Source: Acidimicrobiia bacterium
GTDB lineage: Bacteria > Actinomycetota > Acidimicrobiia > Acidimicrobiales > Aldehydirespiratoraceae
Assembly (NCBI GenBank): GCA_021296315.1
Contig: JAGWAO010000023.1
Coordinates: 19,855 to 83,854 of the forward strand
DNA length: 64,000 nt
Direction of reading: 5' to 3'
The notes below the pieces were generated by a model. The model was not told the DNA's origin. It made no database searches and saw only the letters and a program-made list of their open reading frames with translations. The stretch's first letter is position 1, and every line of letters begins with the position of its first letter. The position numbers and the translations under genes were made by a program. Shown piece by piece: positions 1-64,000 of the stretch.

Positions 1-1
1 G

Positions 2-2576
2 TCGATGCTCATCAACCTGTGGCGCGACCACGGTCCCGACCAGATCGTCGTCGCCTTCGACCGTCCCGAGCCGACCTTCAGGCACACCATGGTTCCCAGC
101 TACAAGGGCACCCGGGACGCCGCGCCCGACATCCTGCGCCAGCAGATGGGCCTGGTGCGCGAGGTTCTCGACGCCTTGGCCATACCGATGATCGACGCGG
201 TTGGTTTCGAGGCCGACGACGTGATCGCCACCCTGGCCACCGCGGGGCGGGACCGCGGCAACGACGTGATCATCGTGACCGGCGACCGCGACACCTACCA
301 GCTGGTGGAGGACCCTCACCTGAAGGTGCTCTACAACATGCGAGGGGTGTCGGACTACAAGCTGTACGACGAGGCCGGCATCACCGAGCGCACCGGCGTT
401 CGCCCCGCCGACTACGTGCACTACGCGGCGCTGCGGGGCGACACCAGCGACAACCTGCCCGGAGTTCCCGGAGTGGGGGAGAAGACCGCCGCGAAGCTCG
501 TGAACGACAGGGGAGGGCTCGACGGGATCTTCGCATCCCTGGAGGAGCTCACGCCCAAGCTGAGGGAGAACCTGGCCGCCGCCGAGGAGCATGTCCGCAC
601 CAACGCCGAGGTGATGCGGCTGGTGCGCGACGTGCCCCTCACTGCGGGGCTCGACGATCTCGTGCTGGGGGACATCGACGCCCAGGCGGTGCGCAAGCTG
701 TTCGACTTCCTGGAGTTCCGGTCCCTGCACCGCCGCCTGGCCGAGGTGCTCGGCGACGCGCTGGGGACCGACGCGGCCGAAGATGCGGAACCCTCCACGA
801 ACACGCTGGAGCCCGAGGTGTCGGTTCTGACGACGGCCCCGCAGGCGGTCGAGGCGCTGCGGGCCGCGGCTGCCCCCGAGGCCGCCGGCTCACGCCTGGC
901 GCTGGCCACTCCGGCAGCGGGGCTGGCCGCCGGCCTGGCCTGGGCGGTCGACGCCGACGCGAGCCAGGTGGCCTTCGTGCCCGGTGACCTGCTGCAGGAC
1001 CCCGACGTCTGCGACGCGGTGGTCGGGCTCATCGGCGGAGGTGCCGGTGGCGCCCCGAGCCCCGGCGAGGGCAGGCCGCTGGCTACGCACGACGGCAAGG
1101 CTCTCATGGGACCGCTGCTGGGCCGGGGCGTCGAGATGCGCAATCTGATGATCGACACCATGCTGGCCGCCTACCTCCTCGATCCGGCCGACGTCCGCTA
1201 CGAACTGAGCGAAGTGGCCAACCGCTACGCCAACATCGACCCACCCGCACACGCCCCTCCCGAGGGGCGCTTGGACCTCGACGGCGACGCGGTGGAGCCC
1301 GCCGAGCAGGCCGGATGGGCGGTGGCGGCCATCGACCGTCTGGTCACGCCCCTGCGCGAGGCGCTGGCCGCGCAGGGGCTCGACCACCTCAATGACGAGG
1401 TGGAGGTGCCGCTGGTCCGGGTCCTGGCTCGCATGGAGCACATTGGGATCGGGGTGGACCGCTCGGTGCTGGAACGGATCCGCGACGAACTCGACACCGA
1501 GGCCGAGGCGCTGAGGTGCCAGGTGCTGGAGGACGCCGGGCGGGACATCAACGTCAACTCCCCCAAGCAGCTGGCCGAGGTCCTGTTCGACGATCTGGGG
1601 CTCACGCCCAGCAAGCGGACCAAGACCGGGTTCTCCACCGACGCGCAGTCCCTGGAGAAGCTCCGGGGCGAGCACCCCATCGTCGACCACCTGCTCGGCT
1701 ACCGCGAGGTGGAGAAGCTGCGATCGACCTACGGGATCGGCCTGGTGGCCGAGGTCGGTTCGGACGAGCGCATCCGGGCCACCTTCAACCAGACGCTCCG
1801 ACGCGCCCAACCTTCACAACATCCCGGTGCGCTCCGAGCGGGGCCGGGTGTTTCGCACCGCCTTCGTGGCACCGCAGGGCTGCAAGCTGCTGGTCGCCGA
1901 CTACGACCAGATCGAGCTGCGCTGCATCGCCCATCTGGCCGAGGACCCGGGCCTGATCGCCGCCTTCGAGGCCGGCGACGACATCCACACCGCCACCGCA
2001 GCCCGGGTGTTCGCCATCGACGTGTCCGAGGTGGGGGTGAAGGAGCGGTCGACAGCCAAGATGGTGTCCTACGGGCTGGCCTACGGGATGGAGGCCTACG
2101 GCCTGGCCCAGCGCCTGAACATCGCGACCGGAGAGGCGGCCGAGATCCTCGACGCCTATTTCGAGGCCTTCCCCGCGGTGCGCCAGTACATGGACCGCAC
2201 CGTGGCCGAGGCTCGCAGCCGGGGCTACACCGAGACCCTGTTCGGCCGGCGCCGGCAGATCCCGGAGCTGGCCAGCCCAAATGTCCGGCTGCGCCAGGCC
2301 GGGGAGCGCCAGGCCATGAACGCGGGGATTCAGGGGCTGGCCGCCGACATATTCAAGGTGGCGCTGGTGCGCCTCGACCGGGCCCTGGAGGACGGGGGCC
2401 TGGCGTCGCGCATCGTGCTCCAAGTCCACGACGAGATCATCCTGGAGTCGCCCGACGCAGAGGTCGCACCCGCGTCGGAGCTGACCCGCGAGGTGATGCG
2501 GGGGGCGTTCGAGTTGCGAGTGCCCCTCGAGGTCGATCTCCAGGTGGCCGACACCTGGGCGGGCGCCAAGGGCTAG
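2..2576 (+). pseudogene. polA: DNA polymerase I; 5' end lies outside the window and the reading frame is broken near 1796
   Basis: The frame-2 ORF (5..) has 5'-3' exonuclease motifs (FEADDVIATLA, VTGDRDTYQLV, GDTSDNLPGVPGVGEKTA) and the polymerase N-part up to RIRATFNQT. The rest of the polymerase domain (SDAPNLHNIPVRSERGRVFRTAF ... QVHDEIILE ... stop 2574-2576) is in frame 0. About 8 expected codons (xxATGRLS) are missing at the junction. Confidence 0.85.
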
Positions 2577-2648
2577 GCCCGGTCCGGCTTTGGGGCCGGT
2601 AGCCTCTCGCGGTCCCTACAACCCGACTCACCAGCCCGGAAAGACACC

Positions 2649-4055
2649 GTGACCGACACCGCCACCTCCGTCCTCGAACCGCCTGCGCCGCCCGAGATGG
2701 GCACGTTCGCGGAGGACGGCTCCTACATCCCACGCCAGATCGTCGAGGACGACCTCGGCGACATCAGCATCGACGACGCCTACGCCTCCACCATGGTGGT
2801 CGTCGAGGACGGCCAGATCGTGGAGGGCACGATCGTCCGGATCGACAAGGAAGAGGTCCTGCTCGACATCGGCTACAAGTCCGAGGGCGTGATACCGAAC
2901 CGCGAGCTGAGCATCCGCCACGATGTCGACCCCGGCGATGTTGTCGCGATGGGCGAGCGGATCGAGGCCCTGGTCATCACCCGCGAGGACAAGGAAGGCC
3001 GGCTGATCCTGTCCAAGAAGCGGGCCCAGTACGAGCGGGCCTGGGGACGGATCGAGGAGCAGCGGGAGGCCAACGCCGCGGTCAAGGGCATGGTCATCGA
3101 GGTGGTCAAGGGCGGGTTGATCGTCGACATCGGCCTGCGAGGCTTCCTGCCGGCGTCGCTGGTGGAGCTCCGCCGGGTGCGCGACCTCCAGCCGTACGTC
3201 GGCCGCGAACTCGACGCCAAGATCATCGAACTCGACAAGAACCGCAACAACGTGGTGCTGAGCCGGCGGGCGTGGCTGGAGGAGACCCAGCGCGAGCAGC
3301 GCGAGGCGTTCCTCGACAACCTCAGGCCGGGCGAGATCCGCACCGGCGTGGTGTCGTCGGTCGTGAACTTCGGCGCGTTCGTAGACCTGGGCGGGATGGA
3401 CGGCCTGGTGCACGTCTCGGAGCTGTCCTGGAAGCACGTCGACCACCCCAGCGCGGTGGTGTCGGCCGGCGACCGCATCGACGTGCAGGTTCTGGAGGTC
3501 GACCTGGAGCGGGAGCGCATCAGCCTGTCGCTCAAAGCCACCCAGCAGGACCCGTGGCAGGAGTTCGCGGCCAGCCACCGGGTGGGGGAGTTGGTGTACG
3601 GACGCATCACCAAGCTGGTGCCGTTCGGGTCGTTCGTGCAGGTCGGCGACGGCATCGAGGGTCTGGTGCACATCTCGGAGATGTCCGCTCACCACGTGGA
3701 GCTGCCCGAGCAGGTCGTGACCCCCGGCGAGGAGCTGTGGGTGAAGATCATCGACCTCGACCTTCAGCGCCGCCGCATCAGCCTGTCGATCAAGCAGGCC
3801 GCCGAGGGCGGGGTGGTCGCAGCCGAGTACCAGGAGCACTTCGGCGACCATGCCTACGACGAAGAGGGCAACTACATCGGCACCACCGACTCCGAGGGCC
3901 AGCAGGCCTGGGAGGACTATTTCTCCAGCGAGTCCGACACCGAGTATGCCTCAGAGGGTGAGCCTGTCGAGGCGGTTGATGCCGCCGACGACAGCGAGAT
4001 TGCCGATCCCGACGCCTCCAGCGACGAAGTCGCCGGCGAGGCCGACGAGACCTGA
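2649..4055 (+). CDS. rpsA: 30S ribosomal protein S1
   Basis: 468-aa ORF with tandem S1/OB repeats (IVEGTIVRIDKEEVLLDIG, VKGMVIEVVKGGLIVDIG, RTGVVSSVVNFGAFVDLG, VYGRITKLVPFGSFVQVG) and an acidic C-tail. It has the conserved position between polA and coaE. Confidence 0.95.
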   Translation: MTDTATSVLEPPAPPEMGTFAEDGSYIPRQIVEDDLGDISIDDAYASTMVVVEDGQIVEGTIVRIDKEEVLLDIGYKSEGVIPNRELSIRHDVDPGDVVAMGERIEALVITREDKEGRLILSKKRAQYERAWGRIEEQREANAAVKGMVIEVVKGGLIVDIGLRGFLPASLVELRRVRDLQPYVGRELDAKIIELDKNRNNVVLSRRAWLEETQREQREAFLDNLRPGEIRTGVVSSVVNFGAFVDLGGMDGLVHVSELSWKHVDHPSAVVSAGDRIDVQVLEVDLERERISLSLKATQQDPWQEFAASHRVGELVYGRITKLVPFGSFVQVGDGIEGLVHISEMSAHHVELPEQVVTPGEELWVKIIDLDLQRRRISLSIKQAAEGGVVAAEYQEHFGDHAYDEEGNYIGTTDSEGQQAWEDYFSSESDTEYASEGEPVEAVDAADDSEIADPDASSDEVAGEADET

Positions 4056-4058
4056 GTC

Positions 4059-4679
4059 CTGCCCGAGATAGCACTGACAGGGGGGATCGGCGCGGGCAAG
4101 TCGACCGTGGGCGCCGGCCTGGTCGAGCGGGGCGCGATCCTCATCGACGCCGACCAGATCGTCCGTGACCTCCAGCGGCCGGGTGAGCCCGTGTTCGAGG
4201 CCATGGTGCAGCGTTGGGGACAGGCAGTTGTGTCGGCCGACGGCACCCTGGACCGGGCTGCGGTCGCCGAGGTGGTGTTCAACGACGCCGACGAGTTGGC
4301 CGCGCTCAACGACATCGTCCATCCGGCGGTGGGCACGGAGATGGTCAAGCGCAGGGCTGAGGCGGCCGAGGAGTCGCCCGACGCCATCGTGGTGCTCGAC
4401 ATCCCATTGCTGGTCCGCCCCGACGGCGAGCCCATCGCCGAGCGCTACCGCGGCCTGGTGGGCATTGTGGTGGTTGACGCCGACCCCGAGATAGCGGTGC
4501 AGCGGCTGGTGGCCCAGCGGGGTCTGTCCGAGGAGGACGCCCGGGCCCGCATCTCACGCCAGGCCGACCGCGAGTCTCGTCTGGCCGTCGCCGATTTCGT
4601 CATCCACAACGACGGCACCCTCGCCGATCTGGAGCCCCAGATCGACGCCTGCCACCGCTGGGCGTCGTCCCTGGCCTGA
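4059..4679 (+). CDS. coaE: Dephospho-CoA kinase; start codon uncertain (no ATG/GTG/TTG upstream of the P-loop)
   Basis: Translation from 4056 gives VLPEIALTGGIGAGKSTVGAGL..., a CoaE N-terminus with Walker A (codons 4080-4106). The ORF-track GTG at 4107 lies after the P-loop. Only CTG 4059, ATA 4068 and CTG 4074 are available upstream. Confidence 0.8.
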   Translation: MPEIALTGGIGAGKSTVGAGLVERGAILIDADQIVRDLQRPGEPVFEAMVQRWGQAVVSADGTLDRAAVAEVVFNDADELAALNDIVHPAVGTEMVKRRAEAAEESPDAIVVLDIPLLVRPDGEPIAERYRGLVGIVVVDADPEIAVQRLVAQRGLSEEDARARISRQADRESRLAVADFVIHNDGTLADLEPQIDACHRWASSLA

Positions 4680-4680
4680 G

Positions 4681-5607
4681 TCAGGCCCGGTCCGCGCCCG
4701 GATAGACCAGTTCGCTCCACTCCTGAGGGTCGACCTCCAGCATCGCGTCGATCGCCGACGCATCGGGAAGGGGTCCCACGTCCAACTCGGAGGTCATCGC
4801 GCTCATGGCCACCACATGACCCAGCCGCTGGCAGCGCTGGAGGTCGGTGGGGTGGGTTAGGTAGCCGCACAGGAATCCGGCCGCGAACGCGTCGCCGGCG
4901 CCTCTCGGACCCGCGATCGGCCCGCGCAAGGCAGGCTCGAAGTGCTCGCCGTCCGGCGTGAAGGTGTGGACGCCGACAGCGCCATCCTTCACGACCACGA
5001 TCCGAGGCCGCGGCAGCGCAGACCGCACCTGCGACGGTTCCGAGAACCCCCACACTGCGGCGGCTTCGTCCAACCCGACGAAGACGATGTCGGCCAAGTT
5101 GGCCGCCTCTTCGAACAGCTCACCCGGAGGCCCGTCGGGCCAGAGCGCGGGGCGCCAGTTGACATCGAACGACCGCAGGGCGCTGGCCGGCTCGGACAGC
5201 AGCGCCCTGACCAGGTCCCTGCACCCGTCCGAGAGGGCCAACGTGATCCCCGTGAGGTGGACGGCCCGGGCATCGAGGCACGTTTCGATCGGGACAGTCT
5301 CGGGGGACATCAGCGAAGCCGCAGAGTCCCGCCGGTAGTACTGGACCCGCTGGTTCCGCTCCGGCGTGTCCCTCAGCATCAGGCCGGTGGGGGCGTCCTC
5401 GCACAGCTCGACGAGCGACGTGTCCACTCCGCCAGCGGCGACGGCGTCATGGACCAGCGACCCGGCCATACCGGCGTCGAGGCGGCTGACCCAAGCGCTG
5501 CTGAGCCTGAGCGCGGCGCAGTAGAGCGCCACGTTCGACTCGGCCCCGCACACGTCCCAGGCAAAGTTGTCGGCCGCCGGGTCGGGATCACGATAGAGGG
5601 TGAGCAT
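4681..5607 (-). CDS. PfkB-family sugar kinase (KdgK-like)
   Basis: This is the C-terminal 308 aa of the long 4681..7581 ORF. It has GAESNVA near the N-terminus and the PfkB signature GAGDAFAAGFL near the C-terminus. ATG at 5607. The upstream part of that ORF is antisense to uvrB. Confidence 0.75.
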   Translation of the reverse strand: MLTLYRDPDPAADNFAWDVCGAESNVALYCAALRLSSAWVSRLDAGMAGSLVHDAVAAGGVDTSLVELCEDAPTGLMLRDTPERNQRVQYYRRDSAASLMSPETVPIETCLDARAVHLTGITLALSDGCRDLVRALLSEPASALRSFDVNWRPALWPDGPPGELFEEAANLADIVFVGLDEAAAVWGFSEPSQVRSALPRPRIVVVKDGAVGVHTFTPDGEHFEPALRGPIAGPRGAGDAFAAGFLCGYLTHPTDLQRCQRLGHVVAMSAMTSELDVGPLPDASAIDAMLEVDPQEWSELVYPGADRA

Positions 5608-5744
5608 CGACGCGAGTATGTGCGGCGCTGCGAATTGCAGATCGCAGAGTGGGACGACCTGCGGGCCAGCCTCGAGGATCCCGACAGCCCTGTCGAAGTG
5701 CCTAGGGCCGCCATCGCCCTGTCGAGGGCCCCGGCGACCGGAGC

Positions 5745-5835
5745 CCCCCGAGCCGAGCAGCCGCCCACGGCGTCGGTACGATCGGGAGCCAGTGGCCCGA
5801 GCGGCCCGTGAGCGAAGCGAGCAGGAGCGGATGAC
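5745..5835 (+). mobile_element. GAGCG-rich MITE-like repeat, copy A (left half and core only)
   Basis: GTGGCCCGAGCGGCCCGTGAGCGAAGCGAGCAGGAGCGG (5792-5830) matches the core of copies B-E. Weaker similarity extends upstream to about 5745. The copy ends at the uvrB ATG. Confidence 0.6.
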
Positions 5836-7890
<2,055 letters not shown>

Positions 7891-7904
7891 GCGGGGTTGT
7901 CAGG

Positions 7905-8348
7905 TCAGGTTGCTTCGAAGATCTCGGTACCTGACCAGCAGGTGACCGTGTCGGGGTCTACGGCGATGCCTCCGCCGCAGGTGCATCTCGGGCGCTGGTC
8001 GTCGAGGAGCCGGCCCTCGGCGTCCCAGAGTTGCAGGGTGTGTTCGCGCACGGGCTCGCGCACGACTCTCAACCAGCGTCCGCGGCCCCTGGCGGTCAGG
8101 GCCTCGACCAGGGCTGAGACCATGTCCGGCGGCGCGGGCTCGTTGGTCTTGATGCAGTAGAACGTGCCGCCGATACAGAGTTCGTGGGGGCCGTACTCGT
8201 ACTTGTCAAGGTAGTTCACAGTGCGCTGGGGGTCGTAGTCCGGTGGCGGCTCGCCGTCGAGGGTCAGGGTCTGGCGTCCGTCCGTGCGCATCGCGTACAG
8301 GTTGACTGCGACCCACGACTTGCGAGTGAAGGGGATCGTGCCCGTCAT
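7905..8348 (-). CDS. Hypothetical protein (147 aa)
   Basis: Single clean ORF in a locally lower-GC stretch, divergent from the HNH gene across an AT-rich spacer. No family recognised. Confidence 0.45.
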   Translation of the reverse strand: MTGTIPFTRKSWVAVNLYAMRTDGRQTLTLDGEPPPDYDPQRTVNYLDKYEYGPHELCIGGTFYCIKTNEPAPPDMVSALVEALTARGRGRWLRVVREPVREHTLQLWDAEGRLLDDQRPRCTCGGGIAVDPDTVTCWSGTEIFEAT

Positions 8349-8409
8349 CGGGATCCTCCTCAGATTCTAACGATATTCCTGGAAAAAGCTTTAAACAGCA
8401 TAACAATGC

Positions 8410-8439
8410 TTGACAAGTGTCACACCCCTATGGCATGAT
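8410..8439 (+). promoter_or_regulatory. Candidate sigma-70-type promoter for the DUF222-HNH gene (near-leaderless)
   Basis: TTGACA at 8410-8415, an 18-nt spacer, CATGAT at 8434-8439, and ATG at 8446. It lies in the only AT-rich stretch of this region. Confidence 0.4.
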
Positions 8440-8445
8440 CTGACT

Positions 8446-9744
8446 ATGGCGATGAAAGCTGCTCATCGGGTGCGGGACGGTCTGGCGGAGTTGATCCGTC
8501 TGGTCAACTCCGGGAGCGCGTCGACGACTGACGCGCAGCGGGTTCTGTCAGCGTCGAGGGGATTCGCGGCGCAGGTGGCGGTGTTGCAGGCCGACGCGGC
8601 TGCTCTAGTGGCGGCGGGGGAGCGGCATGGCGACGGGGGCGCCGGAGTGCTGGCCCGGACGGCGGGACTGTCCAAGCGAGACGCCCTCGGGCAGGTCGAG
8701 GTGATGGGACAGTTGCAGTCGATGCCCGACGTGAGAGACGCCCTGACGGACGGGGAGATCCCGCTGGCCAACGCCAAGACCCTCGCGCGGGCCAGCGCAA
8801 GGACCAGCGCCGCCGAGGTTGAACGGGACGACGGTCTCCTGGAGAAGGCCGCCTCATTGTCGCCGGACCAGTTCGTTCGGGAAGCGGGCCGCTGGGTGGT
8901 GCAGCGTCAGCATGACGGCGGCGAGGGCGAGTACCGGCGCCAGCGGGCTCGCCGGCGGCTGAGCGTCTGGAAGGACGATTCCGACGGCATGGTGCACTTG
9001 CGGGGCGAGCTTGATCCGGTAGCTGGAGCCAAGCTGCGCACACGGCTGCTCAAGGAGGCTGAGCGGCTGCGGCGATGCGATCTCGGCAAGCCCGTTGGGG
9101 AGCAGCGCAGCCTCTCTCAGCGCTTCGCCGACGCGCTGGAAACACTGACCGAGCCCGACCGCTCGGGCAACAGTCGCCGAAGCGGGTCACCGGCCGACAT
9201 CACCATTGTCCAGCACCTGTCCCCTGATGGCGACAAGGCGTTCGCGGAGGTCGTCGATGGCGGCGTGATCCCCGAGAGCGTGCTCGAGGAGCACTTCTGC
9301 AACGCCAGGATCGTGGGAGTCGTATTCGACAGCAAGGGCCTGCCGCTGTGGCGGGGCACCGCGTCGCCGCGGCCCAGCAAGGCCCAGATGGACGCGCTGA
9401 TCGCCCGCTACGGCGGATGCGCGGGATGCGGCCAGCACTCCGTCATGAACCAGGCCCATCACATCCGGCCCAGGTCGCAGGGAGGCCCCACCGATATCGA
9501 CAACTTGATGCCGCTGTGTTGGGGATGCCACGACAACGTCCACATCCACGGGTGGCGGGTGGTGCCCGACGGGCGGAGCCTGCACACCATCGCGCCGCCC
9601 GATCGGATCCGCTACGGCCCGGCCCGCGCGCCCGACCCTCCGCCGATCCACGACCCGCCCAGCCGGCGGCGCCGGGCCGGCACGTCCAGTCGCCAGTCCC
9701 GGGTGCCCGACGTCGAGCCCGAACCGCTCCTCACGGTCACCTAG
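8446..9744 (+). CDS. DUF222-type HNH endonuclease (REP13E12-like family)
   Basis: C-terminal HNH motif HHIRPRSQGGPTDIDNLMPLCWGCHDNVHIHGW, with an N-terminal region typical of DUF222 proteins. ATG 8446 is preferred over the TTG at 8410, which coincides with the -35 box. Confidence 0.8.
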   Translation: MAMKAAHRVRDGLAELIRLVNSGSASTTDAQRVLSASRGFAAQVAVLQADAAALVAAGERHGDGGAGVLARTAGLSKRDALGQVEVMGQLQSMPDVRDALTDGEIPLANAKTLARASARTSAAEVERDDGLLEKAASLSPDQFVREAGRWVVQRQHDGGEGEYRRQRARRRLSVWKDDSDGMVHLRGELDPVAGAKLRTRLLKEAERLRRCDLGKPVGEQRSLSQRFADALETLTEPDRSGNSRRSGSPADITIVQHLSPDGDKAFAEVVDGGVIPESVLEEHFCNARIVGVVFDSKGLPLWRGTASPRPSKAQMDALIARYGGCAGCGQHSVMNQAHHIRPRSQGGPTDIDNLMPLCWGCHDNVHIHGWRVVPDGRSLHTIAPPDRIRYGPARAPDPPPIHDPPSRRRRAGTSSRQSRVPDVEPEPLLTVT

Positions 9745-9751
9745 GGCCGAG

Positions 9752-10174
9752 ATGCACTGGAAGGACGGGGCTGAGCGGGTTGAAGCCGGGCTCGCGACGA
9801 TGCTGGCGTGGGCGGCGGGCGACCTTGTGACTTCCTCCGAGATGCTGAGAGCGTGCGACCTGGTCTCAGCCAGCGCAGTGAAGATGGCGAGTCTCGCCAG
9901 GATCGAGGGCACCTCGATCGAGGAGCTTCAGGACATCGTGCAGGCTTGCCGGACCATCTCAGCGAAGGTGGCCTTGTTCGACATGCGAGTGCGGGCGCTG
10001 CTGGCGGTGACGCCAGGTCTGGCCGCCATCCAAGATGCGACTGCGATTCCAAGTGTGGCCGCGATCCGAGCTGTGGCCGCGATCCAGAATGGAGCCGTGA
10101 TGCGAAATGAGGCCGTGACACAAGATGTGGCCGTGAAGCGAAATGAAGGTATAGGCAACAGCGCGGTGGCATGA
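9752..10174 (+). CDS. Hypothetical protein with a degenerate hexapeptide-repeat C-terminus
   Basis: The 140-aa ORF is tightly packed between the HNH stop (9744) and the PP2C start (10182). Its 3' part has 18-nt periodic repeats (VAAIRA / VMRNEA / VTQDVA / VKRNEG). A minus-strand ORF also spans this region, so the coding strand is not certain. Confidence 0.4.
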   Translation: MHWKDGAERVEAGLATMLAWAAGDLVTSSEMLRACDLVSASAVKMASLARIEGTSIEELQDIVQACRTISAKVALFDMRVRALLAVTPGLAAIQDATAIPSVAAIRAVAAIQNGAVMRNEAVTQDVAVKRNEGIGNSAVA

Positions 10175-10181
10175 TCGGGGT

Positions 10182-10964
10182 GTGGGCAGGTCGGATGATC
10201 GGTCGGATAGAGGCGCCTCCGTAGCAGCTGTGAGTGACGTCGGGCCGCGGCAGGTGAACGAGGACCGGGCGCTTGCCGTGGTCTCCGAGGACGATGGCAG
10301 CTGGGTGATCGCCGTCGCCGACGGGCTGGGCGGGCACACCCGGGGCGACGAGGCCGCTCAGGCCGCGGTGGAGGGGCTGCCCCTTCGGATCGCCAGCGCT
10401 GAAGACATGGCGACCGCCTTCGGGGAGGCCAACGAGCGTGTGCTGGCACTAACCGGGCCTGAGGTGTGGTCGCGGGCCTTGCCCCTGCACATGTTCCCGA
10501 TGAGCACCCTTTGCGTGGCCGCCTGGACGCCCGAGGGCGGTCTGCTGATCGGCTGGATGGGCGACACGTTGCCCTTCATCGCCACGGCCAGCCGGGGCGG
10601 CTTCAGCGGCTTCCTGTGCGGCCGCCCCCACCGGATCCCCGGCGGCAGCATCGAGATCTGCCTGGGAATGCCGCCTGCTGGCGGATCAGCAGACCCAGGT
10701 CCTGTCGAGGTGGAGATCGTCGGCGAATCCGGCGCCGGATCGCGGCCAGATGCCGTGATCCTGCTGAGCGACGGCGCCTGGGAGCCCTTCGTGTACGAAC
10801 ACGGCGTCGAGTGGCTGTCGGACGATTCCGTGGCCGGCGGCATCGGTGCAGCGTGCGGCCCCAATGCCGAGACCGCCGACGAGATTGCCGAGCGGATGCT
10901 GGCCGAAGCCTGCCGCCTAGGGCTCAACGACAACGCCACGATCGCCGTCGCCCTCTGGCGCTGA
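10182..10964 (+). CDS. PP2C-family Ser/Thr protein phosphatase
   Basis: PPM motifs are present: VNEDRA, AVADGLGGHTRGDEAA, LLSDGAWE, NDNATIAVA. Confidence 0.8.
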   Translation: MGRSDDRSDRGASVAAVSDVGPRQVNEDRALAVVSEDDGSWVIAVADGLGGHTRGDEAAQAAVEGLPLRIASAEDMATAFGEANERVLALTGPEVWSRALPLHMFPMSTLCVAAWTPEGGLLIGWMGDTLPFIATASRGGFSGFLCGRPHRIPGGSIEICLGMPPAGGSADPGPVEVEIVGESGAGSRPDAVILLSDGAWEPFVYEHGVEWLSDDSVAGGIGAACGPNAETADEIAERMLAEACRLGLNDNATIAVALWR

Positions 10965-10989
10965 CCTGCCGGCGGGGCGACCGGCGACG

Positions 10990-13269
10990 CTAGCCCGTCA
11001 CGGGCTCGAGGCGGGCGGGAACGTGCTTGTGCCACGGCGTGAGAGCTATCTCATCCTCCCAGCCGAGCGACGTGAGCTCATTGGGGGCGACGCCGGACCG
11101 GAAGTGCTCGCCGTCCTCATCGGGGAAGTCGAGGCCCAAGCCGTTGGGAAGGCTGATATGGCCAGGCTGCATGGCGTCGTCGACACACACGGTCGGCTCC
11201 GCGGTTCCAGCCGCGGTGCGCAGGCGTACGCGGTCGCCGTCGACCAGTCCGTGAGCGGCCGCGTCGGCTGTGCTGACAGCCAGTGCGCCATCGCGATCGG
11301 CCTTGCGCCAGCCGGGATCGCGGAAGATCGTGTTCGCAGTGGACGAGCGGCGCTCTCCCGCCGACAGGACGAGCGGGAACTCAGCGGTGGTATGGCTGGC
11401 CGGCGCGTCGGGCAGAGCACGCAGCAGGTCCACCAGCTGCGGGATGTTGGCGTGGATCTTGTGATCGGTCGAGCCGAGCAAGTCCCAGGCCTGCTCATGC
11501 AGGTGGCTGGTGAACACGACCCCGTCGTCGCTCTCGATGACCTTGTCGAAAAGGGCGTCGCCCAATCCCGTGTCGCCCGGCTCGATTCCGGCGCGCCGAA
11601 CCGCTTCCGGGTAGGCGCCCGCGCACCTCTGAGCCACGAACCACAGCGCCGCCCCCTCAGCGCAGCCCCCGGGCAGGGTCGGACCGAGCGTGCGGTACAG
11701 CACCGCGGCGCCGACTCTGGCGAGCACCGGCTTGGCCTCTACCGCGGCGAAGAACGCGGCTGCGAACTCGGCCCGGCCCTTCGCGGCCGCGGCCCGCACG
11801 GGGGCGAGGTCGTCGGAGGTGTACACCCCCAGCGCCTCCACGAGGCGCGTGTGGATCTCCGGCTCCGAGAGCGTTCCCGGCAGCGGGGGCAGCACCGGCT
11901 TGCGCAGGTAGAAGACGTTGTCGGGGAACTCGAAGTTGAAGAACACCGCCTCGGCCTTCTCGTACTGGCTGGAGGCCGGGAGCACGTAGTCGGCTCGCCG
12001 GGCCGTCTCGGTCATGGCCACATCGATCACCACGGAGAACTCCAGGGCGTCCATTGCCTCACGGAACCGGGGTGAGTCGGCCAGCGAGTGCAGCGGGTTC
12101 GCACTCTCGATGATCATGGCCCGGAAACGGTCGGGATGATCGGCGAGGACCTCCTCTGCGATGGAGTTGCAGGGAATGAGGCCGGCGATGATCGGTGCTC
12201 CGGTCACGGGGGTGACCTTGGGTCGGGTGCGCTTGCCGCCCATGTCGCCGCTGCTCAGCAGGGGCGCGAAGGCGCTGTGAGGGTGGATCGAGCCCGGCTT
12301 GGCGAAGCTGCCCCGCAGGATCCAGATCAGCCGCTGGAGGTACGAGACCAGCGTGGAGTGCGGACCCTGCTGCACGCCCAGATCCTCGAAGATCGCCACC
12401 GATGAAGCCCGCCCGATGCGATGGGCGACCGCCTCCAGCTCGGAGACCGCGATCCCGCAGCGGGCCGCGAAGTCGGCGACCGGCACCTCGCGCACCGCAG
12501 CCAGCACAGGCTCGATCTCCTCGACGTGGTCGGCCACGAAGCCGCGGTCGACCAGGTCGTCGCGCACGATGATCGCCAGGATCGCGGCCACGCAGAACGC
12601 GTCGGTCCCGGGCCGCACCGCCAGATGATGGTCGGCCAGCTCGGCGGTCCTGGTGCGGCGCGGGTCGATCACGATCATGGCGCGCTCGGGATCGTTGGCG
12701 ACGGCCCGCAGAATGCGGCGGGCCTCCGGGAAGCCGTGGCTCTGCCAGGGGTTCTTCCCCAGGAACACTGCCACTTCCGCGTGCTCGAAGTCTGCTCGGG
12801 TGTGGGCCCGGTACAGGCGGGCCTCGACAAAGGCCTCGCCCGTCTTCTCCTGCGCGATGGCATTGGACCGGTACTGCACGCCGAGGGCGTTGGCGACCGC
12901 GCCGCCGTACATGCCGCCGAGGTGGTTGCCCTGCCCGCCGCCGCCGTAGCGGAAGATCGTGGCGCCGCCATAGGTGTCGCGCACCGCGGCCAGGCGCTCG
13001 GCGACTTCGGCAATGGCAGTGTCCCAGTCCACCTCCTCGTAGCTGCCGTCGGGCCGCCGCCGCATCGGCGACGTGAGACGGGCCCGGTGGTTCTGGTAGT
13101 GGTCCAGCCGCAGCGCCTTCTCACAGGTGTAGCCCTTGGAGCTGACATGGTCCTTGTTGCCCCGTATACGGGCGAACCGCCTCCCGTCGAGGCGCACCTC
13201 GATGCCACAGTTCGACTCGCACAGAATGCAGGCGGTCTTGTGCCACACGTGGTCGATCGGTACATCCAT
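10990..13269 (-). CDS. Molybdopterin (bis-MGD) oxidoreductase family protein
   Basis: 759 aa with an N-terminal 4Fe-4S Mo/W-bis-MGD-type Cys cluster (CILCESNCG ... C) followed by molybdopterin oxidoreductase and C-terminal MGD-binding regions. Confidence 0.8.
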   Translation of the reverse strand: MDVPIDHVWHKTACILCESNCGIEVRLDGRRFARIRGNKDHVSSKGYTCEKALRLDHYQNHRARLTSPMRRRPDGSYEEVDWDTAIAEVAERLAAVRDTYGGATIFRYGGGGQGNHLGGMYGGAVANALGVQYRSNAIAQEKTGEAFVEARLYRAHTRADFEHAEVAVFLGKNPWQSHGFPEARRILRAVANDPERAMIVIDPRRTRTAELADHHLAVRPGTDAFCVAAILAIIVRDDLVDRGFVADHVEEIEPVLAAVREVPVADFAARCGIAVSELEAVAHRIGRASSVAIFEDLGVQQGPHSTLVSYLQRLIWILRGSFAKPGSIHPHSAFAPLLSSGDMGGKRTRPKVTPVTGAPIIAGLIPCNSIAEEVLADHPDRFRAMIIESANPLHSLADSPRFREAMDALEFSVVIDVAMTETARRADYVLPASSQYEKAEAVFFNFEFPDNVFYLRKPVLPPLPGTLSEPEIHTRLVEALGVYTSDDLAPVRAAAAKGRAEFAAAFFAAVEAKPVLARVGAAVLYRTLGPTLPGGCAEGAALWFVAQRCAGAYPEAVRRAGIEPGDTGLGDALFDKVIESDDGVVFTSHLHEQAWDLLGSTDHKIHANIPQLVDLLRALPDAPASHTTAEFPLVLSAGERRSSTANTIFRDPGWRKADRDGALAVSTADAAAHGLVDGDRVRLRTAAGTAEPTVCVDDAMQPGHISLPNGLGLDFPDEDGEHFRSGVAPNELTSLGWEDEIALTPWHKHVPARLEPVTG

Positions 13270-13340
13270 GGCGGCTACGGTAACCGGGTCATCCGCCGGC
13301 GCAGGGTCGGCACCCCGCAGGCGAGATCATGAACAAGATA

Positions 13341-13354
13341 TGAACATATGTTCG
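13341..13354. promoter_or_regulatory. LexA (SOS) box of the Gram-positive/actinobacterial GAAC-N4-GTTC type
   Basis: TGAACATATGTTCG is a perfect palindrome 35 nt upstream of the uvrA GTG. A TAGAGT -10-like hexamer at 13377-13382 lies 6 nt before the start codon. Confidence 0.8.
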
Positions 13355-13388
13355 CCAGGCTCACGACGGCAACGGGTAGAGTCTGAAC

Positions 13389-16268
<2,880 letters not shown>

Positions 16269-16353
16269 CCGGCGTCCTCGTCGTGTTCACTGGTTGCATT
16301 GAGCCTGGTTGCAAGAGCACGCGATCAGACGTCGCAGGGAGCAGGCGCGGAGC

Positions 16354-18225
16354 ATGGGCGCGCTGAAGCGGCCGCCAGCGGGTTCCATCCCGGACGCGCC
16401 CGGGTCCTACCAGTTCCTCGACGCCGAGGGCCGGGTCATCTACGTCGGCAAGGCCAAGAGCCTGCGCTCCCGGCTCAACACCTACTTCGGCTCGCACCTG
16501 CCCCTGCGCACCCGCCAGATGGTGGACGCCGCCGCGTCGGTGGAGTGGATCCAGGTGGCCAACGAGGTCGAGGCCCTGATGCTCGAGTTCTCGCTGATCC
16601 AGCGCCACCGGCCCCGGTTCAACGTCCGCTACACCGACGACAAGTCGTACCCGTTCCTGTGCGTGACCACGCTCGACGAGTGGCCCCGGGCCATGGTCAT
16701 GCGGGGCCGGCGGCGCAAGGGCAACCGCTACTTCGGCCCCTACGGCCACGCCTACGCCATCCGCGACACCCTCGACCTGCTGCTGCGGACGTTCCCGATC
16801 AGGACCTGCACCGACGGCAAGTTCCGCCGGTACGCCAGCCTGGGCAAGCCCTGCCTGCTGTACCACATAGAGAAATGCTCGGGGCCGTGCGTCGGCGACG
16901 TGTCCACCGAGGACTATGCCGAGATGGTGGCCGAGTTGCTGCGCTTCCTGGAAGGCGACAGCGACCCGGTGCTGGACCGGCTCGAGTCAGAGATGTCGGC
17001 CGCGGCCGACGAACTGGACTACGAGCGGGCCGCCCGGCTGCGGGACCGGCTGGCCGCGGTGCTCAAGGCAGTGGAGACCCAGCAGATGGTGGGCTCCCGC
17101 AACGAGGACTTCGACGTGATCGGCCTCGTGGATGACGCCCTAGAGGCCGCAGTGCAGGTGTTCTTCGTGCGCCGGGGCCGGGTGATGGGACGCCGGGGCT
17201 TCATGATCGACAAGGCTGAGGACCTCGACCGGGCCGAGCTGGTGAGCCGGGCGCTGGAGCGCCTGTACTTCGACGACAACCCGCTGGGCTGGCCCAAGCT
17301 CGTGCTGACCCCCGATACGCCGGCCGAGGTCGGTCTCTACACCGAGTGGCTGAGCGAGATGCGGGGCTCTCGAGTCGAGATCCGGGTGCCGCAACGGGGC
17401 TCCAAGCGGGCCCTGCAAGCCACCGTGATCCGCAACGCCGAGGAGTCGTTCACGCGTCATCGGCTCAAGCGCAGCACCGACCACAACAGCCGGGCCCGGG
17501 CCCTCAACGAGCTCCAGCAGCACCTTGGATTGGCCGAGGCGCCACTGAGGGTCGAGTGCTACGACATGAGCCACCTGTCCGGGCAGGACTACGTGGGCTC
17601 AATGGTGGTGCTTGAGGACGGCCTGCCCAAGAAGGCGGACTACCGAAGGTTCAAGATCCGCACAGTGCCGGGCAACGACGACTTCGCGGCCATGCACGAA
17701 GTGCTGACCCGGCGTCTGACCGGCTACCTGGAGCAGCGGGCCCGGCCGGTGGCCGAGCGCGACGGAAGATTCAGTTACCCCCCTCAGTTGCTGCTGGTGG
17801 ACGGCGGCAGGGGACAATTGGGCGTGGCCGTGCGGGTGCTGGAAGAACTCGGCCTGGACGAAGAGATCCCCGCGGCGGCCCTGGCCAAGCAGTTCGAGGA
17901 GGTCTTCGTGCCCGGCCGGGCCGAGCCGGTGCGCATCCCGCGCCAGTCGGAGGCCCTGTACATGCTGCAACGCGTCCGCGACGAGAGCCACCGCTTCGCG
18001 ATCGAGTATCACCGCAGGCTTCGGGGCAAGCGCATGACCAGTTCCGCCCTAGACGGCATCGCCGGCCTCGGACCGGTCCGCAAGGCCCGCCTCACCAATG
18101 AGCTAGGGGGTGTGCGAGCCGTCCAGCGGGCGCAACTGCACGAGCTGAAGGCCCTGCGATGGCTGCCTGACGCGGTCGCCGAGAACGTCCACGCCGCGCT
18201 CCGCGCCAGCAGCCGGGGCGCCTGA
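16354..18225 (+). CDS. uvrC: Excinuclease ABC subunit C
   Basis: GIY-YIG N-terminus (GSYQFLDAEGRVIYVGKAKSLRSRL), UVR motif (YERAARLRDRL) and C-terminal endonuclease/HhH region. ATG 16354, with GGGAGCAGG upstream, is preferred over the TTG at 16309. Confidence 0.95.
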   Translation: MGALKRPPAGSIPDAPGSYQFLDAEGRVIYVGKAKSLRSRLNTYFGSHLPLRTRQMVDAAASVEWIQVANEVEALMLEFSLIQRHRPRFNVRYTDDKSYPFLCVTTLDEWPRAMVMRGRRRKGNRYFGPYGHAYAIRDTLDLLLRTFPIRTCTDGKFRRYASLGKPCLLYHIEKCSGPCVGDVSTEDYAEMVAELLRFLEGDSDPVLDRLESEMSAAADELDYERAARLRDRLAAVLKAVETQQMVGSRNEDFDVIGLVDDALEAAVQVFFVRRGRVMGRRGFMIDKAEDLDRAELVSRALERLYFDDNPLGWPKLVLTPDTPAEVGLYTEWLSEMRGSRVEIRVPQRGSKRALQATVIRNAEESFTRHRLKRSTDHNSRARALNELQQHLGLAEAPLRVECYDMSHLSGQDYVGSMVVLEDGLPKKADYRRFKIRTVPGNDDFAAMHEVLTRRLTGYLEQRARPVAERDGRFSYPPQLLLVDGGRGQLGVAVRVLEELGLDEEIPAAALAKQFEEVFVPGRAEPVRIPRQSEALYMLQRVRDESHRFAIEYHRRLRGKRMTSSALDGIAGLGPVRKARLTNELGGVRAVQRAQLHELKALRWLPDAVAENVHAALRASSRGA

Positions 18226-18230
18226 ACATC

Positions 18231-18485
18231 ATGCGTGCGCTGGGCGCGGTCGCACAGGTCTCCCTTCAGTCCGCGGTGCGAGTGATCCTGCTGCCGCTGG
18301 TGGCGGTGGAACTCGGCAGGGGCCCGGGCGTGTCGAGGGTCATCGTCGCGTCGCTCGTCGTGTGCGCGGTGGTCACCGCGGCCTCGTCGAAGTCATCACC
18401 GCGGTGGTGGATGCGATATGAGGGGGCCGCGAGCGGCGCTCATGGTCACGTCTACGCTGCCCGCATTGCCCGTACTGCCGGTTAG
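18231..18485 (+). CDS. Possible small hydrophobic protein (84 aa)
   Basis: The ORF exactly fills the uvrC-SDR gap and has hydrophobic stretches. No homology was recognised, and it could be a chance high-GC ORF. Confidence 0.25.
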   Translation: MRALGAVAQVSLQSAVRVILLPLVAVELGRGPGVSRVIVASLVVCAVVTAASSKSSPRWWMRYEGAASGAHGHVYAARIARTAG

Positions 18486-18497
18486 GGAGGTGGGCAG

Positions 18498-19301
18498 ATG
18501 CACGACTCCTTGAGGGGCAAGGTTGTTCTTGTCACCGGGGCCGGCCGGGGCATAGGCAGGGCCATCGCCGAGCGCTTCGCCGCGGCTGGCTCGGCGGTGG
18601 CCGCGAACGACATCGACGGCGACGCCGCGGCCGCCACAGCAGAGACAATCCGCAGCGGCAACGGCACCGCGATGGCGGTTCAGGCCGACGTGTCGGAGAG
18701 CGCGCAGGTGGGCGCCATGGTGGACACGATCATGACCGCCCACGGCCGGATCGACGTGCTGGTCAACAACGCCGGGATCGTGAGTCCCATGCTCCACTTC
18801 TTCGATGCGACCGAGGAATGGTGGCGGCGCATCGTCGACGTCAACCTGACCGGGCACTTCCTGGTGTCGCACCCGGTGGCCCGCATCATGGCTACCCAGG
18901 GCGGCGGCAGCATCATCAACATGAGCTCCGGCGGCGCCACCCGGGCCCACCGGTCGTTCACCGCCTACGACGCCACCAAGGGCGGGATCGAGGCCCTAAC
19001 CCGGGCGATGGCGTTGGACCTGGGCCCCTACAACGTACGGGTCAACGCGCTGGTGCCGGGTGCCATCGACACCAGCGGCATGACAAGCGACCAGCGGGCG
19101 CTCCGGGGCGAGAACGTTCCGCTGGGCCGGATCGGCGAGCCTTTCGATCTGACCGGCGGCGCGCTCTTCCTGGCATCCGACGACGCCGGCTACATCACCG
19201 GAGAGACGCTGCGGGTGGACGGCGGGATGCTGGCCCAGCAGCGCTCCGCGACCGTCGACGTCGTCCCGCCCAGCACGTTCCCTGCGATCGAGGACCTGTA
19301 G
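18498..19301 (+). CDS. SDR-family oxidoreductase (FabG-like)
   Basis: TGAGRGIGRAIA cofactor motif, NNAG, and catalytic YDATKGG (YxxxK). The RBS GGGAGG lies upstream. Confidence 0.85.
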   Translation: MHDSLRGKVVLVTGAGRGIGRAIAERFAAAGSAVAANDIDGDAAAATAETIRSGNGTAMAVQADVSESAQVGAMVDTIMTAHGRIDVLVNNAGIVSPMLHFFDATEEWWRRIVDVNLTGHFLVSHPVARIMATQGGGSIINMSSGGATRAHRSFTAYDATKGGIEALTRAMALDLGPYNVRVNALVPGAIDTSGMTSDQRALRGENVPLGRIGEPFDLTGGALFLASDDAGYITGETLRVDGGMLAQQRSATVDVVPPSTFPAIEDL

Positions 19302-19377
19302 AGGTGGAGCGAGTGGCGGCCGGGGTGAACATCGCAGTGTCATGCGACCTCGACGCGACGGCCGAGGATCTGTAGCC

Positions 19378-21990
19378 GTGGAGCGAGCCGTGGCCGCGCC
19401 CCGGGTCGGTGTCGACGTCGGCGGCACGTTCACCGACGTCGCCCTCGAGCGCGCTGACGGGACGTTCGCGTCCATCAAGGTGCTCACCACTCACCAGCGG
19501 CCCGAGGAGGGGATTCTCGCGGGAGTCTCGTCCGTCGCCGACCGCGAGCGCGTTCAAATGGACGAGATTGCGCAGATCATCCACGGCACCACCCTGGCCA
19601 CCAACGCCCTGATAGAGCGCCGCGGCGCCAAGACGGCGCTGGTGACTACCACCGGGTTCCGCGACGTGATCGAGACCCGCACCGAGAGCCGTTTCGAGCA
19701 GTACGACCTGAACATCGTGCTGCCCGCGCCCCTGATCGAGCGCAAGGACCGCTTCGTGGTGCCGGAGAGGATCGGCGCCCGCGGCGAAGTCCTGCTGCCC
19801 TTCGACGAGCGGGCCGCCCGCGAGGTTGTCGCCCGGCTGGTGGACGGCGGATACGAGTCGGTGGCCGTCGGGTTCATGCACAGCTACCGGAACCCGGATC
19901 ACGAGCGCCGCTTCCGGGAGCTGCTGCTCGATGCCGCCCCGTCGGTCGCCGTGTCACTGAGCTGCGAGGTCTCGCCGCAGATGCGCGAGTTCGAAAGGTT
20001 CAACACGGTCTGCGCCAACTCCTACGTTCAGCCGCTGATCGCTACGTACCTGCGGCGACTGGAATCGGAACTGCAGCGCATGGGTGCGATGTGCCCACTG
20101 CTGCTGATCCACTCCGGCGGAGGCCTGATCAGCAGCGACGCGGCGGCCTCGTTCCCCGTGCGCCTCGTCGAGTCGGGCCCGGCCGGGGGAGCGATCTTCG
20201 CGGCGCACCTGGCCCGGGCCCATCGCCGCGACCGGATCGTCTCCTACGACATGGGGGGAACCACCGCGAAGATCGCGCTGATAGAGGACGGCTCGCCCCG
20301 CACGGCCAAGACCTTCGAGACGGCCCGAACCGCCCGCTTCAAGAAGGGCAGCGGGATGCCCATCTCGGTCCCGGCCATCGAGATGATCGAGATCGGCGCG
20401 GGCGGCGGGTCCATAGCGACCGTCGACGCGCTCGGCCAGATACGGGTGGGGCCTCAGAGCGCCGGCGCCGATCCCGGTCCCGCGTGTTACGACCTCGGCG
20501 GGAGGACTGCGACCGTGACCGACGCCAACGTGCGCCTCGGCCGGCTGCACCCGGAGAACTTTCTTGCGCCGGACATCTCGCTGTCACCGGAGTTGGCGAC
20601 CAGCGCCCTCCGCGACTCAGTGGGCATGCCCCTGGGCCTTGACAACGATGGCGCCGCGGTGGGGGTGGCCGAGGTGGTCGACGAGAACATGGCCAACGCG
20701 GCCCGAACCCACGCGGTGGAGAGCGGCAAGGACCTTGCCGGCTACTCGATGGTCGCCTTCGGAGGGGCCGCTCCGCTGCACGCTTGCCACCTGATCGACA
20801 AGCTGGGCATCGACGAGGTGCTGGTGCCGGTCGGCGCGGGCGTCGGCTCAGCCATCGGGTTCCTGCTGGCGCCGTTCTCCTACGAGGCCACCCGCAGCTT
20901 CTACACCACGTCCGACCGCTTCGACACCGGCGGCGTCCGGGCGCTGCTTGCGGAGCTGGCCGCGGAGGCTGAGGCGTTTGTCCGGATGGGCACCGCGGAG
21001 GCGGTGACCGTCGAGCGCGAGGTGCTCATGCGATACCGCGGCCAGGGCTGGGAGATCCCGGTGGCGCTGCCCCACGGCGACTTCGACGAGATCGCAGCGG
21101 GGGAGCTCACCACCACTTTCGTGAAGGCCTACGAGGCATTCTTCGGGCGGGCAATCGAGGGCCTCACCATCGAGGCGGTGAGCTGGTCGGTGCGGGTGTC
21201 CTCGCGGCGCGAGGCGCCGACAGCGATAGAGCCCCTACCGGCGGGCCAGCCCCCGGCAATCGCGGGCACCCGGCTGGTGTACGACCCGGCCGCGGGCAGG
21301 AAGGTGGCCGCCGCTCTGTTCGAGCGGGCTGCCCTCGCCGCCGGTGACACCGTCAACGGCCCGGCGCTGATCACCGAGGACCAGACCACGACGGTGGTCG
21401 GGTCCCAGCACACTGCTGTTGTCCAGCCCGACCTGACCTTGAGGATCACCGGGACGGGCCGGCCGGGCGGCGGTTGGCCGGCAGCGGGCGCGCAGCAACG
21501 CGACGCCGAGCCGGCACGCCCTGCTCGGCCCGTCGGCGTCCCCGCACTGGCACCGGGACCGCGATGCCGGGACGGCAGGCCGCGACGACCCGATGCAGCC
21601 AGCTCCGCAAGCCATCAGGTTCCCGGACGGAGCCGGGACCGCGAGCCATGGGGTCCCGATGCAGATCATGTGGAACCGCCTGATATCGGTAGTCGAGGAG
21701 CAGGCGCTGACCCTGGTGCGGACCGCCTTCTCTACGTCGGTGCGGGAGGCTGGCGATTTGTCGGCTGGAGTGTTCGATCGCAGGGGCCGCCTGATCGCCC
21801 AGGCCGTCACCGGAACGCCGGGCCATGTCAACACCATGGCCGCGTCCCTGGGCCACTTCATCAACGAGATCGGGGCCGAGAGCATGTGCCCCGGCGATGT
21901 GTATCTCACCAACGACCCTTGGAAGGGCACCGGCCACCTCCACGACATCACCGTGGCCACGCCGGTGTTCACCCGAGGCCGAGCGGATAG
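19378..21990 (+). CDS. hyuA: Hydantoinase/oxoprolinase A subunit; no stop codon at the expected C-terminus (about 21455), so the ORF runs on to 21990
   Basis: N-terminal RVGVDVGGTFTDV signature. Homology-like sequence ends at ...GPALITEDQTTTVVGSQHTAVVQPDLTLRI. The following ~180 codons are Pro/Arg/Gly-rich and overlap hyuB. The start is GTG 19378 or ATG 19342. Confidence 0.8.
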   Translation: MERAVAAPRVGVDVGGTFTDVALERADGTFASIKVLTTHQRPEEGILAGVSSVADRERVQMDEIAQIIHGTTLATNALIERRGAKTALVTTTGFRDVIETRTESRFEQYDLNIVLPAPLIERKDRFVVPERIGARGEVLLPFDERAAREVVARLVDGGYESVAVGFMHSYRNPDHERRFRELLLDAAPSVAVSLSCEVSPQMREFERFNTVCANSYVQPLIATYLRRLESELQRMGAMCPLLLIHSGGGLISSDAAASFPVRLVESGPAGGAIFAAHLARAHRRDRIVSYDMGGTTAKIALIEDGSPRTAKTFETARTARFKKGSGMPISVPAIEMIEIGAGGGSIATVDALGQIRVGPQSAGADPGPACYDLGGRTATVTDANVRLGRLHPENFLAPDISLSPELATSALRDSVGMPLGLDNDGAAVGVAEVVDENMANAARTHAVESGKDLAGYSMVAFGGAAPLHACHLIDKLGIDEVLVPVGAGVGSAIGFLLAPFSYEATRSFYTTSDRFDTGGVRALLAELAAEAEAFVRMGTAEAVTVEREVLMRYRGQGWEIPVALPHGDFDEIAAGELTTTFVKAYEAFFGRAIEGLTIEAVSWSVRVSSRREAPTAIEPLPAGQPPAIAGTRLVYDPAAGRKVAAALFERAALAAGDTVNGPALITEDQTTTVVGSQHTAVVQPDLTLRITGTGRPGGGWPAAGAQQRDAEPARPARPVGVPALAPGPRCRDGRPRRPDAASSASHQVPGRSRDREPWGPDADHVEPPDIGSRGAGADPGADRLLYVGAGGWRFVGWSVRSQGPPDRPGRHRNAGPCQHHGRVPGPLHQRDRGREHVPRRCVSHQRPLEGHRPPPRHHRGHAGVHPRPSG

Positions 21991-23404
21991 GCGAGCGAGT
22001 CCGGCTCATACGGGTGAGGCCGCGGCCCGAGCGGCCCGAGAGGCCAGCGAACAAGAGCGGGAGACACCCCCTGGCAACGCGACGGGCTCGCACCTACCCG
22101 CGCACGCTCTCGGCGATCACTCGGATGAACCCAAAGATCTCATCGGCTTCTTCGCGTCGACCGCGCACGTGGTCGACATCGGCGGCCGCGGCTTCGGTCC
22201 CGACGCCCGCGAGCTGTACGAGGAAGGCATCCGCATCCCGATCATGAGATGGGCCGAACGGGGACGGCTCAACCGGGATCTGGTCGACATCGTGCGCGCC
22301 AATGTGAGGGAGCCCGACCAGGTGATCGGCGACATCCACGGGCTGGCCGCCTCCAACGAAACCGGTCGCCGGCGGCTGCTCGACATGCTGGGGGAATTCG
22401 GCCTGACCGACCTCGAGGAGTTGGCCGGCTTCGTGTTCGACCGCACACGGCGAGCAACCCTCGACGCGCTGGAGAGGGTCCCCAACGGCGTCTACCGCAA
22501 CACGATGCGGGTAGACGGGTACGGCGATCCGGTCACTCTGGCCGCGGCGGTGACCGTCTCCGATGACGGCATGCACGCCGACTTCACGGGCACGTCGCCG
22601 GTGAGCCCGTTCGGCATCAACGTTCCGATCACCTATGCGCAGGCGTACTTCACCTACGGGATGCTGGTGGCGCTGGCTCCAGAGCTGCCCAACAACTACG
22701 CCTCCCTGCTGCCCTTCACGGTGAGCGCTCCACCCGGTGCGATCCTCAACGCGGTGGAGCCCGACCCGGTGGCCGTGCGCCACGTGATCGGCCACTTCGT
22801 GACCGATCTGTGCCTGGGAGCGATCGCCCCGGCACTGCCCGACATCGTTCCGGCCGAGGGTTCCGGAGCGCTGTGGAACTTCCAGGCCAGCGCCCGCAGC
22901 GCCGATCCCGGGGACCCGCGGCCGCCGGTGGAGATGCTGATGTTCAACAGCGGCGGCAGCGGCGCCCGGCCCGGCCGCGACGGGCTCACCGCCACCGCCT
23001 TCCCGTCGGGTGTGAGGACCATGAGCGTCGAGGCCACCGAGCAGGTCGGCCCGATCGTGGTGTGGCGCAAGGAGATGCGACCGGACAGCGGCGGAGCGGG
23101 CCGGTTCCGGGGCGGCTTGGGTCAGGTGATCGAGATCGCCCCGGCCGACGGGTACCTGTTCGAGTTCTCGGCCATGTTCGACCGGGTCGACAACCCGGCC
23201 CGGGGCCGGGCGGGCGGCCTCGACGGCACGGTTGGCGGGGTGCGCCTCGACGACGGCACACCGTTCGGGTCCAAGGGCAAGCAGACCGTGCCTGCGGGCC
23301 GGCGGCTCATCCTGGAGCTACCCGGCGGCGGGGGATTCGGCGACCCGGCGGAGCGCGACCCGGCCGCGGCCGCCAACGACCTGGCCCAGGGCTACGTGAC
23401 TTGA
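21593..23404 (+). CDS. hyuB: Hydantoinase B/oxoprolinase subunit carrying an in-frame repeat-element insertion
   Basis: HyuB-like N-terminus (MWNRLISVVEEQALTLVRTAFS), DPWKGTGHLHDITVATPVF, then about 46 foreign codons, then LIGFFASTAHVVDIGG and the rest of the family-typical sequence. Confidence 0.85.
   Translation: MQPAPQAIRFPDGAGTASHGVPMQIMWNRLISVVEEQALTLVRTAFSTSVREAGDLSAGVFDRRGRLIAQAVTGTPGHVNTMAASLGHFINEIGAESMCPGDVYLTNDPWKGTGHLHDITVATPVFTRGRADRRASPAHTGEAAARAAREASEQERETPPGNATGSHLPAHALGDHSDEPKDLIGFFASTAHVVDIGGRGFGPDARELYEEGIRIPIMRWAERGRLNRDLVDIVRANVREPDQVIGDIHGLAASNETGRRRLLDMLGEFGLTDLEELAGFVFDRTRRATLDALERVPNGVYRNTMRVDGYGDPVTLAAAVTVSDDGMHADFTGTSPVSPFGINVPITYAQAYFTYGMLVALAPELPNNYASLLPFTVSAPPGAILNAVEPDPVAVRHVIGHFVTDLCLGAIAPALPDIVPAEGSGALWNFQASARSADPGDPRPPVEMLMFNSGGSGARPGRDGLTATAFPSGVRTMSVEATEQVGPIVVWRKEMRPDSGGAGRFRGGLGQVIEIAPADGYLFEFSAMFDRVDNPARGRAGGLDGTVGGVRLDDGTPFGSKGKQTVPAGRRLILELPGGGGFGDPAERDPAAAANDLAQGYVT
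21975..22112 (+). mobile_element. GAGCG-rich MITE-like repeat, copy B (inside the hyuB coding sequence, 138 bp)
   Basis: GAGGCCGAGCGGATAGGCGAGCG...CATACGGGTGAGGCCGCGGCCCGAGCGGCCCGAGAGGCCAGCGAACAAGAGCGGGAG...CACCTACCCGCGCACGCTCT is colinear with copies C, D and E. Confidence 0.85.
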
Positions 23405-23416
23405 AGCACGCGTCTC

Positions 23417-24625
23417 ATGCTGAGTAGTGCCCGGCATAGTCCCCGGCGCTCCAACTACGACGTGGTGATAGCAGGCGGGGCGATCATGGGCTCATCGGTC
23501 GCGTTCTTCCTGTCCAGCAGCCCCGACTTCGGCGGGACCATCCTGGTGGTGGAGCGGGACCCGTCGTACGAGTACAGCTCCACGGCCCGCACCAACAGCT
23601 GCATGCGCCAGCAGTTCTCGCGTGAAGTCAACATCCGCATCTCGCAGTTCGCGGCCGAGTTCGTGCGCGACTTCCGTGACTGGATGGGCGACCCGGAGGC
23701 ACCCGAGGTTCCCGTCAACCACTTCGGCTACATGTACCTGGCGGGCGACGAAGCCTCGGCGGCGGTGCTGGCGGCCAACCAGCAGGTGCAGGCCGCCCTC
23801 GGAGCCGGCACGCGGATCATGTCCGCGGAGCAGATCGCAGCCGAGTACCCCTTCTACAACGTCGACGGCATCGTCTGCGGCAGCCACAACCTCGTCGGCG
23901 AGGGCTGGTGGGACTCCGGAACGGTGTTCGACTGGTGGCGGCGACAGGCCCGGCGCAACGGCGTCGAGTACGTCTCTGACGAGGTAGTCGGCATCGACCG
24001 CGCCGGAGACACGGTGACCGGGGTGGAGCTGGCGTCGGCGGGGACGATCGGCTGCGGGGCGCTGGTCAACGCCACCGGCCCGAGGGCGTCCCATACCGCG
24101 GCCATGGCCGGCCTGGAGCTGCCGGTGGAGCCCCGCAAGCGCTACACGTTCGTCTTCGAGGCGGCCGAGCCGCTGGACCGGGACCTGCCCCTGACCATCG
24201 ATCCGACCGGCGTGCACGTGCGCCGCGACGGCGTTGCCTACCTGGCCGGCTGTCCGCCTGACGTCGACCGGCCGGTGGCCTACGACGACTTCGACATGGA
24301 CCACGAGATATGGGAATCCAAGGTGTGGCCCGTGCTGGCGCACCGGGTTCCCGCCTTCGAGCGCATCAAGGTCACCAGCCGCTGGGCCGGGCACTACGCC
24401 TACAACTGCTTCGACCACAACGCAGTGGTCGGACCCCACACCGAGGTTCGGAACTTCTTGTTCATCAACGGCTTCTCCGGCCACGGCATGCAGCAGTCGC
24501 CGGCGATGGGTCGGGCCGTGGCGGAGCTGCTGTGCTACGGCGAGTACCGCACGCTCGACTTGTCAGAACTCGGTTACGAGCGCATAGAGCGGGGCGAACC
24601 GTTCGTCGAGACGGCGATCATCTGA
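23417..24625 (+). CDS. FAD-dependent oxidoreductase (DAO / sarcosine oxidase beta-like)
   Basis: N-terminal dinucleotide fold YDVVIAGGAIMGSSVAFFL. Length of 402 aa and C-terminal GFSGHGMQQSPAMG are typical of the DAO family. Confidence 0.8.
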   Translation: MLSSARHSPRRSNYDVVIAGGAIMGSSVAFFLSSSPDFGGTILVVERDPSYEYSSTARTNSCMRQQFSREVNIRISQFAAEFVRDFRDWMGDPEAPEVPVNHFGYMYLAGDEASAAVLAANQQVQAALGAGTRIMSAEQIAAEYPFYNVDGIVCGSHNLVGEGWWDSGTVFDWWRRQARRNGVEYVSDEVVGIDRAGDTVTGVELASAGTIGCGALVNATGPRASHTAAMAGLELPVEPRKRYTFVFEAAEPLDRDLPLTIDPTGVHVRRDGVAYLAGCPPDVDRPVAYDDFDMDHEIWESKVWPVLAHRVPAFERIKVTSRWAGHYAYNCFDHNAVVGPHTEVRNFLFINGFSGHGMQQSPAMGRAVAELLCYGEYRTLDLSELGYERIERGEPFVETAII

Positions 24626-24687
24626 GACTCTCCGACCGCGGGGCCGGTCCGGGCCGAACCGGCAGGCGCAACTACCATGATCAGCGA

Positions 24688-25566
24688 GTGAGCGCCTTCG
24701 TCGTCATCGCGGGGATGTCTGGAGCGGGCCGCAGCCACGCCGCCAACAACCTCGAGGACCTCGGCTGGTTCGTCATGGACAACCTGCCGCCGTCGCTCAT
24801 CGGCAAGGTGGCCGACCTTGCAGGGGCACCCGGCGCGGGCATCGACCGGCTCGCCCTTGTGGTAGGCACTGGCCGCTACCACGATGAGATCGTCGGCATG
24901 ATCGACGGCTTGAGGGAGGGGTTCGACGGGCTGCGGATCCTGTTCCTCGACGCGACCACAGACGCCCTCGTCCGCCGGTACGAGTCCACCCGCCGGCGGC
25001 ATCCATTCTCAGAATCCGGCGGGGCGGGCACCCTGGCCGAGGCCATCGAGGCGGAGAGGTCGGCGCTGGAACCGGTGCGGGCCACCGCCGACGTGGTCAT
25101 CGACACGTCGGATCTCAACATCCACCAGCTGCGAGACCGCATGGCCGAGCTGTTCGGCGTCGGCGAGGGCCAGGCCATGCGGATCACGGTGCTGTCGTTC
25201 GGCTACACCCACGGCATCCCCCTCGACGTGGACATCGTGATCGACTGCCGGTTCCTGCCCAACCCCCACTACATGGACGAGCTGCGTCTCCTCAGCGGGC
25301 TCGATGCCGAGGTCGCCGGCTACGTGATGCAGCAGCCGGTGACGGGGGAGTTCCTGGCCCGCATGGAGTCGCTGCTGGAACTGCTGGTGCCCCAGTACGT
25401 GGCCGAGGGCAAGTCGTACCTGACGGTGGCCTTCGGCTGCACCGGCGGGCGGCATCGCTCGGTGGCCGTGACCGAGCATTTCGCCGGGGTGCTGGGCGCC
25501 ATGGGCCACGGGCCCGCGGTGGTGCATCGCGACATCGACAAGCACGACTCGCAGTTCCCAAATTGA
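24688..25566 (+). CDS. rapZ: RNase adapter / nucleotide-binding protein RapZ (YvcJ family)
   Basis: From GTG 24688: VSAFVVIAGMSGAGRSHAANNLEDLGWFVMDNLPP (P-loop), then ...CTGGRHRSV near the C-terminus. The upstream part of the listed ORF overlaps the preceding gene. Confidence 0.9.
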   Translation: MSAFVVIAGMSGAGRSHAANNLEDLGWFVMDNLPPSLIGKVADLAGAPGAGIDRLALVVGTGRYHDEIVGMIDGLREGFDGLRILFLDATTDALVRRYESTRRRHPFSESGGAGTLAEAIEAERSALEPVRATADVVIDTSDLNIHQLRDRMAELFGVGEGQAMRITVLSFGYTHGIPLDVDIVIDCRFLPNPHYMDELRLLSGLDAEVAGYVMQQPVTGEFLARMESLLELLVPQYVAEGKSYLTVAFGCTGGRHRSVAVTEHFAGVLGAMGHGPAVVHRDIDKHDSQFPN

Positions 25567-25605
25567 TGTAGTTGCTGCCCCCTGAGGGCGCTTCCTGCAT
25601 CAATT
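25561..25605. repeat. REP-like hairpin, TTGAYGTAGTTG family (divergent copy), overlapping the rapZ stop
   Basis: AATTGATGTAG...CTGCATCAATT inverted repeat (10 of 11 positions pair). The left arm shares TTGATGTAGTTG with copies at 26736 and 45316. Confidence 0.5.
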
Positions 25606-25686
25606 CCGACGGGGACCGGACCCGGGCCGAGAGCGGGGTGCGGAGATCCCCCCGGATGCCGTCCGGCCCGGCCTAGCCTCTGGCTC

Positions 25687-26697
<1,011 letters not shown>

Positions 26698-26735
26698 GAT
26701 GCCGCCAGACAGCCGAATCTCGTCTCCGCCGGCAA

Positions 26736-26778
26736 CTCGACGTAGTTGTCCGCAATATGTGCGCACAACTACGTCAAG
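26736..26778. repeat. REP-like hairpin, TTGAYGTAGTTG family, in the gap-pgk spacer
   Basis: CTCGACGTAGTTGT, a 15-nt loop, then ACAACTACGTCAAG (13 of 14 positions pair; the exception is G-T). Confidence 0.65.
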
Positions 26779-26842
26779 ATCGGCGAGCTCCGGCGCACCC
26801 GGCATCCGTCGCCCCGGCGGCTGACAACTGACCGGGCGGGCC

Positions 26843-28024
26843 GTGCACCAACTGCCCTCCTTGGAGGACCTCGGTCCGCTGCAGGACCGCTCGGTGCTGG
26901 TGCGGGTCGACTTCAACGTGCCGCGCACCGCGGACGGTTTGATCGCCGACGACCTGCGCATCCGGGCCGCGCTGCCCACGCTGCGATGGTTGCAACGCAA
27001 GGGGGCGGCAGTGACCGCCTGCACCCATCTCGGCCGGCCGCAGAGCCGCCCCGATCCGCGCCATTCGGTGGATCCTGTGCGGCAGCGGCTGGCGGAGCTG
27101 GCGCCGGGGGTGGAGCTGCTCGAGAACCTGCGCTTCGATCCCGGAGAGACAGCCGACGATCCGGCCCTCGTTGAGCGCTTCGTGGAGCGTCTGGTAGCGG
27201 GCCACGACGCCTATGTGAACGACGCCTTCGGGGCGTCGCACCGGGCTCATGCCTCCATCGTGGGCCCGCCCCAGCGACTGCCGTCGGCCGCGGGCCGGCT
27301 CCTGGCCCGGGAGGTCGAAGTGCTCGGCGGGCTGCGGGACTCGTCCCGGCGGCCGTTCGTGGCGGTGCTGGGCGGGGCCAAGGTGTCGGACAAGCTGGGG
27401 GTGATCGACGCGCTGATCCAGATGGTGGACTCCCTGGTGATCGGCGGGGCCATGTGCTTCACGTTCCTGAAGGCCCGGGGCAACCGGGTGGGCGCGTCGC
27501 TGTGCGAGGACTCGATGGTGGAACGCTGCCGCCAGCTGCTCGACGGCAGCACGCCGATCCACCTGCCTTATGACCTGACTGCACTGGGTCCCGGCGGCGT
27601 GCTGGGCGACCCGAACGCCGGTGGCGACGTGCGCCAGGTGGGAGCCGATGTGCCCGACGGCTGGATGGGCACCGACATCGGCCCAGGCAGCGCGGCCGAG
27701 TTCGGCGATGTGATTTACGAGGCCGGGACGGTGCTGTGGAACGGCCCGATGGGTGTGTTCGAGGATCCCCGCTTCGGCGGCGGAACCGGAGCAGTGGCTG
27801 CGGCCATGGCCGAGACCCGGGCCTTCACCGTGGTGGGCGGGGGCGACAGCGCGGCTGCGGCCCGCCATTTCGGGGTAGACCGCGAAATGGACCACGTCTC
27901 CACCGGCGGCGGCGCTTCACTGGAGCTGATCGAGAAGGGCGACCTGCCGGGGCTGGCCGCGCTGCGGCGAGGGAACGCAACCGGAGACGAAGGAGACAAG
28001 GAGGGACGTGCCGATGCGACCTAG
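26843..28024 (+). CDS. pgk: Phosphoglycerate kinase
   Basis: VLVRVDFNVP N-terminal motif, ...GGAKVSDK..., and C-terminal STGGGASLE. Confidence 0.95.
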   Translation: MHQLPSLEDLGPLQDRSVLVRVDFNVPRTADGLIADDLRIRAALPTLRWLQRKGAAVTACTHLGRPQSRPDPRHSVDPVRQRLAELAPGVELLENLRFDPGETADDPALVERFVERLVAGHDAYVNDAFGASHRAHASIVGPPQRLPSAAGRLLAREVEVLGGLRDSSRRPFVAVLGGAKVSDKLGVIDALIQMVDSLVIGGAMCFTFLKARGNRVGASLCEDSMVERCRQLLDGSTPIHLPYDLTALGPGGVLGDPNAGGDVRQVGADVPDGWMGTDIGPGSAAEFGDVIYEAGTVLWNGPMGVFEDPRFGGGTGAVAAAMAETRAFTVVGGGDSAAAARHFGVDREMDHVSTGGGASLELIEKGDLPGLAALRRGNATGDEGDKEGRADAT

Positions 28025-28067
28025 ACGCAAGGCCTCGGGCCGCGACGACGGCCCGGCCGACGGCCGC

Positions 28068-28838
28068 ATGCCGCTCATCAGCGGCAACTGGAAGATGAAC
28101 CACAACCACTTCGAGGCGATCCAGACCATCCAGAAGCTGGCCTACGCGCTGAACAGCGACGACTACCGCCATGTGGAGGTGTCGGTGCATCCGCCGTTCA
28201 CCGACCTGCGCTCGGTGCAGACCGTTCTGCAGGCCGACGACGTGCCCATATCGCTGGGCGCCCAGGACTGCCATCCCGAGGACGCGGGCGCCTTCACCGG
28301 CGAGGTTTCGGCCGCGATGCTGGCCAAGCTGGACGTGTCGTACGTGATCGTGGGCCACAGCGAGCGCCGGGCGTTGTTCGGCGAGAGCGACGAGGTGGTC
28401 AACGCCAAGGCTCGGGCGGTGCTGCGCCACGGCATGGTGCCCATCGTGTGCGTGGGCGAGACCGTCGAGCAGCGCAGGGCCGGTCAGGCCCACGACGTGG
28501 TGTCCGGCCAGCTGGCCGGCAGCCTCGACGGGCTCGAAAGGGCGGTCGTGGGCAAGCTGGTGGTGGCCTACGAGCCGGTCTGGGCCATCGGCACCGGCGA
28601 GACGGCCACGCCCGCCGACGCCCAGGACATGTGCGCCCACGTGCGGTCGCGGGTGGCCGACCGGTGGGGGAGCCAGGCCGGGGCCGGGCTGCGGGTCCAG
28701 TACGGGGGCTCGGTGAAGCCGGCCAACGCCCCGGACCTCATGGAGCAGCCCGACATCGACGGCGCGCTGGTGGGCGGGGCCAGCCTCGACGCCGCTGACT
28801 TTGCCCGGATCGTCAACCATCGCCTTTACGCGGCGTAA
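28068..28838 (+). CDS. tpiA: Triosephosphate isomerase
   Basis: MPLISGNWKMN start (ATG 28068, just after the pgk stop), GHSERR and AYEPVWAIGTG motifs. Confidence 0.95.
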   Translation: MPLISGNWKMNHNHFEAIQTIQKLAYALNSDDYRHVEVSVHPPFTDLRSVQTVLQADDVPISLGAQDCHPEDAGAFTGEVSAAMLAKLDVSYVIVGHSERRALFGESDEVVNAKARAVLRHGMVPIVCVGETVEQRRAGQAHDVVSGQLAGSLDGLERAVVGKLVVAYEPVWAIGTGETATPADAQDMCAHVRSRVADRWGSQAGAGLRVQYGGSVKPANAPDLMEQPDIDGALVGGASLDAADFARIVNHRLYAA

Positions 28839-28896
28839 GCCCGGGTCACGGCCGAACGGCATCGCGGCCGGGCCGAGCACCGGTAGCCTCGACACC

Positions 28897-29121
28897 GTGA
28901 TCTGGTTCATCGCCCCGCTGCACGTGGTGTCCGCGCTGCTGCTGGTGTTCTTGGTGCTGCTGCACAGCGGCAAGGGCGGCGGCCTGTCGGACATGTTCGG
29001 CGGCGGGCTGGGCGCGCAGGCGGCCGGGTCCACGGTGGTGGAGCGCAACCTCGACCGGATCACGATCGTCGCCGCGCTGGTCTTCGCCTTCGCGTCGATC
29101 TCCTACGCCCTGATCATCTGA
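28897..29121 (+). CDS. secG: Preprotein translocase subunit SecG
   Basis: From GTG 28897: two TM segments flanking LHSGKGGGLSDMFGGG, the SecG signature. It has the conserved position after tpiA. Confidence 0.85.
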   Translation: MIWFIAPLHVVSALLLVFLVLLHSGKGGGLSDMFGGGLGAQAAGSTVVERNLDRITIVAALVFAFASISYALII

Positions 29122-29163
29122 ACGCCGCGCTCGCGGCTACCCGAGGCTCACCGGCCCCAGGGA

Positions 29164-29847
29164 TCAGATGACCGTGAACGCGGCGAGGTAGGCGAAGTGG
29201 TTGGCGTTGCTGCTGTCAGCGTCCTCGTACACCTTGCGCAACTGCGCATCCAGGTCGCCGATGACACCCTCCGCGGCGTAGCGCTCGAAGCGATCCTTGA
29301 AGCCGTTGGACTCAAAGATGGACGCGTTGACGCCGATCACGCCGACGGCGCCGGGCCGGACGATCCGCAGCAGTTCCGCCAGCGTGTCCGGACCGAGGTG
29401 TCCGTGTGTGAAGGCACCCGAGCTGACGATGCCTGAGTAGCTGCCGGTCTCCAAGGCGATGGAACCGGTGAGGTCGGCTTCCATCAGGTGGCGGTAGCAG
29501 GGTGCGCCGTCGGGCCCTGTCATGGTGCGGGCCTCGGCCAGCATCTCCGGCGAGATGTCGATCCCTTCGACGGGCGAAATCCTGAGGCGGGACAGCTCCC
29601 ACCCCAAGCGTCCCGTGCCGCATCCCGCGTCGAGAACGGCCTCGCCTCCAGCCGGCAACCGCTCGGCGAAGATCTCGGCCACCTGCCGGGCATAGATGTA
29701 GCGGTTGTCGTTGAGGAACTGCTCGTAGGTGGCCGCCCATTTGGCGTACAGAGCCCGGTTGTCGTCGGGGCTCTTGACCGCGTACGCCGCCTTCAATAGC
29801 GCCGCCCGCTCGTCACCGGACTCCTGGGGTGAATGCTCGTCGGTCAC
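29164..29847 (-). CDS. Class I SAM-dependent methyltransferase
   Basis: Motif I VLDAGCGTGRLG and a post-I acidic residue. 227 aa. Confidence 0.8.
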   Translation of the reverse strand: MTDEHSPQESGDERAALLKAAYAVKSPDDNRALYAKWAATYEQFLNDNRYIYARQVAEIFAERLPAGGEAVLDAGCGTGRLGWELSRLRISPVEGIDISPEMLAEARTMTGPDGAPCYRHLMEADLTGSIALETGSYSGIVSSGAFTHGHLGPDTLAELLRIVRPGAVGVIGVNASIFESNGFKDRFERYAAEGVIGDLDAQLRKVYEDADSSNANHFAYLAAFTVI

Positions 29848-29948
29848 TGGCTAGAACCTACCGGCGGGGCTATGACGTCCTGCGGAGCGCGGCAGCCAGC
29901 CCGGAGGCGAACCCCACCAACTCGATCAGGGCCAGGCCGCAATGTGGT

Positions 29949-30348
29949 CTAGGACATGCCGGGCGAGGCCGTCCGGAGACCGAGGCGCTCTGCGGCGGCG
30001 AGTTGAAGCTGGTCATAGCTCACGAAGCCGGCCAGGTCGTCACCGAGTTGCTCGGCGCAGGCCAAGTAGATCGCATCGAACGAGCGCAGTCCGGAGCCGG
30101 GAAGGCGGCCCGCCCGGCTTAGCAGAGCGGGGGTGAGCCGGACCTTGTACTCCGGCCAGGAGCTCATCGCAGCTTCGCATCACATGTTCCGGCTGACGAG
30201 CGACCGCTCGCCGGGCCTCAGTGCGCAGCAGGTCCGACGACGCCAGCGGGCTGCCGCCTGTCCATCGCCTCAGATCCTCCGATTCCGGCTCGGCTACCAG
30301 CAGCTTGATGAACGCCGAAGCGTCCAAGAACCACAGGTCACCGCTCAT
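29949..30348 (-). pseudogene. vapC: PIN-domain VapC toxin with a +1 frameshift
   Basis: The N-part (ATG 30348: MSGDLWFLDASAFIKLL...SSDLLRTEARRAV) is in one frame. The C-part (EYKVRLTPALL...LRSFDAIYLACAE...FVSYDQLQL) is in another frame (ORF 29949..30167). All four PIN acidic residues are only recovered by joining the two. The total span is 400 nt (3n+1). Confidence 0.8.
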
Positions 30349-30628
30349 CGCGGCGCAATTCGGCCAGCCGCTCACTCGGGGACTGTTGACCGGCCGCAAT
30401 CTCCAGCGGCAGCCCGAGCCTCTCGATGACCTCATCGGGATTCTCGGTCGCGAGCGTGACCCGTCCCTCGGCGGCCAGTCGCTCCAGGACGCTTCCTGGC
30501 GGTGCCACAGGACTCAGTCGCGCCACGGGAAACCCCCGCACCGTGATCTCATAGGTCTCGCCCTCCGCCACCCGCCGCAGCCACCGGCTGGCGTGCTGCC
30601 GCAGCTCGCGCACTCCGATCTGCTCCAT
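30338..30628 (-). CDS. Phd/YefM-type antitoxin
   Basis: MEQIGVRELRQHASRWLRRVAEGETYEITVRG N-terminus. Its stop overlaps the vapC ATG (ATGA-type coupling). Confidence 0.8.
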   Translation of the reverse strand: MEQIGVRELRQHASRWLRRVAEGETYEITVRGFPVARLSPVAPPGSVLERLAAEGRVTLATENPDEVIERLGLPLEIAAGQQSPSERLAELRRDER

Positions 30629-30630
30629 GT

Positions 30631-30643
30631 GCTACCTGGTAGC
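30631..30643. promoter_or_regulatory. Palindromic operator candidate for the Phd-VapC operon
   Basis: GCTACC-T-GGTAGC is a perfect palindrome immediately upstream of the antitoxin ATG (30628). Confidence 0.45.
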
Positions 30644-30689
30644 ATCATGTTGCCTCCCCGGTGTGTTGACCGGCGGAACGGCCCCGCCA

Positions 30690-30863
30690 CTAGGCGGGCT
30701 GTGCGGGGCTGCGGGTCGCCCACTCGGCGAGTTGGCGCCGGACCCGGTCGACGTCCTCGCGGCTGACCGGGCGCGAGACCGACACGTGATCATCGCTGGC
30801 CCTGACGGTGAAGCGGAAGCCTCCGGAGCGGGCGTAGGCCGGACCGCTGCCGTTGTTGCTCAT
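30690..30863 (-). CDS. Small hypothetical protein (57 aa), translationally coupled to the DUF3467 gene
   Basis: It is not in the ORF track because it is under 60 aa. Sequence: ATG 30863, MSNNGSGPAYARSGGFRFTVRASDDHVSVSRPVSREDVDRVRRQLAEWATRSPAQPA, TAG 30690-30692. AAGGAGGA lies 4 nt upstream, and the ATG overlaps the upstream TGA (ATGA). Confidence 0.55.
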   Translation of the reverse strand: MSNNGSGPAYARSGGFRFTVRASDDHVSVSRPVSREDVDRVRRQLAEWATRSPAQPA

Positions 30864-31153
30864 GGTTCCTCCTTGGGTGGTCCCGGGGTTATCCGCCCGT
30901 GTTGCTGCTCGTACCGGTCGATGTTGGCCGACATGGCTTGAACGATCCGGAACATGGCGCTGGTCGGGATCTTCATCCGCGCCACCACCAGCACATCGTG
31001 GGCGTCGCCGTCATGAGTCGGCGAACGGTGCGACGTGAAGTCAACCGTGAACTCATGCGGGGTGTTCCACACGAGGGCGCCGTTGGCGTAGGTGCCGCCC
31101 ATGGGAACCGACTCACTGAACGTGACATCCATGAGTATGTCATCTGATGTCAT
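30860..31153 (-). CDS. DUF3467-like protein
   Basis: 97 aa. The core YANGALVWNTPHEFTVDF resembles the DUF3467 signature. Confidence 0.6.
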   Translation of the reverse strand: MTSDDILMDVTFSESVPMGGTYANGALVWNTPHEFTVDFTSHRSPTHDGDAHDVLVVARMKIPTSAMFRIVQAMSANIDRYEQQHGRITPGPPKEEP

Positions 31154-31162
31154 GATTTTTAA

Positions 31163-31187
31163 TGTATCACATTGCTAAGCTGATACA
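31163..31187. promoter_or_regulatory. Inverted-repeat operator candidate in a divergent promoter region
   Basis: TGTATCA-N11-TGATACA, with perfect 7-bp arms, lies in an AT-rich spacer between the DUF3467 gene and the cation-transporter-like gene. Confidence 0.45.
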
Positions 31188-31312
31188 CAACATCCTCTGT
31201 CAATGGCTGCGGATCGCCAGGATTGCTCGGAGTGGTGGAAGCGGTGAAGCGGCGGGGCCGGATAGGTTGAGACTCACGGCGGGACTGCACGGAGAGGCAG
31301 CGGCTGGATGGA

Positions 31313-31942
31313 ATGACGACGCTTACGACCAGGGACCAGGCCGTCACCCGGCAGAAGTGGCTCACGGGACTCACCATCGGATGGAACAGCGTCGAGGGTG
31401 TATTGGCGATCGCCGCGGGCGTCGCCGCGGGCTCGGTCAGCCTGATCGGCTTCGGCCTCGACTCCGGCATCGAGGTGTCGGCCGCGGTGATCCTGGCGTG
31501 GCGGCTGGCCCAGGAGCGCCGGACCAGCTGCAAACTGGAGGTCGACAAGCGGGCTCAGCGCCTGATCGCGGTGAGCTTCGCCGCCCTGGCCCTGTACGTG
31601 GGCGTAGAGTCGATGCGCGACCTGGTCATGGCCGACCGGCCTGACGAATCGCTGGTCGGCATCGTGATGGCCACCCTGTCGCTGGTGGTCATGCCGTTCC
31701 TGGCTCGGGCCAAGCGCCAGCAGGCCCCGCTGATGGGATCGCGGGCCGTGGAGGCCGAGGCGGCCCAAACCGTGCTGTGTGCCCTCATGTCGGGTGGGCT
31801 GCTTCTCGGTTTGGGCGCCAACGCCGCACTGGGCTGGTGGTGGGCCGACCCGCTGGCCGGGCTGCTCATCGCCTCGCTGGCCGCCTACGAGACCGTGGCC
31901 GTCTGGCGGGCCGACTCCCTGGAAGACACCTGCTGCGGTTGA
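31313..31942 (+). CDS. Cation-efflux (CDF-like) membrane protein, transmembrane domain only
   Basis: 209 aa with multiple TM segments. N-terminal WNSVEGVLAIAAGVAAGSVSLIGFGLDSGIE resembles CDF TM2 with metal-site Asp/Glu. Confidence 0.5.
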   Translation: MTTLTTRDQAVTRQKWLTGLTIGWNSVEGVLAIAAGVAAGSVSLIGFGLDSGIEVSAAVILAWRLAQERRTSCKLEVDKRAQRLIAVSFAALALYVGVESMRDLVMADRPDESLVGIVMATLSLVVMPFLARAKRQQAPLMGSRAVEAEAAQTVLCALMSGGLLLGLGANAALGWWWADPLAGLLIASLAAYETVAVWRADSLEDTCCG

Positions 31943-32036
31943 GACCACTCTCAACCTGCCGGAAGTGACTCCAACATCCGCCGCAGGCCGGTGTAGCCGC
32001 GTCGATCTGTAGGCTGACTCGACGAAGGGAGCCTCG

Positions 32037-33005
32037 ATGAGCAGCTCCGACCAGGCCGACAGCAGCCAAGACGCCGCCAACGCCAGCGACGAACAGGCTC
32101 AGACCAAGCGGACCGGCGAACTCGCGTACTGGTCGAAGCGCAAGGACGCAGAAGGAGTGCTCGAGAATTGCTGGTTCGAGAGCTTCTACACCGAACATTT
32201 CGGTTTGACCCGAGCCGACTACAAAGACAAGCGGGTGCTGGACATCGGCTGCGGCCCCCGGGGATCGCTCGAGTGGGCGACCATGGCTCGCGAGCGAGTC
32301 GGTGTGGACCCGCTGGCCGACGACTACCTGCAGCTGGGTGCCGCCGATCACGCCATGACCTATGTGGCCGCGGGCGCCGAGTCCATTCCGTTCGAAGACC
32401 AGAGCTTCGACATCGTCTGCTCGTTCAACTCGCTTGACCACGTCGACGACCTGGAAGCCACGATCGCTGAGACGAAGCGCCTTACCGCGGTGGGAGGCTT
32501 GCTGCTCGTCATCACGGACGTCCACGACAGGCCAACCCCCCAGGAACCGATCTGCTTCGATTGGAATGTCGTGGAGAGGTTCGCGCCGGAGTTCGCCCTA
32601 CAGTCGCTGCGCTGTCACGAGAAGCACGGCGGCGGGGCATATCAGAGCGCCGAGCAGGGCTTGTTCTTCAACCATGCCGACGCTCACCAACGCTACGGCG
32701 TGCTGTCGGCCCGCTTCATCCGCGTGGCAGACCCAGAGACCGATGCCCCAGGGGACGACATCGCCGAGGAAGTGTCGGCCGCGGACATCGCCGAGGAGAC
32801 TCCACAGACTCCCGACGTCGCGGATTCAACCGTTGGACGCCTGCTGACGGGTCTGGGAGAGCGGGCGAGCGCCAGCAGCCGGATCAAGGATGCGGAAGCA
32901 ATCGCCGGTCGACTTCTAGGCGGCCTCCGGACGCGAGTACAGGCGAGCGTCGACGGTCTCTCGCAGAGAGTCCCCGGCCGTCGCGGCAGGCACCGTCGCC
33001 GGTAG
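32037..33005 (+). CDS. Class I SAM-dependent methyltransferase with an acidic low-complexity C-tail
   Basis: Motif I VLDIGCGPRG, then FDIVCSFNSLDHV and GGLLLV. 322 aa. Confidence 0.8.
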   Translation: MSSSDQADSSQDAANASDEQAQTKRTGELAYWSKRKDAEGVLENCWFESFYTEHFGLTRADYKDKRVLDIGCGPRGSLEWATMARERVGVDPLADDYLQLGAADHAMTYVAAGAESIPFEDQSFDIVCSFNSLDHVDDLEATIAETKRLTAVGGLLLVITDVHDRPTPQEPICFDWNVVERFAPEFALQSLRCHEKHGGGAYQSAEQGLFFNHADAHQRYGVLSARFIRVADPETDAPGDDIAEEVSAADIAEETPQTPDVADSTVGRLLTGLGERASASSRIKDAEAIAGRLLGGLRTRVQASVDGLSQRVPGRRGRHRRR

Positions 33006-33015
33006 CATCACCTCC

Positions 33016-33035
33016 CCGTCAGAAGCAGCTGACGG
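33016..33035 (+). terminator. Hairpin after the methyltransferase gene
   Basis: CCGTCAG-AAGCAG-CTGACGG lies 10 nt after the stop. There is no U-tract. Confidence 0.3.
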
Positions 33036-33039
33036 CCAC

Positions 33040-33127
33040 GTCGGAGTGGCGGAATTGGCAGACGCGCTAGCTTGAGGGGCTAGTGCCCAGATTGGGCGTG
33101 GGGGTTCAAGTCCCAGTGTTCACTCCA
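33040..33127 (+). tRNA. tRNA-Leu(GAG)-like gene with a non-pairing 3' T-stem/acceptor strand (probably defective or chimeric)
   Basis: GTCGGAG-TG-GCGGAATTGGCAGACGCG-CTAGC-TTGAGGG-GCTAG, a long variable arm GCCC/GGGC, then GGGGG-TTCAAGT. After that comes CCCAG-TGTTCAC-T-CCA, which cannot pair with GGGGG or with GTCGGAG. Confidence 0.7.
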
Positions 33128-33248
33128 GAGTCGCTTTGGTTCTCTTGATCAACACGATGGCGGCTCACTGACGTTGCCGCTCCACACGGCGTTCTTGTGT
33201 GGTTGCGGTGGTGTGCGCTGTGAGGTGCCTACGTAGTCACAACAAGCG

Positions 33249-33830
33249 ATGCCGGGTCCCAGCGCCGTTCGGGCAGACGTAGACACGTTTGCCGGGCCGA
33301 TCCGCCCCCGACCGGCGCCTCACACGGTGATCCTCTCTGGGAGCGCGTCGCAGATGAGCAACGCGCAGGTCGCCGCCTACCGCACCACGGGAGCCCCCGC
33401 ATTCCAGCTCGACCCGAGGGATCTAGCCGGCACTGGCAGCGCTGCTCCACGCCAGTGGTTGGAGGACCAGGACCTGAGGAGAGCTCCGCTGGTCTACTCC
33501 ACCGCCGAACCGGAGTTAGTGCGCTCCATCCAGCACGACATGGGGCGGGCTCAGGCCGCTGCGCTTGTGGAGGCCGCGTTGGCCGACTGCGCCCGGGCCG
33601 CGGTCGCTGCCGGGGCGCGGCGGATCGTGGTTGCCGGCGGAGAGACGGCAGCTGCAGTGACCGGGGCTCTCGGCGTCTCCCGGCTCCAGCTCGGGCCCGA
33701 GATCGCACCGGGAGTTCCCTGGTGTTACTTCACGCGTTGTGGTGACACGCACGCCCTGGCCCTCAAGTCCGGGAACTTTGGCACCGACACCTTCTTCTCG
33801 GATGCTCTGGCGGTTCTTGAGCGAACATGA
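33249..33830 (+). pseudogene. otnK: 3-oxo-tetronate kinase (OtnK/DUF1537) C-terminal domain only; 5'-truncated
   Basis: VILSGSASQMSNAQVAAY...RRIVVAGGETAAAVTGALG...LKSGNFG matches the C-terminal nucleotide-binding half of four-carbon acid sugar kinases. The roughly 230-aa N-terminal domain is absent, and an in-frame TAG sits at 33234. Confidence 0.7.
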
Positions 33831-34477
33831 GCGGCGAGGCTGAACTCCGGGAGCAGATCTGTCTGCTCGCCAAGTCGATGTTCGCCCGCCGGCTGACGAG
33901 GGGCTCAACCGGCAATATTTCGGCCAGAACAACCGATGGGGGCCTCCTGGTCTCGCCGACCGGGACCTCGTTCGGGCGACTCGACCCTGGCCGATTGTCG
34001 CGTTTCGACGCAGCCGGCCGGCTGCTCGACGGGGATCCTCCAACGAAGGAGATGCCTCTGCACACGGCGTTCTACGACACACGCCCGCAGACCGGAGCGG
34101 TCGTCCACCTGCACTCTAGCCACTCAGTCGCGTGGTCGATGATGCCCGACGTCGATCCCGAGAATGCGCTGCCGCCGCTCACGCCGTACTCGATCATGCA
34201 ACTCGGAAGAGTGAAGTTGCTGCCCTTCTTCGTGCCAGGTGATCCGGCGATGGGCGAGGCCGTACGTCGCCTGGCCGGTCAACGCTCCGCAGTTCTGCTG
34301 GCCAACCACGGGCCCATCGTCGCCGGTGAGGACCTCGAATCGGCCGGCAATGCGATCGAAGAACTCGAGTACACCGCGGAACTGGCGATGCTCACGCTGG
34401 GTCACCCCACCAAGCCGCTGTCCGAGGACCAGGTCCGGAGTGTCGTGGAGGCGTTCGACATCGATTGGGACGGATAG
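33827..34477 (+). CDS. otnC: Class II aldolase/adducin-family protein (OtnC-like decarboxylase)
   Basis: RGSTGNISAR, SPTGTSFGRL and VVHLHSSHSVAWS motifs. Its start overlaps the otnK fragment stop. Confidence 0.75.
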   Translation: MSGEAELREQICLLAKSMFARRLTRGSTGNISARTTDGGLLVSPTGTSFGRLDPGRLSRFDAAGRLLDGDPPTKEMPLHTAFYDTRPQTGAVVHLHSSHSVAWSMMPDVDPENALPPLTPYSIMQLGRVKLLPFFVPGDPAMGEAVRRLAGQRSAVLLANHGPIVAGEDLESAGNAIEELEYTAELAMLTLGHPTKPLSEDQVRSVVEAFDIDWDG

Positions 34478-34647
34478 GTGCGTGATGGGGGTATAGAACC
34501 CGGATCGGGCGCCGTTGCCGCAGTACAGTCCGCGGGCAGTAGTCGGGCCCAGCGGCACGAGGGGGCAGCACGAGCGAACCGCGGTTCAACCAGCACGGTG
34601 CCGAGATCACCGCGCCGCGCATCTTCAGCTGGGACGAGCTCGATGCG

Positions 34648-35007
34648 GTGCGCTGGGACGCGGACCAGGTGGATGCGCAGATCGTCACCGGTGAGCACAT
34701 GCATCTCATCCGGGCCGTCTACGAGCCGGGTGCGGCCTACGAGATGCACAGCCATCCCTACGAGCAGTTCAGCCTGCTGCTGTCGGGACGCCTGCTGCTG
34801 ACGGTCGGCGACGAGACCCGCGAGATCGGGCCGGGCGACGGCTGGTACGCGCCCGCCGACGTGCCCCACGGGGGCGCGGTCCTCGGCGACGAGCCGGCGG
34901 TGTTCATCGACGTGTACTCCCCGGCGACGGCCTGGATCCTTGACGTGTTCGCGCAGGGAAGGCCGATTCCGGCTGGCGAGCGAGCCGGGACGGAGTCGCA
35001 GGATTGA
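34648..35007 (+). CDS. Cupin-domain protein
   Basis: Cupin motifs AYEMHSHPYEQFSLLLSG and GWYAPADVPHGG. GTG 34648 is the first start codon in the open frame. Confidence 0.7.
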   Translation: MRWDADQVDAQIVTGEHMHLIRAVYEPGAAYEMHSHPYEQFSLLLSGRLLLTVGDETREIGPGDGWYAPADVPHGGAVLGDEPAVFIDVYSPATAWILDVFAQGRPIPAGERAGTESQD

Positions 35008-35924
35008 CCATGGAGAACACGTTCGGCCCCGGTGCAGACCGTTCCGACCTCGCGGCCGCGGTGGCCCGCGACGGCTACGCAGTGGTGCGCAGCGCCGTCG
35101 ACGCCGACACTCTCGCCGCGGTCGCTACCGATCTCCAGCCGTACCTCGACGCCGCCCACACCGGCCACGAGGAGTTCATGGGCAGCCTCACCAAGCGGTT
35201 CGGCGCGCTCGTCGCGAAGTCGACCGCCGTTCAGGCGCTGATCATGCATCCCACCGTGCTCGCAGTCGCCGATCACGCCCTGCTGCCGAGCTGCGCGGCG
35301 TACCAGCTCCACTACACCGGCGTGATGCACCTCGAGCCGGGCGAGAAGCAGCAGGTGCTGCACCGCGACACTTCGGTGTATCCCTTCGCCAACCCGTGCC
35401 CCCCGCTGACAGTGGCCACCATGTGGGCGGTCACCGACTTCACCCGGCAGAACGGCGGCACCAGGATCTGCCCTGGCAGCCACCAGTGGACCAGTGACCG
35501 CGCGCCGGCACGTGACGACGTGATCGCCACCGAGATGCCAGCGGGCTCGGTGCTGATCTACCTGGGCAACGTGATCCACGGCGGCGGGTCGAACCGCTCG
35601 GACAACGCCCGCACGGGCGTGGCGTTGCACTATTCCCTGGGTTGGCTGCGCCAGGAGGAGAACCAGTACCTGGCTGTCACCCAGGAGCAGGCGCGGACCA
35701 TGCCCGACGAGCTCCAGGAGCTGATGGGGTACTCGCTCGGCTCGTCCAACCTCGGCTTCGTCGACCACGTAGCGCCCAAGGACTACCTCCACGGAGTTCG
35801 CGATCCATCCGAGAGCAACCTCAGCCCCACGGGGATGAGCGAGCGGGTCGATGGGCTGCAGCGCTTCCACGTCAGCCACACCGCCCGAGGCCTGGCCCGT
35901 CACTACGACATCGACACCGACTGA
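35004..35924 (+). CDS. Phytanoyl-CoA dioxygenase (PhyH) family protein, paralog 1
   Basis: 306 aa with the Fe(II)/2OG facial triad context (VLHRDTS ... VIHGGGSN). The conserved GWLRQEENQYL block is shared with the paralog at 50599..51561. Confidence 0.8.
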   Translation: MTMENTFGPGADRSDLAAAVARDGYAVVRSAVDADTLAAVATDLQPYLDAAHTGHEEFMGSLTKRFGALVAKSTAVQALIMHPTVLAVADHALLPSCAAYQLHYTGVMHLEPGEKQQVLHRDTSVYPFANPCPPLTVATMWAVTDFTRQNGGTRICPGSHQWTSDRAPARDDVIATEMPAGSVLIYLGNVIHGGGSNRSDNARTGVALHYSLGWLRQEENQYLAVTQEQARTMPDELQELMGYSLGSSNLGFVDHVAPKDYLHGVRDPSESNLSPTGMSERVDGLQRFHVSHTARGLARHYDIDTD

Positions 35925-36061
35925 GAGGCCGAGCGAACAGGCGAGCGGATCCGGCCTCATACGGGCGAGGCCGTGGCCCGAGCGGCCCGTGAGCGCAGCG
36001 AACAAGAGCGGGAAGGACAACGCTGTGACACCACGGATTCTCACCTGTTCGCGGACGCTCT
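35925..36061 (+). mobile_element. GAGCG-rich MITE-like repeat, copy C (137 bp)
   Basis: It starts immediately after the PhyH stop. The arms GCGAACAGG (left) and CCTGTTCGC (right) are complementary. The core is GTGGCCCGAGCGGCCCGTGAGCGCAGCGAACAAGAGCGGGAAG. Confidence 0.85.
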
Positions 36062-36119
36062 GAAGCCTCCGGGCGCCTCCGATAGAGTCGAACACGGAGA
36101 AGTACCCAAGAGGAGGACT

Positions 36120-36404
36120 ATGCGACGCTTCGTCATCGAACGGGACATCCCAGACATCGGCTCGGCCGAGCGCGAACAGCTGCGGGCCGCAGCCGGACAA
36201 TCCAACTCGGTCCTGCAGGCCATGCAGTCCGAGGGCAAGCCCATCCAGTGGGAGCACAGCTACGTGGCCGGCGACAAGACCTTCTGCATCTACGTCTGCG
36301 ACGATCCGGAGCTGATCGACGAGCACGCCGAGCGCAGCGGGTTCCCCGCGACAGTGGTCACCGAGGTGAGAAGGATCATCGATCCCACCACCGAGAAGGG
36401 CTAG
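36120..36404 (+). CDS. DUF4242-like small protein
   Basis: ATG 36120 is preceded by AGGAGGA. MRRFVIERDIPDIGSAEREQLRAAA... (94 aa). The upstream part of the listed ORF is repeat-element sequence. Confidence 0.65.
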   Translation: MRRFVIERDIPDIGSAEREQLRAAAGQSNSVLQAMQSEGKPIQWEHSYVAGDKTFCIYVCDDPELIDEHAERSGFPATVVTEVRRIIDPTTEKG

Positions 36405-36417
36405 CCGCGGAGCAACC

Positions 36418-36948
36418 ATGGCACGCATCGACTTCGGTGACGGCGAGGGGCTCGAGCGCATCCGGATGTGGAGCCTCCAGCCCGACGTGGGCATGGCCAT
36501 GGGGGCCGCGGCCAAGACGCTGTACACCAAGATCTCCCTGGATGTGCGGGTCCGTGAGATCGCCCGCATGCGGGTGGCCCAGATCAACCGGTGCCACATT
36601 TGAATTGACACCCGGTCTGCATCGGCGATGCAGCAAGGACTCGAAGAGGACCTGTACCACCGCGTCTCCGAGTACGCCGACATCGGCGCGTTCAGCGAGG
36701 CCGAGAAGCTGGCGGCCGAGACCGCCGAGCGGTTCTGCTGGGACCACGAGGCCATGATGAGCGACGAGGACTACTGGGCCCGCATGAAGGAGCACTTCAC
36801 CGACCAGCAGATCCTCGAGTTGGTGACGTTGATCGGCTACTGCGTGGCCATGGGACGGACAATGGCCATCCTGGACATCGCCAACGACTGCGCCATCAAC
36901 CAGACCCCCGACCCCACCGAGGACCCGTCCCGCTACATCCACGGCTGA
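36418..36948 (+). CDS. Carboxymuconolactone decarboxylase (CMD/AhpD-like) family protein with an in-frame TGA at 36601-36603 (selenocysteine candidate or pseudogene)
   Basis: ORFs 36418..36603 and 36628..36948 are in the same frame and separated only by this TGA. The joined sequence RVAQINRCHI-[TGA]-IDTRSASA aligns with the family motif RVxQINGCxxCxDxH, placing TGA at the second Cys. A hairpin lies at 36617-36633. Confidence 0.6.
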
Positions 36949-37035
36949 GCTGACCCGGTGGGGCGGCGATGTCGCCCATCTCGCTTGATCGGTGCCGATT
37001 GGCGCTGTTCTACCTAGATTGGTATATTGGTACCT

Positions 37036-37278
37036 ATGGTTCTGAGCATCAAGAGCGCTATGGCAGACCAGCTAGCCCGAGAGCTGGCCGACCTCACGGG
37101 GGAGTCCATCACCGATGCGGTCGTGGCGTCGCTGCGGGCACGCCTCGACCTGGAGCGCCGACGTCAGCGCGACCGCACCCTGGACGACATCATCGAGCGC
37201 TTCCAGCGGTTGCCGATGATCGATGGCCGCAGTCCCGAAGACATCATCGGCTATGACCAGCACGGCCTGCCATCGTGA
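37036..37278 (+). CDS. vapB: VapB-type antitoxin (Rv0623-like family)
   Basis: MVLSIKSAMADQLARELADLTGESITDAVVASL... is typical of this antitoxin family. TATATT at 37023-37028 and tandem TTGGTA repeats lie just upstream. Its stop overlaps the vapC GTG. Confidence 0.75.
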   Translation: MVLSIKSAMADQLARELADLTGESITDAVVASLRARLDLERRRQRDRTLDDIIERFQRLPMIDGRSPEDIIGYDQHGLPS

Positions 37279-37661
37279 ATGTGGTTGACTCGTCCGCGAT
37301 AGTTGCCGTGCTGTTCGGTGAGCCCGGCGGCAAGGACATAGAACGCAAGCTCGTGAGTTCGCCCTGCACCATGTCGGCTGTGACGCATGTCGAGCTCGGG
37401 ATCGTCGTCGAGGCGAGAGCAGGCCCTGCGGGAGCCCAGTTGCTTGAAGAGCTCCTTGCTCGCATCGCGATCAGGATCGAGCCGGTCGATGAGGGCCTTG
37501 CAGGCGAGGCGATCGTGTGCTGGCGCCGGTTCGGCAGGGGCAGGCATCCCGCTGGACTCAACTTCGGCGACACGTTCTCCTATGCGCTCGCTCGCCGAAT
37601 GGGCGTTCCGCTGCTGTTCGTGGGCAATGACTTCTCTCAGACCGACGTTCTCGTCTCCTGA
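37275..37661 (+). CDS. vapC: PIN-domain toxin VapC
   Basis: VVDSSAIVAVLFGEP ... THVELGIV ... NFGDTFSYALA ... FVGNDF: the PIN acidic residues are intact. 128 aa. Confidence 0.85.
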   Translation: MNVVDSSAIVAVLFGEPGGKDIERKLVSSPCTMSAVTHVELGIVVEARAGPAGAQLLEELLARIAIRIEPVDEGLAGEAIVCWRRFGRGRHPAGLNFGDTFSYALARRMGVPLLFVGNDFSQTDVLVS

Positions 37662-37730
37662 TCCCGCGCGGTTCCGGAGCTGAGTCGATTCCTGTGCGGA
37701 GCTGACCGGCCGGCACCGTTCTCGTCTGTC

Positions 37731-38333
37731 TCAGGGCGCGTCCACCAGCACCGCGTCGGCTTCTACGGCCCCGGTCCAGCAGTACAGCAGCACGGTCGGC
37801 GTGGCCCCGAAGTCCTGGCTGTGCACCTGCCAGGGTGTGTGGTGGACGGCGTCGCCCGGCCGGGTGGCCCGCCTGATGCCGTCGATGCTGCCGAACGACG
37901 GCTCGCCGGCGAGGACGTGGTACAGCTCCTCGGCCTCGTGCTTGTGGGCGGGGTAGTGGAGGTGCGGGCCCCACAGTCCGATCCCGACCCTCACCGCGGG
38001 ATGCTCAACGACCGCGTTCGGACCCAGCAGCTGCACGTAGCCGTAGTTGTCGAGGTAGTCCTGGCTCAACACGTCGAGGTAGCCGACAGTCTGGCGCCAC
38101 GGCAGCACCGGAGCGAGCCGGAGGAACTCCTCGAGGACCGCGTCGATGTAGGCATCGCCGCTGGGTTCGACCGCGTCGAGGTGCCGGACCACCGGCAGGA
38201 TGCGGGCCTTGATGCCGGCGGGACCGCGAGCGTGGTCGAGCGCGTCGAGCACCGGTGCCAGCATCGGGAACTCCGGGACCACCGGGCGGCTCCGGTGGAA
38301 GTCGGCGATCCGCCGGAGCAGCCCGTCGATCAC
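37731..38333 (-). CDS. DddL-like cupin (dimethylsulfoniopropionate lyase family protein)
   Basis: Cupin motifs YPAHKHEAEELYHVLAG and PGDAVHHTPWQVHS, preceded by GYVQLLGP. This resembles the DMSP-lyase (DddL) family as recalled. Function is not established. Confidence 0.5.
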   Translation of the reverse strand: MIDGLLRRIADFHRSRPVVPEFPMLAPVLDALDHARGPAGIKARILPVVRHLDAVEPSGDAYIDAVLEEFLRLAPVLPWRQTVGYLDVLSQDYLDNYGYVQLLGPNAVVEHPAVRVGIGLWGPHLHYPAHKHEAEELYHVLAGEPSFGSIDGIRRATRPGDAVHHTPWQVHSQDFGATPTVLLYCWTGAVEADAVLVDAP

Positions 38334-38345
38334 GCCGCGCTCGCG

Positions 38346-38858
38346 CTAAGCGGTGTCGGCAAAGGGTTCGAGCTCGAACAGGCGGAACTCGCGGTCGGTG
38401 ACGGTGACGTACCGGGTCCAGACGGGAAACCAGGCCACCGCGGTCTGCCACCGCCGCTCGCGCTCGGCGCCCTCCAGGAGACGGGCCCTCACCCGCGTCC
38501 GCTTGCCGCGGAACACGATCTCGGCATCGGGGTCAGCGATGAGGTTGGCGGTCCAGGCCGGATGGTGCTGGCGCGCGAAGTTGCTGCCCACCAGCAGGAT
38601 GCGACCACCTTCCAGCGGGACAGCGCCCAGCGGCGTCTCCCGGAGCCGGCCCGTCCTGGCGCCCCTCGTGGTGAGCATGAGCATGGGCTGCGCCGGGGTG
38701 TCGAGCAGGGTGCGGCCCCCGGTGAGCCGGTTGATCGCCCGGTGGAGCGGAGGGAAGACGCGGGGGCCGATGACCCGGAAGGGACGCGACACCAGCACGC
38801 GGCCTGATCCGCGGAACCCTTTCGCGGGTGCGGGCGCCTCGCCGGGTTCGGAGGTCAT
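38346..38858 (-). CDS. Deazaflavin (F420)-dependent nitroreductase family protein (DUF385/Ddn-like)
   Basis: From ATG 38858: ...LMLTTRGARTGRLRETPL...LLVGSNFARQHHPAWTANL...ERERRW, typical of the family. The ATG overlaps the sulfatase stop. Confidence 0.75.
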   Translation of the reverse strand: MTSEPGEAPAPAKGFRGSGRVLVSRPFRVIGPRVFPPLHRAINRLTGGRTLLDTPAQPMLMLTTRGARTGRLRETPLGAVPLEGGRILLVGSNFARQHHPAWTANLIADPDAEIVFRGKRTRVRARLLEGAERERRWQTAVAWFPVWTRYVTVTDREFRLFELEPFADTA

Positions 38859-41137
38859 TGGTGACGCATGACGTCGTCGAGCAGGTCGTCGAGGCCGGGG
38901 AGACTCGACGTGTCGGTGTCGATCACGATCCGCCGGAGATGGGTCAACCGCAGGGGCGGTTCGTACTCGTCGCTGACCGGGAACAGGGTGCTGTAGCCGG
39001 CCGTGGTCCAGGTGCCGTTGGCGGTGGAGATCAAGGGGATGGTGGCGTCGATGGTCGTCGATCCCAGCGACGAGCCGTCGGCGAACTGCTCGACCGTGCT
39101 GCCGCCGTCGACCTCGGCGATCCTCAGTCCGAGTTCGGTGGCTCCTGCAGGCCGGGGCACCGCGAACCGACGAAGCCCGCGATCGGGGGCGTGGATGAAC
39201 GCCACGAGCTCGTCGCCGAGAGCCACCCACGCCCACCCGGCGGTCCAGTTGCCGTGCTCGACGATCACGCCGTCGCCATCGCCGAGGGCGCCGTCGAGTT
39301 CGGCCGCAATGTTGAGCCCACCGAAGATCAAGGGCCCCGCCTGGAAGTTGAGGCGATCGCCGGCGCGGAGCTCGTACGTGCGCCGATAACCCGCGAAGGG
39401 CATGTGGATCAGATGCGGGTTCTGGAGGTACGCCGGGCCGTCCTGGAGCGGCAGCACGTCGTTCCGTTCGGCCTCCGCATCCCAACGGGCTTGAAGCTCG
39501 GCCAAGCGCTCGGGATGGGTCTCAGCCAGGTCCGTAGACTCGGCGAAATCTCGATTGGAGTCGAACAGCATCCACTCATCGGCGCGGAAGTCGACACTGC
39601 CGCCGATCATGTCCCGCTCGTACGGGTTGAACTGGTTGACGTGGTTGGTCACCGCCTTCCAGCCGTCGTGGTAGATGGCCCGACTGCCCCAGCACTCGTA
39701 GTACTGCGTGGTGCGGAACTCGGATGAGCCGGCGTCCGCGATCGACGGGACCATGGACCGGCCGTCAACCGACATCTGCGGCACGCTGCGCACCGATGCC
39801 GGCATCTCGACGTCGAGCAGGTCGAGCACGGTCGGCAGGACGTCGATGGCGTGGCAGTACTGGGAGCGAAACCCTCCGGGATCGGTGACTGCGGCGGGCC
39901 AGCGGACGATCAGCGGATCACGGACGCCGCCTTCCAGGGTGTAGCGCTTCCAGCGCCGCAGGGGTGTGTTGCCGGCGTGAGCCCAGCCCCACGGATAGTG
40001 GCTGTAGCCGCGGTGACCGCCCGCGGTGTCCACGGTGTCCTTCAACCGGTCGAGCGATTCGAGGCCTTCGTTGATCTGGGTCAAGTGGTTGGTCGAGCCA
40101 TGGGGACCGCCCTCACCCGACGCTCCGTTGTCGGACATCACGATGACGATGGTGTTGTCGAGCTCGCCGAGATCGTCGAGACAGTCGATGATCCGGCCCA
40201 GTTGCGCATCGGTGTGGGTCAGGAAGCCCGCGAACACCTCCTGAAGCCGTGCGTACAGCCGCTTGGTGCTGGCGTCGAGATCGTCCCACGCCTCGATCCA
40301 GTCCGGCCGCGGGCTCAACTCGGTGCCGTCAGGCACCACGCCGGACTCGATCTGGCGAGCCAGAGTGTGCTCGCGGAGCGCGTCCCAGCCGTCGTCGAAG
40401 GCGCCCTCGTACGGCTTGATCCACTCATCGTGCACATGGTGCGGGGCGTGGGGCGCGGCGGTGGCCCAATAGAGAAAGAACGGCCGGCTGGGCTGGTGCA
40501 GCCGGAGCTCTCGGATCATGTCGACGGCCTCGTCGGCCATGTCCTCGGTGAAGTGGTAGCCCTCGTCCGGCGTTCGGGGCGGGTCGACATAGCTCTGGTC
40601 GCGCACCAGATCGGGGGTCCACTGCGATTCCTCGCCGCCGAGGAATCCGTAGTACCGGTCGAATCCCTGCCCGGTGGGCCAGGTGTGGAACGGCCCACTG
40701 GGGCCGCGATGGTCGCGCGGCGTGAGGTGCCACTTGCCGATGGCCCACGTCGCCCAGCCCTCCTCGCGCAACACGGCCGGAAGGGTGGCGGCCTCGAGCG
40801 GGATCACGCCGGTGTACCCGGGGAACGGAAGGGGCAGGTCGGGGAACATTCCCATGCCGACGCGGTGGTGGTTGCGGCCGGTGAGGACGCAGGCGCGGGT
40901 GGGCGAGCAGAACGCGGTGGTGTGGAAGTTCGTGTAGCGCAGCCCCTCCGCGGCCAGCCGATCCATGGTGGGCGTCGCGATGGGGCTGCCGTAGCACCCG
41001 AGCTGAGCGAAGCCGCAGTCGTCGAGCACGACCATCAGGACATTGGGACCGCCCACCGGGAACGGGCTCGGCGGGCGCTCCGCCGACGATTCCGCCAGCG
41101 TGAAGCCGATACGCATCTCAGGATCGCTCTCAGGCAT
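38855..41137 (-). CDS. Arylsulfatase (formylglycine-dependent sulfatase family)
   Basis: 760 aa. N-terminal NVLMVVLDDCGF and the FGly signature CSPTRACVLTGRNHH. Confidence 0.9.
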   Translation of the reverse strand: MPESDPEMRIGFTLAESSAERPPSPFPVGGPNVLMVVLDDCGFAQLGCYGSPIATPTMDRLAAEGLRYTNFHTTAFCSPTRACVLTGRNHHRVGMGMFPDLPLPFPGYTGVIPLEAATLPAVLREEGWATWAIGKWHLTPRDHRGPSGPFHTWPTGQGFDRYYGFLGGEESQWTPDLVRDQSYVDPPRTPDEGYHFTEDMADEAVDMIRELRLHQPSRPFFLYWATAAPHAPHHVHDEWIKPYEGAFDDGWDALREHTLARQIESGVVPDGTELSPRPDWIEAWDDLDASTKRLYARLQEVFAGFLTHTDAQLGRIIDCLDDLGELDNTIVIVMSDNGASGEGGPHGSTNHLTQINEGLESLDRLKDTVDTAGGHRGYSHYPWGWAHAGNTPLRRWKRYTLEGGVRDPLIVRWPAAVTDPGGFRSQYCHAIDVLPTVLDLLDVEMPASVRSVPQMSVDGRSMVPSIADAGSSEFRTTQYYECWGSRAIYHDGWKAVTNHVNQFNPYERDMIGGSVDFRADEWMLFDSNRDFAESTDLAETHPERLAELQARWDAEAERNDVLPLQDGPAYLQNPHLIHMPFAGYRRTYELRAGDRLNFQAGPLIFGGLNIAAELDGALGDGDGVIVEHGNWTAGWAWVALGDELVAFIHAPDRGLRRFAVPRPAGATELGLRIAEVDGGSTVEQFADGSSLGSTTIDATIPLISTANGTWTTAGYSTLFPVSDEYEPPLRLTHLRRIVIDTDTSSLPGLDDLLDDVMRHQ

Positions 41138-41302
41138 CGGTCGCCAGTCGCTCCATTCAGGTCCCGCGGCAGGGTATCGAGGGCCACTCCGAGGTTTGCA
41201 GGCTCATGGTCGCACCATCCATCCGGCGCGGTGAGTGGAGTTCGTGTTCAAGCTCTCCATGCGACACCATTGAGAGGTCAGGTCGAGCAGACGGGAGCAT
41301 CC

Positions 41303-42676
41303 ATGGCCGAACATCCCTCCGACGCTGCAGACTCCCGGTGCGACCTGCTCCTCAGCGGTGGCGCGGTCATCACGATGGACGACGAGCGCCGGATCCTCGA
41401 ACCGGGGGCGGTGGCGATCACCGGGGACCGCATCAGCGCGGTCGGGTCACCCGCGGACCTGGGCCGCCTGGACGCGGCCCGCACCGTCGACTGCCGGGGA
41501 TCGGCGGTGATCCCCGGGTTCGTGTCCGCTCACGACCACCTGTTCCAGAACGCGGCCCGCGGTCTTGGCGAGGGAGTGGACTTCCGGGTCTGGCTGCCGG
41601 ACTTCATGTTCCCCCTGGCCCTCAACATGGCCCGAGACGAGGCGGTCGCAGCCGTCACCATGACCATCGTTGAGCAGGTGCGAACCGGCACCACCGCGGT
41701 GCTGGACCATCACTATGCAGGCACCGACATCGAGACCACCCTGGCGGTGGCCGAAGCGGTCGAGCGGGTCGGCATGCGAGGCGCCATCGGCCGGGGCTTA
41801 GGCCGTGAGCAGCCCTGCCCCGAATCGGAGCAGCTCGACATGATGGCCGCCGCCATCGACGCCCGGCCGGCCGGCAGCAAGGTCGAGATCTGGCCCGCGC
41901 CGGGCGACATCATCTACAACGACCAGGACTTCGTGGCCGCCTCGGTGCAGTTGGCCCGGGACAAAGGCGTCGGCTGGCACACGCATTGCTCCCAGTACAA
42001 GACCGATCCCGACGTGTACCTGGCCGAGCACGGCATCCGCCCGGTTCTGTGGCTCCACGAAGCGGGGCTGCTGGGGCCCGACGGTCACTTCGCCCACATG
42101 ATCTTTCTCGACGACGAGGAGGTGGACAGGGCAGGGGAAAGCAATGCCGCCATCGCCTACTGCCCGATCTCCCACGGCGTCTTCGGGCTGGGGACCATGC
42201 GGCTGGCCGAGCTGCGGGCCGCGGGGGCGATCATCGGGCTCGGATACGACGGTGCGGTGGCCGGGTTCCGCAACGACATGTTCGAGCAGATGAAGATGGC
42301 GGTGATGATCCAGCGGCTCCAGGCCATGGACCCCACGCTGTCGGGCCCGGCCGAGGCTCTGGAATTGGCCACCCGGGAAGGCGCACGCTTCCTGGGAATC
42401 GACGCGGGGATTCTGGCACCCGGCAAGCTCGCCGACATCGCGGTGGTGAGCCTGCAGGGCGCTCACATGGTTCCGCGCCCCGGTCCCGTAGCCGCCGTCG
42501 CCTACACGGCCCGCAGCTCTGACGTTCAGATGACGATCGTCGGCGGCGAGGCAATATTCGAGAACGGTGCCTGCACCCGTGTCGATCAAGCCGAGGTGAT
42601 GGCCGAAGCCGCCGCCAGCACCGAGCGCCTGCTCAGCCGCCTCGATCTGGACCTCGGCACCCTGCGGCGAGCCTGA
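41303..42676 (+). CDS. Amidohydrolase (TRZ/ATZ, aminodeaminase-like)
   Basis: From ATG 41303: DLLLSGGAVITMD...IPGFVSAHDHL (metal HxH site)...HTHCSQ...GLGYDG. The upstream part of the listed 941-aa ORF is antisense to the sulfatase gene. Confidence 0.8.
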   Translation: MAEHPSDAADSRCDLLLSGGAVITMDDERRILEPGAVAITGDRISAVGSPADLGRLDAARTVDCRGSAVIPGFVSAHDHLFQNAARGLGEGVDFRVWLPDFMFPLALNMARDEAVAAVTMTIVEQVRTGTTAVLDHHYAGTDIETTLAVAEAVERVGMRGAIGRGLGREQPCPESEQLDMMAAAIDARPAGSKVEIWPAPGDIIYNDQDFVAASVQLARDKGVGWHTHCSQYKTDPDVYLAEHGIRPVLWLHEAGLLGPDGHFAHMIFLDDEEVDRAGESNAAIAYCPISHGVFGLGTMRLAELRAAGAIIGLGYDGAVAGFRNDMFEQMKMAVMIQRLQAMDPTLSGPAEALELATREGARFLGIDAGILAPGKLADIAVVSLQGAHMVPRPGPVAAVAYTARSSDVQMTIVGGEAIFENGACTRVDQAEVMAEAAASTERLLSRLDLDLGTLRRA

Positions 42677-42753
42677 CCCTTGGGGTTGGTCGGCGCTCGA
42701 GATCGCCGAGATCCCGATACCTCGGTGCGGCTCGTCCTACACGGCCTGAGGGC

Positions 42754-43020
42754 CTATCTCGCCCCTTCAACCAGTAGCCGCTCGCGCAGCTCGACCAGGC
42801 CGGTCCGGGCTTGCTTGGCGTACTGGGTTAGCCGCATCGTGCCGTGCGAGGGCACGCCATACAGGTCGGCGCCCACGAGATTCTCCGCAATCTCGGCCGC
42901 GATGTCACCGTCGCAGCCGACGCGGGTCATCACATCGGCCGCGAACTCGGTCAGCTCTCCGGCACTGACGACATGCACGGGCTCGCCGCCCGTCGCAGGC
43001 CGCGCTAGTTCTCCTGCCAC
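42754..43020 (-). pseudogene. N-terminal fragment of an Ldh_2-family (malate/L-lactate dehydrogenase type 2) oxidoreductase
   Basis: The 88-aa ORF with AEIAENLVGADLYGVPSHGTMRLTQYAKQARTG matches only the first ~70 residues of ~350-aa family members. Confidence 0.6.
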
Positions 43021-43109
43021 TCGGCTCCCTTACCTAGGGTAGGTGTGTCGGTTCCCATGGTGCTGACGTGCCGGCCGCCCGATCGCCCCGGCTCGACTGA
43101 CAAGCCCGG

Positions 43110-43415
43110 CTAGAAGTCGAATCCGTTGGCCGCCACCGGAGTGGTCATGGCCATGTCGGGCGGGCCGTCCAGCAGGGCCATCATGGCCGGCATGGCGGCC
43201 TGCATGGCCTCGTTGTTGGCGTGCTGCTGGGCGGCTTCCATGCTCGACATGAGCGCGAAGAACCAGTAGGTGCCGTCGTCGCCCCGGTGGTAGGAGTACG
43301 ACTCGACGCCGTCCACCGACTCGCTGGCTGCGACCACGGCCCGCAGCGCCTCGTCCATCTCGGAGCCCTTGCCCTCTTTGCAGGAGAACTTGGCGAACAC
43401 TGAGACCTTCGACAT
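43110..43415 (-). CDS. Antibiotic-biosynthesis-monooxygenase (ABM) domain protein
   Basis: From ATG 43415: MSKVSVFAKFSCKEGKGSEMDEALRAVV...YSYHRGDDGTYWFFALM (101 aa, ferredoxin-like ABM pattern). Confidence 0.65.
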   Translation of the reverse strand: MSKVSVFAKFSCKEGKGSEMDEALRAVVAASESVDGVESYSYHRGDDGTYWFFALMSSMEAAQQHANNEAMQAAMPAMMALLDGPPDMAMTTPVAANGFDF

Positions 43416-43532
43416 GTTCCTCGCCCTTTCGCGCGGTAGTGGGACAACGGCACGGGGCTCGCCCCCGGACCGCTCCGAGACGCTACCGGGCCGCATGGCT
43501 AGAGTCGTCCGCCCGAGCCCGAAGGGAGCATC

Positions 43533-44057
43533 GTGGGAGAGAACCTGCGCTCGCGCATCGAGATGACAGACGAGGAGCTCGCCCGGTTCATCGACCAGTC
43601 GCGCACCTGCACCATGGCCACCGTCGGCCCCGCAGGGATGCCCCACCTCGTAGCCATGTGGTACGCCTGGCTCAACGGCCAGGTGTGGCTGGAGTCGAAG
43701 GCAAAGGCCCAGAAGATCATCAACCTGCGCCGCGACGACCGGCTGTCGGTGATGATCGAGGCCGGCAACACCTACGACACCCTGCGAGGGGTGTCGCTGG
43801 AGGGTCGCGGCGTGATCGTCACCGGTCCCGAGGAGATCTGGCGGGTCGGGGTCAACGTCTGGGAGCGCTACACCGCTCCCTACTCCGAGGAAGTGCGGCC
43901 CCTGGTAGAGGCGATGCTGCGCAAGCGGGTGGCGGTGCGCCTCGACGTGGAACGGGTCCGCAGCTGGGACCACCGCAAGCTCGGGCTCGGCACCATCGAG
44001 GCGGGCGGCACCACCGGACCGCACCTCGACGGCCCCGGACTGCCGGGCCCCGGCTGA
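43533..44057 (+). CDS. PPOX-class (pyridoxamine 5'-phosphate oxidase-like) probable F420-dependent enzyme
   Basis: SRTCTMATVGPAGMPHLVAMWY...NLRRDDRLSVMIE pattern. 174 aa. Confidence 0.7.
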   Translation: MGENLRSRIEMTDEELARFIDQSRTCTMATVGPAGMPHLVAMWYAWLNGQVWLESKAKAQKIINLRRDDRLSVMIEAGNTYDTLRGVSLEGRGVIVTGPEEIWRVGVNVWERYTAPYSEEVRPLVEAMLRKRVAVRLDVERVRSWDHRKLGLGTIEAGGTTGPHLDGPGLPGPG

Positions 44058-44091
44058 GCAACGTCTCCATCGGAGCGCTAGGAACGCTGGC

Positions 44092-44514
44092 ATGGAACTA
44101 GCAGAGGCAATCACCTGGGCAGCCGAGCGTATGCTCGGGGTGCTCATCACCATCCGGTCCGACGGCCGCCCCCAGTCATCCGACATCGTCTACTGCGTCG
44201 ACGGTGGCGTGTTCTCGATCTCAGTTACCGCTGGCCGGGCCAAGACCGCCAATCTGCGACGGGACCCCAGAGCAGTGCTGCACATCTCGGACGAGAAGGC
44301 CTGGTCGTACGTGTCCCTCGACGGCACGGTCGAGTTGTTGCCGGTCACGACCAGCGCCGACGACGCCACCAGCGACGCCCTCGTCGACTACTACGAACGG
44401 GTGACGGGCGACCCGCATCCCGACTGGCAGGAATTCCGCCGGGCGATGATCGAAGAGCGCCGCCACATCGCCCGCTTCACACCGACCAGCGCCGCCGGCC
44501 AGATCCACGGTTAG
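44092..44514 (+). CDS. PPOX-class probable F420-dependent enzyme (Rv1155-like)
   Basis: GVLITIRSDGRPQSSDIVY...KTANLRRDPRAVLHI pattern. 140 aa. Confidence 0.7.
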   Translation: MELAEAITWAAERMLGVLITIRSDGRPQSSDIVYCVDGGVFSISVTAGRAKTANLRRDPRAVLHISDEKAWSYVSLDGTVELLPVTTSADDATSDALVDYYERVTGDPHPDWQEFRRAMIEERRHIARFTPTSAAGQIHG

Positions 44515-44521
44515 TAAGGTC

Positions 44522-45310
44522 ATGGAAGCAGCGGACACGCCGCGAGCCGAGGACATCTTCTCGCTCGACGGCAGAGTCGCCATAGTGACCGGGGCCAGCG
44601 GGACGCTGGGAGAGCGCTACTGCCGGGTGCTGGCCGGCCGGGGAGCGACCGTCGTCGCGGCGGCCCGCAGGCTGGACCGGCTGGAAGCCTTGGCGGGGGA
44701 GGTGCCCGGGGTGATGCCGGTGGGCTGCGACGTCACCGACGACTCGCAACTGCGGCGGCTGGTCGAGGTGGCAGCCGAGCATGGCGGTCCCGACATCGTG
44801 GTCAACAACGCGGGAACCAGCGACGCGGTGATCCGGGCCCACGAGCAGGACCCCGACCATTTCCGGCGAGTGCTGGACATCAACCTCACGGCCGCGTTCG
44901 TGCTGTCGGCGGCCGCGGCCCGGTGGATGATCGAGCACGGCCGGCGCGGCAACATCGTCAACGTGGCGTCGATGCTGGGGATCGTCGCCTCCGGCGGCAA
45001 CCACCAGGCCGGCTACGTGGCCTCCAAGAGCGGCCTGATCGGCCTCACACGGGAGCTGGCCAAGCAGTGGGCCCCGGAGGGCATCAGGGTCAACGCCATC
45101 GCTCCGGGCTACTTCCGCAGCGGGCTAACCGAGGAGATGTTCGCAGGCGACGACGCTCCCGGCCTCCGCCACATCGAGCGCAACACCCTCATGAGGCGAG
45201 CCGGCGAGATCGACGAGTTCGACGGAGCGTTGCTGCTGCTCGCCTCCGACGCGGGCAGCTACATCACCGGCCAGACGATCCTAATCGACGGGGGCTGGAC
45301 CGCCCGCTAG
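44522..45310 (+). CDS. SDR-family oxidoreductase
   Basis: VTGASGTLG, NNAG and YVASKSG (YxxxK) motifs. 262 aa. Confidence 0.85.
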   Translation: MEAADTPRAEDIFSLDGRVAIVTGASGTLGERYCRVLAGRGATVVAAARRLDRLEALAGEVPGVMPVGCDVTDDSQLRRLVEVAAEHGGPDIVVNNAGTSDAVIRAHEQDPDHFRRVLDINLTAAFVLSAAAARWMIEHGRRGNIVNVASMLGIVASGGNHQAGYVASKSGLIGLTRELAKQWAPEGIRVNAIAPGYFRSGLTEEMFAGDDAPGLRHIERNTLMRRAGEIDEFDGALLLLASDAGSYITGQTILIDGGWTAR

Positions 45311-45315
45311 CCGAA

Positions 45316-45358
45316 CTTGACGTAGTTGTACCGCTCTGAGGCGCTCAACTACGTCAAG
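45316..45358. repeat. REP-like hairpin, TTGAYGTAGTTG family, between convergent genes
   Basis: CTTGACGTAGTTG, a 17-nt loop, then CAACTACGTCAAG. The 13-bp stem is perfect. Confidence 0.75.
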
Positions 45359-45387
45359 AACGGCGAGGACGGACGGCTCACCGCCGG

Positions 45388-46558
45388 CTAGACCGCGCCG
45401 GCCCGGCGGTAGGCGTCGAGCAGCAGGCCGTGGAAGTGGTGGACGCCGTGCTCGGAGAGGCCCGAGCCGCCCGGGTCGCACACGATGCGGCCCTGGGTGA
45501 ACGCCGGCGTGCGCATGCCCCGCTGCACGCTCTCCACGATGGCGATGTCCTCGGGCTGGAGGACCTCGTCCATGTAGCGGATCGACTCCTCGTCGGCTTC
45601 GGTCAGCTCTCCGGTATCGAGGTAGAAGTCGAGGGTCTCCAGCGTGCGCTCCGGTCCGGCGGGCACCATCTGCATCACGCTGAAGTTGCCCCGGCCCGGA
45701 TAGCGCATCAGGCAGGTGTTGGGCCACAGCCACCACACCGCCAGGTCCTTCACGCTGGATCCGGACACGTCGTAGGCGGCGTTGGCCGAGTACCCGGCCC
45801 GGGCCATCTGGCTCGAGTAGATGCCGTGGGTGGTCACCACGTAGGTGTCCATCTCGACCAGCGTCACGAAGTCGGGATGGGCTACGTGGCAGTGGTAGCA
45901 CTCCAGGAAGTTGTCGACCACGTTCTTCCAGTTGGAGGCGATGTCGTAGTGGATGCTCCTCCACGTCGGGGGCGCAGCGGGCGATCTCGTCGCCCAGGCC
46001 CCCGGACTGCTCGGCCAGGGAGTCAGCCGCGGGGTCGAGGTTGACGTACACGAAGCCGCCGAACTCGGCGGCCTGGACCTCGCTGAGGCAGATGCTCGAG
46101 GCATCGAACCCGGCCACGTCCGCGGTGCGGCGGGCCTGGGCGAGCCGGCCGGTCAGTTCGTAGGTCCAGCCGTGGTAGGGGCAGACGATGCTGTCGGTGC
46201 GGCCCGACCCCGACAGCAGCTCATGGGCCCGGTGCTGGCACACGTTGTAGAACGCCCGCAGCTCGCCGTCGCGGCCTCGGACCAGCGCGACCGGCATGCC
46301 CGCCACCTCAAGGGCCAGGTACGACCCGGACTCGCGGAGCGACTCGACATGGCACACCCACTGCCACGTCCGGGCGAATATCTCCCGCCGCTCGATCTCG
46401 AGCCAGCGAGGCTCGATGTAGGCGTCGGCATGCAGGGACAGTGACAGGGTCGGATCGGGGTCATATCCCGTAGCGATTCCAGCGGTGGTCGCGCTGTCGC
46501 CATTCGAGAATGCGTCAGACTCGGATGCTCGGGTGTCGGTGCTCGTCAAGGGCCCCAA
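45388..46558 (-). pseudogene. Rieske-type ring-hydroxylating oxygenase alpha subunit with a frameshift near 45955-45975
   Basis: The N-part (CQHRAHEL...CPYHGW Rieske site) is in one frame up to ...GDEIARCAPDVEE. The catalytic domain (SIHYDIASNWKNVVDNFLECYHCHVAHPDF...) is in another frame (ORF 45388..46104). The span is 1171 nt (3n+1), and a C5 run lies at the junction. Confidence 0.8.
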
Positions 46559-46616
46559 TCTAGACGCAGGCAGTTAGCGTGCGGGCCGGACACAACACCG
46601 GACACGAGGCTCGGAC

Positions 46617-47897
46617 TTGAAGAATCCCGTGACGTCCGTCTGTCGAAGTCTCAGAGCAGCGGCCGTGGTTCTGATGCTGCTGGCGGCTGCCTGCGGCCGC
46701 GACGACGGCCCGGCAACCGCAACCCCCGAAGCGGCCGACGCGGCCGAGACGCAGGCCGGCCAAGAGATGGGCGATATGGGCGACACTGGCCAGGACGCCA
46801 GCGGCCATCACGACCATGGCACCTCTGTCGAGGTGGCCGAGGGCGTGCCGGTGCCGACTATCGCCATCGAAGTCACCGAGGACCCGGTGGAGGGATGGAA
46901 CCTCCGGATCCTCACCACGGACTTCCGGATCGTGCCCGAGAACGTCTCCACATCCCACGTCGACGGCGAGGGCCACATGCACCTCTACATCGACGGGGAG
47001 AAGGTGTCGAGGCTCTACGGCGAATGGCACCACATCGGTGCGCTGGCCCCCGGCGAACACGAGGTGCGGGTCGAGCTGTCGGCCAACGACCACTCGGCAC
47101 TGGCCGTCGACGGCAACATCATCGACGCCACGACCGTCATCGTCGCGGATGAGATGAGCGGCCGCGCCACAGGCCACAGTCACGCCGGGGCCAGGGAGGC
47201 GCAACGGCCGTACCCGTCGGTGAGCGTGGAGCTGGTGGACGACCTGGCCGGCGGCTGGATCCTCCACGCGGTGCCCTCCAACTTCCGCCTCGCCCCCGGA
47301 AACGCCTCCAGCGGTCACGTCGACGGCGAGGGCCACATGCACCTGTACGTCAACGGCGACAAGGTGGCCCGGGTCTACGAGACCTGGTACCAGATGCCGC
47401 CACTGCCGGCCGGGACCCATGAGATCAAGGTGGCCCTGCAGACCAACGACCACGCCCCGCTCACGGCGGACGGCATCAAGGTCGCGGGGACCATAACTCT
47501 GGAAGTGTCCGAGGATGAGGCCACCATGCCGGCCGGCAGCGAGCACGGCACCGACACCAGCGACGATCTCAGCGAAGAGGCCGGCCATGCGATGGCGGGC
47601 ACGCCGACCCAGTACGACGCGGACACCTCAGACGCGGCTCAGACCATCACGGTGGAAGTGGTCGACGGCGGGCCGGTGGGCGGCGTCCAGCGGGTAGCGG
47701 TCGATCTCGGCTCGGTGGTGGCGCTGATGGTGACCTCCGACGTCTCCGAGGAAGTGCACGTCCACGGCTACGACATCCTGCGAGCCATGTCCTCCGGGCA
47801 TCCCGCCCATTTCGCCTTCACTGCGGAGATCCCGGGCGTGTTCGAGGTGGAATTCGAGGGCTCGGGCCGCCTGCTGTTGCTGCTCGAGGTCTCCTGA
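46617..47897 (+). CDS. His-rich secreted/lipoprotein with an internally duplicated domain and a cupredoxin-like C-terminal domain
   Basis: Signal peptide with a Cys (VVLMLLAAAC). Two ~110-aa repeats each contain HVDGEGHMHLY(I/V)(D/N)G. The C-terminal beta-rich domain has HVHGYD. Confidence 0.6.
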   Translation: MKNPVTSVCRSLRAAAVVLMLLAAACGRDDGPATATPEAADAAETQAGQEMGDMGDTGQDASGHHDHGTSVEVAEGVPVPTIAIEVTEDPVEGWNLRILTTDFRIVPENVSTSHVDGEGHMHLYIDGEKVSRLYGEWHHIGALAPGEHEVRVELSANDHSALAVDGNIIDATTVIVADEMSGRATGHSHAGAREAQRPYPSVSVELVDDLAGGWILHAVPSNFRLAPGNASSGHVDGEGHMHLYVNGDKVARVYETWYQMPPLPAGTHEIKVALQTNDHAPLTADGIKVAGTITLEVSEDEATMPAGSEHGTDTSDDLSEEAGHAMAGTPTQYDADTSDAAQTITVEVVDGGPVGGVQRVAVDLGSVVALMVTSDVSEEVHVHGYDILRAMSSGHPAHFAFTAEIPGVFEVEFEGSGRLLLLLEVS

Positions 47898-47933
47898 CCG
47901 GCCGCGCAACTCCTCACCGCTGACGGCCCTCGC

Positions 47934-47981
47934 CGAATTGGCAGCGTGTAGCGCCGAAACGGGACCCGTCAGCTGCCAATT
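47934..47981. repeat. REP-like hairpin, GAAYTGGCAGC family, copy 1
   Basis: GAATTGGCAGC, a 26-nt loop, then GCTGCCAATTC. The 11-bp stem is perfect. Confidence 0.7.
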
Positions 47982-48039
47982 CACTCCTCGCGGTCATCTG
48001 CTCGGGGCAAGTGATCGAAGCGCACTAGCGTCAAGAGCC

Positions 48040-49764
48040 ATGTTCGACCTGCTCATCGCCGGCGGCGATGTGATCGACGGCCGGGGCGGGCCCCGGCGCC
48101 GGGCCGACATCGGCATCGCCGGGGACCGGATCTCGGCCATCGGCAGCCTGGTCGACGGGGGAGCGGAAGCCGCGGCCACCATCGACGCCGCCGGGCTGGT
48201 GGTGACGCCCGGGTTCATCGACGTGCACACCCATCTCGACGCCCAGGTGTTCTGGGACCCGAACCTGTCACCGTCACCGCTTCACGGTGTGACCACCGTC
48301 ATCGGCGGCAACTGCGGGTTCACCATCGCCCCTCTGGGGGACGACCCAGCCCACGGCGACTACCTGATGCGGATGCTGGCCCGGGTGGAGGGCATCCCCC
48401 TGGAGGCGCTTCAGCAGGGCGTGCCCTGGAGTTGGAAGACCACCGCTGAGTACTTCGACGCCATCGACGGCAACGTGGCCGTCAACGCTGGCTTCAAGGT
48501 CGGCCACTCCGCCTTGCGCCGGGTGGTGATGGGCGACGACAGCGTGCGCCGGACCAGCACCGGCAACGAGCTAGAGGCGATGAAGGCGCTGCTGCGCGAC
48601 GGTCTGGAGGCCGGGGCGCTGGGCTTTTCGTCGTCGTGGTCGCGCACCCACAACGACCCCATGGGCAACATGGTGCCCAGCCGCTGCGCGGAGCGCGACG
48701 AGCTAGTGGCGCTGTGCTCGGTGCTGGCCGACTTCGACGGGACGTCGGTCGAATTCATCCCGGCGCTGGGGCCGTTCGAGGACTGGGCCGTGGAGCTGAT
48801 GACCGACATGTCGACCGCGGCCCGCAGCCCGCTCAACTGGAACGTCATGACGGTCACGGCCCGGTCCATGGAGATGAACCGGGCCAAGCTGACCGCTGGC
48901 GACTTCGCCGCGGCCCGAGGGGGCAAGGTGGTGGCCCTGACCGTGCCGCTGATGCTGTCGCTGCACCTGAACTTCAACAGCGGGTTCGTGCTCGACGCCC
49001 TGCCGGGCTGGGAGGAGGTGATGCTGCTGCCCAAGGAGGACAAGCGCCGCGTCCTGGCCGACCCGGCCGAGCGGCGCCGGCTGAACGAGCTGGCCCAGGG
49101 CGACCATCCGCTGCGGGGGCTGGCCCATTGGGCGCGCAAGGTGGTGTTCCACTCACCCGCTCCCGAGAACAAGGGCTGCGCGGGCCGCACGGTGGGGGAG
49201 ATCGCGGAGGAGCGGGGCCAGGATCCCTGGGACGCACTGTGCGACATGGCCCTGGCCGACGATCTGGAAACGTCGTTCGGCAATCCGGCCCTGCCCGAGC
49301 CGACCGCCGACTGGGAGGCCAGGGTCGAGATCTGGCGCGACCCGCGCGCTGTGATCGGCGCGTCCGATGCCGGTGCGCACCTCGATCTCTTCTTGACCGC
49401 CAACTACGCCACCACCATGCTGAACGAGGCTGTCGTGAAGCGGGGGCTCATCTCCCTGGAGGAGGCCGTGCACCTGCTCACCGAGGTGCAAGCCGACCTG
49501 TACGGCCTGGTCGACAGGGGAGTGCTGGCCGAGGGCGCCTACGCCGATGTTGTGGTGCTGGACGAGGTCACCATCGGCTCAGGGCCAACGACGTTCCGCT
49601 CCGATCTGCCGGCGGGAGCCTCCCGCCTCTATGCCGAAGCCACGGGCATCGAACACGTGATCTGCAACGGCGCTGAGATCGTGCGCAGTGGCCGGTTCAC
49701 TGGCGCCCGGCCCGGCACGCTGCTGCGCTCGGGCACCCACACCGCCGGCCCCAGCCTCGACTAG
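48040..49764 (+). CDS. N-acyl-D-amino-acid deacylase (D-aminoacylase) family amidohydrolase
   Basis: From ATG 48040: MFDLLIAGGDVIDGRG...TPGFIDVHTHLD...VIGGNCG. 574 aa. Confidence 0.8.
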   Translation: MFDLLIAGGDVIDGRGGPRRRADIGIAGDRISAIGSLVDGGAEAAATIDAAGLVVTPGFIDVHTHLDAQVFWDPNLSPSPLHGVTTVIGGNCGFTIAPLGDDPAHGDYLMRMLARVEGIPLEALQQGVPWSWKTTAEYFDAIDGNVAVNAGFKVGHSALRRVVMGDDSVRRTSTGNELEAMKALLRDGLEAGALGFSSSWSRTHNDPMGNMVPSRCAERDELVALCSVLADFDGTSVEFIPALGPFEDWAVELMTDMSTAARSPLNWNVMTVTARSMEMNRAKLTAGDFAAARGGKVVALTVPLMLSLHLNFNSGFVLDALPGWEEVMLLPKEDKRRVLADPAERRRLNELAQGDHPLRGLAHWARKVVFHSPAPENKGCAGRTVGEIAEERGQDPWDALCDMALADDLETSFGNPALPEPTADWEARVEIWRDPRAVIGASDAGAHLDLFLTANYATTMLNEAVVKRGLISLEEAVHLLTEVQADLYGLVDRGVLAEGAYADVVVLDEVTIGSGPTTFRSDLPAGASRLYAEATGIEHVICNGAEIVRSGRFTGARPGTLLRSGTHTAGPSLD

Positions 49765-49891
49765 TGGGCTGTCCACCAACGTTCGTCGGGGTCGTGTCGG
49801 GAATCTCGGTGCGAGTTTCCTGGATATGCCACACATTTTTCTCCCGAGTTCAGTAGGAGCCGCGCGCGCCAAGGTTCGTGGACGCCCACTA
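49761..49891. mobile_element. 131-bp element bounded by ~25-bp terminal inverted repeats and CTAG at both ends (MITE-like)
   Basis: The left end is CTAGTGGGCTGTCCACCAACGTTCG. The reverse complement of the right end is CTAGTGGGC-GTCCACGAACCTTGGCG (21 of 25 positions match). The centre is AT-richer. The left CTAG contains the aminoacylase stop codon. Confidence 0.55.
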
Positions 49892-49935
49892 GCTCGGGCC
49901 GAGCCCCGCAAGTTGCTCTCGGGTCGGGTGACTTC

Positions 49936-50340
49936 TCAGGCCGGGTCGGGCATCTCGGCGGTGCCGTAGCCCGAGTCGACCACTCCCTCGGTGAAGAACG
50001 CCTCCCACATGACGCCGTCGGGGTCGGCGACCCACGACTTGTGCTGGAGCTGGTAGCCGCACACCAGATCGTCCTGGTCGGCGCGGGCCATGCCCTCGTT
50101 GTCGATGTGCTCCCGGAGCTGCTCGAGTTCGGGGTGAGATTCGACCTGGATGCCGTAGTGGGCCGAGCCCGGAAACCCGCAGCCGTGGGTGTCGAGTGAG
50201 AAGTTCACCCGCGGGTCGTCCAGCATCCACTTGGCGTAGTCGGGGCGCCGCAAGGTGGGCTCCACGCCGAACAGCCGGCTGTAGAACTCGATCGACTCTT
50301 CCAGGTCGTCGACCTGCAATCCGATGTGCATCCGCCGCAT
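49936..50340 (-). CDS. VOC-superfamily metalloenzyme (ArsI/CadI-like glyoxalase fold)
   Basis: MHIGLQVDDLEESIEFYSRLFGVEPTLRRPDYAKWMLDDPRVNFSL is a family-typical N-terminus. 134 aa. Confidence 0.75.
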   Translation of the reverse strand: MRRMHIGLQVDDLEESIEFYSRLFGVEPTLRRPDYAKWMLDDPRVNFSLDTHGCGFPGSAHYGIQVESHPELEQLREHIDNEGMARADQDDLVCGYQLQHKSWVADPDGVMWEAFFTEGVVDSGYGTAEMPDPA

Positions 50341-50388
50341 AACTCGTCACCTGCCTCCAGTAGGCCTTTCGTGAACAGTAGCGGCCGA

Positions 50389-50435
50389 GAACTGGCAGCG
50401 AAATGCACGCCATGCGAGCACAACGCTGCCAGTTC
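50389..50435. repeat. REP-like hairpin, GAAYTGGCAGC family, copy 2 (loop inverted relative to copies 3 and 4)
   Basis: GAACTGGCAGC, a 25-nt loop, then GCTGCCAGTTC. Both arms carry the C/G variant, so pairing is preserved. Confidence 0.7.
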
Positions 50436-50440
50436 CGTTG

Positions 50441-50589
50441 GAGGCCGAGCGGGTAGGCGAGCGAACTCGGTCCATACGGGCGAGGCTGTGGGCTGGGTTG
50501 CTGGTCTGGGAGGCCCGTGAGCGCAGCGAACAAGAGCGGGAAGTACCCCGCCCGGACGCGACGGGTCTGCACCTACCCGCGCACGCTCT
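50441..50589 (+). mobile_element. GAGCG-rich MITE-like repeat, copy D (149 bp)
   Basis: GAGGCCGAGCGGGTAGGCGAGCG...CATACGGGCGAGGC...CCCGTGAGCGCAGCGAACAAGAGCGGGAAG...CACCTACCCGCGCACGCTCT. It ends 10 nt from the PhyH-2 stop. Confidence 0.85.
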
Positions 50590-50598
50590 TTGTCGCGC

Positions 50599-51561
50599 CT
50601 AGTCGGCGATGTCGGAGACGAAGCGGCGAGCGTCGGTGTTGTTCTCGGCGACCTGGCCGATGGTCCTGGCCTTGGCCGTGCCTCCCCGCAGCGCGGCCAG
50701 CGGATCGGTCTGGTCGCCCACGTATCCGAGAGCGAAAGCGCCCTGGGTGTAGCCCATCATGCGCAACAGGTCGTCGTCGAGGGTTCGGGCGATCTCCGGC
50801 GGGCAGGCCAGGTACTGGTTCTCCTCCTGACGCACCCAACCCACCGCGTAGGTGATGTTGACGCCACGCCGGACGCCAGTGGAAGTGTTGGCTCCGGCGC
50901 CGTGGAGCACCTTGCCCTCGTAGAAGAGCACGCTTCCACGACGCATCTGAGCCTGGGCGCCAGCCACCGCCTGAGCCGCCTCGTCGTCGGTACCGGACGT
51001 GCCGGGCAGGATCCAGGTCGCCCCGTTGTCGGCGGTGAAGTCGGTCAGCGCCCACATGGTGTTGCACTGAACGTGATAATCGACGCCGAAGTCGAAGAAG
51101 TCGAAGGCCATCTCGTCGCGGTGGAGCTTCTGGGCGGTCTCGCCCGGCTCGACCGAGATGATCTGGGTGAGGTGCAACTGCACCGCGCTGGCATGGCCGA
51201 GGAAGTGGCTCACCGCCTCCACGACGAGGGGGTGCATCACCAGCGGGCGCACCGACGGGCAGCGGGCCACCAGCGCTCCGGTGCGGCGGGTGAGTCGGCC
51301 GTCATAGGTGTCGCGACCGACGGCCGACGCCTCGATGTGAGGCATGGCCTCGGCCTCCAGCCGGTCCAGCAGCCCCTGGTCGGCCACGTCGTCCACGATG
51401 GCGTAGCCGACGCGACGCAGATGGTCGCTCACCTCGACCGGATCGACATGGGACGCGAAGTGATGCAAGCCCACGCCGGCATGGTAGGGCCACCCAGCCA
51501 ACGCCACCCCAATCCGAGATCGGTGCGAGAATCGTGCCCCCAGGGACAGTTTCATCATCAA
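50599..51561 (-). CDS. Phytanoyl-CoA dioxygenase (PhyH) family protein, paralog 2
   Basis: KLHRDEM ... VLHGAGAN ... GWVRQEENQYL. The start could instead be GTG 51474. Confidence 0.8.
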   Translation of the reverse strand: MMMKLSLGARFSHRSRIGVALAGWPYHAGVGLHHFASHVDPVEVSDHLRRVGYAIVDDVADQGLLDRLEAEAMPHIEASAVGRDTYDGRLTRRTGALVARCPSVRPLVMHPLVVEAVSHFLGHASAVQLHLTQIISVEPGETAQKLHRDEMAFDFFDFGVDYHVQCNTMWALTDFTADNGATWILPGTSGTDDEAAQAVAGAQAQMRRGSVLFYEGKVLHGAGANTSTGVRRGVNITYAVGWVRQEENQYLACPPEIARTLDDDLLRMMGYTQGAFALGYVGDQTDPLAALRGGTAKARTIGQVAENNTDARRFVSDIAD

Positions 51562-51593
51562 CTTGGCGGGAGGCGCCGTCTAGCCTCGACCGC

Positions 51594-52490
51594 ATGCCGG
51601 GCACCGACGCTTCGCCATCAGTTTCAGCGGCCACCAGGCTGGTGGTGCACGCCGACGACGTCGGCATGAACCACGGAGCCAACCGGGCCTTCATCGAGCT
51701 GTCGCATTTCGGCACCATCACGGCCGGCTCGGTGATGGTGCCTTGCCCGTGGTTCAGCGAGGTCGCCGAGGCGGCCGCGTCCGACGCCAGCCTCGACTGC
51801 GGAGTTCACCTGACCCTCAACTCCGAGATGACCCACTACCGGTGGGGTCCGATCACCCGGCCGGGGGCGGCGTCGGGACTCATCGACGACCACGGCTACC
51901 TGTGGTCCGACGTGTCCTCCGTGCGCCGCCACGCCCACCCTGACGCCGTCGAAGCCGAGTGGCGGGCCCAGGTCGACCGGGCGCTGGCCGCGGGCATCGA
52001 CGTCACCCACCTCGACACGCACATGGGCTCGGCCGTCGCGCCCGAATGGTGCGACCGCTACGTGTCGCTGGGCATCGAACTAGGCATCCCGGTGCTGCTG
52101 ACGGGCGAACTCGACGCATACGGACCCAACAATCACCTCGCCGGAGCGGGCCATGGTCCCTACCAGGAGGCGGTGGCCGATGCCAGGGCCGCGGGCATGC
52201 CGGTGTTCGACAGGGTGCTGGAGACCGACTTCTCGCGGCCCCGCGACCAACCTGCCGACTACCGGGCCATGCTCGGCAGCCTCGAAGCCGGCCTCACCTA
52301 CTGCGCCTTCCACCCCAACGCGCCCGGCGGAGCCGAGATCGAGGCCATCGAGCCGAACAAGTGCCATGTCCGCACCGACGAGTACGAGCTGTTCGGCACC
52401 GCCGCATGGAAGGAGTGGCTCGAGTCCCGCCCCTACGGGCTGACCACCATGCGCGAGCTGCGAGATGGCTGGCGCGCCGGGAGCAGCTAG
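51594..52490 (+). CDS. ChbG/HpnK (YdjC) family carbohydrate deacetylase
   Basis: From ATG 51594: RLVVHADDVGMNHGANRAF (Asp-Asp metal site) ... HLDTHMG. Confidence 0.75.
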   Translation: MPGTDASPSVSAATRLVVHADDVGMNHGANRAFIELSHFGTITAGSVMVPCPWFSEVAEAAASDASLDCGVHLTLNSEMTHYRWGPITRPGAASGLIDDHGYLWSDVSSVRRHAHPDAVEAEWRAQVDRALAAGIDVTHLDTHMGSAVAPEWCDRYVSLGIELGIPVLLTGELDAYGPNNHLAGAGHGPYQEAVADARAAGMPVFDRVLETDFSRPRDQPADYRAMLGSLEAGLTYCAFHPNAPGGAEIEAIEPNKCHVRTDEYELFGTAAWKEWLESRPYGLTTMRELRDGWRAGSS

Positions 52491-52668
52491 ACAGAATCCG
52501 CTCGCGGGCGGCCAGCTTCGTGGCTAGAGTCATCCGCCGATCGCCGAAGCCCGTCGCCCTGCGCGACGGCTAGGCCCCTGGGTCGGAGCGCCCACACGAA
52601 GTCTCGCTCCCTTCGCCACCGCCAGCCCTTCGCGGCGGCGACCACTCCATGCCAAAAGGAGCGCGCAT

Positions 52669-53301
52669 ATGACCCCGTCCGTACCCATGGCCGGAACCCT
52701 TCAGATAGCGGCTGCCCTGGTCTTCCACCTACCGGGCGCCCGACTCGAGCTGACCAGTCCCAGCGGCCACCGTTGCTCGATCGGACCGATGACCGACCCT
52801 CGCTGCACACTGCACCCTGCCGAGTTCCGCGAACTGGTCCTGGCCGCCGGCAACGGTCAGATGCTCGGCACGCTGCTGGGCTTCGCCCTGATGGATGAGC
52901 CGACGCTGACCCTCACGTCATCCAGCATCGACATGGACCACCTCGGAGCCGGCCTGTACCGGGTGGTGGGGTGCGAAACCACCTCGTACGCCTTCACCAC
53001 GTCGCTGCTCGCATCCCAGGTCGACGACCTGCTGGCCAGCCTGAACACCGCTCCGGCCGCCGGATGCGTCATGGACGTCGCAGGAGACCCCAACGACGGC
53101 GGGGTGGCGCTGTGCGTGAGCCTCGTACGGGACGACGGGCTCGGCGTGACGCTGGTGGTAATCAGTCCTTTCAACACAAGGGACCTTCCCCGCTGTGAAG
53201 CCGTCGCTCGAGCCTCTGTGTCGGCCTGCCTGATTGCCGAGATGGAGCAGCTGACTCACTGCCTGGACGAGACCCCCTCCGATAGGGCCTCTGGCTCCTA
53301 G
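52669..53301 (+). CDS. Hypothetical protein (210 aa)
   Basis: ATG is preceded by AAAGGAG. No family recognised. Confidence 0.5.
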   Translation: MTPSVPMAGTLQIAAALVFHLPGARLELTSPSGHRCSIGPMTDPRCTLHPAEFRELVLAAGNGQMLGTLLGFALMDEPTLTLTSSSIDMDHLGAGLYRVVGCETTSYAFTTSLLASQVDDLLASLNTAPAAGCVMDVAGDPNDGGVALCVSLVRDDGLGVTLVVISPFNTRDLPRCEAVARASVSACLIAEMEQLTHCLDETPSDRASGS

Positions 53302-54389
53302 CCGTTGGGGAGCAGGACCGTGCGGGCCTCAGCGCCCGTCTTGAGGGCGTCGAAGGCGTCCTGGAGGCCGTCGAGGCCGGCGGTGCGGGAGATCATCTCG
53401 TCGAGCTTCAGCCGGCCCCGCAGGTAGAGCTCGGCCAGCATGGGAAAGTCCTTGCGGGGCCGGGCCCCGCCGGCCCGGATGCCGAGCAGGCTCTTGTTCT
53501 GGTGCAGGTCCAGGAACGGGTAGGTGACCTTGGCCCCCAGGTCCGGAACCCCCACCGCGCACACGTTGCCCCCGGGGCGGGTCATCGAGATGGCCTGGGC
53601 CAGCAGCGCAGTGCTGCCCACCACCTCGAAGGCGTGGTGAACCCCCGCGGGGCAAAGCGACTTGACCGCAGCTACCGGGTCGAAGTCGTCGCCTTCGGCC
53701 AGTACGAAGTCGGTGGCGCCGAACTCCCGTGCCAGCGCCTCCTTGGCCGCCACCCGATCGATGGCGATGATGGCGGAGGCGCCCACCAGACGGGCGGCCT
53801 GGATCACGTTGAGGCCCACCCCACCAGCGCCGATCACGGCCACGGTGTCGCCGATCTGCACCCTGGCCCGGTTGAACACCGCGCCGGTGCCGGTGACTAC
53901 GCCGCAGCCGATCAACGCGGCCGCGGACAGGGGCATCTCCGCGGGGATGGGGATGCACTGGTTCTCGCCGACCACGGTCTGCTGGGTGAACGCCCCGATG
54001 TTGGCGAAGTTGTAGATGGGCCGCCCGTTCTCCGCGAAGGGCTGGCTCAGCGACCCCAGCGCCACGTTGGTGCAGTTGCCCGGATCGCCGCCCTCGCAAT
54101 CCGGACAGTGGCCGCAGTTGCCGAAGGTGGACAGGATCACGTGGTCGCCGACGGAGCAGTAGGTGACGGCCGAGCCCGCCTCGACCACAATCCCGGCTGC
54201 CTCGTGGCCGGGCACCAGGGGGGTGGGCATGTAGTACTTGCCCAGCACGCAACTCAGATCGCTGCCGCAGACTCCGGCGGCCCGGATCTCGACCCGGACC
54301 TGGCGAGGCGACAAAGAGCCCACAAGCTCCAGGTCTCCGGACAGGCGGACGCTGTCCTCGGTGGTGCCCTCCAGTATCAGTCCCTGCAC
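53298..54389 (-). CDS. Zinc-dependent alcohol dehydrogenase (MDR family)
   Basis: From GTG 54389: GVCGSDL, GHEAAG, structural Zn site CGHCPDCEGGDPGNC, and GAGGVG Rossmann motif. 363 aa. Confidence 0.85.
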   Translation of the reverse strand: MQGLILEGTTEDSVRLSGDLELVGSLSPRQVRVEIRAAGVCGSDLSCVLGKYYMPTPLVPGHEAAGIVVEAGSAVTYCSVGDHVILSTFGNCGHCPDCEGGDPGNCTNVALGSLSQPFAENGRPIYNFANIGAFTQQTVVGENQCIPIPAEMPLSAAALIGCGVVTGTGAVFNRARVQIGDTVAVIGAGGVGLNVIQAARLVGASAIIAIDRVAAKEALAREFGATDFVLAEGDDFDPVAAVKSLCPAGVHHAFEVVGSTALLAQAISMTRPGGNVCAVGVPDLGAKVTYPFLDLHQNKSLLGIRAGGARPRKDFPMLAELYLRGRLKLDEMISRTAGLDGLQDAFDALKTGAEARTVLLPNG

Positions 54390-54442
54390 GGCGCGGTCTC
54401 CTCTGTCGCCATCGCGGTCCTCCGGCCTGGACGACGATTCTC

Positions 54443-55540
54443 TCAGATGTGGGCCTTCATGCGCTCGGCCGCGCCCCAGCGCGCGGCTGCGTCGATCGTG
54501 CCTTGGAACATGGCCTTGAAGCGGCGGTGGGCCCGGGCCTCCTCGCCGTACTGCACCGTGTCCATGAACGGTATGTGCGACACCGACACCCAGAAGAAGG
54601 CGGACCAAGCCAGGTCCTCGAGCAGGTCCTCCTCGCTCCACCGGGGCCCGCCGGCCGCGGCCAGCTCGCCGCGGTAGTGGTCGAGCAGCTCGGACTCGCG
54701 GGCCAGGGTCTCGTCGTTGTGGCTGGCCATCAGCAGCCATCCCAGGTCCATCCCGGGGAACGACCGCATCGCCGACTGCCAGTCCACGATCACCGGTCCG
54801 TCGGCCCGGAACAGGATGTTGTCGAGTTCGTAGTCCTGGTGGATCAGCGTCCACGGCCGCCGGGCGAAGCGTCCGAGCCAGCTAGGGACGTCGGACAGGA
54901 AGGTCTCCACCATCGCCACGAGATCGTCGGAGTGGTACTGCGGGTACTGCTCGCGGATGTTGCTCCAACTCGCGAGGGCGCGGGGTATGCCGGCCAACAG
55001 ATTCGGTGCGCTCCAGTCGATCAGCCAGTCCTGGTTGGTCAGCGACTCGTCCATCCAGTAGGCGCCGTGCATCCGGGCCACGTCACTGACCAGGGTGCGC
55101 ATCCGCTCGAAGGTGGTGCCATCGAGGATGTCGCCCTTGGTGGCCGGATGGATCCGCTCGATGACCAGGGTGGCGGCGTGGGTCTCAGGGTCGAACAGGT
55201 TGACGAAGCATCTCGGGATGCTCATGTTCGTGCGGGCCGCGACCTGCCCCGCCAGATGGTCGTAGAAGCCGTTCTCGCGCTGGTACGACACCATCACCTG
55301 GGCGTTCTGACGGGCGAACTCGTCGTCCTTGGGGCACTTGGCCACGAATTCGGCCGGCAGGTCGGTGTCGTCGGCATAGCTGACCGAGACGATCACCACT
55401 TCACCCATGGCGCCCACGAAACCGTCCATTGGGCGTACCTCGACCGCGGAGATGGGCGGCGGGGCGTGCCCGGCCTCGGCGAGCGCTCCTTCGAGCCATT
55501 GCGGAGTCATCGCCGACACTGAATTGAGGATCTCAGTCAT
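54443..55540 (-). CDS. Phosphotransferase-family (APH/CHK-like) kinase
   Basis: The Brenner-type motif LIHQDYELDNILF is present. The ATG overlaps the upstream stop (ATGA). 365 aa. Confidence 0.7.
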   Translation of the reverse strand: MTEILNSVSAMTPQWLEGALAEAGHAPPPISAVEVRPMDGFVGAMGEVVIVSVSYADDTDLPAEFVAKCPKDDEFARQNAQVMVSYQRENGFYDHLAGQVAARTNMSIPRCFVNLFDPETHAATLVIERIHPATKGDILDGTTFERMRTLVSDVARMHGAYWMDESLTNQDWLIDWSAPNLLAGIPRALASWSNIREQYPQYHSDDLVAMVETFLSDVPSWLGRFARRPWTLIHQDYELDNILFRADGPVIVDWQSAMRSFPGMDLGWLLMASHNDETLARESELLDHYRGELAAAGGPRWSEEDLLEDLAWSAFFWVSVSHIPFMDTVQYGEEARAHRRFKAMFQGTIDAAARWGAAERMKAHI

Positions 55541-56319
55541 GGGTTCTCCCCGTTGTCCGGCACCCATTCGGGGGTGCGCTTGTTCAAGAAGGCGTCCATG
55601 CCCTCGGCCGCCTCGTCGCTGGCGAACAGCTCAGCAGACAGCCGCTCGGCCCAGGCGAGGGCGTCGTCGGAGTCCATCTCAGGGACTCGGGCCACGAGTT
55701 GTTTGGTGGCGGCCAGCGCGGAGGGCCCTCCCGCCAGCAGATCGGCGACCACCGACTCCACCTCGGCGTCGAGGCTCGCCTCGGGCACGGCCGCGTTGAT
55801 GAGGCCCAGGCGGGCGGCCTCGGCGGCACTGAAGCGGTTGCCCCGCAGGAAGGCCGCGGTCGCCTCCGCCCGGCGCATCTTGGGCAGGCACAGCACCGAG
55901 ATCATGGCTGGAGCCACCCCCACCCGGACCTCGGTGAAACCGAACTTGGTGTCGTCACGGGCGATCGAGATGTCCATGGCCGCGGCCAGGCCCATCCCGC
56001 CGGCCACGCAGTGTCCCGCGATGCGTCCCACGTATGGCTTGGGAGACCTCCGGAACCGGCTGAAGAGTTCGCTGGCCTTGACCACCACCGGGTTGTCGTC
56101 GGCGGGAGCCGAGCTCTCCCGTAGATCGGCACCGGCGCAGAACACCCGTCCCGCGTTGGTTAGCACGACCACCCGCACGGCCGGGTCGGCGTCGGCGTCA
56201 TCGAGTGCGGCGGTGAACTCGGCCAGCATCCGGCGGTTCAGGGCATTGCGGTTGGCCTCATCCGCCAACGTGACCGTGACCACGCCCCGGTCGTCGCGGG
56301 CCGTCTCGACCAGACTCAC
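55537..56319 (-). CDS. Enoyl-CoA hydratase/isomerase (crotonase) family protein
   Basis: VVLTNAGRVFCAGADL oxyanion-hole region and IAGHCVAGGMGLA. GTG 56319 is preferred, because the longer ORF N-terminus lies inside repeat copy E. Confidence 0.85.
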   Translation of the reverse strand: MSLVETARDDRGVVTVTLADEANRNALNRRMLAEFTAALDDADADPAVRVVVLTNAGRVFCAGADLRESSAPADDNPVVVKASELFSRFRRSPKPYVGRIAGHCVAGGMGLAAAMDISIARDDTKFGFTEVRVGVAPAMISVLCLPKMRRAEATAAFLRGNRFSAAEAARLGLINAAVPEASLDAEVESVVADLLAGGPSALAATKQLVARVPEMDSDDALAWAERLSAELFASDEAAEGMDAFLNKRTPEWVPDNGENP

Positions 56320-56338
56320 GGCTCGCTCCGGTTCGCCA

Positions 56339-56530
56339 AGAACGTGCGCGGGTAGGTGATGGCGCCTCGCCATGCGGCGGCGCCATTCCCGCTCTTGTTC
56401 GCTGCGCTCACGGGCCGCTCGGGCCGTGTCTCCCGCTCTTTTTCGTTGCGCTCACGGGCCGCTCGGGCCCGCGGCCTCGCTGAGGGTCCCGCCAATACCC
56501 TCATGAATCGCCGCCTATCCGCTCGGCCTC
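56339..56530 (-). mobile_element. GAGCG-rich MITE-like repeat, copy E (192 bp, core tandemly duplicated)
   Basis: The reverse complement reads GAGGCCGAGCGGATAGGCGGCG...[GGCCCGAGCGGCCCGTGAGCGCAACGAAAAAGAGCGGGA]GACAC[GGCCCGAGCGGCCCGTGAGCGCAGCGAACAAGAGCGGGA]...CACCTACCCGCGCACGTTCT. The 39-nt units lie at 56387-56425 and 56431-56469. Confidence 0.85.
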
Positions 56531-57319
56531 TGCGGGCCCGTCGGTGGGCGGCCCGGCGAAGGCCTGAGCCATGGACAACCACTCGCGAGCCCGCTCCCCG
56601 GAGACCTGCAAGGCCGTGTCGGTCACGTTGCGGCGCTGGGTCACTACGAGGCAGAAGTCGAGAGCCGGGCCCTTCACCGCGTTGTCTCCGGCTACGCTGG
56701 CGTCACCCCAGGCCCACAGATCCCCCGCCGGAGCGGTCAGCTCCACACGGACATCGCCCTCGGGTGGGGTCAGGCCCCGGTTCACGTAGGACCACCCTCT
56801 AGTGATGCAGCCGAGCTGGGCCACGTGGCGGAGCCGGTGGGTGGGCTCGCGATGCGCGCCCACCGTGTCGCACACATCGGTGCCGTGGGCCCACGCCTCC
56901 ATGAGCCGGGCGGTGACGAAGGACTTGGCCCCCATCGAGGGCCCGTACCAGCTCACCCGGTCGCGCTCGCCGAGCGTGCCGACCGCTTCGGCCAGGTCCG
57001 ATCGGCCTTGCCGCCAGTGCTCCAAGCGGCCGGGGACGCCCAGGCTTCGGAAGTCGCCCAGGGTGAAGTCGTCACCCGAGGTCTTGCTCACCAGCGACGC
57101 CTCCATGAGACGCCCGGCCTCGGTCGAGAACGCATCCGGGTCGCGGATGGCCAGTGCGGCTGCCCGGTCGAAGTAGCACAGGTGGCCGATCTGGTCGGTC
57201 ACCGACCAGCGGGGGCTCGGGGTGGGCAGATCCCAGTCGCCCTCGTGGAACGACGCCACGACTTCGTCGAGGCTTGCCTGCTCGTCGAGCAGGTCTTTCA
57301 GGAGGTCTGCCAACTTCAC
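56501..57319 (-). CDS. Mycothiol-maleylpyruvate-isomerase-like (DinB_2/TIGR03084-type) protein
   Basis: N-terminal DinB-like helix bundle with WSVTDQIGHLCYFD. 272 aa. The last ~10 codons and the stop lie inside repeat copy E. Confidence 0.65.
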   Translation of the reverse strand: MKLADLLKDLLDEQASLDEVVASFHEGDWDLPTPSPRWSVTDQIGHLCYFDRAAALAIRDPDAFSTEAGRLMEASLVSKTSGDDFTLGDFRSLGVPGRLEHWRQGRSDLAEAVGTLGERDRVSWYGPSMGAKSFVTARLMEAWAHGTDVCDTVGAHREPTHRLRHVAQLGCITRGWSYVNRGLTPPEGDVRVELTAPAGDLWAWGDASVAGDNAVKGPALDFCLVVTQRRNVTDTALQVSGERAREWLSMAQAFAGPPTDGPAEAERIGGDS

Positions 57320-57333
57320 GGGTCCGCGGGTCC

Positions 57334-57361
57334 CTTCCTAGGAAGTTGTCGTCCTAGGAAG
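57334..57361. promoter_or_regulatory. Two palindromic operator-like sites (CTTCCTAGGAAG and TCCTAGGAAG)
   Basis: A 12-bp perfect palindrome at 57334-57345 and a second copy at 57352-61 lie in the 118-bp gap between AtuA and the DinB-like gene. Confidence 0.45.
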
Positions 57362-57437
57362 ATACCGCGTATCAACGCCGTCGCGCTGACCAATCTGCCG
57401 ACCAGTCTTCCGTGCCTCCTGGCTGCCGCCTGTCCGG

Positions 57438-59204
57438 TCAGCCTCCGAGCAAGCCCTCGGGAACTTCCACCACCCGGGCCCGGAGCCATTCACCGAGGCT
57501 CTTGGCCTGCGCGTCCTGGCGGTCCGAGGCGGCTACCCCGTCGCCGAGCAGGCCGTGGATCACGAAGTTGAGAGACCAGATGTTTCCGAGCCGGTGCCGG
57601 TCCACCCGCAGCGGTGCCGCCTCCGGCAGCAGCTCGCGCAGACGCTCCGTGCTCAGGAAGCCGTCAAGCCACTCGAAGGCATCGGCGGAGCGGGCGAAGA
57701 CACCCAGGTTGGCGTTTCCGCCCTTGTCCCCCGAGCGGGTGCCGACAACCCGGCCCAGCGGCGCTGGCACCGTGGAGCCCCAGTCCCGGCCCTCGGCGGC
57801 AGGGGTGGGGGAGGGAATCGGCGACGCCGGCGCGGCCGCGGCCGGCACCGGATCGACGACGGTGCGCTCGCCGTCGAGGAAGGTCACGTACTGGGGCACG
57901 GCCTCGGCCGGCACGGTGGCCGGCCGGTAGATGCCGAAGGCCCGTCCCCGGGCTGCGGAGCCCGCCGAGAACATTCCCGGGATGGTGGCCAGGGCCAACT
58001 CGTTCATGGCGTCCGACAGGGTGCGCCCGAGCCGGTCCTCGTCGTGGTCGAACACGATGAGCCGCCACACCGCGACGGCCTCCTCGTTGGTGGCCGGATC
58101 GCTCTTGTCGGTGCGCACCACCCGCTCGGTGACTTTGGCGTAATCGCCCGGGTCGTGGGGGCAGGCCCGCCAGAAGGCGTCGTGCACCAGGGCCGCCTTG
58201 GCCTCGATGTCGAGTCCGGTGAGAGCGACGTTGATCTCGCTGCGGAAGCCGCCCAGCTCGTTGGTGGCCACCTTGAGTGTGGGCGGGGGTGGCTCGCCCC
58301 GCACCGAGTCCATCCTCACCCGGTCGACACCGGTCTGGGCGAGCCGGATGGTGTCGAAGCGGGTGGTCACGTCGGGGCCCAGATAGCCGGGCGCGTCGAT
58401 CTCGTAGAGCAGCTGCGCGGTGACCGTCCCAACCGTGACCGCACCGCCGGTGCCGTCGTGTTTGCCGATCACCGAGGAGCCGTCGGCCGCGATCTCGGCC
58501 CACGGGAAGCCGGTGCGGGCCATGCCCTCCACCTCGGTGAAGAACGAATAGTTGCCGCCCGTCGCCTGGGTGCCGCACTCGATCACGTGCCCGGCTGCCA
58601 CCGCGCCGGCTAGGGCGTCCCAGTCGTCGATGGCCCAGCCGTGGTGCCAGGCCGCGGGACCGCATGCCACCGCCGCGTCGGTGACCCGCCCCGTCACCAC
58701 GATGTCGGCGCCGCGGCGGAGGGCCTCCGCTATGCCCCAGCCCCCCAGGTAGGCGTTGGCGGTGATCAGCTTCGACGTGTCGGTCATGGGCTCGCCGGTG
58801 GCGAACGACCGGAGCGTCACCGCGTCGGCCGCGTCGGCGGCGAGGCGCGCCATGAGGTCGTCGCCCTCCACGCAAGCGATCCTCGGGTCCAGACGCAATC
58901 GCTCGGCCACCTCGGCGACCGCCTGCGCGCAGCCGCGGGGATCGAGCCCGCCCGCGTTGGACACCACCTTGATGCCCCCGTCCAGACAAGTGCCCATCAC
59001 CTGCTCCATCTGCTTGACGAAGCTGCGGGCGTACCCGCCGCCGGGTCGTCTGGAACGGGTGCGAGCCAGTATCAGCATGGTCAGCTCGGCCAGCCAGTCC
59101 CCCGTGAGGACATCGATGGACCCGCCGTTCACCATCTCGGCCGCAGCCGACAGCCGGTCGCCGTAGAAGCCGGAGCAGTTGGCGATCCGGATCGGCTCAG
59201 CCAC
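57438..59204 (-). CDS. atuA: AtuA-like acyclic terpene utilisation protein (DUF1446)
   Basis: MAEPIRIANCSGFYGDRLSAAAEMV...IDVLTGDWLAELTM is the DUF1446 N-terminal signature. The GTG overlaps the carboxylase alpha stop (GTGGCTGA). Confidence 0.75.
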   Translation of the reverse strand: MAEPIRIANCSGFYGDRLSAAAEMVNGGSIDVLTGDWLAELTMLILARTRSRRPGGGYARSFVKQMEQVMGTCLDGGIKVVSNAGGLDPRGCAQAVAEVAERLRLDPRIACVEGDDLMARLAADAADAVTLRSFATGEPMTDTSKLITANAYLGGWGIAEALRRGADIVVTGRVTDAAVACGPAAWHHGWAIDDWDALAGAVAAGHVIECGTQATGGNYSFFTEVEGMARTGFPWAEIAADGSSVIGKHDGTGGAVTVGTVTAQLLYEIDAPGYLGPDVTTRFDTIRLAQTGVDRVRMDSVRGEPPPPTLKVATNELGGFRSEINVALTGLDIEAKAALVHDAFWRACPHDPGDYAKVTERVVRTDKSDPATNEEAVAVWRLIVFDHDEDRLGRTLSDAMNELALATIPGMFSAGSAARGRAFGIYRPATVPAEAVPQYVTFLDGERTVVDPVPAAAAPASPIPSPTPAAEGRDWGSTVPAPLGRVVGTRSGDKGGNANLGVFARSADAFEWLDGFLSTERLRELLPEAAPLRVDRHRLGNIWSLNFVIHGLLGDGVAASDRQDAQAKSLGEWLRARVVEVPEGLLGG

Positions 59205-61278
59205 TGCCGGCCTCCGGGGGAGCGGCCTCGGCCGCCTCGAACACCAGCAGCGGCGAGCCGTTGTCCACCTGGTCTCCGGGCGCGACCAGCACCTGCGTCA
59301 CGGTGCCGTCGCACGGCGCGCTCACCTGGTGCTCCATCTTCATGCCCTCCATCACCACCAGGGTCTGACCCGCGGCCACCTGCGCGCCGGAGGTGACCCG
59401 CACGTCGATGATCACGCCCGGCATGGGCGCCGCAAACCCGCCCGCGGTCAGGCCGCTGTCGGGCGTCCCGAAGCGGGGCAGCACGGCCACGCTCACCGTC
59501 TCGGAGTCGCCGGTCACGTAGAGCCGGTCGCCGTGGGCGGTGACCGCGTAGCGGATGCGACGGCCGTTCCACTCGACATCGAGCGCATGCGAAGACCAGG
59601 CCGCGACCGTAGCCGGAGCCTCAGTCACGTCCGAAGCCTCGACCACGTCCGAAGCCTCGACCACGTCCGAAGCCTCCACCACGTCCGAAGCCTCCACCAC
59701 GTCCGAAGCCTCCACCACGTCCTCGGCGCACTCGGCCCGAACGACGAAGGAGCCGTCGCGCCGGGGCCAGTACGAAACAACCACTTCGATGGAGCCAGCC
59801 GCGGTCGCCACAGCCAGCTCCACCCGCTCGGGCGGGAGACGGCCGTGGCGCCATCCACTGGGCATCCATGCCAGGGTCCGGGCCTGCTGCCGCTCAGCGG
59901 CCTGGAGCCACATGGCGGCCGCCACCGCGGCCCGCTGACACTCAGCCAGCGAGAGGGCGGCGGCCCGGCTCGGAGCGACCCGCTCGATGAAGTCGGTAGT
60001 GGTGTCGCCCGCCATGAAGGCTTCCGAGCGGAGCGCGGCCACCAAGAAGTGGCGGTTGGTGGTCACTCCGCCGATGTGAAGGCGCTCAAGGGCCAGGGCC
60101 AGGCGTCCGGTCGCTTCGGACCGGGTGGGAGCGTGGGCAATGACTTTGGCCAGCATCGGGTCGAAGTCGAGGCCGACCTCGCTGCCGGCCTCCACACCGC
60201 CGTCCCACCGGACCGCCGGCTCGGCCGGGGGCGAGAAAGCGGCCAGAGTGCCCACCGCGGGCAGGAAGCCGGCCGCGGGATCCTCGGCGTAGAGCCGGGC
60301 CTCGACGGCGTGGCCCGTGAAGACGACATCGGCCTGGCTGTAGCCCAGCGGCTCGCCCGCAGCCACCCGCAGCTGCTCGCGGACCAGGTCGATGCCGGTC
60401 ACCTCCTCGGTTACGGGATGCTCCACCTGCAGGCGGGTGTTGACCTCCAGGAAGAAGAAGTCGCCGGTGTCGTCGTCGAGCAGCAACTCCACCGTGCCGG
60501 CCGAGCAGTAGCCGATCGAGGAGGCCAGCCGCACCGCGGCGTCGCCCATGGCGGCCCGCAGTTCGTCGCCGACCGCGGTCGACGGCGCCTCCTCGATGAT
60601 CTTCTGGTGGCGGCGCTGGATCGAGCACTCCCGCTCGCCGAGGTGGATCACGTTGCCGTGGGTGTCGCCCAGGATCTGGACCTCCACATGGCGGCAGCTC
60701 TGCAGGTAGCGCTCAAGGAACACGGTGTCGTCGCCGAAGCCGCCCAGAGCTTCGCGCCGGGCTGCGGCCACGGCTTCGGGCAACTCGGCGGGATCCGACA
60801 CCAGGCGCATGCCCTTGCCACCTCCGCCCGCGGCCGCCTTGACCATGAGCGGGAAGCCGGCATCGCCCGCTTCGGCGGGATCCTCCGAGGAAGGCAGCGT
60901 CGGCACGCCCGCGGCCGCGGCCGCAGCCTTGGCCGCCAGCTTGTCGCCCATGGTCTCGATGGCATGCGGGTCGGGGCCGACCCACACCAGGCCGGCAGCG
61001 GTCACCGCCCGGGCGAAGCCGGCATTCTCGGCCAGGAAGCCGTAGCCGGGATGCACCGCGTCTGCCCCGGCCCCGACCGCGGCAGCCACCACGGCGTCGC
61101 CGTCGAGGTAGCCGCCGGGCAGGCGCACAGCCACATCGGCCTCGGCCACGAACGGCGCCCCGGCGTCGGCGTCGGCGAACACGGCCACGCAGCGCATGCC
61201 CATGGCCCTCGCGGTGCGGAACACCCGTCGGGTGATCTCGCCCCGGTTGGCCACCAGCAGCGTGCTGATGGCCCTCAC
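59197..61278 (-). CDS. Biotin-dependent acyl-CoA carboxylase alpha subunit (biotin carboxylase, BT and BCCP domains; AtuF/MccA-like)
   Basis: ISTLLVANRGEITRRV, ATP-grasp GGGGKGMR, and C-terminal biotinylation motif MEGMKMEH. The start is GTG 61278 (or 61287). Confidence 0.9.
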   Translation of the reverse strand: MRAISTLLVANRGEITRRVFRTARAMGMRCVAVFADADAGAPFVAEADVAVRLPGGYLDGDAVVAAAVGAGADAVHPGYGFLAENAGFARAVTAAGLVWVGPDPHAIETMGDKLAAKAAAAAAGVPTLPSSEDPAEAGDAGFPLMVKAAAGGGGKGMRLVSDPAELPEAVAAARREALGGFGDDTVFLERYLQSCRHVEVQILGDTHGNVIHLGERECSIQRRHQKIIEEAPSTAVGDELRAAMGDAAVRLASSIGYCSAGTVELLLDDDTGDFFFLEVNTRLQVEHPVTEEVTGIDLVREQLRVAAGEPLGYSQADVVFTGHAVEARLYAEDPAAGFLPAVGTLAAFSPPAEPAVRWDGGVEAGSEVGLDFDPMLAKVIAHAPTRSEATGRLALALERLHIGGVTTNRHFLVAALRSEAFMAGDTTTDFIERVAPSRAAALSLAECQRAAVAAAMWLQAAERQQARTLAWMPSGWRHGRLPPERVELAVATAAGSIEVVVSYWPRRDGSFVVRAECAEDVVEASDVVEASDVVEASDVVEASDVVEASDVTEAPATVAAWSSHALDVEWNGRRIRYAVTAHGDRLYVTGDSETVSVAVLPRFGTPDSGLTAGGFAAPMPGVIIDVRVTSGAQVAAGQTLVVMEGMKMEHQVSAPCDGTVTQVLVAPGDQVDNGSPLLVFEAAEAAPPEAGSG
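59626..59731. repeat. 18-bp tandem repeat (5 full units plus a partial unit) inside the carboxylase alpha coding sequence
   Basis: On the plus strand, CACGTCCGAAGCCTC(G/C)AC occurs five times. It encodes (VVEASD)5 in frame. Two G-variant and three C-variant units are present. Confidence 0.9.
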
Positions 61279-61305
61279 AGCCGGCACCGCCTCATCGTTC
61301 CACCG

Positions 61306-61352
61306 GAATTGGCAGCACAACGCTCGCTGAGCGTGCACAACGCTGCCAATTC
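61306..61352. repeat. REP-like hairpin, GAAYTGGCAGC family, copy 3
   Basis: GAATTGGCAGC, a 25-nt loop (with inner hairpin ACGCTC-GCT-GAGCGT), then GCTGCCAATTC. Confidence 0.75.
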
Positions 61353-61376
61353 ACCCAGAGCCCGAACCCCCCTCGC

Positions 61377-61423
61377 GAACTGGCAGCACAATGCTCGCTA
61401 TGCGTGCACCACGCTGCCAATTC
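61377..61423. repeat. REP-like hairpin, GAAYTGGCAGC family, copy 4
   Basis: GAACTGGCAGC, a 25-nt loop, then GCTGCCAATTC. There is one C-A mismatch, which is G-U on the other strand. Confidence 0.7.
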
Positions 61424-61449
61424 GCCACGATGGCGAGCAATCGAGCGGC

Positions 61450-63144
61450 TCACAGCCTGAACACCCCGTAGCCCTCGGCGCCGGCGATGGGCGTGTTGCC
61501 CACGACCGACAGGCACATGCCCAGCACGGCGCGGGTGTCGCGGGGGTCGATGATGCCGTCGTCGCTTATGGCGCCGGTGGCCCGCAAGGCCAGCGAGCCG
61601 CGCTCCTGGATAGCCTCGGCCTGGGCCACGATCCGGGCGTCCTCGTCCTCGTCGAAGGGCTCGCCCTTGCGGGCGGCCCGCGCCCGGCGCACCTGCGACA
61701 TCACCCCGGCGATCTGCTTGGGGCCCATCACCGCGATCTTGGCCGAGGGCCACAGCCAGGTGAAGCGGTTGCCGAAGGCCCGACCCGACATTCCGTATGT
61801 GCCCGCCCCGTAGGACGACCCGATGATCACGGTGAGGTGGGGGACCGTGGAGTTGGTCACCGCGTTGATCATCTGGGACCCCTTCTTGACCATGCCGTCG
61901 GCCTCGTAGTCCCGCCCCACCATGTAGCCGGTGATGTTCTGGAGGAAGACCAGCGGAACGTCGATCTGGTTGCAGAGCTGGATGAAGGTGGCGGCCTTCT
62001 GGGACGAGTCGGGGTAGAGCACGCCGTTGTTGGCCAGAATCCCCACCGGATAGCCGCAGATCGAGGCCCAGCCGCACACCAGCGTGGTGCCGTAGCGGGC
62101 CTTGTACTCCTCGAAGCGGGATCCGTCCACCACCCGGGCGATCACCTCACGCATGTCGAAGGGCTGGCGCAGGTCCCGGCTCACCAGTCCGAGCAGCTCC
62201 TCGGGATCGTGAACCGGCTCATCCGCGGCCATGGTGGGGCCGGGATGGGGCTTCCGCAGATTGAGGTGGGACACCACCTCGCGACACATGCGGATGGCGT
62301 CCATCTCGTCCACCGCGAAGTAGTCGCCCAGACCGGAGACCTCGGCGTGGAGGCGGGCGCCGCCCAGGGTCTCGTCGTCTGACTCCTCGCCGGTGGCCAT
62401 CTTCACCAGCGGCGGTCCGGCCAGGAAGATCTTGGACTGGTCGGCCACCACGATGTTGTAGTCGGACAGGCCCGGCTGGTAGGCGCCTCCCGCAGTGGAC
62501 GACCCGAACACCACGCACACCGTGGGTATGCGCATCTTGGACAGCTCGATCATCTCGTAGAAGAACCGGCCCGACTCCGCGAAGTGAGTGGTCTGGACCC
62601 GGCTGCTGCCCCCGCCGGTGAACTGCGAGCCGCCGCCGTCGCTGCCCCCGAGGCGCAGGTCGGCGCCGGCCGACTCGACGAAGCTGACATACGGAATGTG
62701 GTTGTCTCGGGCGATCTCCAGGGCCCGCATCCACTTCTTGCTGGCGTACGGGGTGAGGGCGCCAGCCAGGACGCTGGGGTCGTTGCCCATGATCACGCAC
62801 TCGGTGCCGCCGATCACGCCGACGCCCACCACCATCCCGCCGCCCATGGTGTAGTCGGAGTGGTACGCGGCCAGCGCGCTGATCTCCAGGAACGGGCTGT
62901 TGGGGTCGATCACATTGGCGATGCGCTCCCGAATCGGCAGCTTGCCCCGCGACCGGAGTCGCTCCATCGCGGCAGGCCCGCCACCAGCCTCCGCCTCGTC
63001 GAGCAGGTCCTCGATCTCGGCGAGCTGCTCGACCATGTCGTCGCGGTTCTGAACGAAGGCCCCGCTGCGGGCGTCGACCGCGGTCGGCAGCGCGGGTGCG
63101 AGCAGACGGGACAGGCTGGCAGGGCCGCCAGCGTCGATCTTCAC
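61450..63144 (-). CDS. Acyl-CoA carboxylase carboxyltransferase (beta) subunit (AtuC/MccB-like)
   Basis: RGKLPIRERI, GGGMVVGVGVIGGTECVIMGNDPSV, and the second CT domain with GGAYQPG. The start is taken as GTG 63144. The longer ORF N-terminus is Arg/Pro-rich and unlike the family. Confidence 0.85.
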   Translation of the reverse strand: MKIDAGGPASLSRLLAPALPTAVDARSGAFVQNRDDMVEQLAEIEDLLDEAEAGGGPAAMERLRSRGKLPIRERIANVIDPNSPFLEISALAAYHSDYTMGGGMVVGVGVIGGTECVIMGNDPSVLAGALTPYASKKWMRALEIARDNHIPYVSFVESAGADLRLGGSDGGGSQFTGGGSSRVQTTHFAESGRFFYEMIELSKMRIPTVCVVFGSSTAGGAYQPGLSDYNIVVADQSKIFLAGPPLVKMATGEESDDETLGGARLHAEVSGLGDYFAVDEMDAIRMCREVVSHLNLRKPHPGPTMAADEPVHDPEELLGLVSRDLRQPFDMREVIARVVDGSRFEEYKARYGTTLVCGWASICGYPVGILANNGVLYPDSSQKAATFIQLCNQIDVPLVFLQNITGYMVGRDYEADGMVKKGSQMINAVTNSTVPHLTVIIGSSYGAGTYGMSGRAFGNRFTWLWPSAKIAVMGPKQIAGVMSQVRRARAARKGEPFDEDEDARIVAQAEAIQERGSLALRATGAISDDGIIDPRDTRAVLGMCLSVVGNTPIAGAEGYGVFRL

Positions 63145-63255
63145 CGCGCCGACACTACCGCCGCCCGCTTGTCGGACCGGCCCCGCGTCCGCGTGCAGCC
63201 GCGGCAGCAACCGGGCCACGCCTCCCGAGAGTGAGGGCGCGGCCGCGTCCGTGCG

Positions 63256-63966
63256 ATGATGGGCGCCATGACTGACACCGTCGATACCAGCGTGGTGGAC
63301 TTCCACTTCGACGTGCTCTGCCCGTGGGCCTACCAGACGTCGAGATGGATCCGGGACGTCCGCAGCCAGAACGGGCTGGAGATCAACTGGCGCTTCTTCA
63401 GCCTGGAGGAGATCAACCGCTTCGAGGGCAAGAAGCACCCTTGGGAGCGGCCCTGGTCCTACGGCTGGTCGCTGATGCGCATCGGCGCGGTGCTGCGACA
63501 CCGGAGCATGGACCAGCTCGACGCCTGGTACGAGCGCTCGGGCCGGGCCCTGCACGAGGAGGGGCTACGGGTTCACGAGCCCGACGTGGCCCGGGCGCTG
63601 CTCGGAGAGATCGGTCTCGATCCCGCCACCGTGGACGAGGCCCTAGAGGACACCACCACCCACGACGCGGTCAAGGCCGAGCACGACCGGGTAGTGGCCG
63701 CGGGCGGCTTCGGAGTGCCGACGCTGTTCTTCGGCGACCAGGCCCTGTTCGGACCGGTGCTGATCGACCCGCCGTTCGGGGACGAGGCCCTGCGGCTGTG
63801 GGACGCGCTGACGGCATGGCTGGAGTTCCCCCACCTCTACGAGATCCAGCGGCCCAAGTCCCGCGACGACGAGAACGTCATCGCCGACACCTTCCGCCCC
63901 TACATCGAGGCCCGTGACTGGGTGAGCATCAACCGGGGCGAGGTCATCACCTTCGACCGCTCGTAG
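63256..63966 (+). CDS. DsbA-like thioredoxin-fold protein (single-Cys CPWA motif)
   Basis: [19 protein letters not shown]-terminus and later [10 protein letters not shown] are typical of the DsbA / HCCA-isomerase-like family. Alternative ATGs lie at 63259 and 63268. Confidence 0.65.
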
Positions 63967-64000
63967 CTGCCCGAGCACCGCAACGCCGCCAGCCCACGGC

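Follow-up and report, generated by a model that had tools for sequence, protein, structure and literature searches.

An in-frame MITE-like repeat within hyuB of an Acidimicrobiia genome

Palindromic repeats lying in frame within genes have been described in Rickettsia (RPEs; Ogata et al., 2000, 2002), and nearly half of the R. conorii copies are reported to be intragenic (PMC10969869). ERIC, BOX, QMITE1 of Coxiella and Anabaena MITEs also insert in frame (reviewed in PMC10969869; Delihas, 2007). The novelty of in-frame insertion at the locus described here is therefore smaller than the sequence-only reading of this DNA implied: the repeat family itself seems to be undescribed, but the behaviour is known beyond Rickettsia. 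Literature searches on the host genera and on actinobacterial in-frame MITEs yielded no description of this repeat.

Several other systems invite comparison. IS5-family (IS1031-type) and PIF/Harbinger-Tourist elements produce 3-bp TNA/TWA duplications, and REP/REPIN elements, mobilized by RAYTs, are 20–40-nt palindromes that carry a conserved GTAG/CGTC tag and occur together with a RAYT gene. Mycobacterial interspersed repetitive units (MIRUs) are without inverted-repeat arms. Inteins comprise at least ~130 aa, begin with Cys/Ser and end in His-Asn, after which comes Cys/Ser/Thr. For the repeat in hyuB we favour, with a probability of about 80%, insertion of a MITE-like, non-autonomous element of an undescribed family into the hyuB gene of an ancestral lineage, HyuB being functional and the insert a tolerated passenger.

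A full-length repeat copy inside hyuB

The window, i.e. the whole 64-kb stretch of Acidimicrobiia DNA analysed, carries at 21975–22109 a full-length copy of a 135-bp dispersed palindromic repeat. The features of the locus are as follows (L001 is the related contig OZ244832.1 introduced below).

21659–23404, plus strand: hyuB, beta subunit of ATP-dependent lactamase, Hydantoinase_B/oxoprolinase family (Pfam PF02538, E=2e-139)
21935–21946, plus strand: codons for His115...Asp118 (HLHD), metal ligands on the strand entering the hairpin, aligned to H-x-x-D of N-methylhydantoinase 7hk5
21972–21974, plus strand: 5' flanking trinucleotide CCC, read as a decayed target-site duplication (CCA in L001)
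21975–22023, plus strand: 5' arm, GAGGCCGAGCGGATAGGCGAGCGAGTCCGGCTCATACGGGTGAGGCCGC, from copy alignments; pairs with the 3' arm
22024–22062, plus strand: conserved 39-nt core, GGCCCGAGCGGCCCGAGAGGCCAGCGAACAAGAGCGGGA, translated in hyuB as ARAAREASEQERE
22063–22109, plus strand: 3' arm, ending in GACGGGCTCGCACCTACCCGCGCACGCTC, from copy alignments and arm pairing
22110–22112, plus strand: 3' flanking trinucleotide TCG, read as a decayed target-site duplication
22112–22138, plus strand: native loop codons G DHSDEPKD, preceding the conserved LIGFFASTAH strand
22166–22168, plus strand: His192 codon, metal ligand on the strand leaving the hairpin

Core and both arms are complete, as had been proposed: a profile built from 25 full-length copies, the hyuB copy among them, matched 21975–22110 with E=4e-33. 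Together with one flanking trinucleotide, the repeat adds 138 nt, or 46 codons (21974–22111), to hyuB. The foreign peptide quoted earlier, of 50 residues, needs a small correction: its terminal GDHS belongs to the native loop by ortholog comparison (AG-DGASGSED, AD-HGSGEHGT and other empty-site loops resemble the sequence that follows the insert). The claim of an in-frame, stop-free passage held: there is neither a stop codon nor a frameshift, and the longest hyuB ORF (21593–23404, 603 aa; frame open from 21443) continues across the repeat. The probable start is ATG 21659, where MQIMWNRL agrees with the P0002 start. The insert encodes the hydrophilic 46-residue peptide RGRADRRASPAHTGEAAARAAREASEQERETPPGNATGSHLPAHAL. 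The trinucleotides beside it, CCC and TCG, depart from TNA, and no TNA occurs in TTC-GCC-GGC, the inferred ancestral site; both points weigh against the favoured explanation. CCA/TCA flank pairs are present in three other copies of the repeat.

The insert breaks the PF02538 match into two stretches and widens the spacing from Asp118 to His192 to 74 residues, versus 22 in insert-free relatives. Ligand identities for the hairpin were taken from work in which His99/Asp102 of CapB and His150/Asp153 of XaAc-alpha are metal ligands (PMC8453981); HyuB His170 (trimmed numbering) was equated with CapB His124 because query residue 164 aligns to CapB 118. An AF2 model, of modest confidence (mean pLDDT 68.8, which weighs against the favoured explanation), shares the NMHase and CapB fold. 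Its strands 96–106 and 159–170 surround an excursion of low confidence in which residues 120–134 form a helix, and the insert is predicted to be mostly disordered with one charged helix. Modelling had been called for earlier as a check on a surface loop; the insert sits at a beta-hairpin tip, with the metal ligand Asp118 before it and the metal ligand His192 after it. The conserved blocks on either side are indeed normally few residues apart: they are contiguous or separated by 2–10 residues in orthologs and solved structures, and the residues flanking the insert are contiguous in the latter (7hk5 809|810).

The repeat family and its other copies

A scan of GTDB representatives returned at least 114 8-kb blocks with the repeat; the window and the 114 loci listed (0.9 Mb of Acidimicrobiia MAG sequence) contain ~160 copies. 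All matches listed were Acidimicrobiia MAGs, and the repeat is common in sponge-associated members of the class (Ca. Aldehydirespirator, Ca. Poriferisodalis and relatives). Copies are 135–150 nt long, within MITE size (< ~300 bp), lack a transposase gene and are dispersed in large numbers, with imperfect terminal inverted repeats and target-site duplications. When arm pairing was specified by hand, the arms paired in 78.5% of cells versus 37–47% in slid controls; 13 of 21 arm pairs had changes on both sides, and at two positions GC/AU changes compensated for each other. RNAalifold, run on 41 copies, recovered only an invariant hairpin in the core and did not pair the arms over long range, and single-sequence folding was no more stable than that of shuffled sequences (z -0.81 and -0.29). 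The consensus flank is TNA, N being identical on both sides in 16 of the 21 copies with TNA at both ends and in a further nine with CNA/TNA. Modal net length, i.e. element plus 3-bp duplication, is 138 (22/62 copies), being 138 in subfamily A and 149 in subfamily B.

The build is modular: one core is combined with any of at least three different left arms. The 39-nt core also occurs alone and as tandem arrays. Between window copies the core is 89–92% identical, versus 63–82% for the arms; its invariance in 41 aligned copies arises in part from a scan pattern that required it. Intergenic copies are orientation-biased relative to flanking genes (46 vs 23). Arm-only profile matches in the 0.9 Mb amounted to one fragment (L088:2261–2308) with no IS or transposase adjoining, which weighs against MITE insertion. 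Rfam 15 gave no match in the whole window at the gathering threshold or in 35880–36100 at E<=1, scanning for promoters and terminators near the 35925 copy found nothing, and neither GTAG nor CGTC, the REP/REPIN hallmark, was evident at the consensus ends.

The window holds four full copies and one partial copy. Those outside hyuB are:

35925–36060, plus strand: intergenic full-length copy flanked by TGA (35922–35924) and TGA (36061–36063)
50439–50591, plus strand: intergenic full-length copy with ~13 extra nt, between glyoxalase-family and PhyH genes, both on the minus strand
56340–56530, minus strand: subfamily-B copy with two tandem cores of 43-nt period, from repeat comparison and profile
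5786–5842, plus strand: core-only variant directly upstream of uvrB

Segment 21975–22116 forms direct repeats with 35925–36061 and 50441–50589 (63–82% identical) and an inverted repeat with 56333–56469 (79–89% complementary). The profile matched 35923–36062 (E=5e-36) and 50439–50591 (E=3e-30), and also detected the composite minus-strand copy (56337–56531) and the core-only piece. Gene context bore out the intergenic position assigned earlier to the full-length copies at 35925, 50441 and 56339. The 5' flanking TGA at 35925 serves as stop codon for the PhyH gene 35004–35924, and the core-only variant places AGGAG 8 nt 5' of the uvrB ATG at 5836. The minus-strand copy takes up the entire spacer that separates a gene of the MDMPI family from one for an enoyl-CoA hydratase, its 5' arm containing the last nine codons and TGA of ORF 56501–57319 and its 3' arm the first ATG (56373) of ORF 55537–56373.

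Insertion in frame was recurrent. A copy in priA adds exactly 46 aa in the frame used in hyuB and is absent from 28 orthologs; others lie in frame in an xdhC-like gene and a DUF5318 gene of related genomes. The three arm-bearing in-frame copies (hyuB, priA, xdhC-like) share strand and frame (p ~0.04 given open frames, by hand calculation). Candidate spanning ORFs at L033, L065, L011, L021, L006 and L047 were rejected, the Pfam domain being absent or the element lying upstream of the real start. There are thus ~4 independent in-frame cases among ~160 copies, intragenic copies making up ~2–3% of those sampled. Since 27 of 62 copies have a length divisible by 3 and a mean of 35% of frames are open, ~15% of random intragenic insertions would keep the ORF open by chance, so that filtering by survivorship, and not design, is the best reading of the in-frame state.

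Empty sites, common origin and selection

Alignment with orthologs (65–89% identity), proposed earlier as the way to define the empty site, did so and also set the native loop boundary. Apart from that of one independent MAG, all other close orthologs aligned (36 across two alignments) are without the insert: 16 of 17 other proteins in the first alignment are without it, and the second, of 38 sequences, added no further carrier. The empty site is visible at the DNA level in L002–L004. The exception is Ca. Aldehydirespirator OZ244832.1 (L001; assembly ERZ25072670), with an insertion at the same codon, an identical 5' junction and derived bases such as CCCCCTGGMAAC in common with the window. By these sequence characters, the insertion goes back to a lineage ancestral to the window genome and OZ244832.1.

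L001 differs from the window by ~7% and has indels of its own. Within the insert these are +2, +43 (a core duplication) and -36 nt; two of them alone would each break the frame, but their sum, +9 nt, keeps it. The first core of L001 is read in another frame, GPERPVSAANKSG, and the 3' arm is lost, so the peptide sequence is not conserved.

L003 lacks the insert yet is no more distant from the window than L001 is; this calls for loss, lineage sorting or recombination and weighs against the favoured explanation. Quartet counts were mixed, (W,L003) 124, (W,L001) 91 and (L001,L003) 49, and mosaic along the locus; phylogenetic dating of the insertion was therefore set aside, gain-then-loss being indistinguishable from lineage sorting or recombination. 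The L003 loop is the shortest among aligned orthologs, six codons shorter than those of L002 and L004, and has the right boundary of L001, which hints that it may reflect deletion of the insert.

Judged by substitution patterns, hyuB is under purifying selection and its frame has been maintained. The hyuB flanks have a dN/dS of 0.107 between window and L001 (0.11–0.19 among empty-site orthologs), and a value of ~0.11 means that the gene is still under selection; three-taxon arithmetic gives ~0.09 for the window terminal branch. For hyuA, dN/dS is 0.14–0.18. Insert codons common to window and L001 have five synonymous and three non-synonymous changes (omega 0.2).

The operon is not pristine, and this weighs against the MITE-insertion explanation. 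In the window, hyuA has no stop where homology ends and reads out of frame to 21990, into hyuB; in L001 it is split by a different, 107-nt MITE that brings stops. L002 hyuA has a 1-nt frameshift. A fused hyuAB is present in L001, L002 and 7hk5.

These hyuA defects, and the ~15% of insertions that would stay open by chance, are what one could cite for a decaying hyuAB in which the insert is one lesion among several, in frame by luck and of no consequence for the protein. We regard this as unlikely: dN/dS in hyuB and hyuA is no higher than in intact relatives, the compensating indels of L001 preserve the frame, the 1-nt frame problems may be errors at G+C-rich runs in long-read MAG assemblies, and a single indel would restore the fused hyuAB in the window, because the hyuB frame is open from 21443.

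Somewhat less probable again is that the insert was co-opted, its charged helical peptide or its RNA/DNA core giving a new function, for example a surface for interactions, a site of regulation or altered metal-site access. The strand and frame shared by the hyuB, priA and xdhC-like copies, the higher conservation of core than arms, the omega of 0.2 within the insert and the orientation bias of intergenic copies would all suit co-option, but the numbers are tiny, and the frame bias also fits if one frame alone gives a hydrophilic, stop-free peptide. Moreover, the L001 peptide has diverged, close relatives manage without the insert, and the AF2 prediction is mostly disorder. Most likely the insert is neutral and tolerated.

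Although multi-copy elements can confuse assemblers, a repeat-induced chimera or mis-join, named earlier as a refuting outcome, is ruled out for practical purposes because OZ244832.1, an independent assembly from another sample, has the same codon interrupted while diverging by ~7% and bearing indels of its own, and both flanks continue one gene in one frame. Equally improbable is removal of the segment before or during protein synthesis (as intron, intein or translational bypass) to leave a normal mature HyuB, for which nothing speaks except that the insert interrupts a catalytic hairpin: at 46 aa, starting RGRA and ending HAL then G, it is too short for an intein and lacks intein motifs and nucleophiles, it has no Rfam match and folds no better than shuffled sequence, and its stop-free state and compensating indels would be needless.

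Under the favoured explanation, a MITE-like repeat would have been moved into hyuB by a DDE transposase acting in trans. Its survival there would reflect (i) the modal net length of its subfamily, element plus 3-bp duplication giving 138 bp or 46 codons, (ii) a 'GAGACAC' sequence variant without stops in the frame used, and (iii) landing at the tip of a length-variable beta-hairpin, at a distance from the metal site, the ligands of which lie at the base of the hairpin. We infer translation of the insert into a hydrophilic 46-residue excursion, and retained activity of HyuB, the insert being a passenger rather than an adaptation.

Likeness to known systems

The family is an undescribed one that shows known RPE-like behaviour at low frequency (~2–3% of copies). 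Its occurrence takes RPE-like 'selfish DNA inside proteins' into Actinomycetota and sponge symbionts and supports in-protein repeats as an accompaniment of repeat proliferation in host-associated bacteria generally. It also provides a natural experiment on how far expansion is tolerated by a catalytic beta-hairpin, in HyuB, and by a zinc-binding region, in PriA. Annotators should be aware of the family: Pfam matches are split by it, adjacent ORFs take stops and starts from it, and it probably misleads gene callers and assemblers in Acidimicrobiia MAGs. It is doubtful that the family is a second, independent RPE-type 'protein-coding palindrome' system with a functional core and a peptide exapted as a surface module. 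Were it so, the 39-nt core would be a host-factor or RNA signal, supplying Shine-Dalgarno, stop or start signals between genes, and the preferred-frame peptide would have been exapted repeatedly, in HyuB altering the metal-ligand hairpin.

Like other prokaryotic MITEs found in frame, the repeat is small and non-coding, has terminal inverted repeats and target duplications, and is mostly intergenic with occasional stop-free in-frame copies within genes; it differs as a new sequence family with modular arms in an uncultivated lineage. With IS5-family (IS1031-type) and PIF/Harbinger-Tourist elements it shares the 3-bp TNA target duplication, a likeness we treat as a lead only, as no transposase or full-length IS with the ends of the repeat was seen in the sampled 0.9 Mb. 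A preference for TNA would account for copies lying on stop codons in a genome of 69% G+C. In the examples examined, 43–46-nt core arrays in co-directional gene spacers recall MIRUs, as does the ability of the core to provide adjacent ORFs with a stop, Shine-Dalgarno or start signal, but the sequences are unrelated and the arrays are here a side feature of a MITE-like element.

The comparison with RPEs, drawn from the sequence alone at the outset, is apt for behaviour and gains from the copies in priA, the xdhC-like gene and the DUF5318 gene. Both are dispersed palindromic repeats of ~100–150 bp, intergenic and in frame within unrelated housekeeping genes, encoding a conserved peptide in one preferred frame while host ORFs stay open and conserved. 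The hyuB repeat is set apart by host phylum and sequence, as a G+C-rich, probably unrelated element of Actinomycetota, class Acidimicrobiia, by clear TNA target duplications with terminal inverted repeats, by a hyperconserved core found singly and in tandem arrays as well, and by an intragenic share far lower than that in R. conorii, ~2–3% of sampled copies versus nearly half.

The hyuB repeat copy and its relatives in the window

An ORF at 21593..23404 of the window (G+C, 69%) encodes a 603-aa protein of the Hydantoinase_B/oxoprolinase family (Pfam PF02538, E=2e-139), with the PF02538 match split in two stretches. Translation of this ORF across the insert reads ...GHLHDITVATPVFT / RGRADRR...HAL / GDHSDEPKDLIGFFASTAHVVDIGG, as the sequence-only reading had given it, and the protein-level junctions are PVFT|RGRADRR (5′) and HALG|DHSDEPK (3′). 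The inserted repeat copy is 135 nt long and, with one flanking trinucleotide, adds 138 nt or 46 codons.

Anatomy of the hyuB repeat copy, and repeat partners of 21975-22116 from a repeat search of the window
21975-22023, 5′ arm of the hyuB copy
22024-22062, core of the hyuB copy
22063-22109, 3′ arm of the hyuB copy
35925-36061, repeat partner, direct
50441-50589, repeat partner, direct
56333-56469, repeat partner, inverted

The sequence-only reading had proposed a full-length copy with both arms and core, and further copies elsewhere in the window. The former is borne out by the anatomy of 21975-22109 and by a nucleotide profile built from 25 full-length copies (E=4e-33 for 21975-22110, this copy itself being among the 25); the latter agrees with the three places tied to 21975-22116 by the repeat search. 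Its observation of an in-frame repeat in hyuB is confirmed, and its interpretation is supported. The profile also scored the copies at 35923-36062 (E=5e-36) and 50439-50591 (E=3e-30), and located a composite minus-strand copy at 56337-56531 and a core-only piece at 5786-5842.

The latter, a variant without arms (..GAGCGAAGCGAGCAGGAGCGG), lies directly 5′ of uvrB and overlaps the last part of ORF 4942..5811, an ORF without Pfam match; its AGGAG is placed 8 nt ahead of the uvrB ATG at 5836 and may serve as the uvrB ribosome-binding site. The minus-strand copy (56340-56530) occupies the entire spacer between two co-directional genes: its 5′ arm supplies the final nine codons (EAERIGGDS) and the TGA of the MDMPI-family ORF 56501..57319, and the enoyl-CoA hydratase ORF has its first ATG (56373) inside the 3′ arm. 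The window also has another dispersed repeat, an almost perfect palindrome of 47 nt (GAACTGGCAGC...GCTGCCAGTTC), which occurs at 50386-50435, immediately upstream of the main-repeat copy at 50439, and twice in tandem near 61300-61440 (61306-61352 and 61377-61423). The minus-strand ORF 59197..61350, presumably an acyl-CoA carboxylase alpha subunit, has an 18-nt tandem repeat at 59600-59725, read as (EASDVV)x5, in the linker ahead of the biotinyl-lysine motif EGMKMEH.

A MITE-like repeat family

Scanning GTDB, at one genome per species, with a 24-base core pattern returned at least 114 8-kb blocks carrying the repeat core. Among the matches listed, all are Acidimicrobiia MAGs (Ca. Aldehydirespirator, Ca. 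Poriferisodalis and sponge-derived bins), and the profile counts ∼160 copies in the window and the 114 blocks among these matches. The subfamily A consensus is [TNA]GAGGCCGAGCGGATAGGCGAGCGAATCCGGCC-CATACGG-GCGAGGCCGT-GGCCCGAGCGGCCCGTGAGCGCAGCGAACAAGAGCGGGA-AtGACaCCGCTGCGACGCGACGGGCTCTCACCTATCCGCGcaCGCTC[TNA], with the ends GAGGCCGAGCG...CGCTC and a modal net length of 138 nt (22/62 copies); the other two subfamilies differ in the left arm, which is longer in the second (mode 149) and short in the third. The arms are imperfect inverted repeats, in which 78.5% of cells pair, versus 37-47% in controls with a slid partner; two positions show GC/AU exchanges. Because the middle base agrees on both sides (identical in 16 of the 21 copies flanked by TNA at either end, and matching in nine further copies with CNA/TNA flanks), we read the flanks as a 3-bp TNA target duplication. 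Such a duplication is reminiscent of IS5/IS1031 and Harbinger-type transposases. As TGA and TAA both fit TNA, copies are often placed right on a stop codon, e.g. the PhyH gene ends at 35924, at the flank of the copy at 35925. No parent IS was seen in the window or in the blocks among the matches listed, and Rfam gave no family match to the repeat; given also the inverted-repeat arms, the TNA duplication and the modal lengths, we call the family MITE-like. The core can also amplify in tandem, reaching 36.2 perfect repeats of a 46-nt unit in Ca. Aldehydirespirator CBDHCM010000006.1 (L112:2341-4003); two to three cores spaced 43-46 nt apart are found in L104, L059, L084 and the window copy 56340-56530, and the core stands alone without arms in L063, L072, L082 and L034.

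Origin and maintenance of the hyuB insertion

That the insert separates blocks normally a few residues apart, as had been claimed, holds for the closest homologues: in 16 of 17, PVF is joined to LIGFFASTAH by only 2-10 residues. The insert is likewise absent from every additional ortholog in a second alignment of 38 sequences. In the solved N-methylhydantoinase structure 7hk5, nothing separates the two residues on either side of the site (809|810), where window HyuB has 52 extra residues, and three related loci (L002, L003 and L004) are empty at the DNA level. The remaining homologue, P0001 (89% identical to window HyuB), has this insertion too, and at the identical codon. Since its source is a closed MAG from another, independent sample (Ca. 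Aldehydirespirator sp. OZ244832.1, locus L001), and since it has the 5′ junction TTC ACC MGA GGC CGA and derived bases in common with the window copy, the comparison points to a single origin of the insertion. An assembly chimera, which had been named as a possible refutation, is excluded by the same-codon insertion in that independent MAG.

L003 lacks the insert, yet is no more distant from the window than L001, and informative sites among the three give mixed support in a mosaic along the locus. A deletion in L003 that took the insert away is suggested by its loop, which falls six codons short of the L002 and L004 loops and is the shortest among the aligned orthologs, and by its right boundary, where it resumes at the same CAGCC at which the truncated L001 insert ends. 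Lineage sorting or recombination is a possible alternative for this empty site. The gene order uvrA-uvrC-SDR-hyuA-hyuB-DAO-rapZ-gap-pgk-tpi-secG is conserved between window 13389-29121 and L001, L002 and L003, and the tree topology switches along this stretch, a pattern suggestive of recombination or incomplete lineage sorting among these lineages of Aldehydirespirator.

The L001 insert differs from that of the window by three indels: it has gained 2 nt ahead of the core and a further 43 nt by tandem duplication of the core, and has lost 36 nt, comprising most of the 3′ arm plus three native codons. Two of the three would break the frame singly, and the net sum is +9 nt; as a result, the first core is read in another frame (GPERPVSAANKSG) and the original frame is regained at the second core. 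The hyuB frame across the insert is actively kept. For the hyuB flanks, dN/dS is 0.107 between window and L001 (dS 0.38), 0.11-0.19 in pairs including or consisting of empty-site orthologs, and ∼0.09 on the window's own branch by three-taxon arithmetic; hyuA gives 0.14-0.18. Together with the compensating L001 indels, these low ratios indicate that purifying selection has acted on insert-bearing hyuB. The simplest reading of the sequence data is that the insert is translated.

Upstream, window hyuA (19342-21990) has no stop where homology ends (∼21447) and runs out of frame over the hyuB start to a TAG at 21988-21990 that is supplied by the repeat. The two genes are fused in L001, L002 and PDB 7hk5. 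The window hyuB frame stays open back to 21443, so that a single indel within the G+C-rich linker (∼21445-21470) would restore the fusion; the apparent 1-nt frameshift could be real or could be an assembly error. In the five genomes compared, both the length and the sequence of this linker are hypervariable, and in L003 (3990-4080) it has its own short tandem repeat (GGCGGCGTCACAACA...). In OZ244832.1, hyuA is interrupted by a different, lower-G+C MITE of 107 nt (L001:9940-10046) with perfect 14-nt terminal repeats (CTAGGTGGCTGGTG...CACCAGCCACCTAG) and CTAG ends, which supplies in-frame stops and the ATG used as called start of the downstream HyuA-C/HyuB ORF (P0001).

Position in the protein and other in-frame copies

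Enzymes of this family hold a metal by an Asp/Glu-His-Asp-His tetrad, i.e. Asp41, His99, Asp102 and His124 in CapB, where mutants of all four ligands are inactive, and Glu89, His150, Asp153 and His175 in acetone carboxylase alpha (PMC8453981). In window HyuB, H115-x-x-D118 lies just N-terminal of the insert and His192, which aligns on CapB His124, just C-terminal, so that the Asp-to-His ligand spacing is 74 residues versus 22 in relatives. An AlphaFold2 model based on the 38-sequence alignment (mean pLDDT 68.8; numbering from M23) has the NMHase/CapB/acetone-carboxylase fold, with two long strands (96-106 and 159-170) forming a hairpin that bears the metal ligands. The excursion between them is of low confidence (pLDDT <50 at 108-119 and 135-157) and contains one predicted helix (120-134, AAARAAREASEQERE). 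Orthologs already differ in the length of the hairpin tip, which precedes the CapB-CapB interface segment (129-174; PMC8453981); we infer that it is solvent-exposed. Most likely, the insert is a tolerated, translated passenger at this tip.

All copies were screened for stop-free spanning ORFs with coding-like GC3, and candidates were then examined by Pfam. This gave three in-frame cases beyond hyuB.

In-frame repeat copies outside hyuB
priA, OZ244872.1 (L019:7658-7797), exactly 46 extra residues between the PriA cysteine pairs
xdhC-like gene, L071, between the XdhC_CoxI and XdhC_C domains
DUF5318 gene, L050, core-only, 13 aa

The priA insert is absent from 28 orthologs, one of them 82% identical. 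Strand and frame are the same in the three copies with arms (hyuB, priA and the xdhC-like gene). Only the 'GGGAGACAC' variant (∼40% of copies) lacks stops in this frame, which in the 'GGGAATGAC' variant is closed by a TGA. As the net length is divisible by three in ∼44% of copies and frames are open on average in 35%, ∼15% of random intragenic insertions would keep the ORF open. Survival of an in-frame copy would then depend on landing in a tolerant loop.

We found no description in the literature of this repeat family or of repeats in the host genera. The case is of moderate interest in that the insert lies between catalytic metal ligands of HyuB and that the repeat core is unusually conserved and modular. 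In-frame fusions by intragenic MITEs have been reviewed as 'not unusual', with ERIC, BOX, QMITE1 and Anabaena as examples (PMC10969869). The likeness to Rickettsia palindromic elements (RPE) that had been proposed is upheld by the recurrent in-frame copies in hyuB, priA, the xdhC-like gene and the DUF5318 gene: the in-frame behaviour is the same, but its frequency is much lower in the present repeat. The repeat family is new but its kind is known: it is a MITE with in-frame copies of the RPE sort, and it provides a clean, recurrent example outside Rickettsia.

What the first reader, a model, noticed from the sequence alone, without database searches (positions are those of the whole stretch)
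35925..36061. GAGCG-rich ~140-bp repeat family (5 copies in 64 kb) with within-copy co-variation of its two arms
Copies lie at 5745-5835 (partial), 21975-22112, 35925-36061, 50441-50589 and 56339-56530 (reverse). All share the layout GAGGCCGA-[arm]-CGAGCG...CATACGGGCGAGGCC...GGCCCGAGCGGCCCGTGAGCGCAGCGAACAAGAGCGGGA...[arm']-GCGCACGCTCT. The 9-nt arms are complementary within each copy but differ between copies. In copy D they are GCGGGTAGG and CCTACCCGC. In copy C they are GCGAACAGG and CCTGTTCGC, so three positions changed on both sides. Copies B and E have GCGGATAGG opposite CCTACCCGC, which gives a G-U pair only on the reverse-strand transcript. This concerted change implies selection for, or a copying mechanism that maintains, a long-range stem enclosing ~100 nt rich in GAGCG(G) motifs. 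No transposase, RAYT or integrase gene is in the window. The family behaves like a MITE/MIRU-type element or a structured RNA.
Basis: seen in the sequence. Interest (0 to 1): 0.75.

Follow-up and report, generated by a model that had tools for sequence, protein, structure and literature searches.

The report
Miniature IS5-type transposon repeat family
The repeats are copies of a small non-coding mobile element (a MITE) that borrows the ends of a 970-bp IS5-family insertion sequence found in related sponge-associated Acidimicrobiia, so its matching "arms" are transposase recognition ends rather than an RNA stem: an ordinary kind of selfish DNA, although this family seems not to have been described.

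Summary
The repeat family is real. The window holds four full copies, one degenerate copy and perhaps one remnant. A scan of public genomes found more than 116 loci, all in Acidimicrobiia MAGs, mostly sponge symbionts (Ca. Aldehydirespirator, Ca. Poriferisodalis).

It is a type II MITE. Its roughly 20-nt ends match the left and right inverted repeats of a ~958-975-bp IS5-family insertion sequence (18/19 and 17/19 bases). That IS has one 280-aa DDE transposase and lies in the same genomes. It carries a 3-bp TNA target duplication, perfect in 15 of 16 copies. The focal window copy has TGA|…|TGA.

A hyuB orthologue at 93% identity has an empty site, so the element inserts. In the window that copy sits in frame (46 codons).

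Family-wide arm covariation is weak: 76.3% of cells paired against 74.7% in shuffles. RNAalifold finds no compensatory pairs and Rfam has no match. The IS lineages themselves change both inverted repeats in concert, which explains matched arms that differ between copies.

Two things remain unexplained. The central 49 nt is 93-98% conserved against about 70% elsewhere. Between co-directional genes, 38 copies are sense and 9 antisense.

It is a new member of a known kind and of modest interest.

The parts
35925..36060 (+). Copy C, the focal copy. A full-length type-1 MITE of 136 nt lying between a PhyH-like ORF (34944-35924) and the next + strand gene.
   Evidence: It begins right after the stop codon of ORF 35004..35924.
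35922..35924 (+). 5' copy of the 3-bp target-site duplication TGA of copy C. It also serves as the stop codon of the upstream gene.
   Evidence: The IS partner makes TNA duplications.
36061..36063 (+). 3' copy of the target-site duplication TGA of copy C.
35925..35947 (+). 5' terminal inverted repeat of copy C, GAGGCCGAGCGAACAGGCGAGCG.
   Evidence: The consensus 5' end matches the IS left inverted repeat GAGGCCGCGCGGATAGGCG at 18/19.
36038..36060 (+). 3' terminal inverted repeat of copy C, TTCTCACCTGTTCGCGGACGCTC. It contains the arm' at 36044-36052.
   Evidence: The consensus 3' end CACCTATCCGCGCACGCTC matches the IS right inverted repeat CACCTATCCGCTGACGCTC at 17/19.
35965..36013 (+). Conserved 49-nt core, GCGAGGCCGTGGCCCGAGCGGCCCGTGAGCGCAGCGAACAAGAGCGGGA. 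It is unrelated to the interior of the IS.
   Evidence: The core is 98% conserved, and still 93% in the copies that failed the search pattern, against about 70% for the rest of the element. It has no match inside the IS.
21975..22110 (+). Copy B, a full-length type-1 MITE inserted in frame in hyuB (ORF 21593..23404). It adds 46 codons in a variable loop.
   Evidence: The PDB alignment is contiguous in the homologue, 809 to 810, across the insert. The insert is present only in the window and in P0001, and absent from 9 other orthologues. The empty site is in L117.
50441..50588 (+). Copy D, a full-length 148-nt MITE with extra sequence before the core. It lies between two - strand genes, so it is antisense to them.
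56340..56530 (-). Copy E, a type-2 MITE whose core unit is duplicated in tandem with a 44-nt period (56389-56425 and 56433-56469). The upstream gene reads 27 nt into the element and stops at an internal TGA (56501-56503).
   Evidence: (family D17).
5749..5836 (+). Copy A, a degenerate copy with a decayed 5' end, an intact core (5794-5830) and no 3' half. The 3' end of the core supplies the AGGAG Shine-Dalgarno sequence and the spacer for the uvrB start at 5837.
   Evidence: The orthologous locus L007 has three tandem core units upstream of the same uvrB start.
57427..57445 (-). Possible solo 5'-TIR remnant, GAGGCTGACCGGACAGGCG, at the stop of ORF 57438-59297. Low confidence.

Best explanation
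The repeats are copies of a non-autonomous transposable element: a type II MITE of about 136-150 bp with shorter and longer variants. It carries only the two terminal inverted repeats of a ~958-975-bp IS5-family insertion sequence that lives in related Acidimicrobiia genomes.

Inferred mechanism. The IS's DDE transposase binds the roughly 20-bp ends of the MITE in trans, excises or copies the element, and inserts it at TNA (often CTNAG-like) sites, duplicating the three bases. In a 68-70% G+C genome such sites are mostly stop codons. This would explain why copies so often sit exactly at the end of a gene, and only rarely inside one.

They match within a copy because both ends must fit one transposase. 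They differ between copies because IS and MITE lineages have diverged, with both ends changing together, and old immobile copies then decay by transitions.

Shown here:
- the identity of the ends with the IS;
- the TNA duplication;
- the empty site;
- concerted change of both inverted repeats among IS lineages;
- weak RNA-type covariation.

Inferred:
- mobilisation in trans;
- the stop-codon explanation for placement;
- the idea that arm variants track transposase specificity.
For: The partner IS.
- L097:7094-7934(-) encodes a 280-aa protein with DUF4096 (1.7e-12) and DDE_Tnp_1 (1.6e-10).
- It scores 139.9 bits on NCBIfam NF033580 'IS5 family transposase', above the cut-off of 110.
- Its homologues are named IS5 family transposase in Ca. 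Poriferisodalis.
- Sixteen complete copies were fetched. They are 958-975 bp long with a single ORF. The TNA duplication (TAA or TTA) is perfect in 15 of 16; L262 has TAA against TTA.

The ends.
- The MITE 5' end matches the IS left repeat at 18/19 and the 3' end matches the right repeat at 17/19.
- BLAST similarity is confined to about 20-22 nt at each terminus.

Co-occurrence.
- IS and MITE lie in the same genomes: OZ220724.1 (L097, L027), OZ220472.1 (L114, L243-245) and OZ242344.1 (L043, L239).

Target duplication of the MITE.
- Copy C has TGA/TGA.
- Of 12 copies with TNA on both sides, 7 are identical against 3 expected.

Insertion polymorphism.
- The hyuB copy is present in the window and in L118 and absent from the 93%-identical P0002/L117 and 8 other orthologues.

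Derivatives.
- A 69-bp element has near-perfect 19-bp inverted repeats differing only at the R position (L049:6189-6258), and a ~55-nt one lies at L111:7756.

Placement.
- The stop codon of the upstream gene overlaps or abuts the 5' end in 18 of 46 copies.

Concerted change of both inverted repeats among IS lineages.
- The inner box is GCGGATAGG, GC-CAATAGG, GCGGATTGG or GCGGATTGA at both ends (one mismatch at position 5 in the GCGGATTGG lineage, L251).
- MITE L109 carries the GCGGATTGA/TCAATCCGC variant.
Against: - No IS copy lies in the window. None was seen among the top 120 transposase clusters for the closest genomes (Ca. Aldehydirespirator), so mobilisation in this lineage may be extinct or may depend on an IS not sampled here.
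- No IS was found whose ends carry copy C's GAACAGG/CCTGTTC variant.
- Most MITE copies have imperfect or no recognisable duplications. That is expected for old copies, but it weakens the duplication statistics.
- Plain MITE biology does not explain two features: the interior core is far better conserved than the ends, and the element is strongly co-oriented with flanking genes, 38 to 9, p = 2.5e-5.
- A small pairing-specific excess of arm complementarity remains.
Confidence: 0.88

Rival explanations
1. The element is a structured RNA, either a cis-regulatory element or a small RNA. Its long-range terminal stem is kept by compensatory evolution, and the GAGCG-rich interior is the functional part.
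For: - The terminal stem forms in the minimum-free-energy folds of all three window copies tested, on both strands.
- There is a modest, partner-specific excess of complementary arm states, and 4/500 shuffles reach the observed number of cells changed on both sides.
- The orientation is strongly biased to the sense strand of flanking genes.
- The core is highly conserved.
Against: - Pairing is 76.3% against 74.7% in shuffles, and 38% of cells at pair 13-129 are unpaired.
- RNAalifold does not predict the stem. Its covariation term is -0.13 and it finds 0 compensatory pairs.
- The strongest mutual-information pairs are non-canonical and reflect subfamily structure.
- Fold z-scores are only -0.01 to -3.05.
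- G.T and A.C mismatches are balanced, 23 to 28.
- Rfam has no hit at gathering threshold or at E up to 10, and there is no promoter or terminator.
- The same ends occur on a protein-coding IS, where they are inverted repeats.
Confidence: 0.05
2. It is a MITE whose conserved 49-nt core has been taken over by the host. The core would act in the sense orientation, for example as a 5'-UTR or ribosome-binding module, an RNA-processing or stability signal, or a protein-binding site, and the element spreads that motif among operons. This adds to the best explanation rather than replacing it.
For: - The core is 93-98% conserved against about 70% for the rest, even in copies that failed the core search pattern.
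- Alignment columns 43-61, which lie outside the search pattern, are nearly invariant.
- Core-only copies survive after both ends have decayed (window A, L007, L014, L021).
- At uvrB the core supplies the AGGAG sequence and the spacer before the start codon in two species.
- Sense orientation outnumbers antisense 38 to 9.
- GAGCGG-N5/6-GAGCG direct repeats recur at about one helical turn (sequence reading).
Against: - No function was tested.
- The conservation could come from gene conversion among copies, or from recent spread of one master interior.
- The orientation bias could reflect replication-linked insertion, or selection against the antisense orientation only.
- The in-frame copy B has a decayed core, with 4 changes in 28 nt.
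- The tandem expansion of the unit (43-46 nt) looks like slippage rather than selection.
Confidence: 0.2
3. It is a REP/REPIN-type element moved as single-stranded DNA by a RAYT or IS200/IS605-type HUH transposase. Hairpin arms would then be kept by selection on DNA structure, and the orientation bias would come from insertion into the lagging-strand template.
For: - The arms can form a hairpin, and the orientation is biased.
- In the window the element's strand flips where GC skew and gene orientation flip, at about 50 kb.
Against: - The ends equal the inverted repeats of a DDE (IS5-family) element that makes 3-bp duplications. IS200/IS605 elements have neither inverted repeats nor duplications (established knowledge).
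- Only the roughly 20-nt termini are inverted repeats, and the interior is not palindromic.
- No RAYT gene was seen in the window or the loci, though this was not searched exhaustively.
Confidence: 0.02
4. The similarity comes from local segmental duplication within this 64-kb region and not from a dispersed family.
For: None beyond the regular spacing of about 14 kb between copies B, C and D.
Against:
- The flanks of the window copies are unrelated.
Confidence: 0

Closest known systems
Prokaryotic type II MITEs, which share only their terminal inverted repeats with an autonomous IS (definition in PMC10969869)
   Same: - It is small (about 55-190 bp) and has no gene of its own.
- It has imperfect terminal inverted repeats of about 20 bp.
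- It makes the same 3-bp target duplication as its IS.
- It is multicopy and dispersed, with deletion and tandem variants.
- Similarity to the IS is confined to the ends.
   Different: - The interior is better conserved than the ends.
- The orientation is strongly biased relative to flanking genes.
- The core unit expands in tandem, up to 7 units in L009.
IS5-family insertion sequences with a single ORF and a 3-bp target, given as features of the IS1031 group in PMC2516522; this is the autonomous partner
   Same: - The partner IS has DUF4096 and DDE_Tnp_1 domains and scores above cut-off on NCBIfam NF033580.
- It is about 970 bp with a single ORF.
- It makes 3-bp TNA duplications.
- Its termini start with GAG.
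   Different: - The window element has no transposase and shares only the ends.
- The subgroup (IS1031 or IS427) was not formally determined, because ISfinder was not available.
Rickettsia palindromic elements (RPEs), as reviewed in PMC10969869
   Same: Copy B is a ~140-bp repeat inserted in frame in a metabolic gene (hyuB). The gene stays open in two species, even though the element changed length between them.
   Different: - An in-frame location is the exception here: one independent case among about 137 copies, whereas it is the rule for RPEs.
- RPEs have no identified IS partner.
Mycobacterial interspersed repetitive units (MIRU/VNTR); comparison from my own knowledge
   Same: - Both occur in actinobacterial intergenic regions within operons.
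- Both are oriented with transcription.
- Both show tandem copy-number variation of a ~40-50-nt unit between orthologous loci: 1 against 3 units at uvrB and 1 against 2 in hyuB.
- In both, the unit overlaps the stop and start signals of flanking genes.
   Different: - MIRUs lack terminal inverted repeats, target duplications and an IS partner.
- Here the tandem unit is only the core of a MITE.
REPINs with their RAYT transposases; comparison from my own knowledge
   Same: Both are short dispersed repeats whose two arms can pair, and compensatory arm changes have been reported for REPINs.
   Different: - Here the arms are DDE-transposon inverted repeats with TNA duplications.
- The interior is not palindromic.
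- No RAYT gene was seen.

Membership tests
MITE (prokaryotic, type II) | Short and non-coding (no transposase gene) | tested here: met
   Full copies are 136-191 nt, and variants range from about 55 nt to arrays of about 400 nt. No element-specific ORF was found.
MITE (prokaryotic, type II) | Terminal inverted repeats | tested here: met
   The two ends are roughly 18-24-nt imperfect inverted repeats. The terminal stem is 76% paired over 19 positions in 29 copies. The mini-element L049:6189-6258 has near-perfect 19-bp repeats that differ only at the R position.
MITE (prokaryotic, type II) | Target-site duplication of the same kind as the parent IS | tested here: met
   The IS has a perfect TNA duplication in 15 of 16 copies. 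Window copy C has TGA/TGA. Seven of 12 MITE copies with TNA on both sides are identical against 3 expected. Many older copies are degenerate.
MITE (prokaryotic, type II) | Ends shared with an autonomous IS in the same or related genomes; interior unrelated | tested here: met
   The ends match at 18/19 and 17/19, and BLAST matches are limited to the termini. IS and MITE co-occur in OZ220724.1, OZ220472.1 and OZ242344.1.
MITE (prokaryotic, type II) | Evidence of insertion (occupied against empty orthologous sites) | tested here: met
   The hyuB site is occupied in the window and in L118, and empty in L117 and 8 other orthologues.
MITE (prokaryotic, type II) | Mobilisation in trans by the cognate transposase | not testable with these tools
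   This needs a transposition assay, or comparison of very close strains.
IS5 family (the partner IS, not the window element itself) | DDE transposase of the IS4/IS5 type | tested here: met
   Pfam gives DUF4096 and DDE_Tnp_1. NCBIfam NF033580 scores 139.9 bits against a cut-off of 110.
IS5 family, IS1031-like group | Single ORF, about 0.9-1 kb, 3-bp target duplication | tested here: met
   The copies are 958-975 bp with one ORF of 280 aa and TNA duplications. The features are as stated for the IS1031 group in PMC2516522. Formal ISfinder placement was not done.
Structured RNA family | Match to a curated RNA family | tested here: not met
   There were 0 hits at gathering score in the whole window. 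Only two chance-level hits (E about 6) fell on the element.
Structured RNA family | Base pairs supported by compensatory changes beyond what relatedness gives | tested here: inconclusive
   The excess is small and within the range the tool reports for unconstrained related sequences. RNAalifold finds none. The same pattern is expected for co-evolving inverted repeats.
REPIN/RAYT | Pairs of REP hairpins and a cognate RAYT (HUH) gene; no inverted-repeat or duplication signature | tested here: not met
   The element has DDE-type inverted repeats and TNA duplications, and its interior is not palindromic. No exhaustive search for a RAYT gene was made.
RPE-like in-frame repeat | Preferential in-frame insertion in protein-coding genes | tested here: not met
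   Only hyuB, one event shared by two genomes, among about 137 copies. One other apparent case (L057) lies in a spurious antisense ORF.

The most novel reading that the evidence does not exclude
The MITE is a vehicle for a functional 49-nt module. The core, nearly invariant across species, would act in the sense orientation, for example as a leader or ribosome-binding cassette, an RNA-processing or stability signal, or a binding site for a host protein. Selection would therefore keep it in more than 100 loci per genome after the transposon ends have decayed. That would make this a transposon-distributed regulatory network in an uncultured sponge symbiont.
Probability: 0.15. Interest if true: 0.55.

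Novelty: new member of a known kind. Interest (0 to 1): 0.3.

Why it matters
- It replaces an attractive but unsupported reading (a covarying structured RNA) with a documented one: a MITE and its IS5-family partner. It also shows how concerted change of both inverted repeats can mimic RNA covariation, a useful caution for repeat-based RNA discovery.
- The family is abundant, at about one copy per 13 kb in the window, and appears confined to sponge-associated Acidimicrobiia. It matters for annotating and assembling these MAGs: gene ends, false N-terminal extensions, and one 46-codon insert in hyuB.
- It may help as a lineage marker. I found no description of it in the literature searched.
- The conserved core and the orientation bias are a small open question about the domestication of MITE interiors.

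Tried and rejected
- **Transposase between end pairs.** I looked for a transposase between inverted pairs of the 5' end within 4 kb in the 956 kb of loci. Only ordinary genes lay between them (an SDR and an acyltransferase), so these are two separate MITEs. The IS was found later from a solo 3'-type end in L097.
- **Metagenome scan.** I scanned with the arm-specific pattern GAGGCCGAGCGRRCAGG to enlarge the covariation sample. Of 120 hits, 118 were chance matches in unrelated G+C-rich metagenomes and only 2 were real elements.
- **Rfam.** There were no hits at gathering threshold and only chance-level hits at the permissive one.
- **Promoter and terminator scan** around copy C found nothing.
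- **All-against-all mutual information** on 29 copies: the top pairs are non-canonical and reflect subfamilies, not a structure.
- **In-frame insertions elsewhere.** Only hyuB qualified. The L057 case was rejected because the ORF is a spurious antisense frame.
- **Exact target site in hyuB.** The boundaries are blurred by divergence of the loop and by a secondary deletion in L118.
- **Replication against transcription** as the cause of the orientation bias could not be separated with 8-kb loci, so I did not pursue it.
- **An IS with copy C's GAACAGG/CCTGTTC ends** was not found among the 16 IS copies fetched.

Full report

Yes.
- A degenerate core pattern matches 6 times against 0.00 expected.
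- The 5'-end pattern matches 5 times (0.38 expected) and the 3'-end pattern 4 times (0.10 expected).

The coordinates need small corrections. Defining the element as GAGG…CTC:

| Copy | Coordinates | Notes |
|---|---|---|
| A | about 5749-5836 | degenerate: decayed 5' end, intact core, no 3' half |
| B | 21975-22110 | in hyuB |
| C | 35925-36060 | focal copy |
| D | 50441-50588 | |
| E | 56340-56530 (- strand) | core unit duplicated in tandem, 44-nt period (family D17) |

A solo end-like fragment may lie at 57427-57445(-).

**2. How widespread is it?**

All are from Acidimicrobiia MAGs: Ca. Aldehydirespirator, Ca. Poriferisodalis, Microthrixaceae, and sponge-derived 'SB06xx' bins. This is a lineage-wide dispersed family and not a local duplication.

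The family is modular.
- The distance from the 5' end to the core comes in classes of about 31, 35, 58 (window B and C; D is a longer variant) and 69 nt (window E).
- Some copies keep only the core.
- Some are tandem arrays of the 43-46-nt core unit: 7 units in L009 and 3 in L007 and L074.
- Some are mini-elements that keep only the two ends: L049:6189-6258 (69 bp, near-perfect 19-bp inverted repeats that differ only at the R position) and L111:7756.

**3. The decisive result: an autonomous partner.**

In L097, a solo sequence resembling the MITE 3' end lay next to an ORF. That ORF (L097:7094-7934, - strand) encodes a 280-aa protein.
- Pfam finds DUF4096 and DDE_Tnp_1.
- NCBIfam NF033580 'IS5 family transposase' scores 139.9 bits against a cut-off of 110.
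- Homologues are annotated as IS5 family transposase in Ca. Poriferisodalis. Many occur on ~960-980-bp contigs, as expected for a repeated IS.

I fetched sixteen complete copies from several genomes. They are 958-975 bp long with a single ORF. A 3-bp TNA duplication (TAA or TTA) is perfect in 15 of the 16.

| | Left / 5' end | Right / 3' end |
|---|---|---|
| IS | GAGGCCGCGCGGATAGGCG… | …CACCTATCCGCTGACGCTC |
| MITE consensus | GAGGCCGAGCGGATAGGCG… | …CACCTATCCGCGCACGCTC |
| Identity | 18/19 | 17/19 |

The ends are arranged in the same relative order in both. BLAST of the MITE consensus against the IS copies finds similarity only in the terminal 20-22 nt. By the definition in PMC10969869 this makes it a type II MITE. 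IS and MITE occur in the same genomes. PMC2516522 gives a single ORF and a three-nucleotide target as features of the IS1031 group of the IS5 family. I did not place the IS formally.

**4. Signs that the MITE inserts like the IS.**

- Copy C is flanked by TGA|…|TGA, and the left TGA is the stop codon of the upstream gene.
- Across the family the flanks read (C)T(N)A|GAGG…CTC|T(N)A(G). Of 12 copies with TNA on both sides, 7 carry the identical triplet against 3 expected. Most copies are older and degenerate.
- In 18 of 46 copies with a co-oriented upstream gene, that gene's stop codon overlaps or abuts the 5' end. This fits a TNA target in a genome where such triplets are mostly stop codons; that link is my inference.
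- In copy E the upstream gene reads 27 nt into the element before it stops.

**5. Copy B sits inside a gene.**

The 603-aa ORF 21593..23404 is HyuB (hydantoinase B/oxoprolinase).
- Against the solved N-methylhydantoinase 7hk5, residues 21-129 align to 703-809 and residues 182-603 align to 810-1247. The homologue is therefore contiguous where the window protein has extra residues.
- In an alignment with ten close orthologues, the extra segment occurs only in the window and in P0001 (Ca. Aldehydirespirator OZ244832.1). It is absent from P0002 (93% identical over the alignment) and the others.
- The DNA shows an empty site in L117 (GTGTTC|CAGCCC…).
- In L118 an orthologous copy has gained a second core unit and lost its 3' end, yet it still reads in frame.

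So this is a single insertion into a variable loop. It is kept open in two species, adds 46 codons in the window, and is RPE-like. It is also the exception: a screen of about 137 copies found no other convincing in-frame case.

**6. Testing the covariation claim.**

*Twenty-nine aligned type-1 copies, 19-pair terminal stem.*

| Measure | Observed | Shuffled | Shuffles reaching observed |
|---|---|---|---|
| Cells paired | 76.3% | 74.7% | 7/500 |
| Cells changed on both sides | 19 | 11.4 ± 2.7 | 4/500 |
| Covariation score | 0.188 | 0.166 | 11/500 |

- The tool's own documentation says related, unconstrained sequences often reach such values.
Pair 13-129, for example, has GC 12, AU 6 and other 11.
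- RNAalifold does not recover the terminal stem, gives a covariation term of -0.13 kcal/mol and finds no compensatory pair.
- The strongest mutual-information pairs are non-canonical and mark subfamilies.

*Forty-three copies of both types.*
- Fifteen match perfectly at the three variable positions against 7.7 ± 2.2 by permutation (P = 0.001).
- The association is specific to pairing partners: odds ratios are 2.6, 3.3 and 4.2 on the diagonal, and 1 or less for 5 of the 6 off-diagonal cells (one is 2.4).
- So there is a real but modest tendency for the two arms to carry matching states.
- G.T and A.C mismatches are balanced, 23 to 28, so neither strand is favoured as RNA.

**7. Why matched arms differ between copies.**

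The IS lineages themselves show concerted changes of both inverted repeats.

| Loci | Inner box at the two ends |
|---|---|
| L239, L246, L252 | GCGGATAGG / CCTATCCGC |
| L240-245, L259-261 | GC-CAATAGG / CCTATTG-GC (two adjacent positions changed on both sides) |
| L251 | GCGGATTGG / CCAACCCGC (concerted at position 7; mismatch at position 5) |
| L263 | GCGGATTGAT at both ends |

- MITE L109 carries the L263-type GCGGATTGA/TCAATCCGC arms.
- Uncompensated states also occur in an IS: L262 has GCGAATAGG against CCTATCCGC, the same combination as MITEs L031 and L055.
- The IS left repeat is more uniform than its right repeat, which mirrors the 5' > 3' conservation of the MITE ends.

The simplest reading is this. 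Both ends are binding sites for one transposase, so lineages change both ends together. Immobile copies then decay, mainly by transitions. In the reverse-complement arrangement such concerted change looks like base-pair covariation. That arm variants track transposase specificity is my inference. No IS with copy C's GAACAGG/CCTGTTC ends was found.

**8. What remains unexplained.**

*(a) The core is too well conserved.* The central 49 nt (GCGAGGCCGTGGCCCGAGCGGCCCGTGAGCGCAGCGAACAAGAGCGGGA) is far better conserved than the rest of the element.
- It is 98% conserved in copies found through the core.
- It is still 93% conserved in nine copies found only through their 5' end that failed the core pattern.
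- The other interior segments and the 3' end are about 68-74% conserved.
- Columns 43-61 of alignment A3, outside the search pattern, are nearly invariant.

*(b) The orientation is biased.* Between co-directional genes the element lies in the sense orientation 38 times and antisense 9 times (binomial p = 2.5e-5). Gene strands were inferred from third-position G+C, which is a heuristic. In the window, A-D are on + and E is on -. Gene orientation and cumulative GC skew flip near 50 kb, and D is antisense to its neighbours. Transcription and replication could not be separated as causes.

*(c) One case of co-option.* At uvrB the 3' end of the core provides the AGGAG sequence and the spacer before the start codon, both in the window (copy A) and in another species (L007, three tandem units).

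These points allow, but do not show, a host-level role for the core. Gene conversion and slippage are alternatives.

**9. Comparison with known systems, and verdict.**

- The element works like, and passes the testable criteria for, a type II MITE of an IS5-family IS (see the membership table).
- It resembles RPEs only in the single hyuB case.
- It resembles MIRUs in its tandem unit, its operon location and its orientation.
- It differs from REPINs in having DDE-type ends and target duplications.

Searches of the literature held here found no description of this family or of repeats in these taxa. This does not prove that none exists. It is a new member of a known kind.

The MITE alternative is right. 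The RNA-stem inference is not supported.

Noticed in passing
window 47935-47982, 50389-50435, 61306-61352, 61377-61423; also L040:177-294, L050:4340-4460, L069:2259-2376: A second, unrelated repeat family of ~47-nt hairpins, GAAYTGGCAGC-N25-GCTGCCARTTC, with an 11-12-bp stem. They often occur as two copies 71 nt apart in intergenic DNA. One copy directly abuts MITE copy D. They look like REP elements or protein-binding palindromes.
   Followed up: partly
window 35965-36013, and the same segment in all copies: The 49-nt interior core of the MITE is 93-98% conserved across species, while the rest of the element, including the 3' end, is about 70% conserved. This holds even in copies not ascertained through the core. 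No mechanism was established.
   Followed up: partly
window 5794-5839; L007:4310-4440: The uvrB start codon (5837) is preceded by an AGGAG Shine-Dalgarno sequence and a spacer that belong to the MITE core. The orthologous locus in another species has three tandem core units before the same start. This suggests co-option as a leader, together with copy-number variation.
   Followed up: partly
window 59600-59725: An 18-nt tandem repeat (about 7 units of GCCTCGACCACGTCCGAA-like sequence, or 6 codons each) lies inside the - strand ORF 59197-61350 (family D1).
   Followed up: no
window about 48000-52000: Cumulative GC skew peaks here, and gene orientation switches from mostly + to mostly -. This may be a replication terminus or an inversion boundary.
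   Followed up: no
window 19342-21990 and 21593-23404: The mechanical hyuA ORF runs on in another frame over the start of hyuB until a stop inside MITE copy B. High-G+C run-on frames and MITE-derived open frames inflate ORF calls here. One example is the 665-aa antisense ORF 34758..36755, which spans copy C.
   Followed up: partly
L057 (reverse strand, about 3330-3490): One copy lacks the 3' end and is flanked by a 20-bp direct repeat, CATCAGCC[G/A]GCTCCCTCATC. This suggests a different route of duplication or insertion.
   Followed up: no
L096:7072-7250: A MITE core is split by a lower-G+C insert of about 85 nt, flanked by an 8-bp duplication, CCCGTGAG. This looks like another small mobile element nested in the MITE.
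   Followed up: no
L243, L251, L263 (IS copies); L012, L033 (MITE copies): Copies of the IS and of the MITE repeatedly abut the same sequence, TAAGCCTGGATCCACCGGTG…, the end of another IS that encodes a DDE_Tnp_1_4 transposase. This suggests a preferred target at that element's terminus.
   Followed up: no
window 37027-37661: Two small adjacent + strand ORFs (83 aa and 128 aa) look like a VapB/VapC-type antitoxin and PIN-toxin pair, judged from their sequences only.
   Followed up: no

Follow-up and report, generated by a model that had tools for sequence, protein, structure and literature searches.

At positions 36418-36948 of a 64-kb stretch of DNA from an Acidimicrobiia bacterium (64,000 nucleotides in full; hereafter the window), two open reading frames resembling a carboxymuconolactone decarboxylase (CMD)/AhpD-like gene are separated by a single TGA. 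This raises the question of whether the gene is broken or whether the TGA is read as selenocysteine (Sec), as had been proposed from the DNA alone (hereafter the original prediction). The analysis presented here makes it highly probable that the region is one functional gene for a 176-residue selenoprotein with a CMD/AhpD-like all-helical fold, and that the UGA is recoded via a downstream SECIS element.

Reading frame, protein family and active-site motif

A single frame runs from the ATG at 36418 to the stop at 36946-36948, with the TGA at 36601-36603 as its sole internal stop. Reading of the sequence bears out the original description of two same-frame ORFs parted by one TGA and joining into a product of 176 aa. 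The features of the gene and of its 5′ side are as follows.

36120-36404, + strand: SCO4226-like/DUF4242 (PF14026) gene, upstream neighbour (Pfam label), given as genomic context only; its TAG stop is at 36402-36404
36409-36412, + strand: Shine-Dalgarno-like GGAG, 5 nt 5′ of the start codon, read from the sequence
36418-36948, + strand: complete predicted selenoprotein CDS, CMD/AhpD-like, 176 codons plus the TGA stop at 36946-36948
36556-36558, + strand: GAG codon of Glu47, which corresponds to the AhpD-like proton-relay Glu and precedes the first Cys by 12 residues
36592-36594, + strand: TGC codon of Cys59, first position of the CxxU motif
36601-36603, + strand: in-frame TGA, predicted Sec codon (U62)
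36613-36615, + strand: CGG codon of Arg66, at the site of the canonical AhpD proton-relay His

The peptide around the TGA reads RVAQINRC-H-I-[TGA]-IDTR, giving the motif C-H-I-U. Full-length homologues read NECNVCINTR at this place, and alignment with these Cys homologues puts the TGA in the column of the second Cys of the CxxC motif; the original assignment of the TGA to a Cys of the family motif is therefore upheld. Of the 39 coding-like ORFs of the window, 24 end in TGA, which makes it the most frequent normal stop; the codon has therefore not been reassigned genome-wide. When the window was scanned by GC3 for read-through TGAs with a coding signal on both sides, only the CMD/AhpD-like gene qualified; a further match, at 4053, is a normal stop that precedes the next gene. 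The same scan of the high-GC related loci re-found the CMD TGA 16 times. Its four other matches were rejected as normal stops, one being the CMD gene's own stop and three preceding a new gene in the same frame.

The joined 176-aa product matches the Pfam CMD family PF02627 over residues 22-103 (E 3e-9; score 37.2 bits, gathering cutoff 23), in agreement with its description as a full-length CMD/AhpD-like protein. Scores for the NCBIfam models all fall below their curated cutoffs (TIGR01926, 25.1 vs 81.8 bits; NF053654, 48 vs 310 bits; NF041047, 17.1 vs 110 bits); the protein is not a member of these families, and for this reason the NCBI pipeline leaves its Sec codon unannotated. The fold was assessed by proxy, using a structure model (pLDDT 83) of a Cys homologue that is 49% identical (P0038). 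This model superposes on 7xw1, 2ijc and 2o4d with target-normalised TM scores of 0.82-0.89 and rmsd values of 1.8-2.0 Å, the best match being Pseudomonas aeruginosa AhpD/PA0269 (TM 0.89, rmsd 1.8 Å). Through this proxy, the protein is predicted to have the all-helical AhpD-like fold.

The active-site motif is E47-x11-C59-x-x-U62 followed by I-D-T-R66, such that both the relay Glu and the CxxC motif of AhpD-like proteins are present, with Sec replacing the second Cys. Glu47 and Cys59 are each invariant in all 81 family members compared (see below), and their spacing is the same as that of Glu36 and Cys48 in PA0269 (PMC3141380). Canonical AhpD-like proteins have an invariant His at the fourth residue past the second Cys (PMC3141380), namely His137 in Mycobacterium tuberculosis AhpD and His55 in PA0269. 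Here this residue is Arg, as had been noticed originally, in Sec and Cys forms alike (81/81). The invariance of this Arg makes it a signature of the subfamily and not a sign of decay, and the protein is accordingly kept apart from canonical AhpD.

Conservation of the TGA and of the downstream hairpin

The comparison set consisted of the DNA of 80 species-representative genomes and of the window, giving 81 family members. The TGA is found in the identical column in 39 of the 80 genomes, at 45-95% protein identity, and Cys in the other 41; with the window included, the column holds TGA in 40 members and TGT or TGC in 41. The 39 species-level genomes are all from other Acidimicrobiia (GTDB species representatives), of sponge, marine and freshwater origin, and freshwater Acidimicrobiia make up half of the TGA-carrying clade. 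The same column is TGA on at least five metagenome contigs. A search for TGA-containing orthologues in relatives had been suggested with the original prediction, together with the possibility that the TGA occurs only in this strain and without a conserved hairpin; this possibility clearly fails, as TGA and hairpin are conserved in the 39 other genomes and the metagenome contigs.

The coding sequence is preserved on both sides of the TGA. Median dN/dS is 0.21 for the 61 codons 5′ of it and 0.32 for the part 3′ of it, at a dS of about 1, and the alignment of relatives has no frame changes on either side. These ratios indicate that purifying selection acts on both halves, and the seemingly broken gene is almost certainly intact. 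In the protein database, all close homologues found are fragments named 'hypothetical' or 'CMD family'; several homologues carry the JGI name 'alkylhydroperoxidase family enzyme'. About 75 database clusters (62-90% identity) are fragments of 97-148 aa that begin just after the TGA, most of exactly 106 aa, which is the signature of gene callers halting at a conserved TGA.

Immediately downstream of the TGA, the following features were recognised.

36604-36616, + strand: spacer between UGA and SECIS stem, 13 nt, of invariant length in all Sec forms (gap-free alignment)
36617-36633, + strand: candidate bacterial SECIS core hairpin; 5′ arm CUGCAUC at 36617-36623, loop GGC at 36624-36626, 3′ arm GAUGCAG at 36627-36633
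36634-36639, + strand: CAAGGA (Gln73, Gly74), flanking the hairpin on its 3′ side; its synonymous sites are unusually frozen

The perfect 7-bp stem is thus present as first reported, and the loop begins 20 nt past the TGA (13-nt spacer plus 7-nt arm), a distance that is invariant among the Sec forms. The published description of bacterial SECIS (bSECIS) elements calls for an apical loop of 3-9 nt, an upper stem of 4-16 bp, GG first in the loop, 16-37 nt from UGA to loop and a minimum free energy (MFE) of −7.5 kcal/mol or lower (PMC13188914). The hairpin has a 3-nt loop and a stem of 7 bp (8 bp in the freshwater forms), the loop is GGC in 40/40 Sec forms, giving G in its first two positions, and the distance of 20 nt falls within the published range, in line with the original prediction. 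The bare 17-nt hairpin of the window has an MFE of −7.8 kcal/mol, and the 45-nt context −14.0; in relatives the bare hairpin reaches −9.3 in ten and a borderline −7.1 in five that have a U-G pair. Compared with shuffled sequences, the single-sequence fold of 45 nt is only modestly stable (z = −1.96), and it is the comparative evidence that is decisive for the hairpin being more than chance.

All seven stem pairs are intact in each of the 40 Sec-form sequences. Pair 2 varies without ever being broken (U-A in 25, C-G in 10, U-G in 5) and the other six pairs are invariant; pairing amounts to 94.6% in the hairpin register vs 19-57% in slid-register controls. The covariation comes from this one pair only, and the invariant remainder of the stem alone says nothing about structure. 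A core of 13 nt (GCAUC-GGC-GAUGC) is invariant, synonymous sites included, although the GC content of the gene ranges from 44% to 67%. Codons 68-70 (GCA TCG GCG) are the only ones, among 64 conserved degenerate codons, with zero codon entropy. The freezing extends to the 3′ flank, where Sec forms have CAA in 36/37 and GGA in 37/40 and Cys forms use GGT or GGC, and the CAAGGA flank is, judging by this codon usage, probably part of an extended SECIS.

Cys is found at the TGA column in more distant homologues and in two small groups nested within the Sec clade (a further locus, L053, is labelled as a Sec form in the tree through an artefact of its terminal stop, and has Cys). Freezing of the hairpin's synonymous sites is confined to the TGA forms, and the Cys orthologues have lost the hairpin: the nested Cys forms (L032, L033, L039 and L043) encode the peptide AASAM by other synonymous codons and have no hairpin (z about 0). 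The history of the clade, with one gain of Sec from Cys and then reversions from Sec to Cys accompanied by SECIS decay, offers a clean natural experiment.

Not every structural detail of the original prediction was retained. The window could form the additional G15:C34 pair, leaving a bulged U, but this lacks support as a conserved feature, position 15 being a variable third codon base in the marine relatives; the freshwater relatives have a G16:C34 pair directly. Neither this extension nor a lower stem pairing C11-C12 with G37-G38 has covariation support. Rfam gave no match at gathering thresholds in the window, nor in a permissive scan of 36560-36700, as is expected since bacterial SECIS elements are poorly represented there. 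Metagenomes were also scanned with the 17-nt SECIS core for its reuse by other gene families; among the 120 matches listed, five belong to the same family and the rest are chance matches without a selenoprotein-like context. The 17-mer by itself encodes ASAM.

Taken with the position of the TGA, the synonymous-site freezing, covariation, selection and loss of the hairpin in Cys lineages support the original reading, and the internal TGA most likely encodes Sec in an AhpD-like redox protein.

Proposed mechanism and alternative explanations

In the mechanism that we propose, the UGA at 36601-36603 would not be taken as a stop in translation. The 17-nt hairpin that lies 13 nt past it (7-bp stem, GGC loop) would serve as a bacterial SECIS, bringing SelB-GTP-Sec-tRNA(Sec) to the ribosome; Sec would be inserted and translation would proceed to the stop at 36946. 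The resulting C59-x-x-U62 redox centre is predicted to lie at the N-terminal end of a helix, with Glu47 near and R66 in place of the canonical AhpD His. In M. tuberculosis AhpD the second Cys (Cys133) is exposed and attacks AhpC (PMC6626918), and Sec would occupy this site. The chemistry would most likely be a selenol/thiol oxidoreductase cycle, where the selenolate attacks an oxidised substrate, which may be a protein sulfenate or disulfide (e.g. of a peroxiredoxin) or a small-molecule peroxide. Cys59 would resolve the intermediate to give a selenenylsulfide, to be reduced in turn by a cellular thiol reductant. Actual Sec insertion, SelB dependence, the substrate and the physiological role are points that we infer.

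The genomic neighbourhood was examined for possible partners. Over about 8 kb upstream and about 10 kb downstream, none of the Pfam-labelled genes is AhpC-TSA or Redoxin, and an association with ahpC or another peroxiredoxin gene was thus not found. Adjacent genes are conserved within sub-clades only. In the sponge clade the upstream gene is DUF4242, an adjacency confined to the closest relatives (L001-L004); in the freshwater clade an NTF2/SnoaL-like ORF lies downstream. No operon partner is common to the whole family. The missing canonical His and the lack of an adjacent peroxiredoxin gene make a role as AhpC reductase, in particular, uncertain. The E...CxxU...R clade could instead be a distinct selenoenzyme that acts on a small molecule, for example by reductive dehalogenation in the manner of Bmp8 or of deiodinases, or by some other selenol-dependent reduction, and not an AhpC-recycling AhpD. 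This is unlikely. If true, it would suit sponge symbionts living amid halogenated metabolites, and the invariant Arg would stand in place of the His relay because the chemistry differs. As a side point of this reading, the invariant SECIS core would mark the motif that SelB recognises in Acidimicrobiia.

The recoding could also be independent of SelB, with a near-cognate or suppressor tRNA inserting Trp, Cys or another residue by hairpin-stimulated read-through in hosts that have no Sec machinery, which we consider quite improbable. No selA, selB, selD or tRNA-Sec was found within the window or the flanks of the related loci. A tRNA scan of the window returned nothing, ARAGORN found ordinary tRNAs and one tmRNA and no tRNA-Sec on all 80 loci, and tblastn with approximate Escherichia coli SelD and SelA probes against the window and 81 loci gave no matches, a null result that is uninformative because the machinery normally lies elsewhere in the genome. 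One of two sponge Acidimicrobiia bins, bin134 (about 90% complete), is listed with SelD and without SelA or SelB (PMC5649159). Related Acidimicrobiia, however, encode selA/B/C/D: the Sec machinery is reported for all 84 Actinomarina genomes, members of the Acidimicrobiia (preprint 10.64898/2026.04.03.716425), and SelA, SelB and SelD are listed for the sponge Acidimicrobiia bin76 (PMC5649159 Table S4), which is support from the literature at the level of class and habitat. The recoded site is, moreover, exactly the redox Cys, a classic Sec/Cys pair; the hairpin geometry and GG loop match the SelB-type bSECIS consensus, and elsewhere in the window TGA serves as a normal stop.

It is highly improbable that translation terminates at the UGA to give an N-terminal peptide of 61 aa, which would form two subunits with a C-terminal protein of 106 aa started independently at AUG 36628, the hairpin acting in coupling or regulation. 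Met71 (ATG 36628-36630) is conserved nine codons past the TGA, the 106-aa ORF is called by gene callers in many genomes, and selection on both parts is expected from two subunits as well. Met71 is, however, equally conserved in the uninterrupted Cys homologues, and is therefore not specifically a start codon; its codon is part of the hairpin's 3′ arm and is not preceded by a Shine-Dalgarno sequence. Further, the stop coincides exactly with the column of the catalytic Cys, so that both pieces would lack the active-site residue, the frame relation and 13-nt spacing never vary, and the hairpin fits the bSECIS model.

A pseudogene, in which a recent TGC/TGT-to-TGA nonsense mutation inactivated an AhpD-like gene with a CxxC motif and the hairpin is there by chance, was the alternative named in the original prediction and is refuted by the comparative data to the point of being extremely improbable. 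A lone in-frame stop at a Cys codon is a single mutational step, and gene callers and GenBank annotate fragments only. Against this, the TGA recurs in the 39 other species-level genomes and the metagenome contigs, both halves stay in frame with no further stops or indels and with low dN/dS, and the hairpin is frozen only in the TGA forms; with a dS of about 1, the related loci are not copies of a single assembly artefact. That a sequencing or assembly error made the TGA has a negligible probability, as nothing specific favours it (the window is metagenome-derived and has a 17-nt indel elsewhere relative to a near-identical JGI contig), the split is identical in a JGI assembly made independently (L081), and the TGA is common to dozens of independent assemblies from different sequencing technologies.

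Comparison with known systems

The closest solved structures to the predicted selenoprotein, both by sequence (E about 1e-5) and by fold (that of the P0038 model), are those of the PA0269-type AhpD from P. aeruginosa (2o4d, 2ijc, 7xw1) and Atu0492 (2gmy). The PA0269-type proteins and the window protein share a catalytic helix-turn-helix near the N-terminus and the Glu-x11-Cys-x-x-Cys spacing. PA0269 differs in having Cys at the Sec site and His55 in the proton relay, where the window family has the invariant Arg, and the window protein is extended at its C-terminus by about 30 residues, a stretch predicted in the model with low confidence. M. tuberculosis AhpD (1gu9, 1knc), the AhpC-reducing adaptor, has a CxxC redox centre on the same helical motif. 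Its chain topology is different, with the motif at the C-terminus (PMC3141380), and its fold similarity to the P0038 model is weak (E 2.4); its ahpD gene is in an operon with ahpC, unlike the window gene, which has no adjacent peroxiredoxin gene, and its His137 is Arg in the window protein.

The debrominase Bmp8 (6ohi, 6ohj), a reductive dehalogenase of the CMD family, has the same fold (Foldseek E 1.6e-3, target-normalised TM 0.65) and a weak sequence match of E 0.077. Bmp8 carries out Cys-based redox chemistry on a small molecule. The similarity is distant only, and the window family has no conserved genomic link to halogenated-metabolite genes; Bmp8 is a lead to an alternative substrate class and not a classification. 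The best NCBIfam matches, NF053654 ('YciW-related (seleno)protein') and NF041047 ('GSU3128 family (seleno)protein'), belong to the AhpD superfamily and have Sec and Cys members, with the window protein below the cutoffs of both.

The window hairpin resembles the bSECISearch consensus in its 3-nt loop, 7-bp upper stem, GG at the first loop positions, 20 nt from UGA to loop and MFE of −7.8. It differs from the consensus in being very short, with a loop at the minimum size and neither a lower stem that has support nor a bulged U that is conserved, and the frozen CAAGGA 3′ of the stem is outside the consensus model.

AhpD-like selenoproteins have indeed been predicted in marine metagenomes (PMC1088965, PMC2398784), as the original prediction says. 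Selenoproteins of the CxxU AhpD-like and CMD kinds form established families (PMC1088965, PMC2398784, PMC13188914), recognised since 2005, and the window gene adds to a known kind, leaving the general picture unchanged. It does define an AhpD-fold subfamily in which the canonical catalytic His is always Arg. The splitting of the gene by misannotation recurs across abundant marine, freshwater and sponge-associated Acidimicrobiia, and a model specific to the family, in which the Sec column is marked, would mend dozens to hundreds of records, thereby enlarging the selenoproteomes of the Acidimicrobiia. The predicted selenoprotein also implies Sec decoding, and a need of selenium for at least one redox function, in these sponge symbionts and in the relatives that live freely.

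Among the established families, AhpD-like 1 (COG2128/TIGR01926) is like the window protein in belonging to the CMD/AhpD-like superfamily, in its CxxU motif with Sec second and in having the SECIS directly downstream, and it is abundant in marine microbes, with 27 sequences from the Sargasso Sea and 299 from GOS (PMC1088965, PMC2398784); compared by description, it differs in the family's His, which is Arg in the window protein, and the latter scores only 25.1 bits on TIGR01926. 'AhpD-like 2', the CMD domain-containing selenoprotein, is defined only by PF02627 and CxxU, the two features by which the window protein, too, would be classified when compared by description. AhpD-like 2 is reported to be more abundant in the non-marine GOS samples, and half of the clade to which the window gene belongs comes from freshwater Acidimicrobiia.

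A conserved in-frame TGA in a CMD/AhpD-like gene

The gene and the hairpin that follows its internal TGA were read directly from the sequence:

36418-36948, forward strand: CMD/AhpD-like gene, one frame from ATG 36418 to the stop TGA 36946-36948
36409-36412, forward strand: GGAG preceding the start codon
36617-36633, forward strand: hairpin CTGCATC-GGC-GATGCAG, 13 nt past the internal TGA

The sequence evidence identifies 36418-36948 as a real selenoprotein gene, with a predicted Sec at residue 62 (U62) and a well-supported SECIS. Its sole internal stop is TGA 36601-36603, at which mechanical ORF calling divides it into ORFs of 61 and 106 aa; the annotation of L081, a contig from an independent JGI metagenome assembly that is 99.6% identical over window 33247-46931, shows the same split. 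Bridging the TGA gives a 176-aa product that hits Pfam CMD (PF02627) with a score over the gathering threshold (E 3e-9), and the original prediction of two same-frame ORFs parted by one TGA, with a CMD-like joined product, was accurate. The database protein P0079 (162 aa, 2.8-kb contig), from the assembly of another, near-identical strain, is an annotation artefact: the upstream DUF4242 gene, in a frameshifted copy, is fused to the first 61 selenoprotein residues, and the C-terminal end is the same TGA.

Protein searching yielded about 75 clusters sharing 62-90% identity, every one a fragment of 97-148 aa, mostly of exactly 106 aa and starting at Met71 or directly past the TGA; full-length matches, which contain CxxC, were found only at ≤51% identity. 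The matching DNA of 80 species-representative genomes was translated. TGA occupies the identical column in 39 of the 80 (Sec forms), down to about 45% identity, all of them Acidimicrobiia MAGs from sponges (91-95% identical), the open ocean and freshwater (acIV/Ilumatobacteraceae), and at least five additional TGA forms were present among the metagenome-scan matches listed. The remaining 41 have TGT or TGC in this column (Cys forms), which confirms that the TGA stands at the second Cys of CxxC; the Sec/Cys column is thus directly supported.

A nonsense mutation (Cys codon to TGA), leaving a pseudogene, had been raised as an alternative. It is contradicted by the conserved TGA, by an unchanged frame and by a median dN/dS in the Sec forms of 0.21 over the 61 codons before the TGA and 0.32 after it, with dS about 1 and synonymous sites near saturation. 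Neither a pseudogene nor an assembly error can yield a shared TGA column, selection on both halves and a fixed frame relation, and the integrity of the gene and this selection are directly supported. Rather than being confined to one strain, the TGA is kept, together with the hairpin, across the Sec forms. The organism has not reassigned UGA globally, since 24 of the window's 39 coding-like ORFs end with TGA, which makes it the commonest ordinary stop there.

The Sec motif is C-H-I-U in marine and C-V-V-U in freshwater forms, and a variant on metagenome contig Ga0209035_10012850 (L117:2361-2363) reads C-P-I-U; the two inner residues are therefore free to vary. Only one other TGA in the window, 4053-4055 (forward strand), is flanked on either side by same-frame sequence of coding-like composition. 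It was rejected as a read-through codon, being an ordinary stop with a new same-frame gene starting about 50 nt later, the product of which has a P-loop-like N-terminus (...LTGGIGAGK).

The SECIS-like hairpin

The perfect 7-bp stem had been correctly described. Forty Sec forms align without gaps; their spacers are of one length and the 13-nt core, GCATCGGCGATGC, is invariant. Stem pair 2 is U-A in 25, C-G in 10 and U-G in five sequences and is broken in none; 94.6% of cells are paired, and sliding the 3′ partners by 1-3 columns lowers this to 19-57%. Because this covariation comes from a single pair, independent evidence was sought in synonymous sites and in the Cys forms.

Among 64 conserved degenerate columns, zero codon entropy (40/40) was found only at codons 68-70 (GCA TCG GCG), the hairpin core; the remaining four- and six-fold codons have 1.1-2.4 bits, and gene GC content spans 44% to 67%. 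The Cys orthologues L032, L033, L039 and L043 use other synonymous codons for an almost identical peptide (AASAM), such that the hairpin is impossible, and their folding relative to shuffles gives z about 0, as against -0.9 to -2.8 in Sec forms. These Cys forms have neither the hairpin nor the frozen codons, which ties the synonymous constraint to the presence of the UGA.

Immediately 3′ of the stem, CAAGGA (Gln73-Gly74; 36634-36639, alignment columns 34-39) is also nearly frozen, with CAA in 36/37 and GGA in 37/40 Sec forms, where the Cys forms have GGT or GGC for Gly74. No supported pairing partner for it was found. The AAGGA within it looks Shine-Dalgarno-like.

The consensus bacterial SECIS model (PMC13188914, Fig. 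2) has a loop of 3-9 nt beginning with GG, a stem of 4-16 bp, a UGA-to-loop distance of 16-37 nt and an MFE limit of -7.5 kcal/mol. The window element agrees throughout, with a 3-nt loop, GG in its first positions, a 7-bp stem, a distance of 20 nt and, for the hairpin by itself, an MFE of -7.8 kcal/mol (-14 for 45 nt). The further G15:C34 pair that had been suggested, which would leave a U bulged, is not conserved. The SECIS-like hairpin is directly supported and, judged by alignment and folding, behaves as a SECIS.

Fold, active site and origin of the Sec forms

The nearest solved structures by sequence (E about 1e-5) are the PA0269-type AhpD of P. aeruginosa (2ijc, 2o4d, 7xw1) and Atu0492 (2gmy), the CxxCxxxH of which aligns with C-H-I-U-I-D-T-R. 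The fold was modelled on a Cys homologue at 49% identity (P0038) standing in for the window protein. The model (pLDDT 83, pTM 0.77) is all-helical, with CxxC at the N-terminal end of helix 60-72, and its top Foldseek matches are 7xw1, 2ijc and 2o4d (target-normalised TM 0.82-0.89, rmsd 1.8-2.0 Å), followed by other AhpD-like antioxidant proteins and, below these, the CMD-family debrominase Bmp8. Family and fold are thus directly supported.

The AhpD-like proton relay comprises Glu36, Cys48, Cys51 and His55, with both Cys and the His termed invariant (PMC3141380). The window family has a Glu at the same spacing (E47) and an invariant first Cys (C59), whereas the His position is Arg (R66) in 81/81 members. 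The original remark on this Arg therefore extends to the whole family and, as it is invariant in Sec and Cys members alike, it is a subfamily signature. Although its fold and redox motif are those of AhpD, the protein lacks one defining feature of canonical AhpD, the His.

The examined neighbourhood contains no peroxiredoxin gene adjoining the selenoprotein gene. As a rule, Sec takes the place of the attacking nucleophile. The second-Cys position fits this rule, since M. tuberculosis AhpD attacks AhpC through its second Cys, Cys133, which is exposed (PMC6626918). In the proposed mechanism SelB would direct Sec insertion at U62, the selenolate of which would attack its substrate, a peroxide or an oxidised protein thiol; a U62-C59 selenenylsulfide would form next and then be re-reduced. 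The His-to-Arg change and the weak similarity to Bmp8 leave room for a non-AhpC substrate.

In a quick neighbour-joining distance tree the Sec forms fall in one clade (window and L001-L042), the deep branches of which (L019, L015, L042) are all Sec. The outgroups, from soil Acidimicrobiales, Microthrixaceae/Iamiaceae, Nevskiaceae/Solimonas and one Mycobacterium, are all Cys. Two Cys groups, L032/L033/L039 and P0038/P0059, are nested in the freshwater part of the Sec clade; L043, left out of the tree, was grouped with the former by its motif. This is most simply explained by one change from Cys to Sec and one SECIS origin, in keeping with the invariant hairpin core, and by one or two later Cys reversions with SECIS decay, a count that is approximate given the type of tree.

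Genomic setting and relation to known selenoproteins

The following genes lie downstream:

37036-37278, forward strand: VapB-like antitoxin (PF07704), directly downstream of the selenoprotein gene
37275-37661, forward strand: PIN-domain toxin (PF01850), pairing with the antitoxin
37731-41137, reverse strand: DMSP-lyase-like cupin (PF16867), F420H2-dependent quinone reductase (PF04075) and 760-aa sulfatase (PF00884)
45388-46549, reverse strand: Rieske ring-hydroxylating oxygenase alpha-subunit gene, frame broken near 45954/45955 (tblastn split, frames -1 and -2)

No neighbour is conserved across the whole family among the related loci. The closest relatives, L001 and L003, have a DMSP-lyase-like gene within about 50 nt past the CMD gene, so the window lineage seems to have gained the VapB/PIN pair by insertion (about 0.7 kb). 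The gene set at 37731-41137 is one typically found in sponge and marine symbionts. A 126-aa NTF2/SnoaL-like ORF lies 15-48 nt downstream on the same strand in 15 freshwater loci (L016-L041) and may, from this position, be an operon partner particular to that clade; the sponge clade (L001-L004), by contrast, has its neighbour, a DUF4242/SCO4226-like gene, immediately upstream.

The Rieske gene is intact in L081 (392 aa), and a 17-nt deletion shifts the frame of the window copy, a sign either that this strain has a pseudogene here or that the assembly is wrong. The L081 match ends at 33247, and L081:1-4737 (two SnoaL-like genes, RraA-like, SBD_N/NBD_C) shows no alignment to window DNA upstream of that point, reflecting either strain-level rearrangement or a chimeric assembly.

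No tRNA-Sec, selD or selA was found within the 64-kb window or the flanks of the related loci. Within the class, selA, selB, selC and selD are present in 84/84 complete genomes of Actinomarina, order Actinomarinales (preprint 10.64898/2026.04.03.716425). Sponge-symbiont bins are enriched in SelA and SelB, and two Acidimicrobiia bins from Aplysina aerophoba list SelA, SelB and SelD (bin76) and SelD only (bin134) (PMC5649159, Table S4); the GC contents of these two bins (61.6% and 64.3%) differ from that of the window (68.8%), so neither is its organism.

That AhpD-like selenoproteins had been predicted from marine metagenomes is borne out by the Sargasso Sea set, with 27 AhpD-like (COG2128) and four CMD domain-containing (PF02627) selenoprotein sequences (PMC1088965), and by GOS, with 299 AhpD-like 1 and 70 AhpD-like 2 sequences, the latter commoner in non-marine samples (PMC2398784). 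A 2026 review lists several AhpD/CMD-superfamily selenoprotein families (PMC13188914). As CxxU AhpD/CMD selenoproteins are well established, the window gene is of a recognised type, and the published metagenomic reads may already include its clade. The clade seems under-recognised, as it scores below every curated NCBIfam cutoff, the close homologues retrieved from the protein database are all truncated and it carries an E...CxxU...R signature; the gene is ordinary for the field and useful for annotation.
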